Notes under the pieces: generated by a model
The model's input: only the letters and a program-made list of their open reading frames with translations
Database searches by the model: none
What the model was told of the DNA's origin: nothing
Program-made: the position numbers and the translations under genes
In this document: positions 1 to 64,000 of the stretch, in pieces
Numbering within the stretch: the stretch's first letter is position 1
Layout: every line of letters begins with the position of its first letter
DNA from: Rhizophagus irregularis
Lineage: Eukaryota
Direction: 5' to 3'
Length of the DNA stretch: 64,000 nucleotides
Assembly: GCF_026210795.1 (NCBI RefSeq)
Contig: NC_089434.1
Location: forward strand, 2,542,001 to 2,606,000

Positions 1-1363
1 GAAAATTCGATCTGAATTTCTTATGGATCCATGACTTGTAAAATATTCTTTAAACATTATCCACTCCTTTTTTAAAAAGTCAACTAACTTATCGGCTCTT
101 TTTTTATCAAAAATATTTACGAGTATATTCCATTGTCTAAGCAATTTTTCCATCATTTCACAGTCGATCTGATCAATACCTTTATGAACATGGTTTTGTC
201 TGTAAAACATTTTTGGCTTGATAATTAATGGTGATAATGTACCGTTAATCATCAATTTTTGTTCTTGTCGAACACATTCTATTAATTTGTTACGATATTT
301 CAAATAAAAAGTTTCATCATAATATGAAATTTTTGCCAGCATCCAAGGATGTAATATCCAAATTTTTGGTTCCAAAACTGCAGTGTTCACTTCTAGATAA
401 GGTAGTCTTGGTTTTTCATCAACTATTGACAAAATATAATCCAGTAAAGGTCCATACATATTTGCTGATCTAATTGGTTCTCTTTCACCTTTATCAAGAT
501 ATCTTTCACGAGTCTCGAGTGTTATTATATAAGCATGAAAGAGAATTTCCTAAAATGAAAATATTGACATTTAACCTTATGATGATAAATTTTAAACTCA
601 ACTTCTTACCATATTTTGTGGCGATTTATTAATATATTCAGAAAAATTTTTTATTATTAAATATTTATTATATTGGGGTAGTCCACCTTCGGTGGTATCT
701 CTTGAACAATCTCGTATAAGTAATTTTGCGGCGGCGCGATATGAAATAGTTTTCGGTAACAATTTAAAGGAGTATTCTTCTTTCAATAATGACATAATAT
801 TATTATCTCTAGCATTTGTTGGGTGATTTATACTTCTGAGATAAGATGCGCTTCCCAATAAAGTCATCTGAACTTCTGTTAATACATCAGCTGTCACCGC
901 AGGTTTGCTTCCTATTGTGACATCCTAATTTTAAAGGAAAAAATTATTATAAAATAAAATAAAATATTTTTAATTCGTAATTAATTACCTCCACGATCCT
1001 CTTTTTTATATCACCATCATAAGTTTCTATGACATAAGCAAGAATATCAAAACTTAGATATGGATTGGTTAGTAAAGTTCTGTATAATAAACGTTGACTG
1101 TTAAAAATCTCATCTATTGTAGGTATTGTTTTTTCAACGTCACAAGCTTTTGTTGTCTCTTTTATTTTTTCTACAAGTTTATTAAAAATATGTTTTTTAT
1201 ATTCTGTATTATTTTTAATATCGGATAAATCAAATACTACTTCAGTTGCAAGCTTTATACAATTTTGTATTTTTTCTCTGTCCCAAGTACCGATCAGCAT
1301 TGTTTTCGCTTCTGAAAGTAACAAGACAAATTTATAAATTTGATCGATTAATTTTATATCCAT
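1..1363 (-). CDS. Multi-exon host gene, FANCF-like (runs off the window start)
   Basis: Exons 1363-989 (125 codons), 924-610 (105 codons) and 549-<1 join in frame across GT-AG introns 988-925 and 609-550. The N-terminus MDIKLIDQIYKFVLLLSEAKTMLIGTWDREKIQNCIKLA and the motif LLYRTLLTNPYLS resemble the FANCF N-terminus as I recall it (F..LL.......tWD...+..A; LL.N). Confidence 0.55.
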
Positions 1364-1654
1364 TTTAAATTGAGAAGAAAGAAATCTGAAGTTACGCGTT
1401 TTTTATAGCTGTATTACGTCATCATCTACATATCAAAATTTTTGGCGTAACAAGCAGTACTATTATGCTCCGCTGAATCTTTATATAAAAAATTTTCATA
1501 TTTAGTTGAGTAAAAATTATTGAATCACTTTTATAAATTTATTTTGTAAATTATTAATTTCTTATACTTTTATACTTTACATAAAAAATTGCTTTTTTTT
1601 GATATATCTGATATATTATTATAAGTATACATGTTGCCAAAAATATATTAGACA

Positions 1655-2330
1655 AATCCCAAATCCCAAATTAATTATGGCATCCCAAATGTACAAATCC
1701 CAAATTATTACGGCATCCTAAAATAATTATGACATCCCAACCCTGCAAAAAATCTGATCTGTGTTTTATCTTTCCATGTTTTTTCTGTGAATGTATCATT
1801 TTAATGGAATTTATAGCCTTAATCATGGAAATTTTATAGCCTTAATCATGGAAATTTTCATTTCACTAACATGGATATCATTTTTATGGAATTTTTACGG
1901 AAGACACGGAGAAATAATGGAAATATTCAGATAAAAATTTTTTATAGGGCAAATGTACAAATCCCAAATTATTATGGCATCCCAAAATAATTATAACATC
2001 CTAAAATAATTGACATTCCAAAATAATTATGGTATTTCAAAATAATTATAATATTCTTTTATATTTTAATTTTAAAAATCTATAATTATTATAATTTTAT
2101 AATTTTGATTCAAATTTAAAAAAATTAATTATGATATTTTAAATGTATGTCTTAAATTATTGTAATATTTCAAATTAATTATATCATTTTAAATTAATTA
2201 TAGCATCTCAAATTAATTACAACATTCCAAATTAATTATGACATTCCAAATTAATTACAACATCCCAAATTAATTATAAGGCTTTATAGTATCTCAAATT
2301 AATTATAGCATCTCAAATTAATTTATATTT
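1655..2330. repeat. Degenerate ~20-bp tandem repeat (CATCCCAAATTAATTATG-like)
   Basis: Many copies of catcccaaa(t/a)taattat visible at 1655-1740 and 1950-2330. Confidence 0.8.
1741..1949. mobile_element. MITE with CCCT...AGGG termini and 3-bp TSD (EnSpm/CACTA-like)
   Basis: Termini ccctgcaaaaaat / atttttttataggg; CAA at 1738-1740 and 1950-1952; it interrupts the 20-bp repeat. Confidence 0.65.
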
Positions 2331-3229
2331 ATTAGATTATTAAAATATGATTATCAAAAATATGATGATTTTATAATATGATAATCTTGTAATACTTATA
2401 AATATCTTTTAAAAAAATTTAAATTACAAAAAATATAGAACAATTCAGCTCGCCTTATAATGAATTTGGCGTCCCAGCCGATTGAATCTTTGTTATTAAA
2501 ATTCATTAACATTATAACAGATTATTTGATAAATATTACAAAAATCTGGTATAAATTTTCTGCATCATGTGACATTATAGATTATACAATATTTGTAATA
2601 ATTAATAAAATTAATTGAAAAATGTAAAGTTCGTTTATTACTCATTTACAATTTATTATATTATGATCTAATATTATAATAATTATAAAATATACTAGTA
2701 TCCTAAATTAATAATTACATTAATTAACTATATAATTATTTTTTTTTTATTAATATATTATCAATTTTAGTTACAACTAATCAAGCTCTGAAAATCGAAA
2801 GAGATGAATTTGCAAAAAAATAAAAGCAAGTACACAATATGAAAGTGGGGGGTTTGAGGACTGAAGGTCTGATCCCACTGAAATATTGGATGTGTAGGCC
2901 ACAAAGACCCCGGAAAATACTTATATAGGTAAGGTCCCAAAAATATTTTTTATTAGTAGCTCTAAGCATAGGTTTTTACTATGATCGCTAAGCATTGTTG
3001 ATATCTAACCTTAAAAATTATATAAAAATAAGCAAATCAATCTTCTAACCTAATTAAATTTTTATTTTAACACATATAATTTATAAAATATATTTATTAA
3101 TTAATATATTTTATTAAATCCAATTTTAAATATGTTGTGAAGCTAAACTAAACATAATATACAAATAGATTAACAATATTCAATTAATAAAGTTAATAAA
3201 CAGTAAAAGAAAAATTCGAAATTAATACT

Positions 3230-3800
3230 ATTACAAAAAATGTAAATTTCTCCATAAGTATTATACTTACACCCATAAAAATTAATATTTAGGTAGTTTC
3301 GACTTTGCTGAACAATTTTCAATTAATTTAGAAAGTCGATTTCATTTGACCAAAGAGGTGTAATTATGCTCTGAAGTTGTAAACGGAGAAACGAAAAATT
3401 CAGAAGTTAGTACCGTTATGAAAAATGCACTTTTCTCCATAAGTATTATACCCACACTCATGAAAATTAATATATAAGTAGTTTCGACCTTGCTGAACAA
3501 TTTTCAATTAATTTAGAAAGTCGATTTCATTTGACCAAAGAGGTGTAATTAAGCTCTGAAGTTGTAAACGGATAAATGAAAAATTCGGAAGTTAGTACCA
3601 TTATGAAAAATGCACTTTTCTCCATAAGTATTATACCCACACTCATGAAAATTAATATATAAGTAGTTTCGACCTTGCTGAACAACTTTCAATTAATTTA
3701 GAAAGTCGATTTCATTTGACTGAAGTGGTGTAATTACGCTCTGAAGTTATAAACAAAAAAGTGAAAAATTTAAAAGTTATTACCGTTAAAAAAAATATGC
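3230..3800. repeat. 185-bp tandem repeat x3
   Basis: ctccataagtattatac recurs at 3250, 3435 and 3620. Confidence 0.9.
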
Positions 3801-3975
3801 TTTTCTATATAAATATCATACTTAGCCTTAAAATACAAGTAGATTTAACTTGCTGAACAAACTTACTTAAACATAAAAGATAATTTGATATAACCAAAGT
3901 GGTGAGTAGTAAAATTATATTTTAAAGTAAAACATATTTATAGTAATTTTATTTAACAAAATAAACATGTATAAT

Positions 3976-4762
3976 TAGTGCTCCTAACAGATCGGTTCAG
4001 ACCGGATTCAGCTTAAATCTGATCCGATCTGATTTTTATTTTAATAGATCTGATCTGATCTGAATCTGATCAGATCTGGTTCAATTTGATCTGAATCTAG
4101 TTCGGATCCATTTGAATCCGATTTGAATCTGATCTGAATCTGGTTCGGATCTGGTCCTTGTCCTAAAAAAAGGAAGGGAACGTTAATTACGTTCCTCAAG
4201 TAAAAAGAAAAAAAACAAAAAAAAGAAACGAACTTACCATAGTTTGTTCTTTTTTTGAATCCCGGTCGTTCAGCTTCGTCTCACGTCCAGGTTTCCTAAA
4301 AAAAGAAAGGTAACGTTAATTACGTTCCCTTAAATAAAAAATAAAAAATAAAAAAAAGGAACGAACTTACCATAGTTCGTTCATTTTTTTTAAATCCTGG
4401 TCGTGTCATTAGGCTTCGTTCGTCCAGGCTTCCTACTAAAAAAGAAGGGAACCGTTAATTACGTTCCTTCAAGCAAAAAACAAAAAAAAGAAATGAACTT
4501 ACCTAGTTCGTTCTTTTAAATCTTGGTTGTCCGGCTTCATCCGTTCGTCTAGGAAAAGTTTTTTAAAAAAAAATCTGATCTGAATCTGTTCAGATCGGAT
4601 CAGATTTTCTTGTGTTATGATCTGATCTGATCCGAAATTGATCGGATCAGATTTTTTTTAAATCTGATCTGATCTACGGATCAGAATTTTGAAACCCGAA
4701 CCGGATCTGACTTGGATTAAATCTGCAGATCCAGATCAGATCAGATTTTTTTCGGAGCACTA
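3976..4762. mobile_element. Non-autonomous hAT element (short copy) with minus-strand micro-exon/intron units
   Basis: TIR TAGTGCTCC / GGAGCACTA; 8-bp TSD TGTATAAT at 3968-3975 and 4763-4770; subterminal GATCT repeats; same family as 8610-14081. Confidence 0.9.
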
Positions 4763-5459
4763 TGTATAATATAGTAATTTTATATTAAAAATAATACACT
4801 GAGTTTAATAAAAATTCAAAAGATACTATTGACAGATAATTAATAAAACATTGAAAAAAAAAATGAAATTTCATCAAAAAAAAATTTTTGTTTATAAAAT
4901 TGCGAAATGTAGTACAAAATTAACACTCACTGTTAGTGAAAATAAAATAAAAATTAATTATAAATTCAATATATAATATTTTAAAAAGTTATATAAATAT
5001 GAAAAAAAGCAACTAAAAACTCTTAGTATTTTAAAATAATACCAAAAATATGCAATTTAATTATCTTACATAGTATAAAATTTTCTTAAAATTAAGTATT
5101 ATAAAATTCTTACATCATAAAACTTTACTATGTTAGCTAAGCACCTTGGTACCTTACATATATAAGCATTTTCCGGGTCTTGGCCACAAAACGTTAAAAA
5201 CAATATCGATTTTTCTTATTATATTAGAAGAGCTTCTATCAGCTCTAGAATCTTAATTTTGATATTATATTTTTAAGCTTTGTAGGGGTTTGCCATCTTC
5301 AGAAAGCATATCAATTTTTATCAATATATTAGAAAAGCTTCTAACAGCTCTAAAATCTTAATTTCTATATCAACTTTTCAGTTATATTTATTAAATCTAA
5401 CAAAAATTATTATATCAGAAATTGATTCTGCGTGAGTTAACTCATTAATTATCATATTA

Positions 5460-6060
5460 ACTACTTAAGTCTAATGAAAATCATGAAAATAAGTCTAACA
5501 GTTCTTATTACCCCTTAAATAAGTCTAATGAAAAAATAAGTCAAATGAAAATAAGTCTAATAGTCCTTATTACCTCAGAATTAAGTCTAACAGTTTTTTT
5601 AAGTCTAACGAAAATTTATAAATAAATCTAACCAAAAAATAAGTCTAACCAAATAACTCTAACTGCCCTAAATAAGTCTACCCAAAAATGTGTATAACAG
5701 AAATGGTTTTAGGCGTGTTATCTCATTAAATGGCATATCAAATAAATAAGTCTAACAAAAAAAATTGTAAATAAGTCTAACTGTCCCAATTTCTCCATCA
5801 TAAATCTAACGAAAATATATATGCCATGTTCTATATCTATGCGTGTTAGCTTAATAAATGGCATATCAAATTATTAAGTCTAACGAAAATTTGTCCCAAT
5901 TCCTTCTGGTATAAGTCTAATGAAAAAATTTAAGTCAAATAATTGTCCTAAGGTTTCCATTAATAAGTCTAATGAAAATTATGAATAAAGAACTGGTTTT
6001 GTGCAGGTAAAAGCTCGTTATCTAGTATATTTTATATAAAAGTCTAATAAAAATAACTTC
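5460..6060. repeat. AAGTCTAA-motif repeat region (resumes at ~24120)
   Basis: Many copies of (t)aagtctaa; the motif reappears just right of 24085, consistent with interruption by the 6145-24082 element. Confidence 0.7.
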
Positions 6061-7473
6061 TGTAAAAATCCTGAAAAATTTGCAGAATTGTCCTAACTTT
6101 TCAAGCAAGGTTCAGCAATATCGGAAGATAGCAAATTATCAAATCACTAATCAAAAAAGGAATATTCAGCCTTAATACAATTTGGCCTATATTCGACTAG
6201 AATTAATAAAATTTGACTTTAATTAGTAAAGATCTATGATTAGACATATATTCAACCTAGTTGAATTATGTTAATCAAATATTACGCATTATGCATTACG
6301 TGTATTAAAATAAAAGTTCATCTTTTTTTAAACTTTTTTAATTTTCTTTCTTCCCTCCCTGCCCTTTCCCTTCCTTCATTTCCCTTTTCCTTTGTCCCAG
6401 TTTCTCTTCTTCCCTTTTCCCTCCCTTCATTTTCGTTTTCCTTCCTTCGCTTTTCCCTTCCTTACCTTTTCCTCTTTCCTTTCGTCACTTATCTCTTTCG
6501 AAGGTATACATATACTTTCAAATTTTTACTTCTTTTAACAAAACGTTTCACTGACATTTTCATTTTTTTCTTTTTAGATTTAAGACGCCCATTTAAAAGG
6601 CTCGGGTGGGCTTCTGAAATACAGAAACCCCAAAGATTTGTAAGTACGAATTCTTTGGAGTTTTTTTTTTATTTTTTTTTAATATGAATGGTTACTAACT
6701 GTTCTTTTTTTACTTTTTTTTAGATTCGGCTGTTTGGGTGAGCTTCCAAAGTATGGAAAAACCAAGTTTCGTAAATACGAAACTTAGTTTATTTTTTATT
6801 TATTTTTTAATTTAGTATGAACAGTTACTAACCATTCTTTTTTTACTTTTTTTTTAGGTTCAGCCGTTCAGGTGGGCTTCCAAAGTATAGAAATCCCAAA
6901 GATTTGTAAGTACGAATTCTTTGGAGTTTTTTTTTATATTTTTAATATGAACGGTTACTAACTGTTCTTTTTTTACTTTTTTTTTTAGGTTTGGCCGTTT
7001 GGATGGGTTTCCGAAGTATAGAAACCCCAAAGATTTGTAAGTACGAATTCTTTGGAGTTTTTTTTTTATATTTTTAATATGAACGGTTACTAACCGTTCC
7101 TTTTTTACTTTTTTTTAGGTTCAGCTGTTTAGGTGGGCTTCTGAAGTATAGAAACTCCAAAGATTCGTAAGTACGAATTCTTTGGAGTTTTTTTTTATAT
7201 TTTTAATATGAACGGTTACTAACCGTTCTTTTTTTACTTTTTTTTAGGTTTGGCTCTTAGGTGACTTTTGAAAAATGGAAAAAACCAAGTTTCGTAAGTA
7301 TGAAACTTGGTTATTTTTTTTTTGTTTATTTTTAATATTATGAATGGTTATTAATAACCGTTCTTTTTCTTTTTTTTAGGATCAGATGTTCCGAAGGACA
7401 GGAAAATTCCAAGATTCGTAAGAATCTTGGATTTTTTTTTATTTTTTTTTAAAAAAAATATTACAAATGGTTA

Positions 7474-7626
7474 GGGCAGTGACATTTATTACGTAATATT
7501 TTAGGGTGGGAGGGTATTTAAAGGTCATATAACATATAAGTGTAACATAAGATTTTTCATATTACATGGGGGTGGAGGAGTATGGACTTATAGTAAATAG
7601 ATATTACGTAATAAATGTCACTGCCC
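7474..7626. mobile_element. PIF/Harbinger (Tourist-like) MITE
   Basis: 26-bp TIR GGGCAGTGACATTTATTACGTAATAT; TSD TTA at 7471-7473 and 7627-7629. Confidence 0.9.
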
Positions 7627-7793
7627 TTACTAATAACTGTTCTTTTATTTTTTATAAATTTGGGTGGGCTTCCATATTTCAAAGAACGGGAAAATTCCAA
7701 AGATTCATAAGAATCTTGGATTTTTTTTTATTTTTTTAAAAAATATTATGAACGGTTACTAATAACCGTTTTTTTCTATTTTTTAGGATCTGG

Positions 7794-8079
7794 CACTGGT
7801 AAAAAAATGATTTATCCTACACATATCTTACACATATTGGGTACTTAAAATGTAGAAAATAAATGCAACGAAATAATACACATATCATGCAATATCGAAG
7901 GGTGCTAATATATATATCGTACATATATCAGTGCCTGATAGGTATACTATATATATAAGTACCTGATATGTGTATGATATGTGTATTATTTGTGTATGAT
8001 TTTCTACATTTTGAGTACAATATATGTAAGATATGTGTAAGATATGTGTAGGATAGACCATTTTTTTGCCGATGTAGTG
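7794..8079. mobile_element. CACT-terminal MITE with GATATGT subterminal repeats
   Basis: cactggtaaaaaaatg...tcctacacatatcttacacatat is inverted at atatgtgtaagatatgtgtagga...tagtg; probable 2-bp TSD GG; it interrupts an array exon. Confidence 0.6.
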
Positions 8080-9892
8080 GGATGGGCACTGAAAAAGGAA
8101 AACCAAGAAACCAAGATTCGTAAGTAGGTACAAATTTTGGTTTAATTTTTTTTGTTTTTTTTTAATATATGAACGGTTCTAACCATTCTTTTCTTTTTTT
8201 TTAAGATCTGGCGGGCTTCTAAAGAACGAAAAACTAAGAAACCAAAATTCGTAAGTAAGTATGAATCTTGGTTCTTTTTTTTTGTTTTTTTTTTAATATA
8301 TAAACGGTTTACTAATAACCGTTCTTTTCTTTTTTTAGGATCGGGTGGGCTTTCGAAGAACGAAAATCCAAAGATTTGTAAGTACAAATCTTTTATTTAT
8401 TATTATTACGAATGGTTTATTAACCATTCTTTCTTTTTTTTTATAGGATCGGATGGCTTCCGAAGAATGAAAACCCAAAGATTCATACGAATCTTTAATT
8501 TTTATTTATTTATTATTATTATGAATGGTTTACTAACCATTCTTTCTTTTTTTTTATAGGTTCGGGTGGACTTCTGAAGAACGAAAATCCAAAGATAAAG
8601 ATTCGTAAGTAGTGCTCCTAACAGATCAGTTCAAACCAGATTTAGCTTAAATCTGATCTGATCTGATTTTTATTTTAATAGATCTGATCTGATCCAAATC
8701 TGATCAGATTTGGTTTAATTTGATCCGAATCTGGTTCGGATCTATTTGAATCTGATTTGAATCTGATCTGAATCTGGTTCGAATCTGGTCCTTGTACTAA
8801 AAAAAGGAAAGGGAATGTTAATTACGTTCCTTAAAGTAAAAAAAAATAAAATAAAAATAAAAAAATGAATTTACCATAGTTCGTTTTTTTAAATCCTGGT
8901 CGTTCAGCTTCATCCTACGTCCAGGTTTCCTAAAAAAAAGGAAACGTTAATTACGTTCCCTTAAGTAAAAATAAAAATAAAAATAAAAAAAATGAACTTA
9001 CCATAGTTCGTTTTTTTAAATCTTGGTCGTTCAGCTTCGTTTCGCGTCCAGGTTTCCTAAAAATAAAAGAAAAGAACGTTAATTATGTTCCCTTAAGTAA
9101 AAATAAAAAAAACCTAAAAAAAAGAAACGAACTTACCATAGTTCATTCTTTTTTTTTAAATCCTGGTCGTTAACGTCTTAACGACTTCGTTCGTCCAGGT
9201 TTTCTAAAAAAAAAAGATAGAGAACGTTAATTACGTTCCCTTAAGTAAATTAAAAAAAAAACTTAAAAAAAGAAACAAACTTACCATAGTTCATTCTTTT
9301 TTTTAAATCCTGGTCGTTAACGTCTTAATGACTTCGTTCATCCAGATTTTCTAAAAAAAAGAAAAGGAACGTTAATTACGTTCCCTTAAGTAAAAATAAA
9401 AAAAAACTTAAAAAAAGAAACAAACTTACTATAGTTCGTTCTTTTTTTTAAATTCTGGTCATTAACGTCTTAATGACTTCGTTCGTCTAGGAAAGGGAAC
9501 GTTAATTACATTCCCTTAAGTAAAAATAAAAAAAAAAACTTAAAAAAAGAAATGAACTTACCATAGTTTACATATGCCCTAATCTATACCCTAACTCTAA
9601 TTTTTTTGAGATAACTCCAAATTTTATGGACCAATCATAACGATAGTCAAATCACCTGACATTATGTGGTAACACTAATGACGCCACTAATGACGCCAAA
9701 AAATTTTTATACATACGATATAAATTTTTCTGTTATTGTTACGAAAGTTAAGTGGTAAAAAAATATGGTATTAAGACTCATATTGAATTTTTAATAACCA
9801 GAAATTTTTATACTTATCGCATTTTTATAGATCTGTTGTACAATTTTTTATATGCTGCTATTTTTTAACGCGTAAAAAAACTGTTACTTTCA

Positions 9893-12143
9893 ATGTCAAA
9901 TTCTAAGCAGCAAAAACCTTTTGAAAAAGAAAATTACCCTATTTCATCTGAAATAATATACTATGGTGACCGAAAATTTACTTACTGTTGTTATTCAAGA
10001 AGGTACCTACCCACCAACTGTAAATCATACCGAAGCACCTAATTATTTTCCTATACCTGATAATTATATTATTAAAACTACCTGGGGTCAGGCTAGTAGA
10101 AGTCGTACTATTCAATATTCTATTTATTACGCAGAAGAAAAACCTCATTACCTAATTTGTTTTGGAGATAATTTACAATATCAAGTTGTTTTAGCTCAAT
10201 CACCATTTGATGCTTCTGTTGAACTGCACAAAGTAAGTTATTATTTTAAAAAAAAATCATAAAAGAATGTATTTTAATTTATACATATTTTATCAGATTA
10301 TAACATCAGATAAGAAGACTGCTGTTTCTGGAGTTTATTTTTTTGGACTTCAATTAAAATGCATTGATAGATATCGCAAAGGTAGACCACGCGAATTGAA
10401 ACTACATGAAGAATTAAGCAAAACTATACAAATTAAACGTGCAAAAGGTCTTGCGAAAAAAGAACAAATACACTTTGAGAATTCAATTAAAAACTTCTAC
10501 AATCCTAAAGATCGTGTAGTTTTAAGAACTTTGGATTTTACTATAGAAAATAAAGAATATCATGTAACATTTGAAGATGATGATAGTGTTAAAAAAAAAC
10601 AAAAATTACAATCAATGGCATATGTACAAGATATAGAAAATATACCTCGTAATGCATATTGCCATTTTGCAGCTGTAGAATCAACATTACCACGAGAATA
10701 TGCTATTTCTCAAACCCGTCAAGAGATTAATGCATGTATAGGAGAATTAATACCCATTAATTTTATTGATTTAAATTCTACTATTATACAAAAAGGACCA
10801 TTGGAAGAACCTGATATAACCGATCCATTAATTATTGAACAAGTTGTTAGTGCAACAGGAAAGGGTGCTTACCGAAGTGTTAAAAAAATTCTTGAATATA
10901 TAATACCATCATATATTAAAAAAGGAGTATTAGATCCTGCAATACCAACTATTCATCTTCGAATATCTGGTGATGGGCAGAACGTAGGATGAAAAGTGAA
11001 GCATGTGATGATTACCGTAGCACTATTGGATGATTCAATGAATCTTTTCAAGCCTGATTGTCATTATACAACCGTTTTATTTTCAGGAACAGAAAATTAT
11101 CTAACTTTAAAAGTTGCAGTAAATGCCCTAATTCAAGAATTGCAAGAATTAAGTAATAATGGAATGATTATAAACAATATTTTTTGGAATTTTGAGCTTT
11201 TTTTTAGCTCAGATTGGAAGTTTCTCGCTACCTGTTTGGGTTTTAATGCCGCAAACTCCAATTATTTCTGTCCATGGTGTGAGATAACTAAAAACCAACG
11301 TGGAAATAGGCAAGTTGACTGGGTGATTAGTAAATCAATGAGTATTTTAAATGAAAATCCAATAGCATACCCAGGTCATAAATTACCACCACTTTTCAAT
11401 ATGATTTTGCTTAAAAATCATGTTCCTGATAAGCTTCACATAATGTTACGTATAACCGACCGCTTGTGGGAGTTAGTTTTACAAGAAATCAAAAATGAGG
11501 GATTATTTAATGACATATCTCAGAATATTATAATCAAAGAGATGGAAAAATTAAAAATCCGATTTGAGTTTTAGAAAATTCGTGGTACTGAGAATTGGGA
11601 TTACACCTCTTTAATGGGGGATGATAAGCTTCATGTTCTTTGGAACTTTAATTTGGCAAAGTTTTTTAATCCAGAACGTGCTGCATTAATTAAAAGTTTG
11701 TGGAATGGATTTGCTAAGTTATATGACCTTTTAGGAGAAATAAAAACAGATCCACAATATTTTCGTTTAAAAGCAAAAGTATGGTACGAATTATTTTTGA
11801 AAAAAACTGTGATAGATCCTAAAACTAATAATATTTTAGAACAAGGACTTTATCGATCATCAGATGTAACCCATATATTCATGTTTTGGTATCACATGTT
11901 TGGGAATTTATGCTTATCCATAAAAGGTGGGGATTAAATGCATTTTCGTGCAGTGCTATCAAAAAAAAGAACCACAATCATGTTTGTTATTTTTTTAAGA
12001 AAACTCTCAAGAATGGTGGAAATTTTCAAAATAAAACATCAGCAATCTGCGAAATTTTGGAACATGAAAACTGACTTCTATTTTATACTCAAAATAATGT
12101 CTCACTTTCCTATCTAAAACCTCAAAATATTCACATTTTATAA
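9893..12143 (+). pseudogene. RAG1/Transib-like DDE transposase with N-terminal FYR-like domain (stops and frameshifts)
   Basis: Motif order LRISGDG...SSDWKF...FCPWC...PDKLH...LMG...H..VSH...FSCSAIKKKNH parallels the RAG1 core (SCDG, YDEK, CTLC, DALH, MNG, FHKTLAH, SEGNE). Intron 10233-10296. In-frame stops at 10990, 11572 and 12072. Confidence 0.7.
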
Positions 12144-12241
12144 TTTTAAAAATTTATCTTTGGTTAATATTTAGATAGAAAAAAATATCAAAACACTTTA
12201 TTATAGACGTATATAATTTTTTTTTCTATTACAATAAAGTT

Positions 12242-12910
12242 TTAAATTTGTTTCACCCAAAAACGTATATATATAAACCCTGCTTCACAATAATTCTCCT
12301 TTGCATCTCTTTCACCCTTAATTTTCCATTCAACAACAACTTCTCCAGGATTATAATTAGATTTGCGCCTTTTAGTGTTTACACCTTCAGTAATACAACG
12401 AGTTGCAATGGCTAATAGGTTATTTTTTAAATGCTGAAGTGGATCACTAAATAAAACAACATAAGTTTGTTGTTCATTGTCATAAAATTTTTGACCCCAT
12501 AATGGATTATTCAAGATTTCACTTAATATTTGATATCCAGAAGATCCTTGGAAAACACACTTGTAGACATTTCTATTACTATGATGATGATAAATATGTC
12601 CTTTAAAAATATTAAAAAACTGATGTTCGGTACAGGCAAGAGACACTAATTGACGACCTCCTTTTTTAAATCCATGTGGAAGTTTGCGGTAAATTAAGTA
12701 AACTAGAATACTTCTAAACTTTTCATTGTTTGTTTCTGACAAATTATCCAAGTCATTACGCGGAATATTATATTTTTTCACAATATTCAAATGCCGTGAA
12801 AGCCCACTTTGTTTCTTAAATCTTTTTTGACAAGTAGAACAGATAAATTCTGATGTAGATGTAGTAAAAGACGTTGTAAGTGAAGCAAAACTTGTATTAG
12901 TGCTTGACAT
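12242..12910 (-). CDS. C2H2-type zinc-finger protein, second gene of the transposon
   Basis: Open 222-aa ORF with FICSTCQKRFKKQSGLSRHL; convergent with the transposase, stops ~100 bp apart. Confidence 0.65.
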   Translation of the reverse strand: MSSTNTSFASLTTSFTTSTSEFICSTCQKRFKKQSGLSRHLNIVKKYNIPRNDLDNLSETNNEKFRSILVYLIYRKLPHGFKKGGRQLVSLACTEHQFFNIFKGHIYHHHSNRNVYKCVFQGSSGYQILSEILNNPLWGQKFYDNEQQTYVVLFSDPLQHLKNNLLAIATRCITEGVNTKRRKSNYNPGEVVVEWKIKGERDAKENYCEAGFIYIRFWVKQI

Positions 12911-14797
12911 ATTAGTAGTAATTAAATCTGAAAAAGTATAAACATGTTTTTAATATTATTTAAAAAATAAAAAGTAATTTTGCAATAACTAACTTTATTT
13001 ACAGTTAACAACTGGTAATATTCAAAAGCGCGAGACACCAATTGCCAATTACTAGTCTTCCACTACTCAAACTCATCGGTTTTGGGTTGTGTTCATCGGT
13101 TTGACGCGTGTTTTAATATGTTATTTTTTTTTTCAGGGTGCGTTCGCTAAATTGATCACAAAAAAAATTTTTTTTACTATTTGTGATGGTGTAACATTAA
13201 TCAAATTACTATATAAAATTAGGCCCAATCTTGATAGTTAGCCGATATGGTTCTTTTTTTAAATCCTGGTCATTAATAGCTTCGTCAACGTCCAGGTTTT
13301 CTAAAAAAAAAGAAAGGGAGCGTTAATTACGTTCCCTTAAGTAAAAATAAAAAAAAAACTTAAAAAAAGAAACGAACTTACCATAGTTCGTTCTTTTTTT
13401 AAATCCTGGTCATTAATGGCTTCGCCCATGTCCAGGTTATCTAAAAAAAGAAAGGAAACGTTAATTACGTTTCCTTAAGTAAAAATAAAAAAAAACTTAA
13501 AAAAAGAAATGAACTTACCATAGTTCGTTATTTTTTTAAATCCTGGTCATTAATGATTTCGTTCACGCTCAGGTTTCCTAAAAAAAAAGAAAAGGAACGT
13601 TAATTAAGTTCCCTTAAATAAAAAATAAAAAAAAACCTTAAAAAAAAGAACAAACTCACTATAGGTTTGTTCTTTTTTTTTAAATCCTGGTCGTTAGGTT
13701 TCGTTCGTTCAGGCATCCTAATAAAAAAGAAGGGAACCATTAATTAAGTTCCCTCAAGTAAAAATAACAAAAAAAAAGAAACGAACTTACCTAGTTCATT
13801 CTTTTAAATCTTGGTCATCTGGCGTCCGTTCGTCCAGAAAAGGGTTTTTAAAAAAATGAATTTTTTTTTTTTAAAAAAATTTAAAAAAAAAATCTGATCC
13901 GAAATCTGTTCAAATCGGATCAGATTTTCTCGTGTTTGATTTGATCCGATTTGAATCTGATCAGATCAGATTTTTTTTAAATCTCATCTGATCTACAGAT
14001 CAAAATTTTGAAACCTGAACCGATCTGACTCAGATCAAATCTGCAAATCCCAGATCAGAACAGATTTTTTTCAGAACACTATTCGTAAGTACGAATCTTT
14101 ATATATATATATATATATAGTCAACTCTCTTTATAGTCACACATTTGGGACAGTCCATATTTGGTGATTATAAAGAGATGTGACTATATAAAAAATTTCT
14201 TATATTTGTATATCATAATTCCGGCCAAAAATTAACATAATTTTAGCTAGAATTATACTTAAAACTTTATTGTATCGTAACTTCGCCAATATTAATCGTA
14301 GAGAGATGATCTTACCACCATTCGATTCGTCTTGATGAGACGGTTCTAATGGTATTAAATACATCGAAATCCAATCACTAGATTAATTTCCGAAATTAAA
14401 AAAATATTAATGGTTTTTGTGTAATAACTCTGCCAATATTGATCCTAGAAAGACGATCTTACTACCATTCGATTCATCTTGATGAGACGAATCTAATGGT
14501 ATAAGATATAACAAAATTCAATCACTAGATCAATTTCCGAAATTAAAAAATATTAAACGGTTTTTAAGTAATAACTCCGTCAATATTGGTCACAGAGAGA
14601 TGAGCTTACCACCATTCGATTCGTCTCGATAAGGCGATTCCAACGAGCTATAAATCGTCTTTTTACAATCACTAGGTACCGAGAAATCTAGCAAAATGTT
14701 AAATGGCGCAGTAAACGTAAATCAAGAAATATTATAATGCCGATGTTTAACATTTTGTTGAATAACTCGTCAGCCAGTGATCGGAAAAAGATAAAAC

Positions 14798-17700
14798 TCC
14801 TGGCCCTTTTGTCACTAAACCTCCTTCCTACATCCCTTCCTCTATGCAAGGATGGGATGATACAGTAAATCAAAATGATAATAATATCCTCGTTGATGTT
14901 ACTTCTCCTCCTTTGCAATCAACAAGTAGATTTTCCCCAATTCCTCATTTTGCTCCCATTCCACCTTCTAACGTCACCCCTTCCTCTCCTATTGATATGG
15001 AACAGCGTCTCTCCTCTCTTTCCGATACTGTTGCCTCTTTGGCTGGCTCGATTAAAGAAGGAATCCAACAAAACAACCTCATCTTAGCTCGGCAACAAGG
15101 CCAAGCTAATCAATAATTGTTCTCTTTTTCCCCTTCTTTATTACCGATTTATCAGTGTGTAATAATGATGGACAACAAAAAACATAATTTTTCCCCTCAC
15201 CCCTCTCCCCTTATCAAATTTGGTCAATTAAATGTTAATGGTTTATGTTCCCCAGTTCGACAACAACATTTGCTTAATTTTTTTCTTCACTCCTCTTTTG
15301 GTGCTTTATCTATTAATGATATGCGTCTTTCTCCTTCAAATGCTAAATTTATTTTTAAAAATGAACACTCCCAACATCACTTTAAGTCCTATTGGGCTTG
15401 TTCATCTTCTTCTTCTCGCCCTCATGATGGTGTTGGTATTTTGTTACGTAATCCCCTTCATAAACATGTTCAAACAATTGATCCTTGGAACGGTCGACTT
15501 CTTAAATTAGATTTGTTTTTTCATCAAACAAAAATTTCTATTATCTCTATATATTATCCTCCTTCTGGTTCTGTTCATCAATCTATTTGCAATGATCTTA
15601 TTGCCAAACTTCTTTCTTGGCTCGATTATGCCCGAGCTAATAATTATTTTGTAGTTATTCTTGGCGACTTCAATGCTGATGTAATCGCTCATTCTAATTA
15701 TTCACCTAATCATTTTAAGCTTCTTCGCTTGCTTTCTTCTCGGTTTTTTACTGATCATCAAGCTCACTCCTCTACAAATGGTCCTGATCCCACCTTCTTT
15801 TATGATAATGGATCTTCGAGACTGGATTATATCTGGTCTTTACCTGGTTTTCCTGCTCCTGGTCTTTTTTCACAAGTGGTTACTTGCCCGGGTCTCCTTG
15901 ATCGTCCTTTTACCGATCATAAAGTTCTTACAACTGTTTTTGACTTCAGTTCTTGCCTGGCCATCTTGGCTAAATCTCGACTCAAACAGAAAAAAGAAAT
16001 GCGTACTATTTTCTCTTATACTTCCACTTCAACTGAACAATGGAATAATTTTACTGCTGAAGTGGATGATTCTCTTGGTGTTTATTTGGATAGACAATAT
16101 CATCCTAATTTTGATTTCTCCTCTCTTTCTCTTGATCGTATGTGGCATGCATTGAAAGCTGCCATAATTAGTGCTGCAATTGAAACTTTACCCTTTCAAA
16201 AAGTCTCCAATACACACCGACATTCGTACTCTCCTGAATTAACTAAACTTATTGCTATTAACAAGTTTTTAGATCGATTCTTATATCGCCTTACTACTCG
16301 TCATTCTAATCGGTCTACTCAGATTGCGCAAATGACTGCCGCTTTACCCTCCCATCTTGAAAATCTTGCATCCTTACTACCTGATTACTCAGTTCCTACC
16401 TATTCTATAATCCCTGCATCTGTATTTAAATCGTTTTTACGATCACAGAAGAATTTAGTTTCTGCTTTTTTATCTACTAAATTCGCCCAACACCTTACGG
16501 ACTCAGTGGAATATTATACTGCTCTACGTGACGAACACTTTTCGAACTCGCTCAGCACCTTTATAGATTCTGCCTTATCAATAGAAAAACGTTCAATTGT
16601 TCTTGACCGTGTTCTGGTCGTTTTGGACTCATCTCCTACTTTATTAACGGATCCTTCGGATATTAAACATGCAGCTATTTCTCATTTTCAATCAATTGTT
16701 TCTCCTCCGTTGACCCGTTACTCTTCCATCATTTCATTTTCCGCCCGATGGCAACAAGCTTACACTCCTCTTGCTAATGTGTCTGCTTCACTATATGATC
16801 CTGTTTTGGCGCCTATTTCGCTACAAGAATGGTCTACTGCGATTTCCTCCATGCCAAATAACAAAGCTTCCGGCCCTTCAAAAATTTCTTATGAGATGAT
16901 TAAACATCTGTCCGGTGAAGCCTTGGATTTCTCTCTTTTACTGGCCAATACCTGCCTTTCTCGCGGTGATATTCCTGCTGACTGGCGTGAAGCTGTGGTT
17001 TATCCTATTCCTAAACCTCACGAATTTGATGCTCAACTTAAGAACACTCGACCTATTACTCTTCTGGAAACAGTTCGAAAATGTGTAGTTAAGGTCGTCA
17101 CGAATCGTCTCTCCAACATTCTTGCTGATAATAAAGTTCTCCAAGGTGGTAACTTTGCTGGCTTACCTGGTGGTTCTACTGATGTCCCTATCAAAATGCT
17201 TGATGCGATTATCCATCAACATAAACATGACTTTACTGATGATCAGGAACTATGGATCGTTTCTCAAGATATCTCTAAAGCTTTTGATTCTATGGATTTA
17301 AATATGCTTAAATTAGCTTTAGATAGGCTACATATCCCTGCCCTTTTAGTGCGATTTATTTTAAATCTTTTTACACGACGAAATAATAAGATTATTACTT
17401 GTCATGGCGATACAGCTACTTATAGAGTACGTGTTGGTATCGATCAAGGAGAAATCATTTCCCCTCTTCTTTGGGTTATTTATTTGGATCCTTTACTCAC
17501 TGTTTTGAATCAAGAAGCACGAGATCCTTTTATTTTAAAATCTTCAGCTCTTTTAAATTATTCTCCACTTGAATTTGAACAACATTCTTTACCGATTTCA
17601 CATTTAACGTTTATGGATGATTCTACACTTATTGCTTCCTCAAAATCTGGAATAGAAGACCGTCTTTCTATTACTGCTGAATTTTATACTTTAAATAATG

Positions 17701-20700
17701 TTCAAGCTAATTCAGCTAAATATGTTCTTCTTTCATCTTCTTCCCCTTCTTCAAAGATTATCTTTGACCTTACACCTTCTTTTTTAGTCTCTGATTTGTC
17801 TCTTTCCCTTTCCTCTTTATCTTTGCATGCTTCCTTTCGCTTTTTAGGCGTTTGGTTTTCTTTATCCGCCTCTTCTGATTTTGTTCTCAAACAAGCGCGC
17901 TCCATGGTTAAAGATATGGCTGCTCTCCTGGGACCGAAGAAATTATTAGCACAACATGTGGCCTATCTCTATAATGCTGTTTTTCTTCCGCGATTGGAAT
18001 TTCGTCTTCAAACTACCTTTTCTCTGAAAGTACTATTCAATCAATTGTCAAGCCTCTGTTTTCAGTACTTCGAAGAAAAGCTGGTCTTGCTACGACTACT
18101 CCGTTGCCCTTGTTATTTCTCAAACTTCCCTTTTCGATTCAAAATGCTTTCTATCGCTTTCTTTCTTCCCATATTGCATCTTGGCAAAAAATTTTCACTC
18201 ATCCTGATTTTAAAGATTTTGCCCTTTATGCTATCTCCTATCTTCAAGGATATTTGGGTGCTGAAAGTTGCCCGACTACTATTAACTTAGAACCATGGTC
18301 ACAGATCGTTTCTTTGCGAACGCACACTTTGTTTAATTCGCTATTGTTTTCTTCGCATTTGAACATCACGTGGTCTCTTTCCTTCCGGCCTCCGAGGCAT
18401 GATTTACAACCTGCTCTGCCACTCCGATCTATTCTACCTCATTCCATTTTTCAATCGAGTTGGAAACTTTGGAAAAACTTGAATATATTTGTGCTTGCTC
18501 AATTGGTTTCTCCTTGTGGACGTTATCTTATGAATTGGCCTGACCTTCGTTATCTTGGCATCGTTGGTCGTAAAGGACGGATCCCTAATTGGTTTACTTT
18601 TATTAATAATAATTTTCTTTCTTCTTCCTCTTCTACTTTACTTTTATCTTCATATTTTATTAAATCTTCTTTTACTTTAGCTTCTCCTTGTTTATTAGAT
18701 CATACTGTTAAAGATTATTCTTTTTATCCTCAATGGGCTATTAATCTTGACTCTGCTACTCAAACGTTATCTGTTGGTCGTGTGTGTATCACTTATAAGA
18801 AACAAAACTCGGCTATTATGTCTCATTGGCTTCCTGTATCTACCTCGGCTGATGAACGATCCTATGACCCTTGTCCTGGTTGTGCTCTTAACATTCCCGC
18901 CTTATCCATGAAATCTGCCATCAGACAACGCTGTAATAGCGAGAAATGTTTTTTTAATGTAACTCTATCGGATACTGTGGGCTATCCTACCAGAAATGCC
19001 AAAGTTTTCGCGGCTTACCTTCCCATTACTTTATCTACTTCATGGAGTTATGCGACTTCCTTGGCTCTTGTTCACTTTTCAAACGCGTCTCCCGCTCTTT
19101 CTCCTCTCTTTAAGGATAGAATTGATGGAACTGAAGACATTATCTTACCACTTTCTGTGCAATCTTTGTACACAGATGGTTCGTTCCATCCTGCCAATGA
19201 TTCTTCGCCTTCTTCCATGACTTCTGCTTGGATTGCTCTTGATGATGTTGGACTTGTTCTGGAATCTTCTTCCATGCATCTCCCTTCTTACTTTCCTTCC
19301 GCTTTGCGTTCCGAAATTTTTGCTGTTCTATTAGGATTGAACGCCCTTTCCCGTGATTCATCAATCTCTATTCATACTGATTGTAGTCAGTTAATTTCAC
19401 TATGGACACGGTTTGTTGATGCTCCTTTCTCACCGAAGTTGCCCCGAGAACCTAATCATCTTCTTTGGCTTTCTATTCGACAACTTATCATGGATCGTAA
19501 TCTTAATGTTGAATTGATTAAAGTTCCTGCTCATGGCGATGATATCTACAATATACAAGCGGATTCTTTGGCAAAAGATGCTCATTCGTCTTTACAACCC
19601 ACTGCTCTACTTTCAACATTTTGTTATGCTCCATGCTTGTTGACTTTTAACTCCTTGCCTATTGACGTGAATGTTCGACATTTTCTCCGCTCTATTGCAG
19701 ATTCTCGTGCTCTTTTATCTTTTTGTTCACTAGCGCGTTTTACTGCTCTTGGTTCTCCTTCACTTTTTGATTGGGCTGGTATTTATTTTTGCCTTTCACA
19801 AATTAAAGGTTTTGCTTCGCATAAGAATGGTCGTCCTGAATTTTGGATCTTCCGTATCAAACTTCTTTTGGATATGTTACCTACCTTAACTACTCTTCAA
19901 CAACGCAAGCCTTATTTATATTCTCCTGATTGGCTTTGTCCGCAGTGTAATTCTGCTCCTGAAGATTTGAATCATCTTTGGACTTGCCCTTATATTCTTC
20001 CAGAGCTTAATCCATGTTTAACACATCGTTCTGAAGTCATTAAATTTAGAGATTCTTGTTTATCTTCTTTCCTATCCTTGAAATCTTTGGATATTTCTTT
20101 TCAAACCGAATTTTCTGCTTTGGATTGCTGGAACTATGATGCTCCTTCTTCATCCTGTCTTTGGCTTTACTCGAGGATTGTTGCCTGCGCATTTAACGGC
20201 ATTTTTGAATCAACACTTTCCTCTCTCTGTTATATACAAGACTATTTCTCCTCTTCTTAATGACTTCCAAGTCGAATTATATGGTGAAATTTGGCTATGT
20301 CGGAATGTTCTTTTCCATGCTTGGGAAGAGTCGCAGGGTATCTCGGCTGCTTCCAAATTACGTGGCCCATCTATAAATTCTTCTCCTATTGTTTCTTCTC
20401 CACATACAAATAACTCTTCTTTGGCGACAGTTTCTCAGGATTCCTGGATTTCTTGGATATCCTCTTCTATAATTCGGGGTGGATCATGGATCTCGCACTT
20501 GGATTTTCTGCGCCGCTTAACAGTTCAACCTCTTAGGATTTCTTTCTGGTAACGGACTGGATTTTTGGATGTTGGATAGTTGACTCACACTGGCCTTCGG
20601 GTAAAGTTGGGGTATGCGATTCTGTAATAGTCTAGTTTTTCTTTGCTTTAATTTTATTTTAGTTTAGATTTCTTTACTTGTATGAGTCGTGAAGCTACTC

Positions 20701-20802
20701 TTTTTATTTTTATTAGTTTATTTTCTTATTTTTGTAATATTGTTCGTTTGAATTTTCGATGTTAAATATAAATAAAAATAAAGTCATAAGACTGTTTGCA
20801 CA
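14798..20802 (+). mobile_element. 5'-truncated non-LTR retrotransposon (APE-RT-RNaseH-CCHC)
   Basis: End of ORF1 (to 15116), ORF2 and 3' UTR; flanked by GGAAAAAGATAAAAC at 14783-14797 and 20803-20817; no poly(A) tail. Confidence 0.9.
15165..20552 (+). pseudogene. LINE ORF2: AP endonuclease, reverse transcriptase, RNase H, CCHC finger (two frameshifts)
   Basis: LNVNGL, GDFN, RLDYIW, TDH (APE); RPITLL, DISKAFD, QGEIISP, FMDD, FLGV (RT); YTDGS, SEI, TDC, KVPAH, ADSLAK (RNase H); CPQC...HLWTC. Frameshifts near 18020 and 20165. Confidence 0.95.
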
Positions 20803-20817
20803 GGAAAAAGATAAAAC

Positions 20818-21794
20818 AGGGTTGGTCACCCTATCTCGGTGGTTAGTCACTGAGACCCTCATTAAGCCTGAGTATGGTGAGGTCGCAGGTTCGATTCCTA
20901 TAATCACGGAAATAAAAAGAATTTTACTGCGGACGCTACAACCAATAGCGTGAAGGTACAGGGATTAGTGTAGTTGGACTGCATTATGGTGAATTAGTGT
21001 GTACGGTTAGGTCGCACATTTCAACTAAGCGGGTCATGGTGTCCTTCTAACGTTCCCTATGAGGCCATTGGCACGTGCGCGGTCTGTCCCGAGGGGTCAC
21101 TACTATACCTTGCCCACTCCTGGGGTCCGCGGTCACTCTACGATACCGCTTGGGGTCAGTAACGGCTAGATGGTCGTCCTAGATGGTAAAGCTGAGGTGC
21201 AATGTCTTAGTGGTAGTTAGACCTTCTGTTAGGTCTTAGACCAACCAAGGTGTTCGTGCGCAGAACAGGTAGCATGGCTATGGGGTTCGATTCCCTACTT
21301 CTTGGGTCCTGGTTGGTGATCCCTGGTGGTTGATACCCACCATAAGGGAGGGGTGTCTCGGACAGATGCTGCTACTTATGTCCAGAGTGGTCGCTACAAA
21401 AGTATACCACTTGGGGTAAACAACTGTACTATCGGTGCTGGGTAATCGCGGGTTGTAGTGGCCTTTGAGTGAGACTTAGTATCTAAAATGGTGGTATGGA
21501 AGACTAGATGGTTGATGTTACCTGTCGAAAGTCCTCCATGAAAGTAGATGCTCTCTAAAGGTCGTTAAATAAATTGTGTATCAGTATCATGCAATGGGTA
21601 TAGGATGAGTAGGCGGCGTGTCTGAAGCTTCGGATCAGCCTAAATGGCCCGATGGGGGATGTCTTCTATAGTGGTGCTGTTACCTGAGGAATTAAGTACT
21701 CGGTTTAATGGTTGCCCATTGAAGATGATAGGACACAGACCCGAGATTAGTCTCATAAGAGGCAATGGGTGGTCTGGCCGTAAACACTTGCAAA
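20818..21794 (+). mobile_element. Long tRNA-headed SINE-like non-coding element, copy 1 (977 bp)
   Basis: A-box-like TATCTCGGTGGTTAG (~20832); variable loop plus B-box GAGGTCGCAGGTTCGATTCC (~20879-20898); GC-rich relative to flanks; no long ORF; bounded by the 15-bp direct repeat. Confidence 0.75.
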
Positions 21795-21809
21795 GGAAAA
21801 AGATAAAAC

Positions 21810-22782
21810 AGGGTTGGTCACCCCTATCTCGGTGGTTAGACACTGAGGCCTCATTGCCCCTGAGATGCGAGGTCCGCAGTTCGATTCCCATGATCACGGA
21901 AATAAAAAGAATTTTACTGCGGACGCTACAACCAATAGCGTGAAGGTACAGGGATTAGTGTAGTTGAACTGCATCATGGTGAATTAGTGTGTACGGTTAG
22001 GCCGCACATTTCAACTAAGGGTTATGGTGTCCTTCTAACGTTCCCTATGAGGCCATTGGCATGTGCGCAGTCCTGTCCCAGGGTCACTATATCCTTGGGG
22101 GGGACTTCCCTGTCCGGGTGGTCCACTACGATACCGCTTGGGGTCAGTAATGGCTAGATGGTCGTCCTAGATGGTAAAGCTGAGGGTGCAATGTCTTGGT
22201 GGTAGTTAGACCTTCTGTTAGGTCTTAGACCAACCAAGGTGTTCGTGCATAGAACAGGTAGCATGGCTATAGGGTTCGATTCCCTACTCCTTGGGTCCTG
22301 GTTGGTGATCCCTGGTGGTTGATACCCACCATAAGGGGTGATCCTGGACAGATGCCTGCTACTTCCTGTCCAGTGGTCACTACAAAGTATACCACTTGGG
22401 GTAAACAACTGTACTATCAGTGCTAGGTAATCGCGGGCTGTAGTGGCCTTTGAGTGAGACTTAGTACCTAAAATGGTGGTATGGAAGGGTACTAGATGGT
22501 TGATGTTACCTGTCGAAAGTCCTCCATGAAAGTAGATGCTCTCTAAAGGTCGTTAAATAAATTGAGTATTAGTATCATGCAATGGGTATAGGATGAGTAG
22601 GCGGCGTGTACCTAGCTTCAGATCAGCCTAAAAATGGCCCGATGGGGGATGTCTTCTATAGTGGTGCTGTTACCTGAGGAATTAAGTACTCGGTATAATG
22701 GTTGCCCATTGAAGATGATAGGCAAGCACCGAGATTAGTCTCATAAGAGGCAATGGGTGGTCTGGCCGTAAACACTTGCAAA
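21810..22782 (+). mobile_element. Long tRNA-headed SINE-like non-coding element, copy 2 (973 bp)
   Basis: Colinear with copy 1, with clustered differences; bounded by GGAAAAAGATAAAAC at 21795-21809 and 22783-22797. Confidence 0.75.
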
Positions 22783-23080
22783 GGAAAAAGATAAAACTAC
22801 CACCATTCGATTTGTCTCAGTGAGACGATTCTAACAAGCTATGATACATCTTTGTACGATTATTAGATGCCAAGTTATTTAATATATTCTTTATATAACT
22901 GTGATTATAAACGGTTCTTTTTAATATAAGATTTTTGAGGATAGGTGTGATAGTGACTATAGATAGATTGTAACTATATAGGATAGATTTTAATAATAAA
23001 GTGTTTTAAACATTCAACTGGTGTGACTATATAGTAGAATGTGACTATAACGGGAGTGACTATAGAGGGAGTTGACTGTA

Positions 23081-23710
23081 TTTTTATTATTTTGGAATGG
23101 TTTACTAACCGTTCCTTTCTTTTTTTTATAGGTTTGAGTGGGCTTTTATGTGGAAAAATCAAGATTCGTAAGTACGAATCTTGGTTTATTTTTTTTTAAT
23201 TTTTTTTTTAATATTACGAACAGTTATTAATAACCATTCTTTCTTTTTTTTTAGGATCGGGTGGGCTACTGACCTTTGGGAAAAGAGGAACCAAGATTCG
23301 TAAGTATGAATCTTGGTTTATTTTTTTTGATTTTTTTTTTTAATATTAATGAACAGTTACTAATAACCGTTGTTTCTTTTTTTTAGGCTTCAGGTTGGCT
23401 TCCGATCTTCAGAAAAGTGGAACCAAGATTCGTAAATACGAATCTTGGTTTATTTTTTTTGATTTTTTTTTTAATATTATTATGAACAGTTACTAATAAC
23501 CGTTCTTTTCTTTTCTTTTTAGGTCTTGGGTGTCTCAGATGTCTTCCGAAAAATGAAAAAAACCAAAAATTCATAAGTAAGTACGAATCTTGGTTTTTTT
23601 TCTTATTTTTTTTTAATATTATGAACAGTTACTAACCGTTCTTCTCTTTTTTTTATAGGTTTGGGTGGATTGCTAAAGAACAATCAAAGATTCGTATATA
23701 CGAATACATG
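23081..23710 (+). repeat. Continuation of micro-exon/intron array family A
   Basis: Same CCAAGATTCGTAAGTACGAATCTTGG and GAACAGTTACTAATAACCGTTC units. Confidence 0.85.
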
Positions 23711-24938
23711 AATTATATAATTGTGGAATTGTATTTGAATTAGCAATATTTTTTGTAAATTAGATAGATGCAATAATAATAATATAATTATAAAGTATTT
23801 AAGCATTAATAAATACATTTATTTAATAAATTGATAAAAAAAATTAAAATAAATTTATAAATAAATGGGTTGTTATTAGACCATAATTCGGCTTAAAGTT
23901 TTAATGTCGAATATTGGTTAATTTAAGTTTGAATAATGGTCGAATAATTTGTCCAAATTTGGAATGATTGGCACTTTAAATGCGCCTAAAAATTCGACTT
24001 CAATTTGACACAGATTAGATCATCATTCGACTTATATTCGACCTGGTCAAATTTAGGTCGAATTGTCTTTTTTCAACTAGTAAATAGCATAAAACTTTAA
24101 CAATAAAATATAAAAAAGCAAGTCTAATGAAAATTTAGCAAATGCCTATTGGATATTACGCTTAAAATTTAAGTTAGTCAAAATAATTTTTTCATTTATT
24201 CTGGTTGGCAACTAACACAATAATCTTTTTTTTTTTTTTAAATGTTGAATCATGTACTATTTTATTAGAATATATTTGGACTACATAATAATCACAAATA
24301 TTCTATGAATGATACTTCCAGCTCCAGGGCAGTCCGATCAAACATTAGATATTATAACTAACACAATAATCTTCTTCTTCCATTTTTATTAGAATGAGGC
24401 ATTTTCTGCAAAGAGAAATATTAAGATTTGTAAGCGTATTTTCATAGGTAACCATTATTTTCTCATAACTTCTTTCTCATATCTCTAATCGAAGTCTATT
24501 ATAGAATTGGCTAGCAAAGAATTGGCCAACATAAGTTCTTTCTTGTTGAAGTCTATCATAGTTGAATAATATAATAACCTCTAACATGTAGTGAAAATCG
24601 TCCACAAGTAGAGGTTGTAAGCTTTTCGCAATCAGAACAAGGTATACATTTTTTAGCTTTCCAATGGAATCAACATCCTTCAGGCCTAGTACTAGCATTC
24701 TCATAAACCATTTTGATATTGCAGAAAAATGGGCAAGAATATCCACTAATCATCCTACTTTTTTATTACTAAATTCAAAAAGATTAATTAATAATTAGTT
24801 AATGCTTCAGTTTTGCAATAGCTATAAATGCTTTAGAAAGCTTGTAAATACTTATCTTCGGTAGAATTTCTATGATCAAAAAGTGATAGGTACATAAAAA
24901 ATAAATAATTAAAGAAAAAATTATATACAAGTAATAGC

Positions 24939-26240
24939 ATGACGGTTAAAGCTAACACCATGGTTAGAAAAACAAGAAGTAATAAAAAAGATACAATCTG
25001 TAAACATTGTAGTCATAAATGCTCAACATCCCAAAAACTTCATGAGCGTCTTAAGCAAAAAAATCTATGCAAACTATTACAAAAGCAAAAGGAAGTAGCT
25101 TATTATATTCAAATGCCAATTCAGGTGCTTATTCAAAAAGCTAATCAACAGGCTATCCAAGCTTCTGAAATCAAAGCACAGGTAGAAAGCTCTAGTATAA
25201 ATATAAGTAACAAGAAGAAGCCACGTGTGGTAATCCCAACTCTAGTTCCTAAGCTAGAACCTGAAAAGGAAGTTCCAGTACTTGGTGTCGACTACATCAC
25301 AGAAGAGGAGGAAAAGAATTGAATCAGTCCAAATACTCATAAACCCAGAGAGCGAATTAAGTCATGAGGAGCAAAATTGCAAAAACATTGAAAAGAATTA
25401 GATCTGAGTGTTGAGCTATATGAAGCAAATGATCTAGATGGTTGTAAAACCCTTTTCCATGATCTTGAACTAAATGATTCAGAGGCAGTTTACAGGTAAA
25501 TAGATAAACTGTACTGTACGGTCAGCTAAACTGTACTGTACGAAAATATTTTAGCCAATCATAACTCATTGTATACTTTTCAAATTTTTTAAATTTTTTT
25601 TATTTATCGTACAGTAAAATTTGATTGGTGAGTTCTCACTTCGTACAGTACAGTTTAGCTAACTGTACAGTACAGTTTATATGTATACTCGCAGTTTACC
25701 TATCAATATTAAAAGAGTTAGAGTCTGAAAGCAGTTTTGAACTTGAAACACAATCATTTAGGAAAGGTAATAAATTTAAGAATTTGATCAATAAAGAATT
25801 TGAACGCTTAGGAGAAATTAAGGAGCACAAAAGGTTTGAGAAGGATTTAGAATTTAGGGAACAAGAAGAATTGGGAATTGCGATTAAAAGAAGAGCTATA
25901 GCCGTATGTACATTGTGCAAAAGTTTTCAAATCCCATCCAGATAATAGAAACGATATACGAAAAATGTTAGAAAGCTAAAGAAAACAGTTTAGAGAAATA
26001 CTTGAAAAGGAATTCAATAAGCGTAAACAATTTAAGTTCGCCCTATGTTCTTTTACTAAATTTCTTATAAATGATAAACCTGGGAATGAAAAACAGGAAT
26101 AAAAGAATTTACGAATTGACTGGCTTAGAAATAAGCAAATTATAGTTTATAATAGAGATGAAATAGATGATTACTTAAGCAATACTTTTGAACAAATCCT
26201 ATACCAAGTAAAGGAAAGAGAAGGTAAATTTAATGCTTGA
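24939..26240 (+). pseudogene. Degenerate zinc-finger ORF, possibly the N-terminal region of a Maverick-type protein-primed polymerase gene
   Basis: CKHC...H.R near the N-terminus; downstream KEFNKRKQFKFAL...EIDDYLSNTFEQILYQVKEREG resembles the segment preceding GSGW in Maverick/adintovirus PolB; many stops; adjacent to the integrase. Confidence 0.4.
25494..25690. mobile_element. MULE-like MITE
   Basis: TIR core ataaactgtactgtac...agctaaactgtactgtacg; 9-bp TSD GCAGTTTAC at 25485-25493 and 25691-25699. Confidence 0.85.
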
Positions 26241-26244
26241 AAAT

Positions 26245-27570
26245 ATATTTGGAAGGTAATACTGTGTCTAGCGGGATGATTTGTAGTTCTTCTTTTACAA
26301 ATAAATATTTAGGACCCTTGTAAAACTTGTAGAGAATAGGCTGATTTTCTTTTATCAAATAAGAACCAATTGTAAAGACTTCAGGAGACCAATTGCAATC
26401 AGTTGCCCTTTTTCTCCTACCTTCTAATTCACCAGGTTTTAAAAGGTAACGAACTTCAGTATAGCTAGGTAAAAGTGGTTCATTATAATCAACTGGTCTC
26501 CTATGTTTGACAGAAAGTCTAACTATTATTGTTTTATTATTTAATGCCTTTTTTACAGCCTCATTCCCTATAAAAAGTATTATACTTAAAATATACTTAA
26601 AATATATTATGAAATATATTATAAGAATATTTTAAGTATGTAAAAAATATATCTATAATATACTTAAATTTTAATTTAAATATAATTTAAGTATATTTTA
26701 AGTATTTGAGTATTTGAGCAAAAATTAAATATATTAGAAATATATTTTAAGATAATTTTAAATACATTTTAAGTATATTATAAGTATTTCGCAATTTTTA
26801 AATTAAATATATTTTAAGTATATTTTAAATATATTTTAAAAAGTTTTTAATTATATTTTAAATATAAATACTTTTTATAGGGATTAGGAAACATACATAT
26901 TAACTGAGTAGGAGTATTATTGTAAATATCATCATTTATACAAAGTCTCTTAAACCATGCTCTGGATCTATTAATTAAAGGCAAATGAAAATCTTCAGCA
27001 TCTTGCCAAAAGGAAGCATATTTTTCAAATTCTTGATGGTCACGTTTAGCAATAGCTACATTACATTTAGAGTTAACATACTGAATTCCAACATTATAAT
27101 TGAGTAATAAATCTTTACATTCGCTCATATATTCAGTACCTCTATCTACAATAAAATCTTCAGGCGAGTTAAAAAAATCATTAGGATCATTGTAAATTTT
27201 CTGAATTTCTTTAGCCATTTATGCAGAAGATTTATCAGTTAATGCAAAACTACGTCAGTACCTAGTTGCAACATCTTTGATAATAACCCTATACTTGTAA
27301 ATATGATTACCTACTTTATCATGAGGCATGGAGGTAGTATCAGATTGGTGCACTTTATTTAAAAATTGTATATTATTAAAGGAGGCATACTGAATAAATT
27401 TTGGTCAAGTCTTGTGAATCTGATGCAAAGCCTGCTTGTTTAGCCAATTCTTTATAACAGCCAAAGTAAACTCATATCTGGCTTTCTTACAAGCGGTTTG
27501 CATTTTTTCAGCAGTCCGATAATATTCCTCAGGTCTGTAATAAAATTTCTGTAAAGTAAAATTCTGATCT
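26245..27570 (-). pseudogene. Retroviral-type (rve) integrase of Maverick/Polinton type
   Basis: WLNKQALHQIHK...VHQSDT...IIKDVATRY...VDRGTEY...AIAKR...YNNTPT...NWSPEVFTI...EELQ; in-frame stops; interrupted by a MITE. Confidence 0.8.
26566..26882. mobile_element. MITE with CCCTATAAAAAGTATT TIR and 3-bp TSD
   Basis: TSD ATT at 26563-26565 and 26883-26885; removing it restores the integrase frame (MFPNEAVKK). Confidence 0.9.
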
Positions 27571-28129
27571 AAGTTTCAAGTTTTCTAAAGATCGATATAA
27601 ATAACCAATCTTTTGGCTTGGTGCTTTTTTATTCCAATTTTTATAATTACGAAAAAAAATTAGTATCTATGAAGTCAAATTCTACTCATTAGCTGAGGCA
27701 CTTTTTTCCTTACGCTTTTGTTTAACTTCTATCTCCTTCTGCAGGTTTAATAGAGTACATCAGGAAATTTTTTGGGGAGCAGATCTGCACAGATCTTATA
27801 CCCTGGCGCAAAACATTAGAGAAAAAATCCAATAAAAAACTGCGCAGATTTTATAAATAACAAAGTTCTGCACAGATTTTTAAATAAAAAACCTTCGAAA
27901 TACCTCAGCAATTTTTTTCAGTAAAAATCTGCGTCACAATAATACAAATTAATTTATTGCATTAATTACTAACTTATTTATATAATCAAAATTACTTTTT
28001 TATTATATATTAATAAGTTTACAAATACAATTGAAATCTATTATTAGTCATTGCTATTCATCATCTCTTTACTGCACATTTACATATTGTTAATGGTTTG
28101 GAACATTGTTCCAGTTGGTTTGATTCCAA

Positions 28130-30090
28130 CAAACAATTAGCAAAATGGAAAAAAAATCTATACAAAAATAAAGAAAAAATGAACATTAGTATAAAGTTCG
28201 TAAAGTTCATTGAAAAAAAAGTAAAAGAAGAATTTCAAAGTAATTACCTTGAATATTACTTTGAAATTTTGTTCAGAAACCCGTCTAAAGTCGTAGAACC
28301 TAAAAAAATTGAACGTTAGTTAACATTCATCAAATAATTTATTAAAAAATAAACTTTTAAAGGTTTTACCTTCAAAAATGAGTCCAGAACTATACCTCAG
28401 TATTCTGGACCTACAAAATATAAAAACGAACGTTAGATAACATTTGTTAAATTAAAAAATATATATAAAAATTAAAGAATTTTAAAGTTTACCTTTGAAA
28501 TTCGCGTCCAAAAAGCCATGGGCCTACAAAACCTATAAAAAAAATACAAATGAAACGTTAGTCAACATTTCACCAAATAAAATTAAAAACTTTCAAAGAT
28601 TATATTTTCAAAATGATGTCCAGAGTACTTTCGGTGTTCTGGACCTACAAAAAATAAAAATGAATATCAGTAAATGTTCGTTAAATAAAATTAAAAAAAA
28701 TAAAAAAATTTTAAATTTTGAAGTTTTACCTTCGAAATTCTGTCTGGAGAGTCAAACCCCTAAAGAAAAAGAGAAAGCTGAAACGTTAGTAATGTTTCGC
28801 TAAAATAAAATAAAAAAAAATAAAAGTATACCTTTGAAATTCTTTTTAGAAGGTATCCGAAATGATGAAGACCTACAAAAAATAGAAACGTTAGTAAACA
28901 TTTCACTAAATAAAAAACATAAAAGAAAGAATTTTGAAGGAATTTTACCTTCGAAATTCTGTCCAGGAGCTGTAAAGTCAAAACCTACAAAAAATAAAAT
29001 GAAGCATTAGTAAACGTTTCATTAAATAAAATCAAAAAAAAATGAAAAAAATTAGTATTTCGATGATAAATACCTTCAAAATTCTATCTTAAAACGGCTG
29101 AAAAGCCGTGGATTTATAAAATAGAATGAAACGTTAGTTAACGTTTTATTAAGTAAAAAGCAATAAAGAAAAGAATTTCAAAGTTTTTTACCTTTGAAAT
29201 TCTGTCCAAATAGGCGATTGGAAAGTCGTGGAAACCTATAAATGAAAAAACCAAAATGTTAGCCAACGTTTCGTTTAAAAAACAAAAACTGTAATTTCGA
29301 AGTTTACTTTCGAAATAATGCACAGAAATCAACATGAGTCAAAGGTAAATACCTTCGAAATTCCGTTGGAAAGCTGCAAACCTAAAAAAAAAGAAATATA
29401 AATGTTAATGAACATTCATTTAAATAAAAAAATTCAAAGGTTAAATTTACCTTCGATTTGGGAATTCAGAACTCAGTTTCAGATTCTTTTGCCTAAAAAA
29501 AAAAGAAACACGAACGTTAGTTAACGTTCGTCAATAAAAATATGAAAAAAAATAAATTTTTTGAAGGGTTTTACCTTCGATATGAGAGTCTGTCAGCTTC
29601 CTTTACCTAAAAAAAAAGTAATATGAACATTAGTTAACGTTCACTAAATAATATTAATAAAATAAAAATCCACTTTTTTTTGAAGTATACCTTCAAAATT
29701 CTTTCGTTCAGGAGCCAGAAAACCAAAGCCCTACAAAAAATAACCAAAACGTTAGTAAACGTTTCGTAAATTAAAAGCAACAGAAAAAAAATATAAAGAA
29801 TTTAGAGGTTTTACCTTCAAAATTCCATCAAGAAGGTTGAAAACCTGCAAAATAAAAAAATTGAAACATTAGACGTTTTGATTAATTTTTAAAATAAAAA
29901 AATAAATATTTTGAAGGTAAATACCTTTGAAATTCTATTCCTAAAAGCTGGAAGTGCCTGCAACCCTACAAAAAAGATAAATAAAACGTTAGTTAACGTT
30001 TTGTTAAGTAAAAAACAATAAAAAAAATTGAATTTCGAAAGTTTCAGTTACCTTCAAAATTCTTCTAAAAATCTCTGAAACCTACAAAAA
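28130..30090 (-). repeat. Tandem micro-exon/intron array, family B
   Basis: Minus-strand units TTCGAAG|GTAAAA(C/T)CTTCGAA ... AAACGTTTACTAACGTTT ... TTTTGTAG|G. Confidence 0.8.
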
Positions 30091-31110
30091 AATTCGAAAG
30101 AAAAAAATTAAAACGGAACATTAACGTTCTGATAAAAAAAAGAATTAAAAAAAATTTTGAAACGTTAAATAATTTTGATAAAAAAAAGTTATTTCAAAAC
30201 ATTTTTAATGTTTCGATAAAAAAATTAAGAAATCAGAACGTTTACAAACGTTCCAATAATAAAAATTAAAAATAATAATAAAAATAAAATTCAAATCGTT
30301 TATTAATATTTCGATAAAAAAATAAATTTCAAAACGTTACTAAACGTTTCGATATAATATTTATAAAAAAATAAATCAAAACGTTAAATAACGTTTCGAT
30401 AAAAATTTTAAAAAAAATATATTTTAAAACGTAAAATAACATTTTGATAAAAAAATTTTTTAAAAAAAATAAATTTCAAAACATTTTTTAACGTTTCAAT
30501 AAAAAAATTAAGAAATCGGAATGTTAGCAAACGTTCTAATAACGAAATTAAGAAATTGGAATGTTAGCAAACGTTCCGATAAAAAAATAAAAAATTTTGA
30601 AATGTTTTTTAACGTTTCGATAAAAAATTAATATATCAGAATGTTAACAAACGTTCTGATAAAAAAAAGACTAAAAATTTGAAACGTTTTTAACGTTTCG
30701 ATAAAGAAATTAAGAAATCAGAACGTTAGAAAACGTTTTGATAAAAAAATAAAAAATTTCGAAATATTTTTAACATTTCGATAAAGAAATTAATATATCA
30801 GAACGTTAACAAATGTTCCAATAAAAAAGGACTAAAAGTTTGAAACGTTTTTAACATTTCGATAAAGAAATTAAGAAATCGGAATGTTTGCTAACGTTCT
30901 GATAAAAAAAATAGAAAATTTCAAAACATTTTTTAACATTTCAATAAAAAATTAATATATCGAAACGTTAAAAATATTTCGATAAAGAAATTAATATATC
31001 GGAACATTAACAAATGTTCCGATAATAAAAGAACTAAAAATTTGAAATGTAAAAACGTTTCAATAAAAAAATTAAGAAATCAGAACGTTAGCAAATGTTT
31101 CAATAAAAAT
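30090..31110. repeat. ~35-40-bp palindromic satellite (GAACGTT-N-AACGTTC-GATAAAAA)
   Basis: More than 20 copies of g(a/g)aacgtt...aacgtt(t/c)cgataaaaa. Confidence 0.85.
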
Positions 31111-32359
31111 AAAAAAAGAAACTTTTTAAAAAGATTAAGTTTTGAAATAGTTTAAATAAATGTCTAAATTTAGCTGATCAACTCACATGACTAATCAGCA
31201 GCTCTTTTCAATTTGCGACATAAAAAAGTTTTAGTATTATAAAAGCGGAAATCTGCAAAATCGCAGATTACCGCAGAATTTTTCTAATAAATCTGCAGAA
31301 ACCTGCAAAATTGCAGATTACCGCAGAAATTCATACATAAAAAATTGGAAACTTGCAAAATTGCAAATTGTTGCATAATTTTGTAAAAAATAAAAAGCAG
31401 AAATCTGCAAAATCGCAAATTTCTGCATAAATTCACAAAAAAAATGTGGAGATCTGCTAATTTTACAGATCTCCGCAGTTCTGCATCTTAAAAAATTTCC
31501 TGATGTATCAAACCTTAGGCGAATTGCAAGGGGATTATCTTCTGGCTTAGTGAGATTAAATACAACAAACTCACCTTTTTGAAGGTAACTATTAATAACC
31601 AGCAATGTATTTTTTACATTATTATAACGTCCAGAAATGTTATTGCGCCATAGTCACGTGATACTGTTCTGGTGCCAGAACACCCTTAACACATATTCTG
31701 ATTTTTTTAGTATAGTAATACCTGATAATTGGATTTGCTTTTTTTCTGCTTTAAAATTCGCTAATCAACATATTGATTTTAGAAATCACACAATGATGTA
31801 ATCCTACATCTTGTACTTGTGATAATTTAAGTACTACTTCTAGCAGGATAATCTTACACACCACCTCACATGTTACGAATATTAATAGTATTGGTTACAC
31901 TGCATAAAGGGTGTGACGTTTTATGTAGGTGACAAATAGAAATCAGACCACAAAAAATTTTCTAAGTCGCTGAGATAAATATAAATAACACGGTCGCTGC
32001 CAGCATAGATAAAAGTCCTGATGATCAGCAGATTACACAAAATTTCATATAGAAATTTCATATGCCGATTAGTAACTTTGTTCATGATAAAATTCCGATT
32101 TGTTATAATAACCCTATTCAAATTTTACGCAATTATTCTTTTCAACTTTCTTTAATGTACTATGTTATTACATCGCAATACATCGCAAACACTTAAAACT
32201 TTACTTTGATGCGTAAATTACAGTTTTGTAAGGTAGCAAAAGAAAGTTAAACCAGGTTTTTTTGGAAGTTATTCGCTAATATATAACCAATAATTATTTA
32301 TTATTTTAATAGTTTCAAATATTGGAAATTAAAGAAAACTACTTTACTAACTATCCATC

Positions 32360-35100
32360 TTTTGAAGTCGTTCGTTTAAATTAATATGTATATTTTCAAC
32401 TTCATTATTATTTAATGGTTCATCTTCATTGTTTTCTCTATCTTGACTACCTTCTATATTTTCAATATCTTTATCTATTAGCTCATTCATGGAACTATTC
32501 AAACGGTTTAAAAAGGAATCAACATTTTTTTGTATTCCTTTTTTAAAATACTCAAGACAATAGCGGCATCAAAAATCTAATGATGCATATCAATTAGTAT
32601 GATAACCATGGCTGCAAATAAGAATCTGGCATTGTTCTTGTTCATTTAATACTTCATGATAATGATTACATTTTCCTAAAGCAGGAGGGTATCCAGTACT
32701 ATATCCAAGAGGTAATTTAATTACATCTAAAGTTCCCATAGTAATAGATTCATATTGTAATTTAGATCTTTTTCTTTTTTTTCTTTTAGGAGGAACAGAA
32801 GAACTCAGCTCAGATTCTTTCTGTTTAATTGATTGAAAAATAATTTGGAATTGATTTAGCAGAAAAATACTGGTTTTGTGTGTAAAGAAATCTAATTCAG
32901 TTACTGAGTAAGGGTAATTCTTAAAATTGCAGTATACTTGTTTAAAAGTAGAATACTTGTGGGAATCTTAAAAAGAAAATGAATTAAATTTTAATAAAAA
33001 CAAATATTAAAAGTCAAATCAATAGATTATCTAATAGGTAAGCTTACTGTTATATAGTTATACTATTGTCTTTTAAGGAAGTAGTAGTTCAAATTTGAGA
33101 ATGCATATTTTCCACCCAATAATCATTAAAATTAACTAAATATTTTGCTATTGCTTCTTTCATAGGATGTCTATTTTCTTCCCAATAGAATATATCACAC
33201 AGGTCAAAATGCTAAAAATCAGCAAAAAAAATGGTGTGAAAAGCAGTAGTTATTCTTGGCTATTCTTGGCTATTCTTGGCTGTTTTTGGCAATTTGTGAA
33301 TTAACCTATATTATTTGTAAATAGTTTATATAAATTTGCGAATAGTTTATGCAATTCTAGCCATTTTTTTTTGCCTGTTTTTGGTCATTTGACATGTGTC
33401 AAATAAAAAAGCCAATGGTGTTTTATTATAGTTTTTTCTATTCCATCTTAATGCAAATGTCCAGATTCTAAAGATTGTTTCAACGTATTCATTAAAAGTA
33501 CCAGAATGAAATAATATAGCGTAAATATCTAGAGCAGCAGGTGTAGTATTGTCTAATAGATCTATTAATATTCGAAATTCAGGATCTTTTGTATTTCCAA
33601 ACTTATCAATAATCTGAATTCTAATAATTTGCCATCCTTTATGTAAAAGTTCTAATAGTAGATTAATTCTCCAAGACTTAGGCTTCTTTGCCAAAACTTT
33701 TCGAGTTCCAAAGACACTATGAAACATTTTTTCAATAAATGAATAATAAACTTTTACAATTTGTTCACGAGTATTTAAAGAGACCAACATGTAATAGGCC
33801 AAATATAGGTAAAAATGATTTGATTTCTGGTTTAATATTTCTTCCATTTTGTAGTTGTGTTATAGCTTTACAGATAAAAAGTTGTCCTGGCCAATCTGCA
33901 ATAATTGGCGCAATATAACCATTTAGATGTTCATTATACTGAAGAATTATATCTAATCCTTTTAGATAATCTTCTAAGGAATGTAATTGCTGTTTTTGAA
34001 TTTTTACCAATATAGTTTTTTTCATTTTGCGTTCTTCTTTTCGTTCTTTAGTAGCATTTTTATACATATAAATAGTAAGTTGTTCAATTGGATTAAAAGT
34101 AAGTAAAACATTATTTTTTGCTTTTATCCATTCATTTTTTTTTTGTTGTATAAGACTTATCTAACCATTTTTGATAAATATTTATTAGGTTTTTACAAAT
34201 TAAGATCCAATCTATATTAATTGGATTGTGGACTGATATTTCATTATATATTATTGGTATTTGATTACAATTTTCAATTTTCTTACTTAAGCAGGTAGCC
34301 ATATGAATAGCTTTACTCAATATTGTATTATCTGGACATCTTTTTTCATGGATATTATGATAATCATTCAGATTATATACAAGTAAGTTATCTTTTTATG
34401 ATATTTTATTAAATTATTTTAATTAATATTTATAGGTTTATATATAACAAATTACTTACATTATTATTAAAAAAATTTTTAATTCTACTAGAATGTTGTG
34501 TTGATATTCATTTTTTTTTGATTATATAAGGTCATGTAGGTTATTGTAATTCCAGCATTATTTAAAGTATTTAATGCTTCTGAAGATGATTCACAGGTAT
34601 TTAAATATATTCCAAATTCAATTTTAAAAGTGTTTACTTACATATTTCGAATGCTAGCTATAAGATATAATATTGTAATAATTTTTTTTTGTTTTTCCAC
34701 TTTTTGACTTTTTTTCAACCTTTAGGCAAAAATATATTACAAATTTTGTTTAAAAAATTATTAAGATCTTCATTTCTTTCAGTAAGACAATGATCGAATT
34801 CTTCAGGATCAAGAATAAGATCCATAGATTCTTTATGCTGCATTTGATAAAAAACTGTAGTTATTTTTTAAAATTTAGAAGCTAAAGATATTCCTTCAGA
34901 AGATAATTCAGGTTCTGATTCATTTTCATTGTTCTGATGGTTTATTTTATTACCTTCTACAATAGACATATAATGAGGAAAACAAATTGTATCATATAAT
35001 TTTAAATATGGATATATGATTAATGTTCCATGATCTTTAGCTTTATTATAAGCTAATTTTGTTAATCTTCAAAAATTTGAAGAATTTTTTGAACATTGTT
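32360..35100 (-). pseudogene. Degenerate transposase-like gene (Academ/DUF6589-like motif order) with C-terminal Cys/His cluster
   Basis: NDYHNIH...IIADWPGQ...FGLLHVSLN...NYNKTPLAFL...WVENMHS...CSHGYH...CRYC; many stops and frameshifts. The family assignment is tentative. Confidence 0.5.
33198..33398. mobile_element. CACA-terminal MITE with 3-bp TSD
   Basis: TIR caca(g/t)gtcaaa; TSD TCA at 33195-33197 and 33399-33401; removal restores AFLFDIFYWEE. Confidence 0.85.
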
Positions 35101-35311
35101 GAATAGAACAAGAACCAAGTAATTTTTGAGGTTCTATTTAGAATGTATTTTGGAAAATTTTTTTATTAATCTTAGAAAATAAAATAAAAAAAACTGTCGC
35201 TAAGCCTGCAATCACGTGATAAAATTTTAACCAATAAAATTAACTATCCAATAATATTGCTAAATTTCCAACCACGTGTTAATAAACAAATCATTAGGAC
35301 TTTTATCTATG

Positions 35312-36422
35312 CAACAGGGCGGACATGCATTATATCACAATGTCGATCACTTGCCGATCATGATATAAGTGATATCACGTTAAATTTGAAGCTTTATTCT
35401 AAGCAATAAATGTTCTGTTAAATTATTTTATTTAATAGTTTCATTTATCAATAAATTAATATAAAAGTATTGTGGCAAAATAAGGTGTGTTTCCAAAGTT
35501 AGATTTTACATCAAATTTTCAATAATTAATATATATGCTATATATATGCTGATTATCTGCTAACGTGACTTTGAAGCTTTGGGCGAAGCCACAGATCTTC
35601 GGGCGAAACTTGAAACTTTTACAGTATATTATTTAGGTATTCAAGAATCAATGGCTAAAATAAACCTGGATAATTTTTGATAACCCAAAAGTTATCATTA
35701 AATAAATGTTTACAATTATTGTAAAATTAATATATGTCTGATATTTGACAAAATCTTTATGAATTACAGGGCGGACATCCCCATATTATCACGATATTGC
35801 CGATCATTTTGCCGATCACTTGTCCAATATTATCACATAAAAAAATACCGCTGAATTAGTTTTTTCACAAATTCTACATAATAATGTATAAAATTTCGAT
35901 TTTATTTACTTTATTTTATTTATTGTTAATAAATTAGTTCTTAAAATAATTCATAAAGATTTTGTCAAATATCAGACATATATTAATTTTACAATAATTG
36001 TAAACATTTATTTAATGATAACTTTTGGGTTATCAAAAATTATCCAGGTTTATTTTAGCCATTGATTCTTGAATACCTAAATAATATACTGTAAAAGTTT
36101 CAAGTTTCACCGAAGATCTGTGGCTTCGCCCGAAGCTTCAAAGTCACGTTAGCAGATGATCGGCATATATATAGCATATATATTAATTATTGAAAATTTG
36201 ACGTAAAATCTAACTTTGGAAACACACATTATTTTGCCACAATACTTTTATATTAATTTATTGATAAATTAAACTATTAAATAAAATAATTTAACATAAA
36301 TTGTCAGAACATTTATTGCTTGGAATAAAGCTTCAAATTTAACGTGATATCACTTATATCATGATCGGCAAGTGATCGACATTGTGATATAATGCATGTC
36401 CGCCCTGTTGATGTCCGCCCTG
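35312..36422. mobile_element. Foldback element with ~450-bp inverted arms
   Basis: 35312-35765 is the near-perfect reverse complement of ~35949-36410; 10-bp direct repeat TTTATCTATG at 35302-35311 and 36423-36432. Confidence 0.85.
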
Positions 36423-36539
36423 TTTATCTATGCTGCCGCTGCTATCACGTGGCCATGTGACAAAATCATCACCCTTCTAGCAAACGTAACCTAGCGAATA
36501 AAATCGTCACACTTTAACCTAACGAATAAAAATCTAATA

Positions 36540-39500
36540 ATGGCTAAAGGAAAAACTCGTGCCGGTAAATATTTTTTTTTTCTATACTTCCTGTAAGCCC
36601 GCTAACCGTTTATATTACCCTAAGCTTCTTTACGTGCGGTAGGTTTTTATAAATCTTTTCTTTCTTAAAGTTTATCGATGGTTTTGTAAGAAAGAAAGAC
36701 GCGTCTGCGGTAGACTGTCATGTTCTATCGGAAGCCAATAATTTGGCAAGTCACATCGTCCAGTTGGTGGCCGGCTGAATTCTGGATACAGAGTTATTAA
36801 GTGTTTGTTGGGCACGCAAGGCGTCTGCGGTAGACTGTCATGTTCTATCGGAAGCCAATAATTTGGCAAGTCACATCGTCCAGTGGGTGGCCGGCCTTGA
36901 GTAAACAACAGCACACTTTAATGGTTATTTATTGACTTTAATCAAACAATATACTCAACACTTTTTTTGTTAAAATTTCCGTTTATGAGATATCAAATAT
37001 GAAACCTGTACGTGAACAAGTGAAAAAACGAAACCTCGATTGGATGATTACGTGTAAAAACCCCACGCCGATAGAATTCTTTCGTTTTATTCAACCGACA
37101 CATAAAGCTCGTGCGATCGAAAAGTATGGAAAAATTCTCAATGAAGCTATGAGGTTGTGTAAAGTTCCGGACGAACAGTCGAAACTAAAAAACATCAAAG
37201 AAACCGTTAATGTACGTGATCAAATGTTCTGCTTAAAGCATATTTGGAAAGCAATACTTTTAACTTCTGTTTTTTTTCACAAAATAGTGCAATTCAGATT
37301 GGGATGTGTGGCTATTAGAGAAAAGAGCGGTATTGTTCAAACATAAAATTTCGACAAGGTTCTTGGCTAACCATGATATCTTCAGATGAAGATTCGTAAC
37401 GAGGTCCATGAGAAGGTCGTCAGTAATAGGGCAATAGAACCGAATGAAGAAAGCTTGCGAAAAAAACAAAAACGATTGGATGGTAAGTTAAATTTACGAT
37501 TGTTCACGAAACATTTATGTAGATCCTTATAAACATTTATCAATCAAAGAACAAGAGGATGCCGATGAAGATGTATATTCATCTAACTATGCATCATCTT
37601 CCCTTACGAACAAGCCACAATTGGATGGTGAGTTAAATTTGCGATTTTCCACGAAACATTTATGTAGATCCTTATAAACATTTATCAATCAAAGAACAAG
37701 AGGATGACGATGAAGATGTATATTCATCTAATTATGCGTCATCTTCCCTTACGAATAAGTCTTGTTCACAACAAAAAACATCTGAGCGAGGAAAAACAGG
37801 CGAAGATATAACTGTGGAGGAACAGGAAAGACGTGAAAATGGGGTTAGTTTGGTAGATATATAGCTGATTGTGCAATTTTTAGTCACTTTAACTGCGTAG
37901 TCAAGAATTTTTAATGATTCAAATAAATTTCACAGAGCGATCATGATCATAATCTGGTTAAAAATCTTCTCAACGAACTGCAACAATGCTCTGAGAAAAT
38001 GGCTAGTTTGGTGTGCAGTTTTCAAGTATACTGTGATGATTCCGTTAATGAATTAATTCGGAATGAAATTATGGACCTAACCCCGTCTTCGGAGTTCGTT
38101 CTAAGATATACAAATGAGGATGACTACATGCAAGTTCTAAAAGAGATCTTTGAGCCTGTCGATAAGTTGTTTCCGGAAAGTGCGATTGAATTTCTTGAAG
38201 AGTTTTTTTCAGAGGTATCAATATTATTTTGTACTATCCTGTACTAATTTGTCTTTTTGCTTGCCAATCACATCATCGCTGTTTTATTTTAACAGAATTG
38301 TACCCATCAACAATGGGATAACAGGCTGGAAAGTTTATTGGAACCGGAAGAGGATCCATTTTTTATAAAGTTGAAGAGATTTTTATTTGAGACATTGCCG
38401 GCCTTGCAAGTATAATTTTTTTATTCTCAGTTTTACGTTCATTTGATAAATATATTATTGTTCTGCCCTGACAGGAAAACTACAAAATTAATACCTACTA
38501 TTTTTACCAGAATTTATTAACGTTCTTATTTATCTTTTAGCTTTGATGCGTATTCTTTGCTACATAACAATCCTCTCAAGAACCATGATATGCTGGAAGA
38601 TGAATTTATGAATACGTACATCCATCCCGTTCTAAAGAGGGCACTGTGGAGGTTTTCGGGTATTCGTTATATACCGTAAGTATTATGTAAGCATTTCTAA
38701 CATCTTTTTATTGTCGTGTTAAATTTATTTGTTATGATTCTTTTAGGGGAAACCAAGCTATTCAAGCATCTGCATATAGAAAGTCGATCATGAAACAAGA
38801 GGGGAATGCAGACCGCTCAGATGGGATTGCGTACACCACCACCGAAAAACCGTATGAAATTTGTATAGTAGAAGGTTCCAGACCATATGTTGTTGATGAC
38901 ACGAAAGAAATGTCCGATTATGTCCAAAATGCGAGAGCAGGAAAAGATATAATAAACTATACAGTTGTATCCGAAGTTAAATTGAAACGAGCACCGCCAC
39001 TGCAATTCAAGTCCTATATGGTACAGAGCATCGGACTAAGTCTTCGATTTTACCTTATGGACTATTTGGGTATGTATACAGTATATACGAACATTATTAT
39101 AAGAAGAATAAATCACTTTGCTGACGAATTTTTTAAGGAATATATCGACTTTTTGAAATCGAAACATGCGAAATTCCAACGGATCTAGAAAGTGTCGATT
39201 TATTCCCATCTTTTTTTAGGACAGTTGTGACTTGGGCGGTAAGTAATAACTATTGATACTTTGGGTTTGGCTTTTACTGATTTCATCTATTATATATATG
39301 TGTAGTTGATGGTCAGGGGCACTGATCAAGAATTCTGATCAATGAGAAACAAAAGAAGTGCGCGCTACAGTAACGCCCACAATTTACGAGTTCTTTCAAA
39401 GATAAATCATAATAAGCCTCGTATGGGCAATACAAAAATCATTAAAGAAAAAAAAATTATATAGGGCAAAGAAATGCTGAGTAATGAAAAATCGTAATGC
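36540..39500 (+). CDS. Multi-exon gene or pseudogene with C-terminal PD-(D/E)xK nuclease-like (Crinkler REase-type) domain
   Basis: Many short GT-AG introns; EDEFMNTYIHPVL...RSDGIAY...YEICIVEGS...VQSIGLSLRFYLMD. The 5' exon structure is uncertain and there may be a late in-frame stop near 39337. Confidence 0.5.
36700..36895. repeat. 75-bp direct repeat x2, 120-bp period
   Basis: gcgtctgcggtagactgtcatgttctatcggaagcc... at 36701 and 36821. Confidence 0.9.
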
Positions 39501-39647
39501 AACTTCAATCCTATTATTATCACTTTTATGATTTAATACTGTAATACATGTAGAATATTAGTATATCAAAAAATTTTTTTATATGCCATTGTAAAAACGT
39601 ATTTTCCAACTTTGTCCAATGCAGTATACTAAATAATATAAGTGGAA

Positions 39648-40551
39648 TTAGATAACCGATAAAGCATTTTGAAGTTTCAAGTTTATTCTATGAGACCCAG
39701 GAATAATTATATATGGGTCTTCGTAATACCAAACATATCTTAGTGCAATCCGATTCTCTTCGCATAATTCTTTCTTGAGTTGGTTCCGCGCTTGCTGTTT
39801 GATAAAATTATTGGAATTGCCATTATGGAAGAATTTGATATATTTTTCGTGTTGTATGCCTTGTACTTCGATTGCAAAGCCATATTCTGGGTAATAAATA
39901 TCAAGTTCTAATCCTGTGGGACATTCTGGTGTTTTGAGAAAATTAGGTTTGTGGATTAGTGAAGGAGGGCCAAGATATTGTTAAAATCTTGTGACATAGC
40001 TTTTCTCTTTTATATTTCGGGCAGAATGGGCACCACGAGTTTAAATGTTTAACATTATCAAAAGTAGCAAACCATCTATACTTTTTATCACACATCCATA
40101 ATAAAGCTGAACAATTATTAATATAATATTCAGAAAGACAAGCTCCTTTTCTATTATAAGCCAATTGTTTGACATCTTCAAGTGTACAAGGCCTATTATT
40201 TGCACAATATGGACACCACTTCTTATTATTTTTTACAGTGTTAAAAGATGCATTCCACTCATGCCTTTCAGAACAACGCCATGATAAAGGTGAAAAACTA
40301 TTATCATACATTTTGGAAAGGCATTCTCCATTCTTACTAAAAGCAACTTGCTTAGCATCTTCAATTGTATGACTGGCCTTATTTGCACAATACGAACACC
40401 ATGTCTTACTGTTATTTATATTATTAAGAGATGTAGTCCACTCATAACTATTTGCACATTGCATGTTAGCATTAACATATTCAGTAGAAAGACAAAGCCC
40501 ACCACGTTTTCCAGCAATTGCACAAGCATCATTTATTGTCAACTTTCTCAT
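39648..40551 (-). pseudogene. Zinc-ribbon-repeat protein with C-terminal PD-(D/E)xK endonuclease (large DNA virus-like), frameshifted near 39975
   Basis: Three G.CLS..Y...W.C...H.W...WCPxC repeats followed by GLELDIYYPEYGFAIEVQGIQH...LKKELCEEN; intronless. Confidence 0.75.
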
Positions 40552-40832
40552 TGCAAATAGGTGATTCTTCATCAAAAAGATCAAAACTTTAATTTCAGGA
40601 GTAATGAATCCTTATGATCCTTTTTTTCACTTCTCTCGTAACTCTACCTCTTTTTGAAGGTCTAATGGAGTATCAAATCTCAACTGAATTGCCAGTGGAT
40701 TATCATCTGATTTATTTAGATCAAAGACAATAAATTCACCTTTTCGAAGATAACTATTAACAACCATAGAGGTATTTTTCACATCTTCAGTATATCGTCC
40801 AATGATCTTGAAAATATCTTGATAGGAACTGC

Positions 40833-42321
40833 TAGAGCTCTGAATTTGACTTGATGGATTGGATGACCTGACGGGTTAACCAGGTCAGGTAGCAGATTTA
40901 ATGACCTGACCTCAAGTCGGGTCAATTACAGTCAGATATCCAACCCGACCCATTGACTTGACATATTTTGGTCATAAATAAGATTTTATATATATAAAAA
41001 ATGCCAACCTGACCTGAATCTGATGTTTTTTCATTAAAAATAATTACAAAAACGTCTTTTTTTATTAAAAATGTCAGGTTCGATTAAAAAACAAAAAAAA
41101 ATGTTTTTTTTATTAAAAAACATTGAACCTGACGTTTTTTATTAAAAGAAACAAAAAAAAATGTTTCTTTAATTAAAAAATGTCAAGTTTGACATTTTTT
41201 TATTAGAAGAAACAAAAAACGTTTCTTTAATTAAAAAACGTCGGGCTTGACATTTTTTCATTAAAAGAAACAAAAAAAATATTTCTTTAATTAAAAAATG
41301 TTAGATTTGACATTCTTTCATTAAAAGAAACAAAAAAAATGTTTCTTTAATTAAAAAACGTCGGGTTTGACATTTTTTCATTAAAAGAAACAAAAAAAAT
41401 GTTTCTTTAATTAAAAAATGTCGAACCTGACATTTTTTTATTAAAAGAAACAAAAAAAAGTTTCTTTAATTAAAAAATGTCGAACCTGACATTTTTTATT
41501 AAAAGAAATAAAAAAAATTGTTTCTTTAATTAAAAAACGACAGGTTTGACATTTTTTTATTAAAAAAAACAAAAAAAATGTTTTTTTTATTAAAAAACAT
41601 CGAACCTGACATTTTTTATTAAAAGAAACAAAAGAAAATGTATTTTTAATTAAAAAATGTTGAACCTGACGTTTTTTATTAAAAGAAACAAAAAAAAATT
41701 GTTTCTTTAATTTAAAAATGTCGGGTTTGACGTTTTTTCATTAAAAGAAATAAAAAAAAAGTTTCTTTAATTTAAAAATGTCAGGTCTGACGTTTTTCAT
41801 TAGAAAAACAAAAAAAATACATTTTGGCGTAATAAAAACTTTACTATCAGTAGTGATTTTTTTGGTAGTATTTTATAATGCTTTTTAAATAATATTAATA
41901 AAAATTTTTGACATATCATGTAAATATCATATTTAATAACATATATATTAATAAGTCTATTATTATTTTTTTACATTTTATTGTAATATGGTATTTTAAT
42001 ATATATTAAATTATAATAGCAATTATATTGTCAATTATTACAAAATATACATTATAGGATTATTATATGGTAATCAAAAAAATAGGCACTGATAGCTAAA
42101 AAGTGCTGAAACGTACTTTTCCATAAAATAATTGTAATATAATTTGATATATTAAAAATGCAGAAATGTTTTTTTGACCCAAAATATACTAGGTCAATGA
42201 GTCAGATCAGGTACCTAAACTGACCTGTAATATTCAGGTCAGGTCACCAAATTCATGACTTGCTTTGGATCAGATCAAGTCAATTAATTATCTAACCTGA
42301 TCTGACCCATTCAGAGCTCTA
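40833..42321. mobile_element. Non-autonomous hAT element with internal ~60-bp tandem repeat
   Basis: TIR TAGAGCTCTGAAT; TSD GGAACTGC / AGAACTGC (7/8 match); tandem repeat at ~41000-41820. Confidence 0.85.
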
Positions 42322-42392
42322 AGAACTGCCACCATTAAAGACTACTAGATGTGAAATATTTTTCTGAATAATTATTAGTATATGATGGTTAA

Positions 42393-42630
42393 GGTTGCTT
42401 GCCAAAACCTAGGGGTTTAGGCAAGATGGCGTTTTGCCAAAAAGCGAAATTCTGCTGAAACTATATTAAAGTTATATTAAAAAACTGGCAAAACTTTGAA
42501 GAAAGGCGAAACTGCCAAAACTTATTATAAATGCCAAAACTACTAAAACTCTGCCAAAACTATAATAAATCTATAGTAAAATTTTGATGAAACTAATCGT
42601 AGGATTTTGAAGAGGTTTAGACAAGTAACC
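42393..42630. mobile_element. TTAA-targeting MITE (Kolobok-like GG...CC termini)
   Basis: TIR ggtt(g/a)cttg(c/t)c(a/t)aaacct; TTAA at 42389-42392 and 42631-42634. Confidence 0.8.
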
Positions 42631-43958
42631 TTAATGATAGTAACGTTATGTTACATATATGCTTGAAATGTTTCTATGACGTCCATATGTAAAAAATGAA
42701 ATGATTCGATTTTGGATGGACTCAGGAAGTGAAAGCCACACATAAATCTTCAAAAACAATTGCTGTACTTTGTTCAGGTGAAAAAACTCTTACACTAGGG
42801 ATTTTTACTGGTGATATATAGCTAAATTGTATATTCTCATAGCATATGGACTGATTTGTCTACTCTGAAAAAGAGTTATTGAATTGATTTGCACAATTTT
42901 CGTTACTCAAAATTGTTTTGTAATACCAAAAAATCATCTGATTGATGATCACTTGACTAAATAATAAGTTGAACAAAAATTTACATTTGTGAAACTTAAA
43001 TTATTAAATGTAAAAGAGGTGTGAAAAAACCCATTTCACTAATAAAAAATCCATTTCTGATATATATGGAATTTTTAACATATATTATTAAAAAGTAAGT
43101 ATATTTTAATAAAATATAAAGTAAAATAAAAATTTATATAGTCTTAATAGCTATAAATGTTTATAAAAGTATAATAAAAATATCATATAAAAGATGGTAT
43201 CATAATAGATATTTTCAAACAATAAAAATAATTATTTTATATCAAAATTTGTATTACCATCTTTAGACGCAAATATATCAAGATTCACTAATCCGTTTTC
43301 TATAATTTTAGGCTCGTTGGAAAGCCCTTGTTCTGGACTTTATAGGCGAAAAAAGAGCTTGCCGATTGAATTGTTAGATCCAGAGATATTTACGTTTAAA
43401 GTTGAGGTACGAACTTTTTAACATGCTTAAATGCAAATTCTTGGGATCCACTAATCCGTTTTTTATAAATTTAGGCTCTTCGGAAAGCCCTTGATCTGGT
43501 CTATATGAGCGAAAAAAAAGCTTGCCGATTGGATCATTAGATCTGGAGATATTTACGTTTAAAGTTGAGATACAAATTTTTAATATATATAGTAAGTGTT
43601 AAGAATTATATTAATTTAAAAGAAATATTTACCACCTTATAGTATAGTAACATCAAATAAAAGTTTTTTAATACTCACTCCCAATTTACTGTATATTATA
43701 TAGTATTTTGTATAATAAAAATATAATAAAATCAATATTTTAATTAAAGGTAAACAAATTAGTCCATATGGTAAGATGCTTTTGGATCTTTTGAAATTAT
43801 ACCATACATTTTTCTTACAAATGCCCACTTAGGCTCGTCAGAATGATAACCACAAACTATCAAATCATCACATGCAATATATCTAGACCTGCCTTTTTTA
43901 CCTTTATATATACATTCAGCTTTATTACCAAGAAAAAGATTTGCCAAAATATTAGTCT

Positions 43959-46900
43959 CATTGGGAAATTTTTTGGGAAGCAGATCTGCGCAGATTTTCA
44001 GAAATTATATCTGCGCAGATCTTATACCCTGGCGCAAAATATTAAAGGAAAAATCCAATAAAAAACTGCGCAGATTTTATAAATAACAAAGTTCTGCGCA
44101 GATTTTTAAATAAAAAACTTTTGAAATACCTCAGCAATTTTTTTCAGTAAAAATCTGCATCACAATAATACAAATTAATTTATTGCATTAATTACTAATT
44201 TATTTATAATCAAAATTACTTTTTTATTATATATTAACAAGTTTACAAATACAATTGAAATCTATTACTAGTCATTGCTATTTATCATCTCTTTACTGCA
44301 CATTTACATGTTGTTAATAGTTTGGACATTGTTCCAGTTGGTTCGATTCCAACAAACAACAAAATAAAATAGAAAATCGGAGATGTTTATTAGAAATAAG
44401 AAAATTATTTCAAAGTTATTACTTTCGAAATGTTTGACACGAAATCTCAGGATCTAAAAAATAAAGTAAAATGAACGTTAGTAGAACGTTCGTTAAAGAA
44501 GAATAAAAAAAAAATTATAAAGAATTTTGAAGATATACCTTCAAATTCTTTCGTCCAGGAGCCAGAGAAAAAAACCCTACAGAAAAAAACAACTGAAACG
44601 TTAGTAAACGTTTCGCAAATTAAAAAATATGAAAGAATTTCGAAGGAATTTTACCTTCAAAATTCCGTCCAGAAGCCGTAAACCTGCAAAAAGTAAAAAG
44701 AAAAGACAAACAAAAGGTTAGTAAATGTTTTGTTAAACATTAAAAAAAAATTAATTTCGAAGGTAAATACCTTCAAAATCCTGAAAAAATCTCCAAGTCT
44801 AGTTCGTCTAAAGAAGCCCGGCGTTCTTATATAAAGAAGAAAGAACGTTAGAAACGTTCTTTAAAAAAAAAAATAAATTTTAAAGTTTCGCAACTCTTAT
44901 TGCGAAACTTACCATTTACCCGTTTTAGGAACCTTGGAGTACTGAAATCTACAACAAAAAAGAAAACGAAATGTTAGCTAACATTTCGTTTAAATAAAAA
45001 CAAAAAAAACAGAATTTCGAAGGTTACCTTCGAAATTCTGTTCAGGAGCGTCCAGAGAGCTGTGTTCCTACAAAATACAAAAACGAACGTTAGAAAACAC
45101 TTCGTTAAGTATAATTATTAAAAAAAATTTTTTTCAAAGGTTTTACCTTCAATATGGGAGACTGAACTCATTTTCGACTTCCTTTACCTAAAAAAAATAA
45201 AATACGAACGTTAGTTAACGTTTGTTTAAATAAAAAGAAAAAAAAAATTTGAAGGTTTTACCTTCGATATGGGAGCTCAGAATTCATTTTTGGATTCCCT
45301 TGCCTAAAAAAAAAGTAATACGAATGTTAGTTAACGTTTGTCAATAAATTAAATAAAAAAAATTTTTTTTTATGAAGATTTTACCTTTGTATGGGAAAAC
45401 TTTCGTATGGGAGTCCAAGTTTCCGGCTTCCTTTATTTAAAAAAAAAGGAAATATGAACGTTAGTTACGTTTGTCAATAAATTAAATAAAAAAAATTTTT
45501 TTTTACGAAGATTTTACCTTCGTATGGGAAAACTTTCGTATGGGAATCCAAGTTTTCGGCTTCTTTTATCTAAAAAAAAAGGAAATACGAATGTTAGTTA
45601 CGTTTGTCAATAAATAAAAAAGAAAAAAAAATTTTGAAGGTTTTACCTTCGATATGGAAGTCCAGAACTCGTTTTCAGATTCCTTTGCCTAAAAAAAAAG
45701 AGATGAAACGTTAGAAACGTTTTGTCAATAAATTAATTAAAAAAAAATTAATTTTTGAAGGTTTGTTTTACCTTCGATATGGAAGTCCAGAACTTGTTTC
45801 GGCTTCCTTTATCTGAAAAAAAAGAAATGAAACGTTATAAACTGAACGTTTCGTTAATAAATTAATTAAAAGAAATAATTTGAAAGTTTTACCATCAAAC
45901 AGAATTTTCAAATGGGTCCAGAACATACCTTCAGTGTTCTGGACCTATAAAATACAAAAATGAACGAAACTAACGTTCGTTAAAGTTAAATTATAAAAAA
46001 AATATTTCAAAGATTTTTACCTTCGAAATAAATGTCCGGAGCCATTCTTCGGTGTCCAGGACTTATAAATATAAAAACGAACGTTAATTAATGTTCGTTA
46101 AACAAAAATATAAAAAAAAAATTTGAAGGTAAAACCTTTACCTTCAACTAACGTTTGTTAAAGTTAAATTATAAAAAAAATATTTCGAAGATTTTTACCT
46201 TGAAATAAATGTCCGACCATTCTTGGTTGTCAGGACTTATAAATATAAAAACGAACGTTAATTAATGTTCGTTAAACAAAAATATAAAAAAAAAATTTGA
46301 AGGTAAAACCTTTACCTTCAACTAACGTTTGTTAAAGTTAAATTATAAAAAAAAATATTTCGAAAATTTTTACCTTCGAAATAAACGTCTGGAGCCATTC
46401 TTGGCGCCCAGGACCTAAAAATATGAAAAAGCGAATGTTAATTAATGTTCATTGAAATAAAATTAAAAAAATATTTCAAAGGTAAACTTTACCTTTGAAA
46501 TAAACGTTTGGAGCCATTCTTTGGCATCCAGGACCTATAAAACGTAAAAACGAATATTAATTAACGTTCGTTAAATAAAATTAAAAAATATATTTCGAAG
46601 GTTAACTTTACCTTCGAAATAAACGTCCGGAGCCGTTCTTTGGCATCCAGGACCTATAAAATATAAAAACGAACGTAACTAATGTTCATTAAAGCTAAAT
46701 TATAAAAAAAATATTTTGAAGATTTTTACCTTCAAAATAAATGTCCAGAGCCGTTCTTCAATACCCAGAACCTAAAAACATGAAAAATGAACGTTAATTA
46801 ACGTTCGTTGAAATAAAATTAAAAAAATATTTTGAAGGTAAACTTTACCTTCAAAATAAACGTCCGGAGCCGTTCTTTGGCATCCAGGACCTATAAAATG

Positions 46901-47582
46901 TAAAAACGAACGTTAATTAACGTTCATTAAAATAAAATTAAAAAAATATTTCAAATATAAACTTTACCTTCGAAATAAACATCTGGAGTTGTTCTTCAGC
47001 GTCCAGAACCTAAAAACATGAAAAACGAACGTTAATTAACGTTTGTTGAAATAAAATTAAAAAAAAAATATTTCAAAGGTAAACTTTACCTTCGAAATAA
47101 ACGTCTAGAGCCATTCTTTGGCGCCTAGGACCTAAAAACATGAAAAATGAACATTAGCGATATTACGTGTTGTAGAAAAATTATTTTTTAAAGTCTTGTA
47201 AAATTTTTTTTTTTAAAAAGTATTGTAAAAAAAATCATTTAGGTATTAAATCAAGTTAGAGTTAATTAAAGTTTAAATGATGAAATTGCAGATCGAACTG
47301 ATATTTTAATGAAAAAAAAGCAAATATTTGCAAAATTGCAGACTTCCGCATAAATTTCATATAAAAAAAAGCAGAAATCTGCAAAATCACAGACTTTCTG
47401 CAGAAATGCATACATAAAAAATCAGAAACATGCAAAATTGCAGATTATTGCATAACTTTGTAAAAAATAAAAAGTGAAAATCTGCAAAATTGCAGACTTC
47501 CGCATAAATTCACAAAAAAAATGCGGAGATCTGCTAATTTTACAGATCTCTGCAGTTCTGCATCTTAAAAAATTTCCTGATG
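43959..47582. mobile_element. Second copy of the CAT...ATG 2-bp-TSD element with family B array (44400-47160, minus strand)
   Basis: Termini cattgggaaatttttt / aaaaaatttcctgatg; TSD CT; excision restores the ATPase Walker A. Confidence 0.9.
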
Positions 47583-48984
47583 CTTACCTGATCTACTTTT
47601 CCCAGTAACTAGCATAGAGAAAGGCTATGATGGACTTGTACGGTGATAACGAATTCGAGATGATTCGTGCTTTATGGTCTCATCCATATCTATAAGGTAA
47701 AGTTTCATAGGAAGCAGCCCTGTCTTTTGGTTCTTCTGTGTATTAGATTGGGAATCTATAACTATAATTTCTATTTATGGGTATTTTATAATTCAGAAGA
47801 TTTTTTCTTCATTAATAAGTGAATTAAAAGAATATCAATAAGAGAATATGTACTATAGAATGTATATGATTAGTAATACTATTATGAAGATGAATGCATG
47901 CTGAAAAAATAAGGAATCAGGTACTTTTGAGGTTGTTTCAGGACTAGTAATGCTGTTATCTTTCTCCAGTCCGTTAATACCTCCAAGCACTTCAGATTCA
48001 CTAAATGTTTTTGGGATCTGTTTGGCTAAATGATCATTACTAGCTTCTTGAAGGAGGATCTCTTTCTCTGATAATCATATCTTTTGTACTGAGAACAAAT
48101 TATCTCTCATTTGCATTAATTCTTTTTTTTCATTCATTAATTCTATTCGTGTTGAGGTTAATTCATCCCTTAATCGCATTAATTCACCCTTTTTTTTGCT
48201 TAATTCATTTTTCTTTAGATCTAAGTCAACATTCTTTAGCTCAACATTTTTCCTTGACAGTGCCAACTCTCGTCTAAGAGAATCCATTTCTGATAAGTTT
48301 TTCTGAACTAAAAAATACTTCATTTCCAACTCTTTTATTTTTGATTGGAAAGCTTGTATCTTTTCCAATTTTATAGAGATCTTGTTCTCAGTTTTTGAGA
48401 AAGAAATATCTTTATAGATAATCTGATTTTTGAGTTCTCTCACCTTATCTTTAAGCTGGCGTATATGCTCTGAAAAACTCTCATTATTTTATATCAGGAG
48501 AGTGTTTATAATGCCAAGCTGAATACTTGAGCTTAAAGCGATATCTAAATCATGTTTTACACAAGCAGGTTGGTTATTCACTGGTCAGAATAGTCCATTT
48601 CAGCAAAATTTTAAATTGCCGAATGTTGAACGAAATTCGGTCTGACATTAGCTGATCAGTACCAAAAAAATCGGCAACTAATTTTATGGACGATTTGCAC
48701 CATAACGCCTGCCACTCGCAATTAGAAATTGGCAAAATTTCAGAATTAGTTAAAAAAATCAGCTGTATATATCAATAAAATTCGATCCTGCCATGCAAAT
48801 GAATTTGTCATAAACAATTAACTATTCGTTTAAAAATCGATATTGATTTAATTTGCCAATTTGCAAAATAAATAAAATTGACCATAATAATTTTGACGAA
48901 ATTTAGCAAATTTAAGTTTTAAAACTGATTTTATTTCGATTGATTTACCAATTATTTTAATTAAATCAATTAAATCGCAAAAAT

Positions 48985-49370
48985 TTCCTATAAAAATAGT
49001 AAAAATTTCCTACGAAAATAATACTAAAATAATACGAAAATAATACTAAAATAATAAAAATTTCCTACGAAAATAATATGAAAATAATACGAAAATAATA
49101 CTAAAATAATAAAAATTTCCTACAAAAATAATATGAAAATAATATGAAAATAATACTAAAATAATAAAAATTTCCTACGAAAATAATATGAAAATAATAC
49201 GAAAATAATACTAAAATAATAAAAATTTCCTACAAAAATAATACTAAAATAATACGAAAATAATAAAAATTTCCTACAACAATAATACAAAAATAATACG
49301 TAAATAATACGTAAATAATATGAAAATAATACGAAATAATACTAAATTAATAAAAATTTCCTATGAAAAT
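48985..49370. repeat. AAAATAATAC(G/T) minisatellite with higher-order ~56-bp period
   Basis: Repeating aaaataatac/atg units punctuated by aaaaatttcctac. Confidence 0.9.
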
Positions 49371-49512
49371 AAAAAAATTCAATCCACAATTCCACAAAAA
49401 ATCCCATAATTTTCAAAAAAAATCCAAAAAAACCGACAAATTTACAATCTAAAATTTGAAAAAAAAGTTAGTATAATAAAAACTCAAACAAAAATTAAAG
49501 TACAAATTTATA

Positions 49513-50620
49513 TCATTTATCTGTTTCATCTTCTGTTTCCGGTGATTCTTCTACTCCCATTGGTTCTGATTTTTCCATTCCCGTTAGTTCTGAATCTTCT
49601 ATTACAACTATTTCGTCTATTTCTGCTGACACTTCCGCATCTTCTGCCATTATTAGATTCTTCATCGTTTGAATTGGCATTTCCAACTCAGAAAAGTCAG
49701 TATCGGCCAGCATATTCTGCTCCACATAGGTCCAATTTGGAGCACCTCGTAGATGACGAGAGACGATATTATATATCTCATCATCATAATTTCACATTCG
49801 TATCAATTGTGCAGATTGAAGAGAGAAAGCGTATTATTCCAAGACATTTCGTAATAAATCTATTAACTATTATTAGAAAAAAAATCAATCCTATTACGAA
49901 AAAAATAAAATAAATAAAAAATAAAAAATAAAAAATGCGACAAATAAGTTATCGAACCTCTTCAGATCTCCAAGACGGATTATAAACATTGATATGTCTT
50001 TTACCGTCTGGTTGCTCCTCATCTGATTCAGAATACTCTGGAGAGTGATATCGGTTGTCACTTAAAGTTCTTATCGATCATAATTCTCCAGTTTTTCATC
50101 ATTTTTGTCGAAAAGCGATTTTACGCCTTTAACTCGATGTGCCTTTTTCTATATTTAAAGTTTTGACAAATGATGAGATTTTTTTTTTTGAAATAATAAA
50201 GAAATTATTTACCTCATTTAACTGATTGTTTTGATGTAGACGGTGATTATCTTTGTCTAAAGTGCCACGTTGTTTATATAACAAGTGCACTCTGCGATGT
50301 TTATATAAAGCGGAGAGCCAAGATTTGACTTGCCTGTATTGTGAAGTATACCTTGGCTTTATTGCTTCAATTAGTCGAGGTATAACCTGTTGAAGAATTT
50401 TATCATTCAACTCACTGGTAAACTTTTCATCGTATTTTAATTCTAGTTCAATCAGAAAAGTTTTTAGAATCGTCTTCATCTTGGCCTAAATTGTACAAAA
50501 TATCAGTTTAGCGAACGTTAAAAGCATACATTGAAAGAGGATTTTTGGATGAACCCTGGCTTCTTCTTCATCTACTTCCATTTCATCTTCAGAATCGCGC
50601 ACAAGATTTTTTCCTTTCCT
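49513..50620 (-). pseudogene. Intron-containing accessory gene typical of fungal CACTA elements
   Basis: Exons give VKSWLSALYKHRR...NQLNE|KKARRVKG...YHSPEYSESDEE...NPSWRSEE; CACTG terminus candidate at 48579. Confidence 0.45.
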
Positions 50621-50727
50621 ACACTTTGTTGGTTGTTAATCCTCTTTAAATTCGATATCTTGAAGGTCAGATGAATGTCAGTGACACAAGCGATCATTTT
50701 CCTGACTAAGTATATTGTTATACGATT

Positions 50728-53465
50728 CACTAGTCGAAATAAGGCAAATCAGAAATAAGGCAAATCGTCCTTATTTCGGCTAAATTTCGGCTAATAATTG
50801 ACGATCGTCTGTATATCAGGTGACATTTGGCATAGCCGATTTCCGATTTCACTAGTCAAAAAAGGCCAGCTTATATTCAATTAAAAATTCAACTATGATC
50901 TACGATTAGACATTGGTCGAATAGTCTAATTAAACGTCACATGTTACGCGTATCAAAGTTTAAAAAAGGATCTTTTTTAAACTTTCCCCTTTCATCCCTT
51001 CCTTTCACTTCACTTCGTCCCTATTTTCCCCTGTCCTTTCGTCCTTCCTCTCCCTTCCCCTATTATCCTTTCCTTTCCCTTTCGTCCTTCCTTGCTTCCC
51101 TTTCACTCTCCCCCTTTTCTCACACCTTTCTTCCGCCTCTTTTTCTTGGAAGTAATGTAAGTTTCATTTCGAAACTTACATATTTTTTTTTTAATTTTTT
51201 TTTTTTAATTTAAGAAATGAATTTCTTTATATTGTTTTTTTTTGTAGGATGCCAGCTTTAACACAAAACTGGACTTTAAGGTAAAAAATGGGAAAGTGAA
51301 GTTTTGTTAATTTAAGAAACGAACTAATGTTTCTTTTCATTATTTTTTTTTGTAGGACGCATAGGAGGACGCCGGCTTTAACACAAAACCGGACTTTAAG
51401 GTAAAAAATGGGGAAAGGGGGAAGGGGAAAAGGATTTAAAACCAAGATTCTTAAGAATCTTAGTTTTTATTTTTTTTAATATTTCAGAACGGTTACTAAC
51501 CGTTCCTTTCTTTTTTATAGATTTCGGGCAGGCTTCCTAGTTCCGAAGAATGGAAAAGAACCAAGATTCGTAAGTAAACGAATCTTGGTTTAATTTTTTT
51601 TGTTTTTTTTTGTAATATTAATGAACGGTTACTAATAACCGTTTTTTCTTTATTATTTTAGGTTCGGGTTGACTTCTGAGTTCCGAAGAACAGAAAGAAC
51701 CAAGTTTTGTAAGTACAAGTACGAAACTTGGTTTATTTTTTATTTTATTTTTTTTCCTATTATATGAATGGTTACTAACCGTTCCTTTCTTTTTCTTATA
51801 GGTTCAGCCGTTTGGGTGAGTTTCTGAAGAACGGAAAAAAACTAAGATTATGTACTACGAATCTTGGTTTTTTTCTTCTTTTTTTAATATTTGGAATGGT
51901 TATTACTAACCGTTCTTCTTCTTTTATTTTTTATAGGTTCGGTGTCTCAGGAGGGGCTTCCGAGTTCCGAAGAACAGAAAAAAAACCAAGATTTGTAAGT
52001 ATATATAAATCATGGTTTTAATTTTGTTTTTTTTTAATTTTATTAATGAACGGTTACTAATAACCGTTTTTTCTTTTTTTAGGTTTGCGAGTTCTGAAGA
52101 ATGGAAAAGAACCAAGATTCATAAGTATATACGAATCTTGGTTTTAATTTTTTTGTTTTGTTTAACTTTATTAATGAACGGTTACTAATAACCGTTCTTT
52201 TCTTTTTTTAGGTTCAGGTGGGCTTCCGATCTTTGGAAAAAGTGGAACCAAGATTCGTAAGTAAGTACGAATCTTGGTTTAATTTTTTTTATTATTATTA
52301 TTATGAATGGTTACTAATAACCATTCTTTTCTTTTTTTTAGGATCGGGTGGATTTTTGAATTCTGAAGTACGGAAAAGAACCAAGATTCGTAAGTATATA
52401 CGAATCTTGGTTTAATTTTTTTTATTATTATTATTATGAACGGTTACTAATAACCGTTCTTTTTTAGGATCAGGTGGATTTTTGAATTCTGAAGTACAGA
52501 AAAGAACCAAGATTCGTAAGTATATACGAATCTTGGTTTAATTTATTATTATTATTATTATGAACGGTTACTAATAACCGTTCTTTTCTTTTTTTTAGGA
52601 TCGGGTGGATTTTCAAATTCCGAAGTATGGAAAAGAACCAAGATTCGTAAGTATATACGAATCTTGGTTTTGTTTTTGTTTTTTTTTTATTATTTGGAAC
52701 GGTTTACTAACTGTTCCTTTCTTTTATTTTTTAGGTTTCAGGTTGAATTCCGAAGATCGGAAGAAAAGGAACCAAGATTCGTAAGTAAGTACGAATCTTA
52801 ATTTATTTTTTATTTTTATTTTTTATTATTTTGGAACGGGTACTAACCGTTCCTTTCTTTTATTTTATAGGTTCGGGTGGACTTTCAAGTTCCGGAGAAC
52901 GGAAAAAGATTAAGATTCGTAGGTATATACAAATCTTGGTTAAATTTTTTTTATTAATATTAATGAACGGTTACTAATAACCGTTCTTTTCTTTTTTTTA
53001 TAGATTTGGGTGGATTTCCGACGAATGGATGAACTAAAACCAAGATTCGTAAGTACGAATCATGGTTTATTTTATTATTATTATTTTATTATATTTTTGA
53101 ATTAGAAATATTTATTTGTAATTTAGATAGATGCTAATAATAATAATGTAATTATAAAGTTTTTAAGCATTTAATTAATAAATACATTTAATAAATTTGA
53201 TAATAAAAATTGAAATAAATTCAGAAAAAAATAGTCTGATTTTTGTCCGATTTAAGTTCTGAAGTACATCTGATTGACTGTCCGAATTTAGTATGATTTA
53301 ATTCTGATTTATGTCCGATTTAAGTTCCGAAGTACATCTGATTGGCAGTCAATCGGATAACAATCGGAATATATTTTTTTTGTAAAAATCAGATATATTT
53401 CAGCCGTAATTTGACCTAAAATCGGATATCCGATTTTTAGCCAATTTGCCTTATTTCGACTAGTG
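50728..53465. mobile_element. Non-autonomous CACTA element carrying micro-exon/intron array family A (51150-53070, plus strand)
   Basis: 22-bp TIR CACTAGTCGAAATAAGGCAAAT; TSD ATT at 50725-50727 and 53466-53468. Confidence 0.95.
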
Positions 53466-53609
53466 ATTGTAATTGGCCAATGTCTAGCCATAGGTCACGC
53501 AACTCGCCATTTGCATTATCGAGTTGCCAATTTAATTCATTGATTCTTTCCCGTAAGTAGGTATTTTCTTCTCAGAGATCATACGTATCTAAAAAAACGT
53601 TAAAGTCGA

Positions 53610-54290
53610 CTAGAACTCTAAAATGAATACAAAAGTCAATTGTAGCTCACCATTTACATCTCTAGTCCAATTACTACTATAAGGTTCACATATAATTGGC
53701 GTTAATTCTCTCCTATATGGTTCGGCAGTGCGTACATTGCTTCTATACGGTTTGGCAATGCGTACATTGCTCCTATATGGTTCGGTAGTGTGTGTAATGG
53801 ATGTTAATTCCCTATGTATATTGCTCCTATACAGTTCGGTGGTGTGTGTAATGGACGTTAATTCCCTATGTACATTGCTCCTATACGGTTTGGCTGTGCG
53901 TGTAATAGTCATTAATTTCCTATGTACAGTTACATTACGAATTGGTAGTACCATCCTGCTTTGTTGCGAGTATAAGCTGAATGGTACCACTAAGCGAAAT
54001 GGCTTATTATCTTCTGAAGCTTCTGATATTGACATTTATTTTTGAGTTTTGGTAGAACTGAAACCAGAAGCTGCAGATTCCTGTTTTGACACTTGTTTTT
54101 GAGTTTTGGTAAAACCAGAACTGAAAGCTGCGGATTCCTGTTTCAATGCTTATTTTTGAGTTTTGATAGAACTGGAACTGGAAGCTGCAGATTGTTGTTT
54201 CGATATCGATATTTGTTTGGAAGAATCGGAACTTACAAATTCCTGTGAAGAAGTTTGTTTGTGAGACTCTTGACGACTTTTTCGACACTT
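53610..54290 (-). pseudogene. Repeat-rich ORF of unknown function with two in-frame stops
   Basis: One frame reads KQ(Q/E)SAA...KTQK x3 then HRELTSITHTTEPYRSNV repeats; TAA stands where the sister repeat has CAA. Confidence 0.45.
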
Positions 54291-54659
54291 TTTTTTCCAG
54301 ATCGTTTCATTCTTTATAGAGATTTTAATAAACAGAAGAATAGTAAAATTAGTAAATAAAGTAGAACTTTCTTTCAAAATAACAAAAAATATTGTTCGAT
54401 TTATATAAAGTTACGTTTGACAATCAATATAAAAATGTATTGCAGATTTTATAAAAATTTTATAAAAATTATGAAAATTGTTTATTGAAAAAATAAAATT
54501 ATTTTTGCGAAAAAAATTCAATTGATGGAGCTTTATAAATTCAAAATTCAAAATAAGCTTTCCTGGAAAAAAGTCTATTTGATAAAAATAAAACTGAAAT
54601 TTGATTTAAAAGTTAATTAATTGTTAAAAAAAGTTTAATCAAAATTAGACTTATTACTT

Positions 54660-55450
54660 TTATCAAATCAATTACTAACAGATCAAATTTAACCAAAATT
54701 TTCAAATTAAAAAAATTCTTATGATTGAAAATTTAATTAATCAAAATCTCGAAATTAAACTTTTATTAAATCAATTACTAACAAATCAAATTTAACTGAA
54801 ATTTTCAAATTAAAAAAAATTCTCATGATTGAAAATTTAATTAATCAAAATCTCAAAATTAAACTTTTATTAAATCAATTACTAACAGATTAAATTTAAC
54901 CAAAATTTTCAAACTAAAAAAAATTCTCATGATTGAAAATTTAATTAATCGAAATCTCGAAATTAAACTTCTGAATTAAATTTAACCAAAATTTTCAAAT
55001 TAAAAAAAATTCTCATGATTGAAAATTTAATTAATCAAAATCTCAAAATTAAACTTTTATTAAATCAAGAAAAAATGTATTTGTAACAGCCTATTACATA
55101 TTTTATTTGTAACATCCTTTTTTTATTTTTTTTTAATAATAAATTTAATGTGTTTCACAAATAAAATTTTTATATGCAAAATTTAATTTGGAAAACTTTT
55201 ACTTAATGTATTTAAGACAGTTTCATAAACAAAATTTTAAGTTATAAGCAGTTTCTTGAAAAATTCTTTTGTCTTAGTTATACGACTGATCTTTTGTTTT
55301 TGTTTACATTACACCTGATCTTAAATTTTAATTGGATAAAATTGGGGTTGTTACAAATAAGACGCGTAACAGGCTGTTACAATTAAATTTATCCTTAAAT
55401 CAATTACTAACGGATCAAATTTAACCAAAATTTTCAAATTAAAAAAAAAT
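54660..55450. repeat. ~104-bp tandem repeat interrupted by a MITE
   Basis: aatcaattactaacagatcaaatttaaccaaaattttcaaatt recurs 4-5 times. Confidence 0.85.
55069..55394. mobile_element. MULE-like MITE
   Basis: TIR core ttgtaacagcct; 9-bp TSD TTAAATCAA at 55060-55068 and 55395-55403. Confidence 0.8.
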
Positions 55451-55560
55451 TTCATAAAATTTTAATTTTCAAGAGAAAAATTGACTTCATTTGTCAAAGT
55501 TTCGTTAAATTTTAAAGTACATATTAATTATAACCGATTCTTTATCAAATTTTATAAAAC

Positions 55561-56543
55561 ATGACGAGAAGAAAATCGATTATTAATCAAATAATGGGTT
55601 TGAAAAGGATAGCAAACTGACTATCTTTTAGAAGGTTTAGCAAAAAAAGAACTAAAGTCCCTTATTATTGTGAGTTTGTGACAAATGTAATGGAAAACTG
55701 GTTATAACACGAACCAAAATGCTTCACGAAGCGGCAGAAAACACAACTGACTCGAATCTTAATAGTGATTTGGCTTTATTGTTACTAATTAATAAAGAAG
55801 AGGATTTAACAATAACTTCGTTAGAAGAAAATATGATAAATGAAGATATTTTGGTACCTCCAAATGAAGAGATTTTGGTAATAACTTCTTTAGAAGAAGA
55901 TTCGACAACAATTCCATTAAATGAAAAAGATAATTCGACAACTCCAGAATACAATAAAAACGAATATATTTTTTTACCTCAAAGAAGTACAAGAAGCTAC
56001 GCAAATTGCCCACAAATTATGCTTGAACATTCAGGAACAGAAGATTTGAGCAATTCTGATTATGAACAACATACTGATACTTCTTCTTCTGATGGCAATG
56101 AGTCAGATGATGAAACTTTTGCCGATACTTTTGAAAATTATTCACTGCCAGATTTTAAATCATATCAAGAGGAAGAAAAAATGACAATCAATGATAAATT
56201 TTCATAGATTTTATTATGGATAATGACCTTTCGAAAAAAGTTCAATCTCCCTGAAATAGCGACCAAATCTCAACTAAAATTCATAAAAATAGTGTTAAAA
56301 GAAATCGGTAAAGATATTTACGATAGCTTTCCTGACTCTCTATATCTGGCAAGAATTCAACTTGGCCTGAAAGATCATTTCCATAGTTTTGTGCCATGTC
56401 CAAAATGTCATAAATTATATAATAAAACAGACATGGACGAAATTTAAAAAAATGACAGTATCAGTATCATAAGATGCAGTCACGTCAAATTTCCAAATTT
56501 TGCGTCTTGAAGGAGGGCCTCTGAATATACTATTAAAAACCTT
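55561..56543 (+). pseudogene. N-terminal part of a CACTA/EnSpm transposase
   Basis: ILLWIMTFRKKFNLP...FPDSLYLAR..LG...CPKCHKLY...CSHVKFP is typical of the region preceding the Transposase_21 core; stops; truncated by MITE and LINE. Confidence 0.65.
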
Positions 56544-56837
56544 CACTGGTCAAAAACCAATATATCGGGTAGCAGATATGTATCAGATATGTACCCGATA
56601 TGTGTAGTATTAATGCAGAAAATCGGGTACCCGATATGTAAAGATACGTGTAAATATATATATCATATACATATCGGGTACCGATATGTATATGATATGT
56701 AAACGATATGTAGACGATATATATATTTACACATATCTTACACATATCGGGTACCCGATTTTCTGCATTAATACTACACATATCGGGTACATATCTGATA
56801 CATATCTGCTACCCGATATATTGGTTTTTGACTAGTA
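56544..56837. mobile_element. CACTG-terminal foldback MITE
   Basis: ~95-bp near-perfect inverted arms starting cactggtcaaaaaccaatatatcgggtagcag; the right end abuts the LINE. Confidence 0.85.
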
Positions 56838-56979
56838 GTGACCAGTAGTAACTCTCTCCTGAATTTTTCAAAAACGAAAATTTCTGACGAAAATAATTTT
56901 TTTATTATTTTTAAAAAAATAATACAAGCTACTAATAAAATTTTATATTTTATATATTCCCAACTCAAAGCCCTCTACT

Positions 56980-59107
56980 ATGTCTGGTAACTATGCCAAG
57001 AGAGGCCGTGGAAGTCATAACCCTAACAGTAGGAAAGCTTCCCGTCAAGAACGAAAAAATAATAATAACTCCGATAACTCAAGCTCTGATGGCGAAAACA
57101 CTATCCAGCAAAAGCGTAATCGTACATTTACCGAAAATTCTATGGAAGAAGACTACGTTGCCGATGACCAGACGGCTGACGTTGGAGTAGATGGACTTTC
57201 CTCTTCTCCTCAACAAAATATCTCTGGCGAAAATACTTCAACCTCCTCCCTGAAAAAATCTGCTGCGCCAACTGCACCCAGTCACGTCGCGTCTTCTGGA
57301 AATGTGGACGCGTCCATGCATGCACCTTTAAACAAAGACTTGCAACAACCCCCTAATGCGTCACCCAATTTGGATACCAATGGTGCTCCAGATGATGATC
57401 AAACTCCAGATCCAGTGGTGACCCTCGCCATAACCAGAGATGATTTTCAGGCTGCGGCTGCGCCGAATGCTGCCCCTGAATCTCTTAAGAAATTCCCTAC
57501 CAATAAAGCCCTTATTGAGGCTGTTAATAACCTTTTTTTAGAAACTTACGAGTCTTTTACTGGAAAAGCACGTATGACTGGCTCTGGTGAAGCCAAACGC
57601 CTCGTTATCCACTTCCATACCGCTGAAGCACGCGATTTGTGCGTTGGTTCCACTCATCCTGAATTCCTTGACTTAATCTTTTATGCACATGACCTTCGCC
57701 AACTCCGATCTAATAAAGATCTCCGGGCTATCCAAGTTACTGATATCCCTTTCTTCATTAAAAAAGACAACCTCATGGCTTATTTTAAAAAATTTGGTAA
57801 TATCACCTCTTGCCGCCTCTTCTCCAGGCCTAATGCCAAAGTCCAGCAAGCCCGCATTGTGTATGATCACGCCGATTCAATTGCTCGTTTTACTGACCAA
57901 TAGGCCGTGTACAGTGTACTGTTTCTCCACCTGCCTCAGAATTACTCCATGTTTCTATACTGTGGATCAAAAGGCTGCGCGCCGTCAATACGTTGCCACC
58001 CTCACTCAACTTCCTCCCAATGTTAAGGATATCAACTTGGCTCCTCTTACCCGTAACCTTGGCGCTAAGGCTGTCAATGTTCCACTTTTTTTAAATTCTT
58101 ACAAACCCAAAAGATGGGCTTACGTCACCTTTAACTCCCAAGAAACCATGGATGCTGCTATGGAACAGACTGTCAGCTTCCAAGGCAAAGTGCTTTTCTG
58201 GTCCTTCCCAGATAATACCAATAAACTTTGTCACAGATGTGGCAAATTAGGTTGCGCTCCAAATTTTTGCCCACTTAAACAAACCAGAGGTAGAAGTCGC
58301 ACTCGCGACCCTGTAGCAAAACTCAAAGAACGATTTAATGTCAATCAACCTCGCCGCTCCAATTCTAATGCTGCTAATACACGTTCTCACTCCCGATCTC
58401 GCTCAAAATCCAAAGATCGATCTACTACGATTCCGGACGTGCTAATAACAGTTCTCATGACCGCAATAATAATGTTAATAATCATAACATACACAATCCC
58501 AATACCTCCCAACGTGCTCGGCATAATAGCAAAGAACAATCAGTCTCTTTTTCTTCCTCTTCTCGTTCTACCGCACGTCCCTTGCCCCGACAAACTCCTA
58601 ATTCTGCATTATCTTCTGATGATGCTAATAATATTTTAAATCTCTTACGTGAATTGCAATGCGAAGTCGCTAATTTTCACAAACGCATTTCCGCTTCGAA
58701 CTTGCTGACCAAAGGATGACTCATATTGAATCACACCTTGGCCTTGATCCGCTTTCTACACCTAATGAACCTGACTTGGATCTCATGCAAGAAGATGCTC
58801 CTATATCTCATGTTCCGCTTATTATTCAGCCTTCCGCTAAATCTCCTTTACCCCCAGAAGTATTTTAACGCGACCTCCGCCTCCTACTATTCTTGTTCCT
58901 AACACGTCGCCCCCTCCTTCTCACCTTTTCCCAAATGCTCCTTCTTTTACCCCTATCTCCTCCACGCAAGAAGAAATTAACGATCTCAAAAATAGTAGAG
59001 TCGTTATTGAAAGTAAATTGGACCAACTCACTGGTCATATCAAACAATTCATTAGCTCCATTGGTGGTGCTCCCCTGGAACAAGCTGATTCAGCTTCTTC
59101 TGTTTAA
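56980..59107 (+). pseudogene. LINE ORF1: RRM-like domains plus zinc knuckle
   Basis: IQVTDIPFFIKKDNLMAYFKKFGNI, WAYVTF, CHRCGKLG; RS-rich tail; stop at 57901 and frameshifts. Confidence 0.85.
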
Positions 59108-59157
59108 TTTTCTTCTTCAAATTTTAACTCCCCGACTGTTTTTATCATCGTGTTTTA

Positions 59158-62100
59158 ATGTCAGACAATAATTTTAATTATGATACCTTTGTACGAAACC
59201 CTCCCAACCCCGATAATGTTACTGAAATTTTTTCACATGAATCCTTATTTTCTTCTTCTAGTAACACTTCTCCTATCCCTAACTCATTTAATATTTCCTC
59301 CTTCAATGTTAATGGCCTTAAAATGTATGGTCAGACTAAATTAGAAGAAATTTCTTCTTTTTTCTCCTTAAAACATATTTCCTTTGGTGGTATCGTTGAT
59401 ACTCATCTCCACCCTAAACAAATGAAGTTTTTATCCAAATGTCTTTCTAATTATACTGTGTTTTCCTCGAATTTGGATACTTCTAAACAAATTCTTTCTT
59501 CTTGGTGTTTCCTTTTTATAGAAAATTCTCGCTTCATACGTACAAGATTTTAAATTCCATTCTTCACGACTGCTTTCTGTTGATTTATATTTCAAAGGCA
59601 ATGTTAAATTGCGTATATTTGTTATTTATATCCCTCCCCCTGCTGAAAGTATTTTGCGCACTGATACTATTGATTTGCTTATTCAACAACTTATCCTTTC
59701 TAAACAAGCTGGTTTTTATCATGCTGTTTGTGGCGATTTTAATATGCATTTAGATAAATATTATCCTATTTATTTTAATCAACCCCAAATTGCTTCAAAA
59801 CATATACATCGACTACTTTTTCATCTCCTTTCTCATGGTTATAAAGATTTTACACCTATTAATCTTTCTGACTCTTTAGGTACCTTTCATCGCAATGACC
59901 ACGTTACTCGTGTTGATTATGTATGGTCCTGCCCTCTTCTCAAAGGATTTGCTCTTACTGCTTGTATTTTTAATGCTCAAGACATCTGCACATCTGATCA
60001 TAACCCTGTCATCACATATTATGATATGTCTTTACTTTTTGCCTCTACCAAATTGGCTCGCGCTCGTCAACTTAAGCGCCAAACCCGTCGCGTCTTCAAA
60101 TTTGATTCTGTAACTGATACTCAATGGACGGAATTCGCTGACAAAGCTGATGCTTTATGTGATGTTTCACCTTCAACCTTTTCCTCCTGGCATATCAACC
60201 AAATGTGCGAATATCTTCAATCACGAATCCTCAAAGCTGCCAACGCTACTTTACCTTCTTCTATTGTTGGCAACAATTACACTCCTAAGGTCCCTAAAGA
60301 TCTCGAAATTTTAACTCAACATTATTGGTTTTTAAATCGCCTAATGCATTCGATACGTTTATTGCGCAAATATCCTTTAACTTATTCTGTTGTTCATGAA
60401 CATAAGTGGTCTATACATTTGCATAGACTTCAAAACATTCTTCAATTATACAAAAAAGTCTTTACTTTCATTCCTACTTTGCCCTCTTCTCTCTCATCAT
60501 GTCGACAAGACAATTTCAAGTCACTTCTTGATGATTTCTCCCATATTTCAAAATGCTTACGGGATTTCATTTACTTCAAGAAAAAGAATTCCAAGACTCC
60601 TCCATCCGTGCTCACTTGGACGATAGGAATAATAATTTTGAAACTGACCTTTCCTCCTTTATTGATTCAGCGCTTTCTCGCACCCGTCGCCGTATCACTT
60701 TGGACCGTGTCTTCATCGATCATCCTACTCAACCTCAGTTGCTAACTGATCCTAAGGACATAGATGATGCTGTTGTTAACCATTTCCAAAATTTTGTACC
60801 TATAAAGTCCACTCTTCCTGTATCTATTGATACACTACCTGATAGATGGTCTTCTGCCTATCAACCTATGGATGATGTGTCCTCCTCCATCTATGATTCT
60901 TTAATGAATCCCCCTACCCTTGATGAATGGTTATCCACCGTTTCTTCTACTCCTAACGGTAAAGCCTCTGGTCCTTCCATGATTACCTATGAAATGCTCA
61001 AACATCTCGGATCTCGTACCTCGGCTTTACTCCTCATTTTAATTCAAGCATGCCTTTCCAAAGCTGATATTCCTGACTTATGGTGACAAGCAATGGTTTT
61101 TCCCATCCCCAAACCTCACGAATGGAAGTGTCAATTAAAAAATACTCGCCCTATTACCCTACTTGAAGTGATTAGGAAATCTCTTGTCAAACTTTTTTAT
61201 AATCGCCTTTCTACCATTATGGCTTCACATGATGTCCCTAAAGGTGGTAACTTCGCTGGTCTTCCTGGAGGTTCTTGTTCTTTGCGAACCCTATTATTAC
61301 TTTAGAATCTATTATCCATGATGCTGATATCAACAAAAACCCACTTTGGATTCTTTTCCAAGATATTTCTAAAGCTTTTGATTCAGTTGATCTAACGATG
61401 TTACGTTTCGCTTTAGAACGTATACGTCTTCCAGCCTCCGCTGTTAAGTTTATCCTTTCCCTTTTATGAAACGCACTAATCGCGTTTTCACCTGCTCATG
61501 GATCTACGCCTGCCTATAGGGTTCGCATTGGTATTGACCAAGGCGAAGTTATTTCTCCTCTTTTATGGGTCATTTATATTGATCCCTTACTTACTATTCT
61601 GAAGAATGAGATGATGGACCCTTATGTTCTTTCTACACCGTCTTTAATTGATTCTTCAAGCTGCTCTTGATTTGAAGATTAATAATTTAGTATTTATGGA
61701 TGACTCTACTCTTATTTCCTCGTCAAAAGCTGGCATGGAATTTATGTTATCCATTACTGAAGAATTTTATCAGATCAATAACACTTCTGCCAATCATAAC
61801 AAATATGTGTTAATCACTAATTCGTTGCCTTTGACTCCGAATTCCACTTTATCCCCTATCACTTTTAATTTGGATTTATCCTCTTTAAATAGTGTTCCTT
61901 CCATTACTATTACCCCAATTTCCATGACAACTTCTTTTCGTTTTTTAGGTGTTTGGTTTAACATTAAGAGCTCCCATGATTTTGTCAAGAAGCAACTCAA
62001 ACGTGAATGCTGCTCCTTTGCTGCGACCATCCGACCCGCAAAGCTCTCTTCTAAACAAGTCGTGTATTTATATAATGCTGTTCTTGTACCAAAACTTGAA

Positions 62101-64000
62101 TATCGGATGCAAGTTACCCACTTGTCTGAATCTGAATGCCACCTAATAACGAGAAGTATACGATCCGTTGTAAAGCACAAAGCGAACTTTTCTCGTTTTT
62201 TACCCAACCCCATTCTATTTTTGTCCCAAGCTTTGGGCTTGATTAATTTGTTCGCTCATCAACGACAATGTCATATTACTAATTTATTTTTAATGGCTAA
62301 TTCTTCTTCTTCTTTTATTCAATCTCTTTTTATTTACAGATTGTGTTTAATTCAATATAATTTTTTGATTCCTATTTCTCCTTTATTAATTAAGGACTGG
62401 TCTATATGGTCTTCTTTATTTTCTTTTAAGAAAGATTATATCGCATGCACTATTGCTCTTCTAACTTCTACTCCCTTTCGTTTGCTTCATACTCAACTTT
62501 TGAAGCTTCCAAATTTATCCCTACCAGATGGATGCGTTCCTTTATTCGAATGCACGACGCCTAAAGCCTTTAAAGCTTATTTCCCCATTTTGCGAAACGA
62601 CAACTGTTTTATTTATCTCAACTTGTTACTCCTCAAGGAACTCATTTAATTTCTTGGAAGGCTTATTATGACAATTTGGTTGGACGACGTGGCCCTGGCC
62701 GTATCCCTTATTGGTACAAAGATATTCAACAAGTTACCACTATTTCTGACTCCAACAATCGTCTGCTGGATCATTTCACTATTACGCCCAAGATTGTCTC
62801 TTCATCTTATGAATTGGCTCCCTGTTCATCCTCTCCTTCTACTACAAAAATTGGATTGTCACGTTGGACGATTATGGTTCTCCCATCTTTGGCAAACAAC
62901 TCTTGGTCCAAACAAGTCGTGTACTTGTTCTATTGTTCACTGGATTTCTCCTGATTGCGAATCTTCGCCTGGCGATCTCATTAGACTCTCTCCTTGCCCT
63001 GGTTGCGCTGCTTCATACTCCTTTGCCTCCTTCCAAAAAACGGAATGCTGATTTAACCCTTTGTACGCCTACGGTCTCTCTACAACATTCGCTTATTTTG
63101 CCCACTACTAATGAACGAATTAGACGTACTACTTCTGAAGTGGCTTCACCTTTTACTTGGGCTGATATAGAAGATGGTGTCCGTCTTTATTATAGTAGAT
63201 TGGATTTTGATTCCGATTCTTCTTCTGCAGATACCGTTATAGTCTCTAATACTCCGCTCACAATTGAATCCTCGGCTGCTGCTGTCTTTGCAAATTCCCC
63301 GTTGGTCGTTTCCTCGATTCGTGCTATACCTTTTTCTTTTACGCTGATGGGTCTCTTATTAATTTAGGCACTCCCGATGTCTCTATGGGCTGGTCTTGGA
63401 TGCAAATAGTCCCTGATGCAGGTTTTCCTAACTCCATCGCCACTTATGCTCATGGCCTTATACGAGATAATCTCTCTTCTTCTCGAGCTGAGGCTGCTGC
63501 TATATATGCAGTTTTAACTATTTCTCCACGCGACTCAGAAGTTACTATTTATACTGACTCACAAACTGCCATTGATGGCCTTCGAAGTTGTTCTTCTTTT
63601 GTCTACTCAAACAGTCGTCTGTACTACAAAACTACAAATTTTGAGCTTTGGGCGATTATTGAGCGAACCATCCTTTCCAAAAATCTGACAGTTTTTCCTG
63701 TTAAAGTTAAAGCTCACTCCGGCAATTATTTAAACGATTTTGCTGATTCCTTGGCCAATACTGCCCATACCGCGTCATCTAGTATTCTGATCTCCGGAAT
63801 GGACCTGGCCTCTGCTCATGATTTTGTCTTAGTGTATGATAACGATGTTGTTTGTGAATCTAATCCGCGACACCTTCTCAAACTATATTATCAAACGCAG
63901 TTAATGCGTGATTTGTTAAATTTAACGCGTTTTCACTTCACTTCTTTATTGACATCTAATATAGATTATATTATTGACTGGAAATTACTTGGTTTACTTT
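59158..64000 (+). pseudogene. LINE ORF2: APE, RT, RNase H (multiple frameshifts)
   Basis: FNVNGL, GDFN, RVDYVW, SDH; RPITLL, DISKAFD, QGEVISP, FMDD, FLGV; YADGS, RAE, YTDS, KVKAH, ADSLA. Confidence 0.95.

Follow-up and report, generated by a model that had tools for sequence, protein, structure and literature searches.

At positions 50728 to 53465 of the 64-kb window (the whole stretch of Rhizophagus irregularis DNA analysed here) lies a CACTA-type element of 2,738 bp, in which 22 of 22 terminal bases, starting CACTA, are identical between the two ends. CACTA (CMC-EnSpm) transposons are characterized by terminal inverted repeats (TIRs) that begin CACTA, a 3-bp target-site duplication and subterminal repeats near both ends, all of which are found here: ATT flanks the element on both sides, and two short motifs recur in both orientations at 50736-50849 and 53246-53457. 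No transposase-size open reading frame (ORF) is present inside the element, its sole stop-free stretch of at least 100 amino acids being the low-complexity leader. Among 17 ORFs of the window, Pfam recognized no transposase family. The element is a non-autonomous CACTA-type (CMC-EnSpm) DNA transposon, non-autonomous because it encodes no transposase, in agreement with the first-pass annotation, which had described an intact CACTA element lacking one. Its parts are as follows.

50725-50727 (no strand): left target-site duplication ATT, from the sequence
50728-50749 (+): left TIR, 22 bp, CACTA start, 22/22 identical to the right end
50736-50849 (no strand): left subterminal region, short motifs repeated in both orientations, from motif positions
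50850-50865 (+): second, inner CACTA-type end, resembling the left end of related copies (window position 6145 and locus L006)
50975-51156 (+): pyrimidine-rich leader, predicted first exon, from the sequence
51157-53126 (+): array of 14 micro-exons (33-58 nt) and 15 intron-like segments, from sequence and folding
51157, 51281, 51401, 51570, 51709, 51852, 51995, 52121 (AT), 52257, 52390, 52516, 52647, 52781, 52919 and 53049 (+): donors of the array, from the sequence
52212-52262 (+): exon 8 with two overlapping donors (52257, 52261), site of exon-exon joints in paralogous RNA reads
52379-52412 (+): example donor hairpin, a 14-bp stem spanning the exon-intron boundary (-20.2 kcal/mol, z -8.8)
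52438-52459 (+): example branch-point hairpin (-11.3 kcal/mol, z -5.5)
53127-53230 (+): A+T-rich tail, predicted last exon, with four AATAAA (53177-53219), 88% like 23734-23866
53444-53465 (-): right TIR, with 22-bp identity to the left end
53466-53468 (no strand): right target-site duplication ATT, from the sequence

The inner CACTA-type end (50850-50865) starts 122 bp in from the left terminus, and it may be that the left end as it now stands was rebuilt or extended; the related copy L006 aligns with the focal element over 50879-51256 at 74%.

The donor positions of the array are spaced by 120-169 nt, and its last acceptor is uncertain in position (53103-53130). Its introns carry U2-type signals (GT donor, YTRAY branch motif, pyrimidine tract and AG). 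The first-pass description of about 14 tandem exon-plus-intron units between a pyrimidine-rich leader and an AATAAA-containing tail is borne out, with 14 internal exons of 33-58 nt, and every coordinate of its worked example is exact: exon 52342-52389 (48 nt), GTAAGT at 52390, donor stem 52379-52412, branch hairpin 52438-52459 and AG at 52466-52467. It overlooked a second donor 4 nt downstream of the first, present at 11 of 14 exon ends and used in RNA. Donor 52121 of the focal array has mutated to AT; across the units of its family (family 1), GT stands at the first or second donor position in 49 of 54.

The accompanying claim that each donor and each branch point lies in a hairpin stands for 13 of 15 donors and 13 of 14 branch regions. 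Compared with dinucleotide shuffles, these donor windows reach z values of -3.8 to -9.8 and these branch windows -2.6 to -6.3; the claim fails at donors 51281 and 51401 (both GTAAAA) and at the branch region of intron 1, where folding against shuffles gave no significant hairpin, and none was located at the branch of the last intron in the focal array. Donor-like sites fold at -5 kcal/mol or below in 71 of 86 cases within arrays versus 30 of 143 elsewhere in the window, and branch-like sites in 52 of 81 versus 25 of 230, a comparison of related units rather than an independent sample, so that P values overstate it. The folding models argue that the hairpins over the splice signals are not chance. 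Searching Rfam with the array returned four weak matches (25-27 bits against gathering cut-offs of 58.7-100) and no known structured RNA; scanning the TIR and the donor hairpin against viral contigs gave no match.

Reads from three polyA RNA-seq runs and one further run bearing the same species label (at most three samples from two studies, about a quarter of each run) were mapped to 50300-53900 at 88% likeness. Only 316 of the 4,543 mapped reads are at least 99% alike and most are 90-95% alike, so that most come from paralogous copies. At the predicted donor of exon 8 (after 52256), at least 64 reads (33 + 31) continue directly into the first bases of a family exon, and at the second donor (after 52260, a GT 4 nt downstream) at least 73 reads (27 + 23 + 23) do so, giving at least 137 reads with exon-exon joints over the two donors, found in all four runs; these counts are from the matches listed, 15 of 72 joint rows, five of which leave exon 8 into a family exon. 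Rows that land at 51822 carry inserted letters agreeing with the exon at 23523 at 19 of 21 bases. In the paralogous array of the window, this exon lies behind an exon-8-like exon, separated from it by a 91-nt GT-AG intron (23432-23522); those reads therefore represent the paralogue arrangement minus its intron. A search of genomic copies for an exon end joined to an exon start, a partial stand-in for a control on DNA sequencing runs, found none in the window or in four fungal loci (59 candidate exon ends). Family-1 introns are excised in vivo at two alternative donors, in paralogous copies.

Joints at the predicted donors, which the first-pass annotation had proposed looking for in RNA, exist for the family at the level of at least 64 reads, and its view of a multiply spliced non-coding transcript stands for family copies, in which no frame is kept; the splicing of the focal copy itself lies outside that result. 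Among the matches listed (15 of 72 joint rows), with reads mostly 90-95% alike, none skips the focal copy's own introns from GT to AG, and read depth over its leader is no greater than over the flanks. Mate directions are equal, and the strand is thus known from junctions alone. At 51159, three bases into intron 1, 30 reads of run X24 depart from the leader, all with the same continuation, which may be an alternative second exon or a different paralogue.

Intron-containing reads are also present. At least 85 reads (four listed rows) run from exon 8 into the intron, whether from unspliced RNA or as background; coverage over intron positions is deep, several loose read ends cross unspliced acceptors and flank depth is 1-2. 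Given the many copies, this flank depth and the greater difficulty of mapping short spliced exons, read counts are no measure of splicing efficiency. The many intron-containing polyA reads, background though they may be, would suit a reading in which RNA stalled on the spliceosome feeds SCANR-like RNAi, making the elements host-useful sources of small RNAs against their own families. According to the available part of PMC5851062, SCANR targets inefficiently spliced transposon RNA, and, as far as the available part of PMC8647823 reports, small-RNA-producing genes of R. irregularis mostly lack a known domain, and 41% of loci carry no annotation, the classes into which the arrays would fall. At exon 8, however, spliced joints (at least 137) stand against at least 85 listed unspliced reads, reads without a joint being uncounted, and selection on the element that spreads the array would work against such a trap. 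We consider this reading quite unlikely; of the two functions that the first-pass annotation had put forward, seeding of siRNA is the weaker, since the array would then damage the very element that harbours and multiplies it.

The array product is non-coding. In 155 database gene models of arrays, which splice at both donors and which, being predictions, are no independent proof of splicing, the three reading frames are used about equally (528:529:450) and 120 of the 155 use all three, which marks the product as non-coding; together with the mixed exon phases, these figures confirm the earlier statement that no frame is kept. A real family of repetitive basic proteins translated from alternatively spliced exons might be suspected from the at least 140 clusters of annotated 'hypothetical proteins' that match the arrays, and from a longest methionine-initiated ORF of up to 147 amino acids in some isoforms. 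Yet the median of that longest ORF over 1,024 donor combinations of the focal copy is 59 amino acids, the exon lengths of the focal array cover all three phases, family-2 exons contain stops at the chance rate and the clusters are mostly single sequences, so that a protein family is very improbable. Junction peptides only account for 119 of 152 proteins, with 11 mixed, 2 reading introns and 20 neither, and Pfam gave no match in 13 of 14 models searched; in the remaining one, the array is fused to a Harbinger DDE domain. The 20 proteins looked up, and a further 14 + 7 database matches, are all named Rhizophagus irregularis; P0150 is identical letter for letter to several exons of the focal copy. 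Translations of these arrays inflate orphan-gene counts in R. irregularis, a model mycorrhizal fungus.

Avoidance of stop codons as a design for escaping NMD was considered and rejected: family 2 shows none, and the strong signal that families 1 and 3 give against single-base shuffles is not upheld against dinucleotide shuffles (15 stops versus 18.8 +/- 2.5; 47/500), and in the same test the antisense strand gives 12 versus the 15 observed.

The array architecture is met eight times in this one 64-kb window, in three kinds of element; copies beyond the focal one include:

6145-8609 (+): family-1 element with left end, leader and array, broken by nested insertions, from the sequence
23080-24082 (+): family-1 array, tail and decayed right end, holding the exon pair (intron 23432-23522) joined in RNA, from sequence and reads
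3976-4762 (-): family-2 element with TAGTG ends and an 8-bp duplication, alike in architecture and other in sequence, from the sequence
8610-14081 (-): second family-2 element, 8-bp duplication, interrupted by a further insertion, from the sequence
27758-31505 (-): family-3 element, 16-bp TIR, 2-bp duplication TA, array with diverged exons, from the sequence
43959-47582 (-): second family-3 element, 16-bp TIR, 2-bp duplication CT, from the sequence

Family 2, with its TAGTG ends and 8-bp duplication, we take to be hAT-like. In all three families the exon end or donor pairs with an antisense copy lying downstream and the branch motif with one lying upstream, and introns measure about 70-95 nt; the unit sequences differ while order, spacing and double hairpin are alike. 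Family-3 exons are largely unalike, and the branch hairpins of the families share a short core, from which one remote ancestor of the three unit types may be conjectured. At locus L001, family-1 units precede a family-3 tail (53 nt at 98% and 94%), a chimera that points to exchange of arrays between backbones. Six metagenome loci comprised four fungal-type arrays and two G+C-rich chance matches, and both matches in the genome collection were chance.

Several other features of these copies were observed. In L006 (- strand, at about 660-760 of the reverse complement), no intron separates the first short exon from a later exon type, which we interpret as a deletion or intron loss in that copy. 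At L005, 1443-1707, the family-1 units are followed by introns of other sequence with a hairpin starting at the donor, like intron 1 (51157). On the 5' side of the first family-3 element, 30150-31100 (-) holds 48- and 81-nt tandem palindrome units that resemble branch hairpins, without clear donors or AG, and that are possibly a DNA-level precursor or derivative of the array. Two small inverted-repeat insertions (7470-7625 and 7790-8090) are nested in the family-1 array; the family-2 element at 8610 is inserted exactly in a donor hairpin of a family-1 array; and a 3.7-kb insertion (9570-13250) lies in a family-2 array, with a C2H2 ORF at 12242-12949 on the opposite strand. Within that insertion, 9957-11937 has no Pfam match and is presumably a broken transposase-like gene.

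Leader, array and polyA-like tail make up a complete transcription unit, as they would if the array were the multi-exon UTR of an autonomous parent's transposase transcript, with hairpins throttling output, inherited after loss of the ORF. CACTA transposase transcripts are multi-exonic, and splicing is regulated elsewhere by concealed branch sites, as described in the accessible text of PMC11162794. Against such an inheritance, seven longer database models and P0015 join the array to unrelated partners, among them a reverse transcriptase/RNase H protein, a Harbinger DDE domain and a protein that we take to be Plavaka-like, which makes nested insertion likelier than one parent; window copies with both ends all lack an ORF of their own. 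A UTR would, on the other hand, leave no trace in proteins. On balance, we regard inheritance from a parental UTR as somewhat unlikely.

How the signals have been kept was followed across copies. All 51 family-1 units (12 different loops) carry the branch motif at the apex of the hairpin, as do 31 of the 34 family-3 units (17 loops); the 34 remained once 21 of 55 candidates, being donor hairpins or broken units, had been set aside, and the filter used for family 3 holds the two A's fixed. An AG follows the pyrimidine tract in 51 of 51 units of family 1, 10 of 10 of family 2 and 26 of 34 of family 3. Family-1 donors (n = 54, from a search that favoured the donor motif, 5 of 59 candidates having been dropped as false or disrupted) retain positions +2 to +5 at 94-100%, and the loop beyond takes 16 forms. 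At the +1 G, part of a CpG, 6 of 54 have A, and 8 of 54 have T in place of its partner C. The conservation comparison that the first-pass annotation had suggested thus comes out in two parts: branch motif and AG are invariant in family 1 (51/51) while loops vary, but the donor G decays like its CpG partner.

Of 592 donor-stem cells, 92.9% are paired, and double changes number 29 versus 8.3 in shuffles; covarying pairs (4 of 12), one of which may owe its signal to the alignment of A/T runs, are not above shuffles (245/500). G-U and A-C pairs are equally common, at 14:12 in 51 branch stems and 23:22 in donor stems (the latter from a scan with some false matches), so nothing in the stems marks the RNA strand, and the palindromes may be kept at the RNA or the DNA level. 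Across the unit types, then, the grammar of the introns is old and has been maintained, with neutral decay of individual copies.

These data bear on a neutral origin, in which one captured exon-intron unit was amplified in tandem and its palindromes were perfected at the DNA level, through template switching or as protein binding sites, with splicing incidental. Watson-Crick stems without a G-U excess, a donor G that decays like any CpG, hairpins that fold on the antisense strand as well and arrays that grow by tandem duplication are all as such an origin would have them. It accounts less readily for three unit sequences that share one order, one spacing (introns of about 70-95 nt) and a double hairpin, for a branch motif kept while loops vary and for signals that persist while family-3 exons diverge; moreover, candidate ordinary donors picked by eye (7 or 8, one of them mis-picked) fold weakly, at -1.0 to -5.4 kcal/mol. 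We judge a purely neutral satellite unlikely.

We propose instead that the spliced, non-coding array of the focal element is a gene-mimicking, spliceosome-loading cassette that aids escape from silencing, a reading to which we give a probability of roughly 40%; the description on which it builds, namely that a CACTA-type element carries a spliced, non-coding array, we hold with high confidence. Near each splice signal lies an antisense copy with which it is predicted to pair; recognition by U1 and U2 would then be slower, the RNA would stay longer on the spliceosome and part of the splicing would shift to the downstream donor. Copies that resemble intron-rich host genes might more often remain free of methylation and accessible to transposase. 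For a cut-and-paste element the ends suffice, and a 2-kb cassette kept in three backbones has therefore probably been favoured. The best reading of a complete transcription unit that is non-coding, dense in introns and present in three backbones is that it serves the element. The precedents, as far as the available parts of the two reports go, are that introns counteract HUSH silencing even without splicing (PMC8770142) and that intronless alleles are poorly expressed in Cryptococcus (PMC5851062); together with the unit's presence in three backbones, they favour gene mimicry. That hairpins over splice signals inhibit their use, which the consulted portion of PMC11162794 reports, fits mimicry awkwardly and fits stalling as well. 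The array copies are themselves CpG-decayed, so the cassette would confer no lasting protection. We know of no HUSH-like intron sensing in R. irregularis.

A broader version, in which the array is an exchangeable 'spliceosome decoy' cassette spread across several superfamilies and selected at the transposon level against intron-based surveillance, is more tentative and, in our estimate, slightly less probable than the mimicry reading itself. If true, it would be the first element-borne countermeasure of that kind, and it would mean that the fungus tells self from non-self by splicing. The arrays make it testable with public data whether transposons exploit splicing-based self recognition.

Comparison with known systems sets the element apart. 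The CMC-EnSpm (CACTA, including Plavaka) superfamily has been reported in R. irregularis, according to the portions available of PMC8647823 and PMC11075540. The focal element is like other non-autonomous CACTA elements in its CACTA-start TIRs, 3-bp duplication, subterminal repeats and lack of a transposase, whereas its interior is a spliced array of 14 micro-exons with hairpinned signals rather than a deleted ORF or a captured gene piece. The curated library of PMC11075540, in the text available, distinguishes domain-bearing elements of 1-17 kb from MITEs, which have TIRs, lack a transposase and measure 50 bp to 1 kb; at 2.7 kb and without transposase, the element falls between the two classes, and its 2,738 bp exclude it from the MITEs so defined. 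About two thirds of R. irregularis repeats are unclassified by the same partial account, and the array is a recognizable architecture within them.

Introners are single mobile introns, structured and linked to transposition, that are dispersed in host genes. Here, by contrast, the introns are tandem cargo inside one element bounded by TIRs and a duplication, and the mobile unit is the whole 2.7 kb, which excludes introner identity. Transposon-derived lncRNAs of Blumeria hordei, as presented in the available text of PMC10648671, are likewise spliced, non-coding and fungal; most of them run antisense to transposon genes, their exons number 2.3 on average and fewer than 1.9% have more than 5, whereas here about 15 exons in a tandem array make up the element's whole cargo. 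In HUSH and SCANR (PMC8770142 and PMC5851062, each in the portion consulted), splicing status decides the silencing of mobile-element RNA; both are host surveillance systems, whereas the array is element-borne, and no element-borne cassette exploiting or feeding intron-based surveillance was found in the literature searched. Stem-loops that conceal branch sites also place the branch point in a hairpin, but in the accessible part of PMC11162794 they are single regulatory structures in host genes, while in nearly every unit of this mobile array one hairpin holds the donor and another the branch point.

A spliced micro-exon array in a DNA transposon is apparently undescribed. As the first-pass annotation had supposed, no paper on this architecture was found in a full-text search of mainly open-access articles; supplements and repeat libraries may contain consensus sequences of such elements without remark. 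The word 'hairpin' is absent from the main text, as available, of the mycorrhizal transposon papers PMC13465315, PMC11952901 and PMC8647823.

Elsewhere in the window, 12 copies of a 60-nt unit with an 8-10-bp hairpin occupy 41083-41818, in an element-like stretch with repeated subterminal motifs and no clear exon-intron grammar. A fold-back of about 1.1 kb at 35312-36410, with arms 96-99% complementary, is a candidate small-RNA source. A weak FANCF match at 947-1402 (-) has an E value of 0.0034, below the curated cut-off. Two stretches, 15117-20552 and 56923-64000, carry endonuclease, reverse transcriptase and RNase H-like ORFs and are, we assume, decayed LINE-like retroelements.
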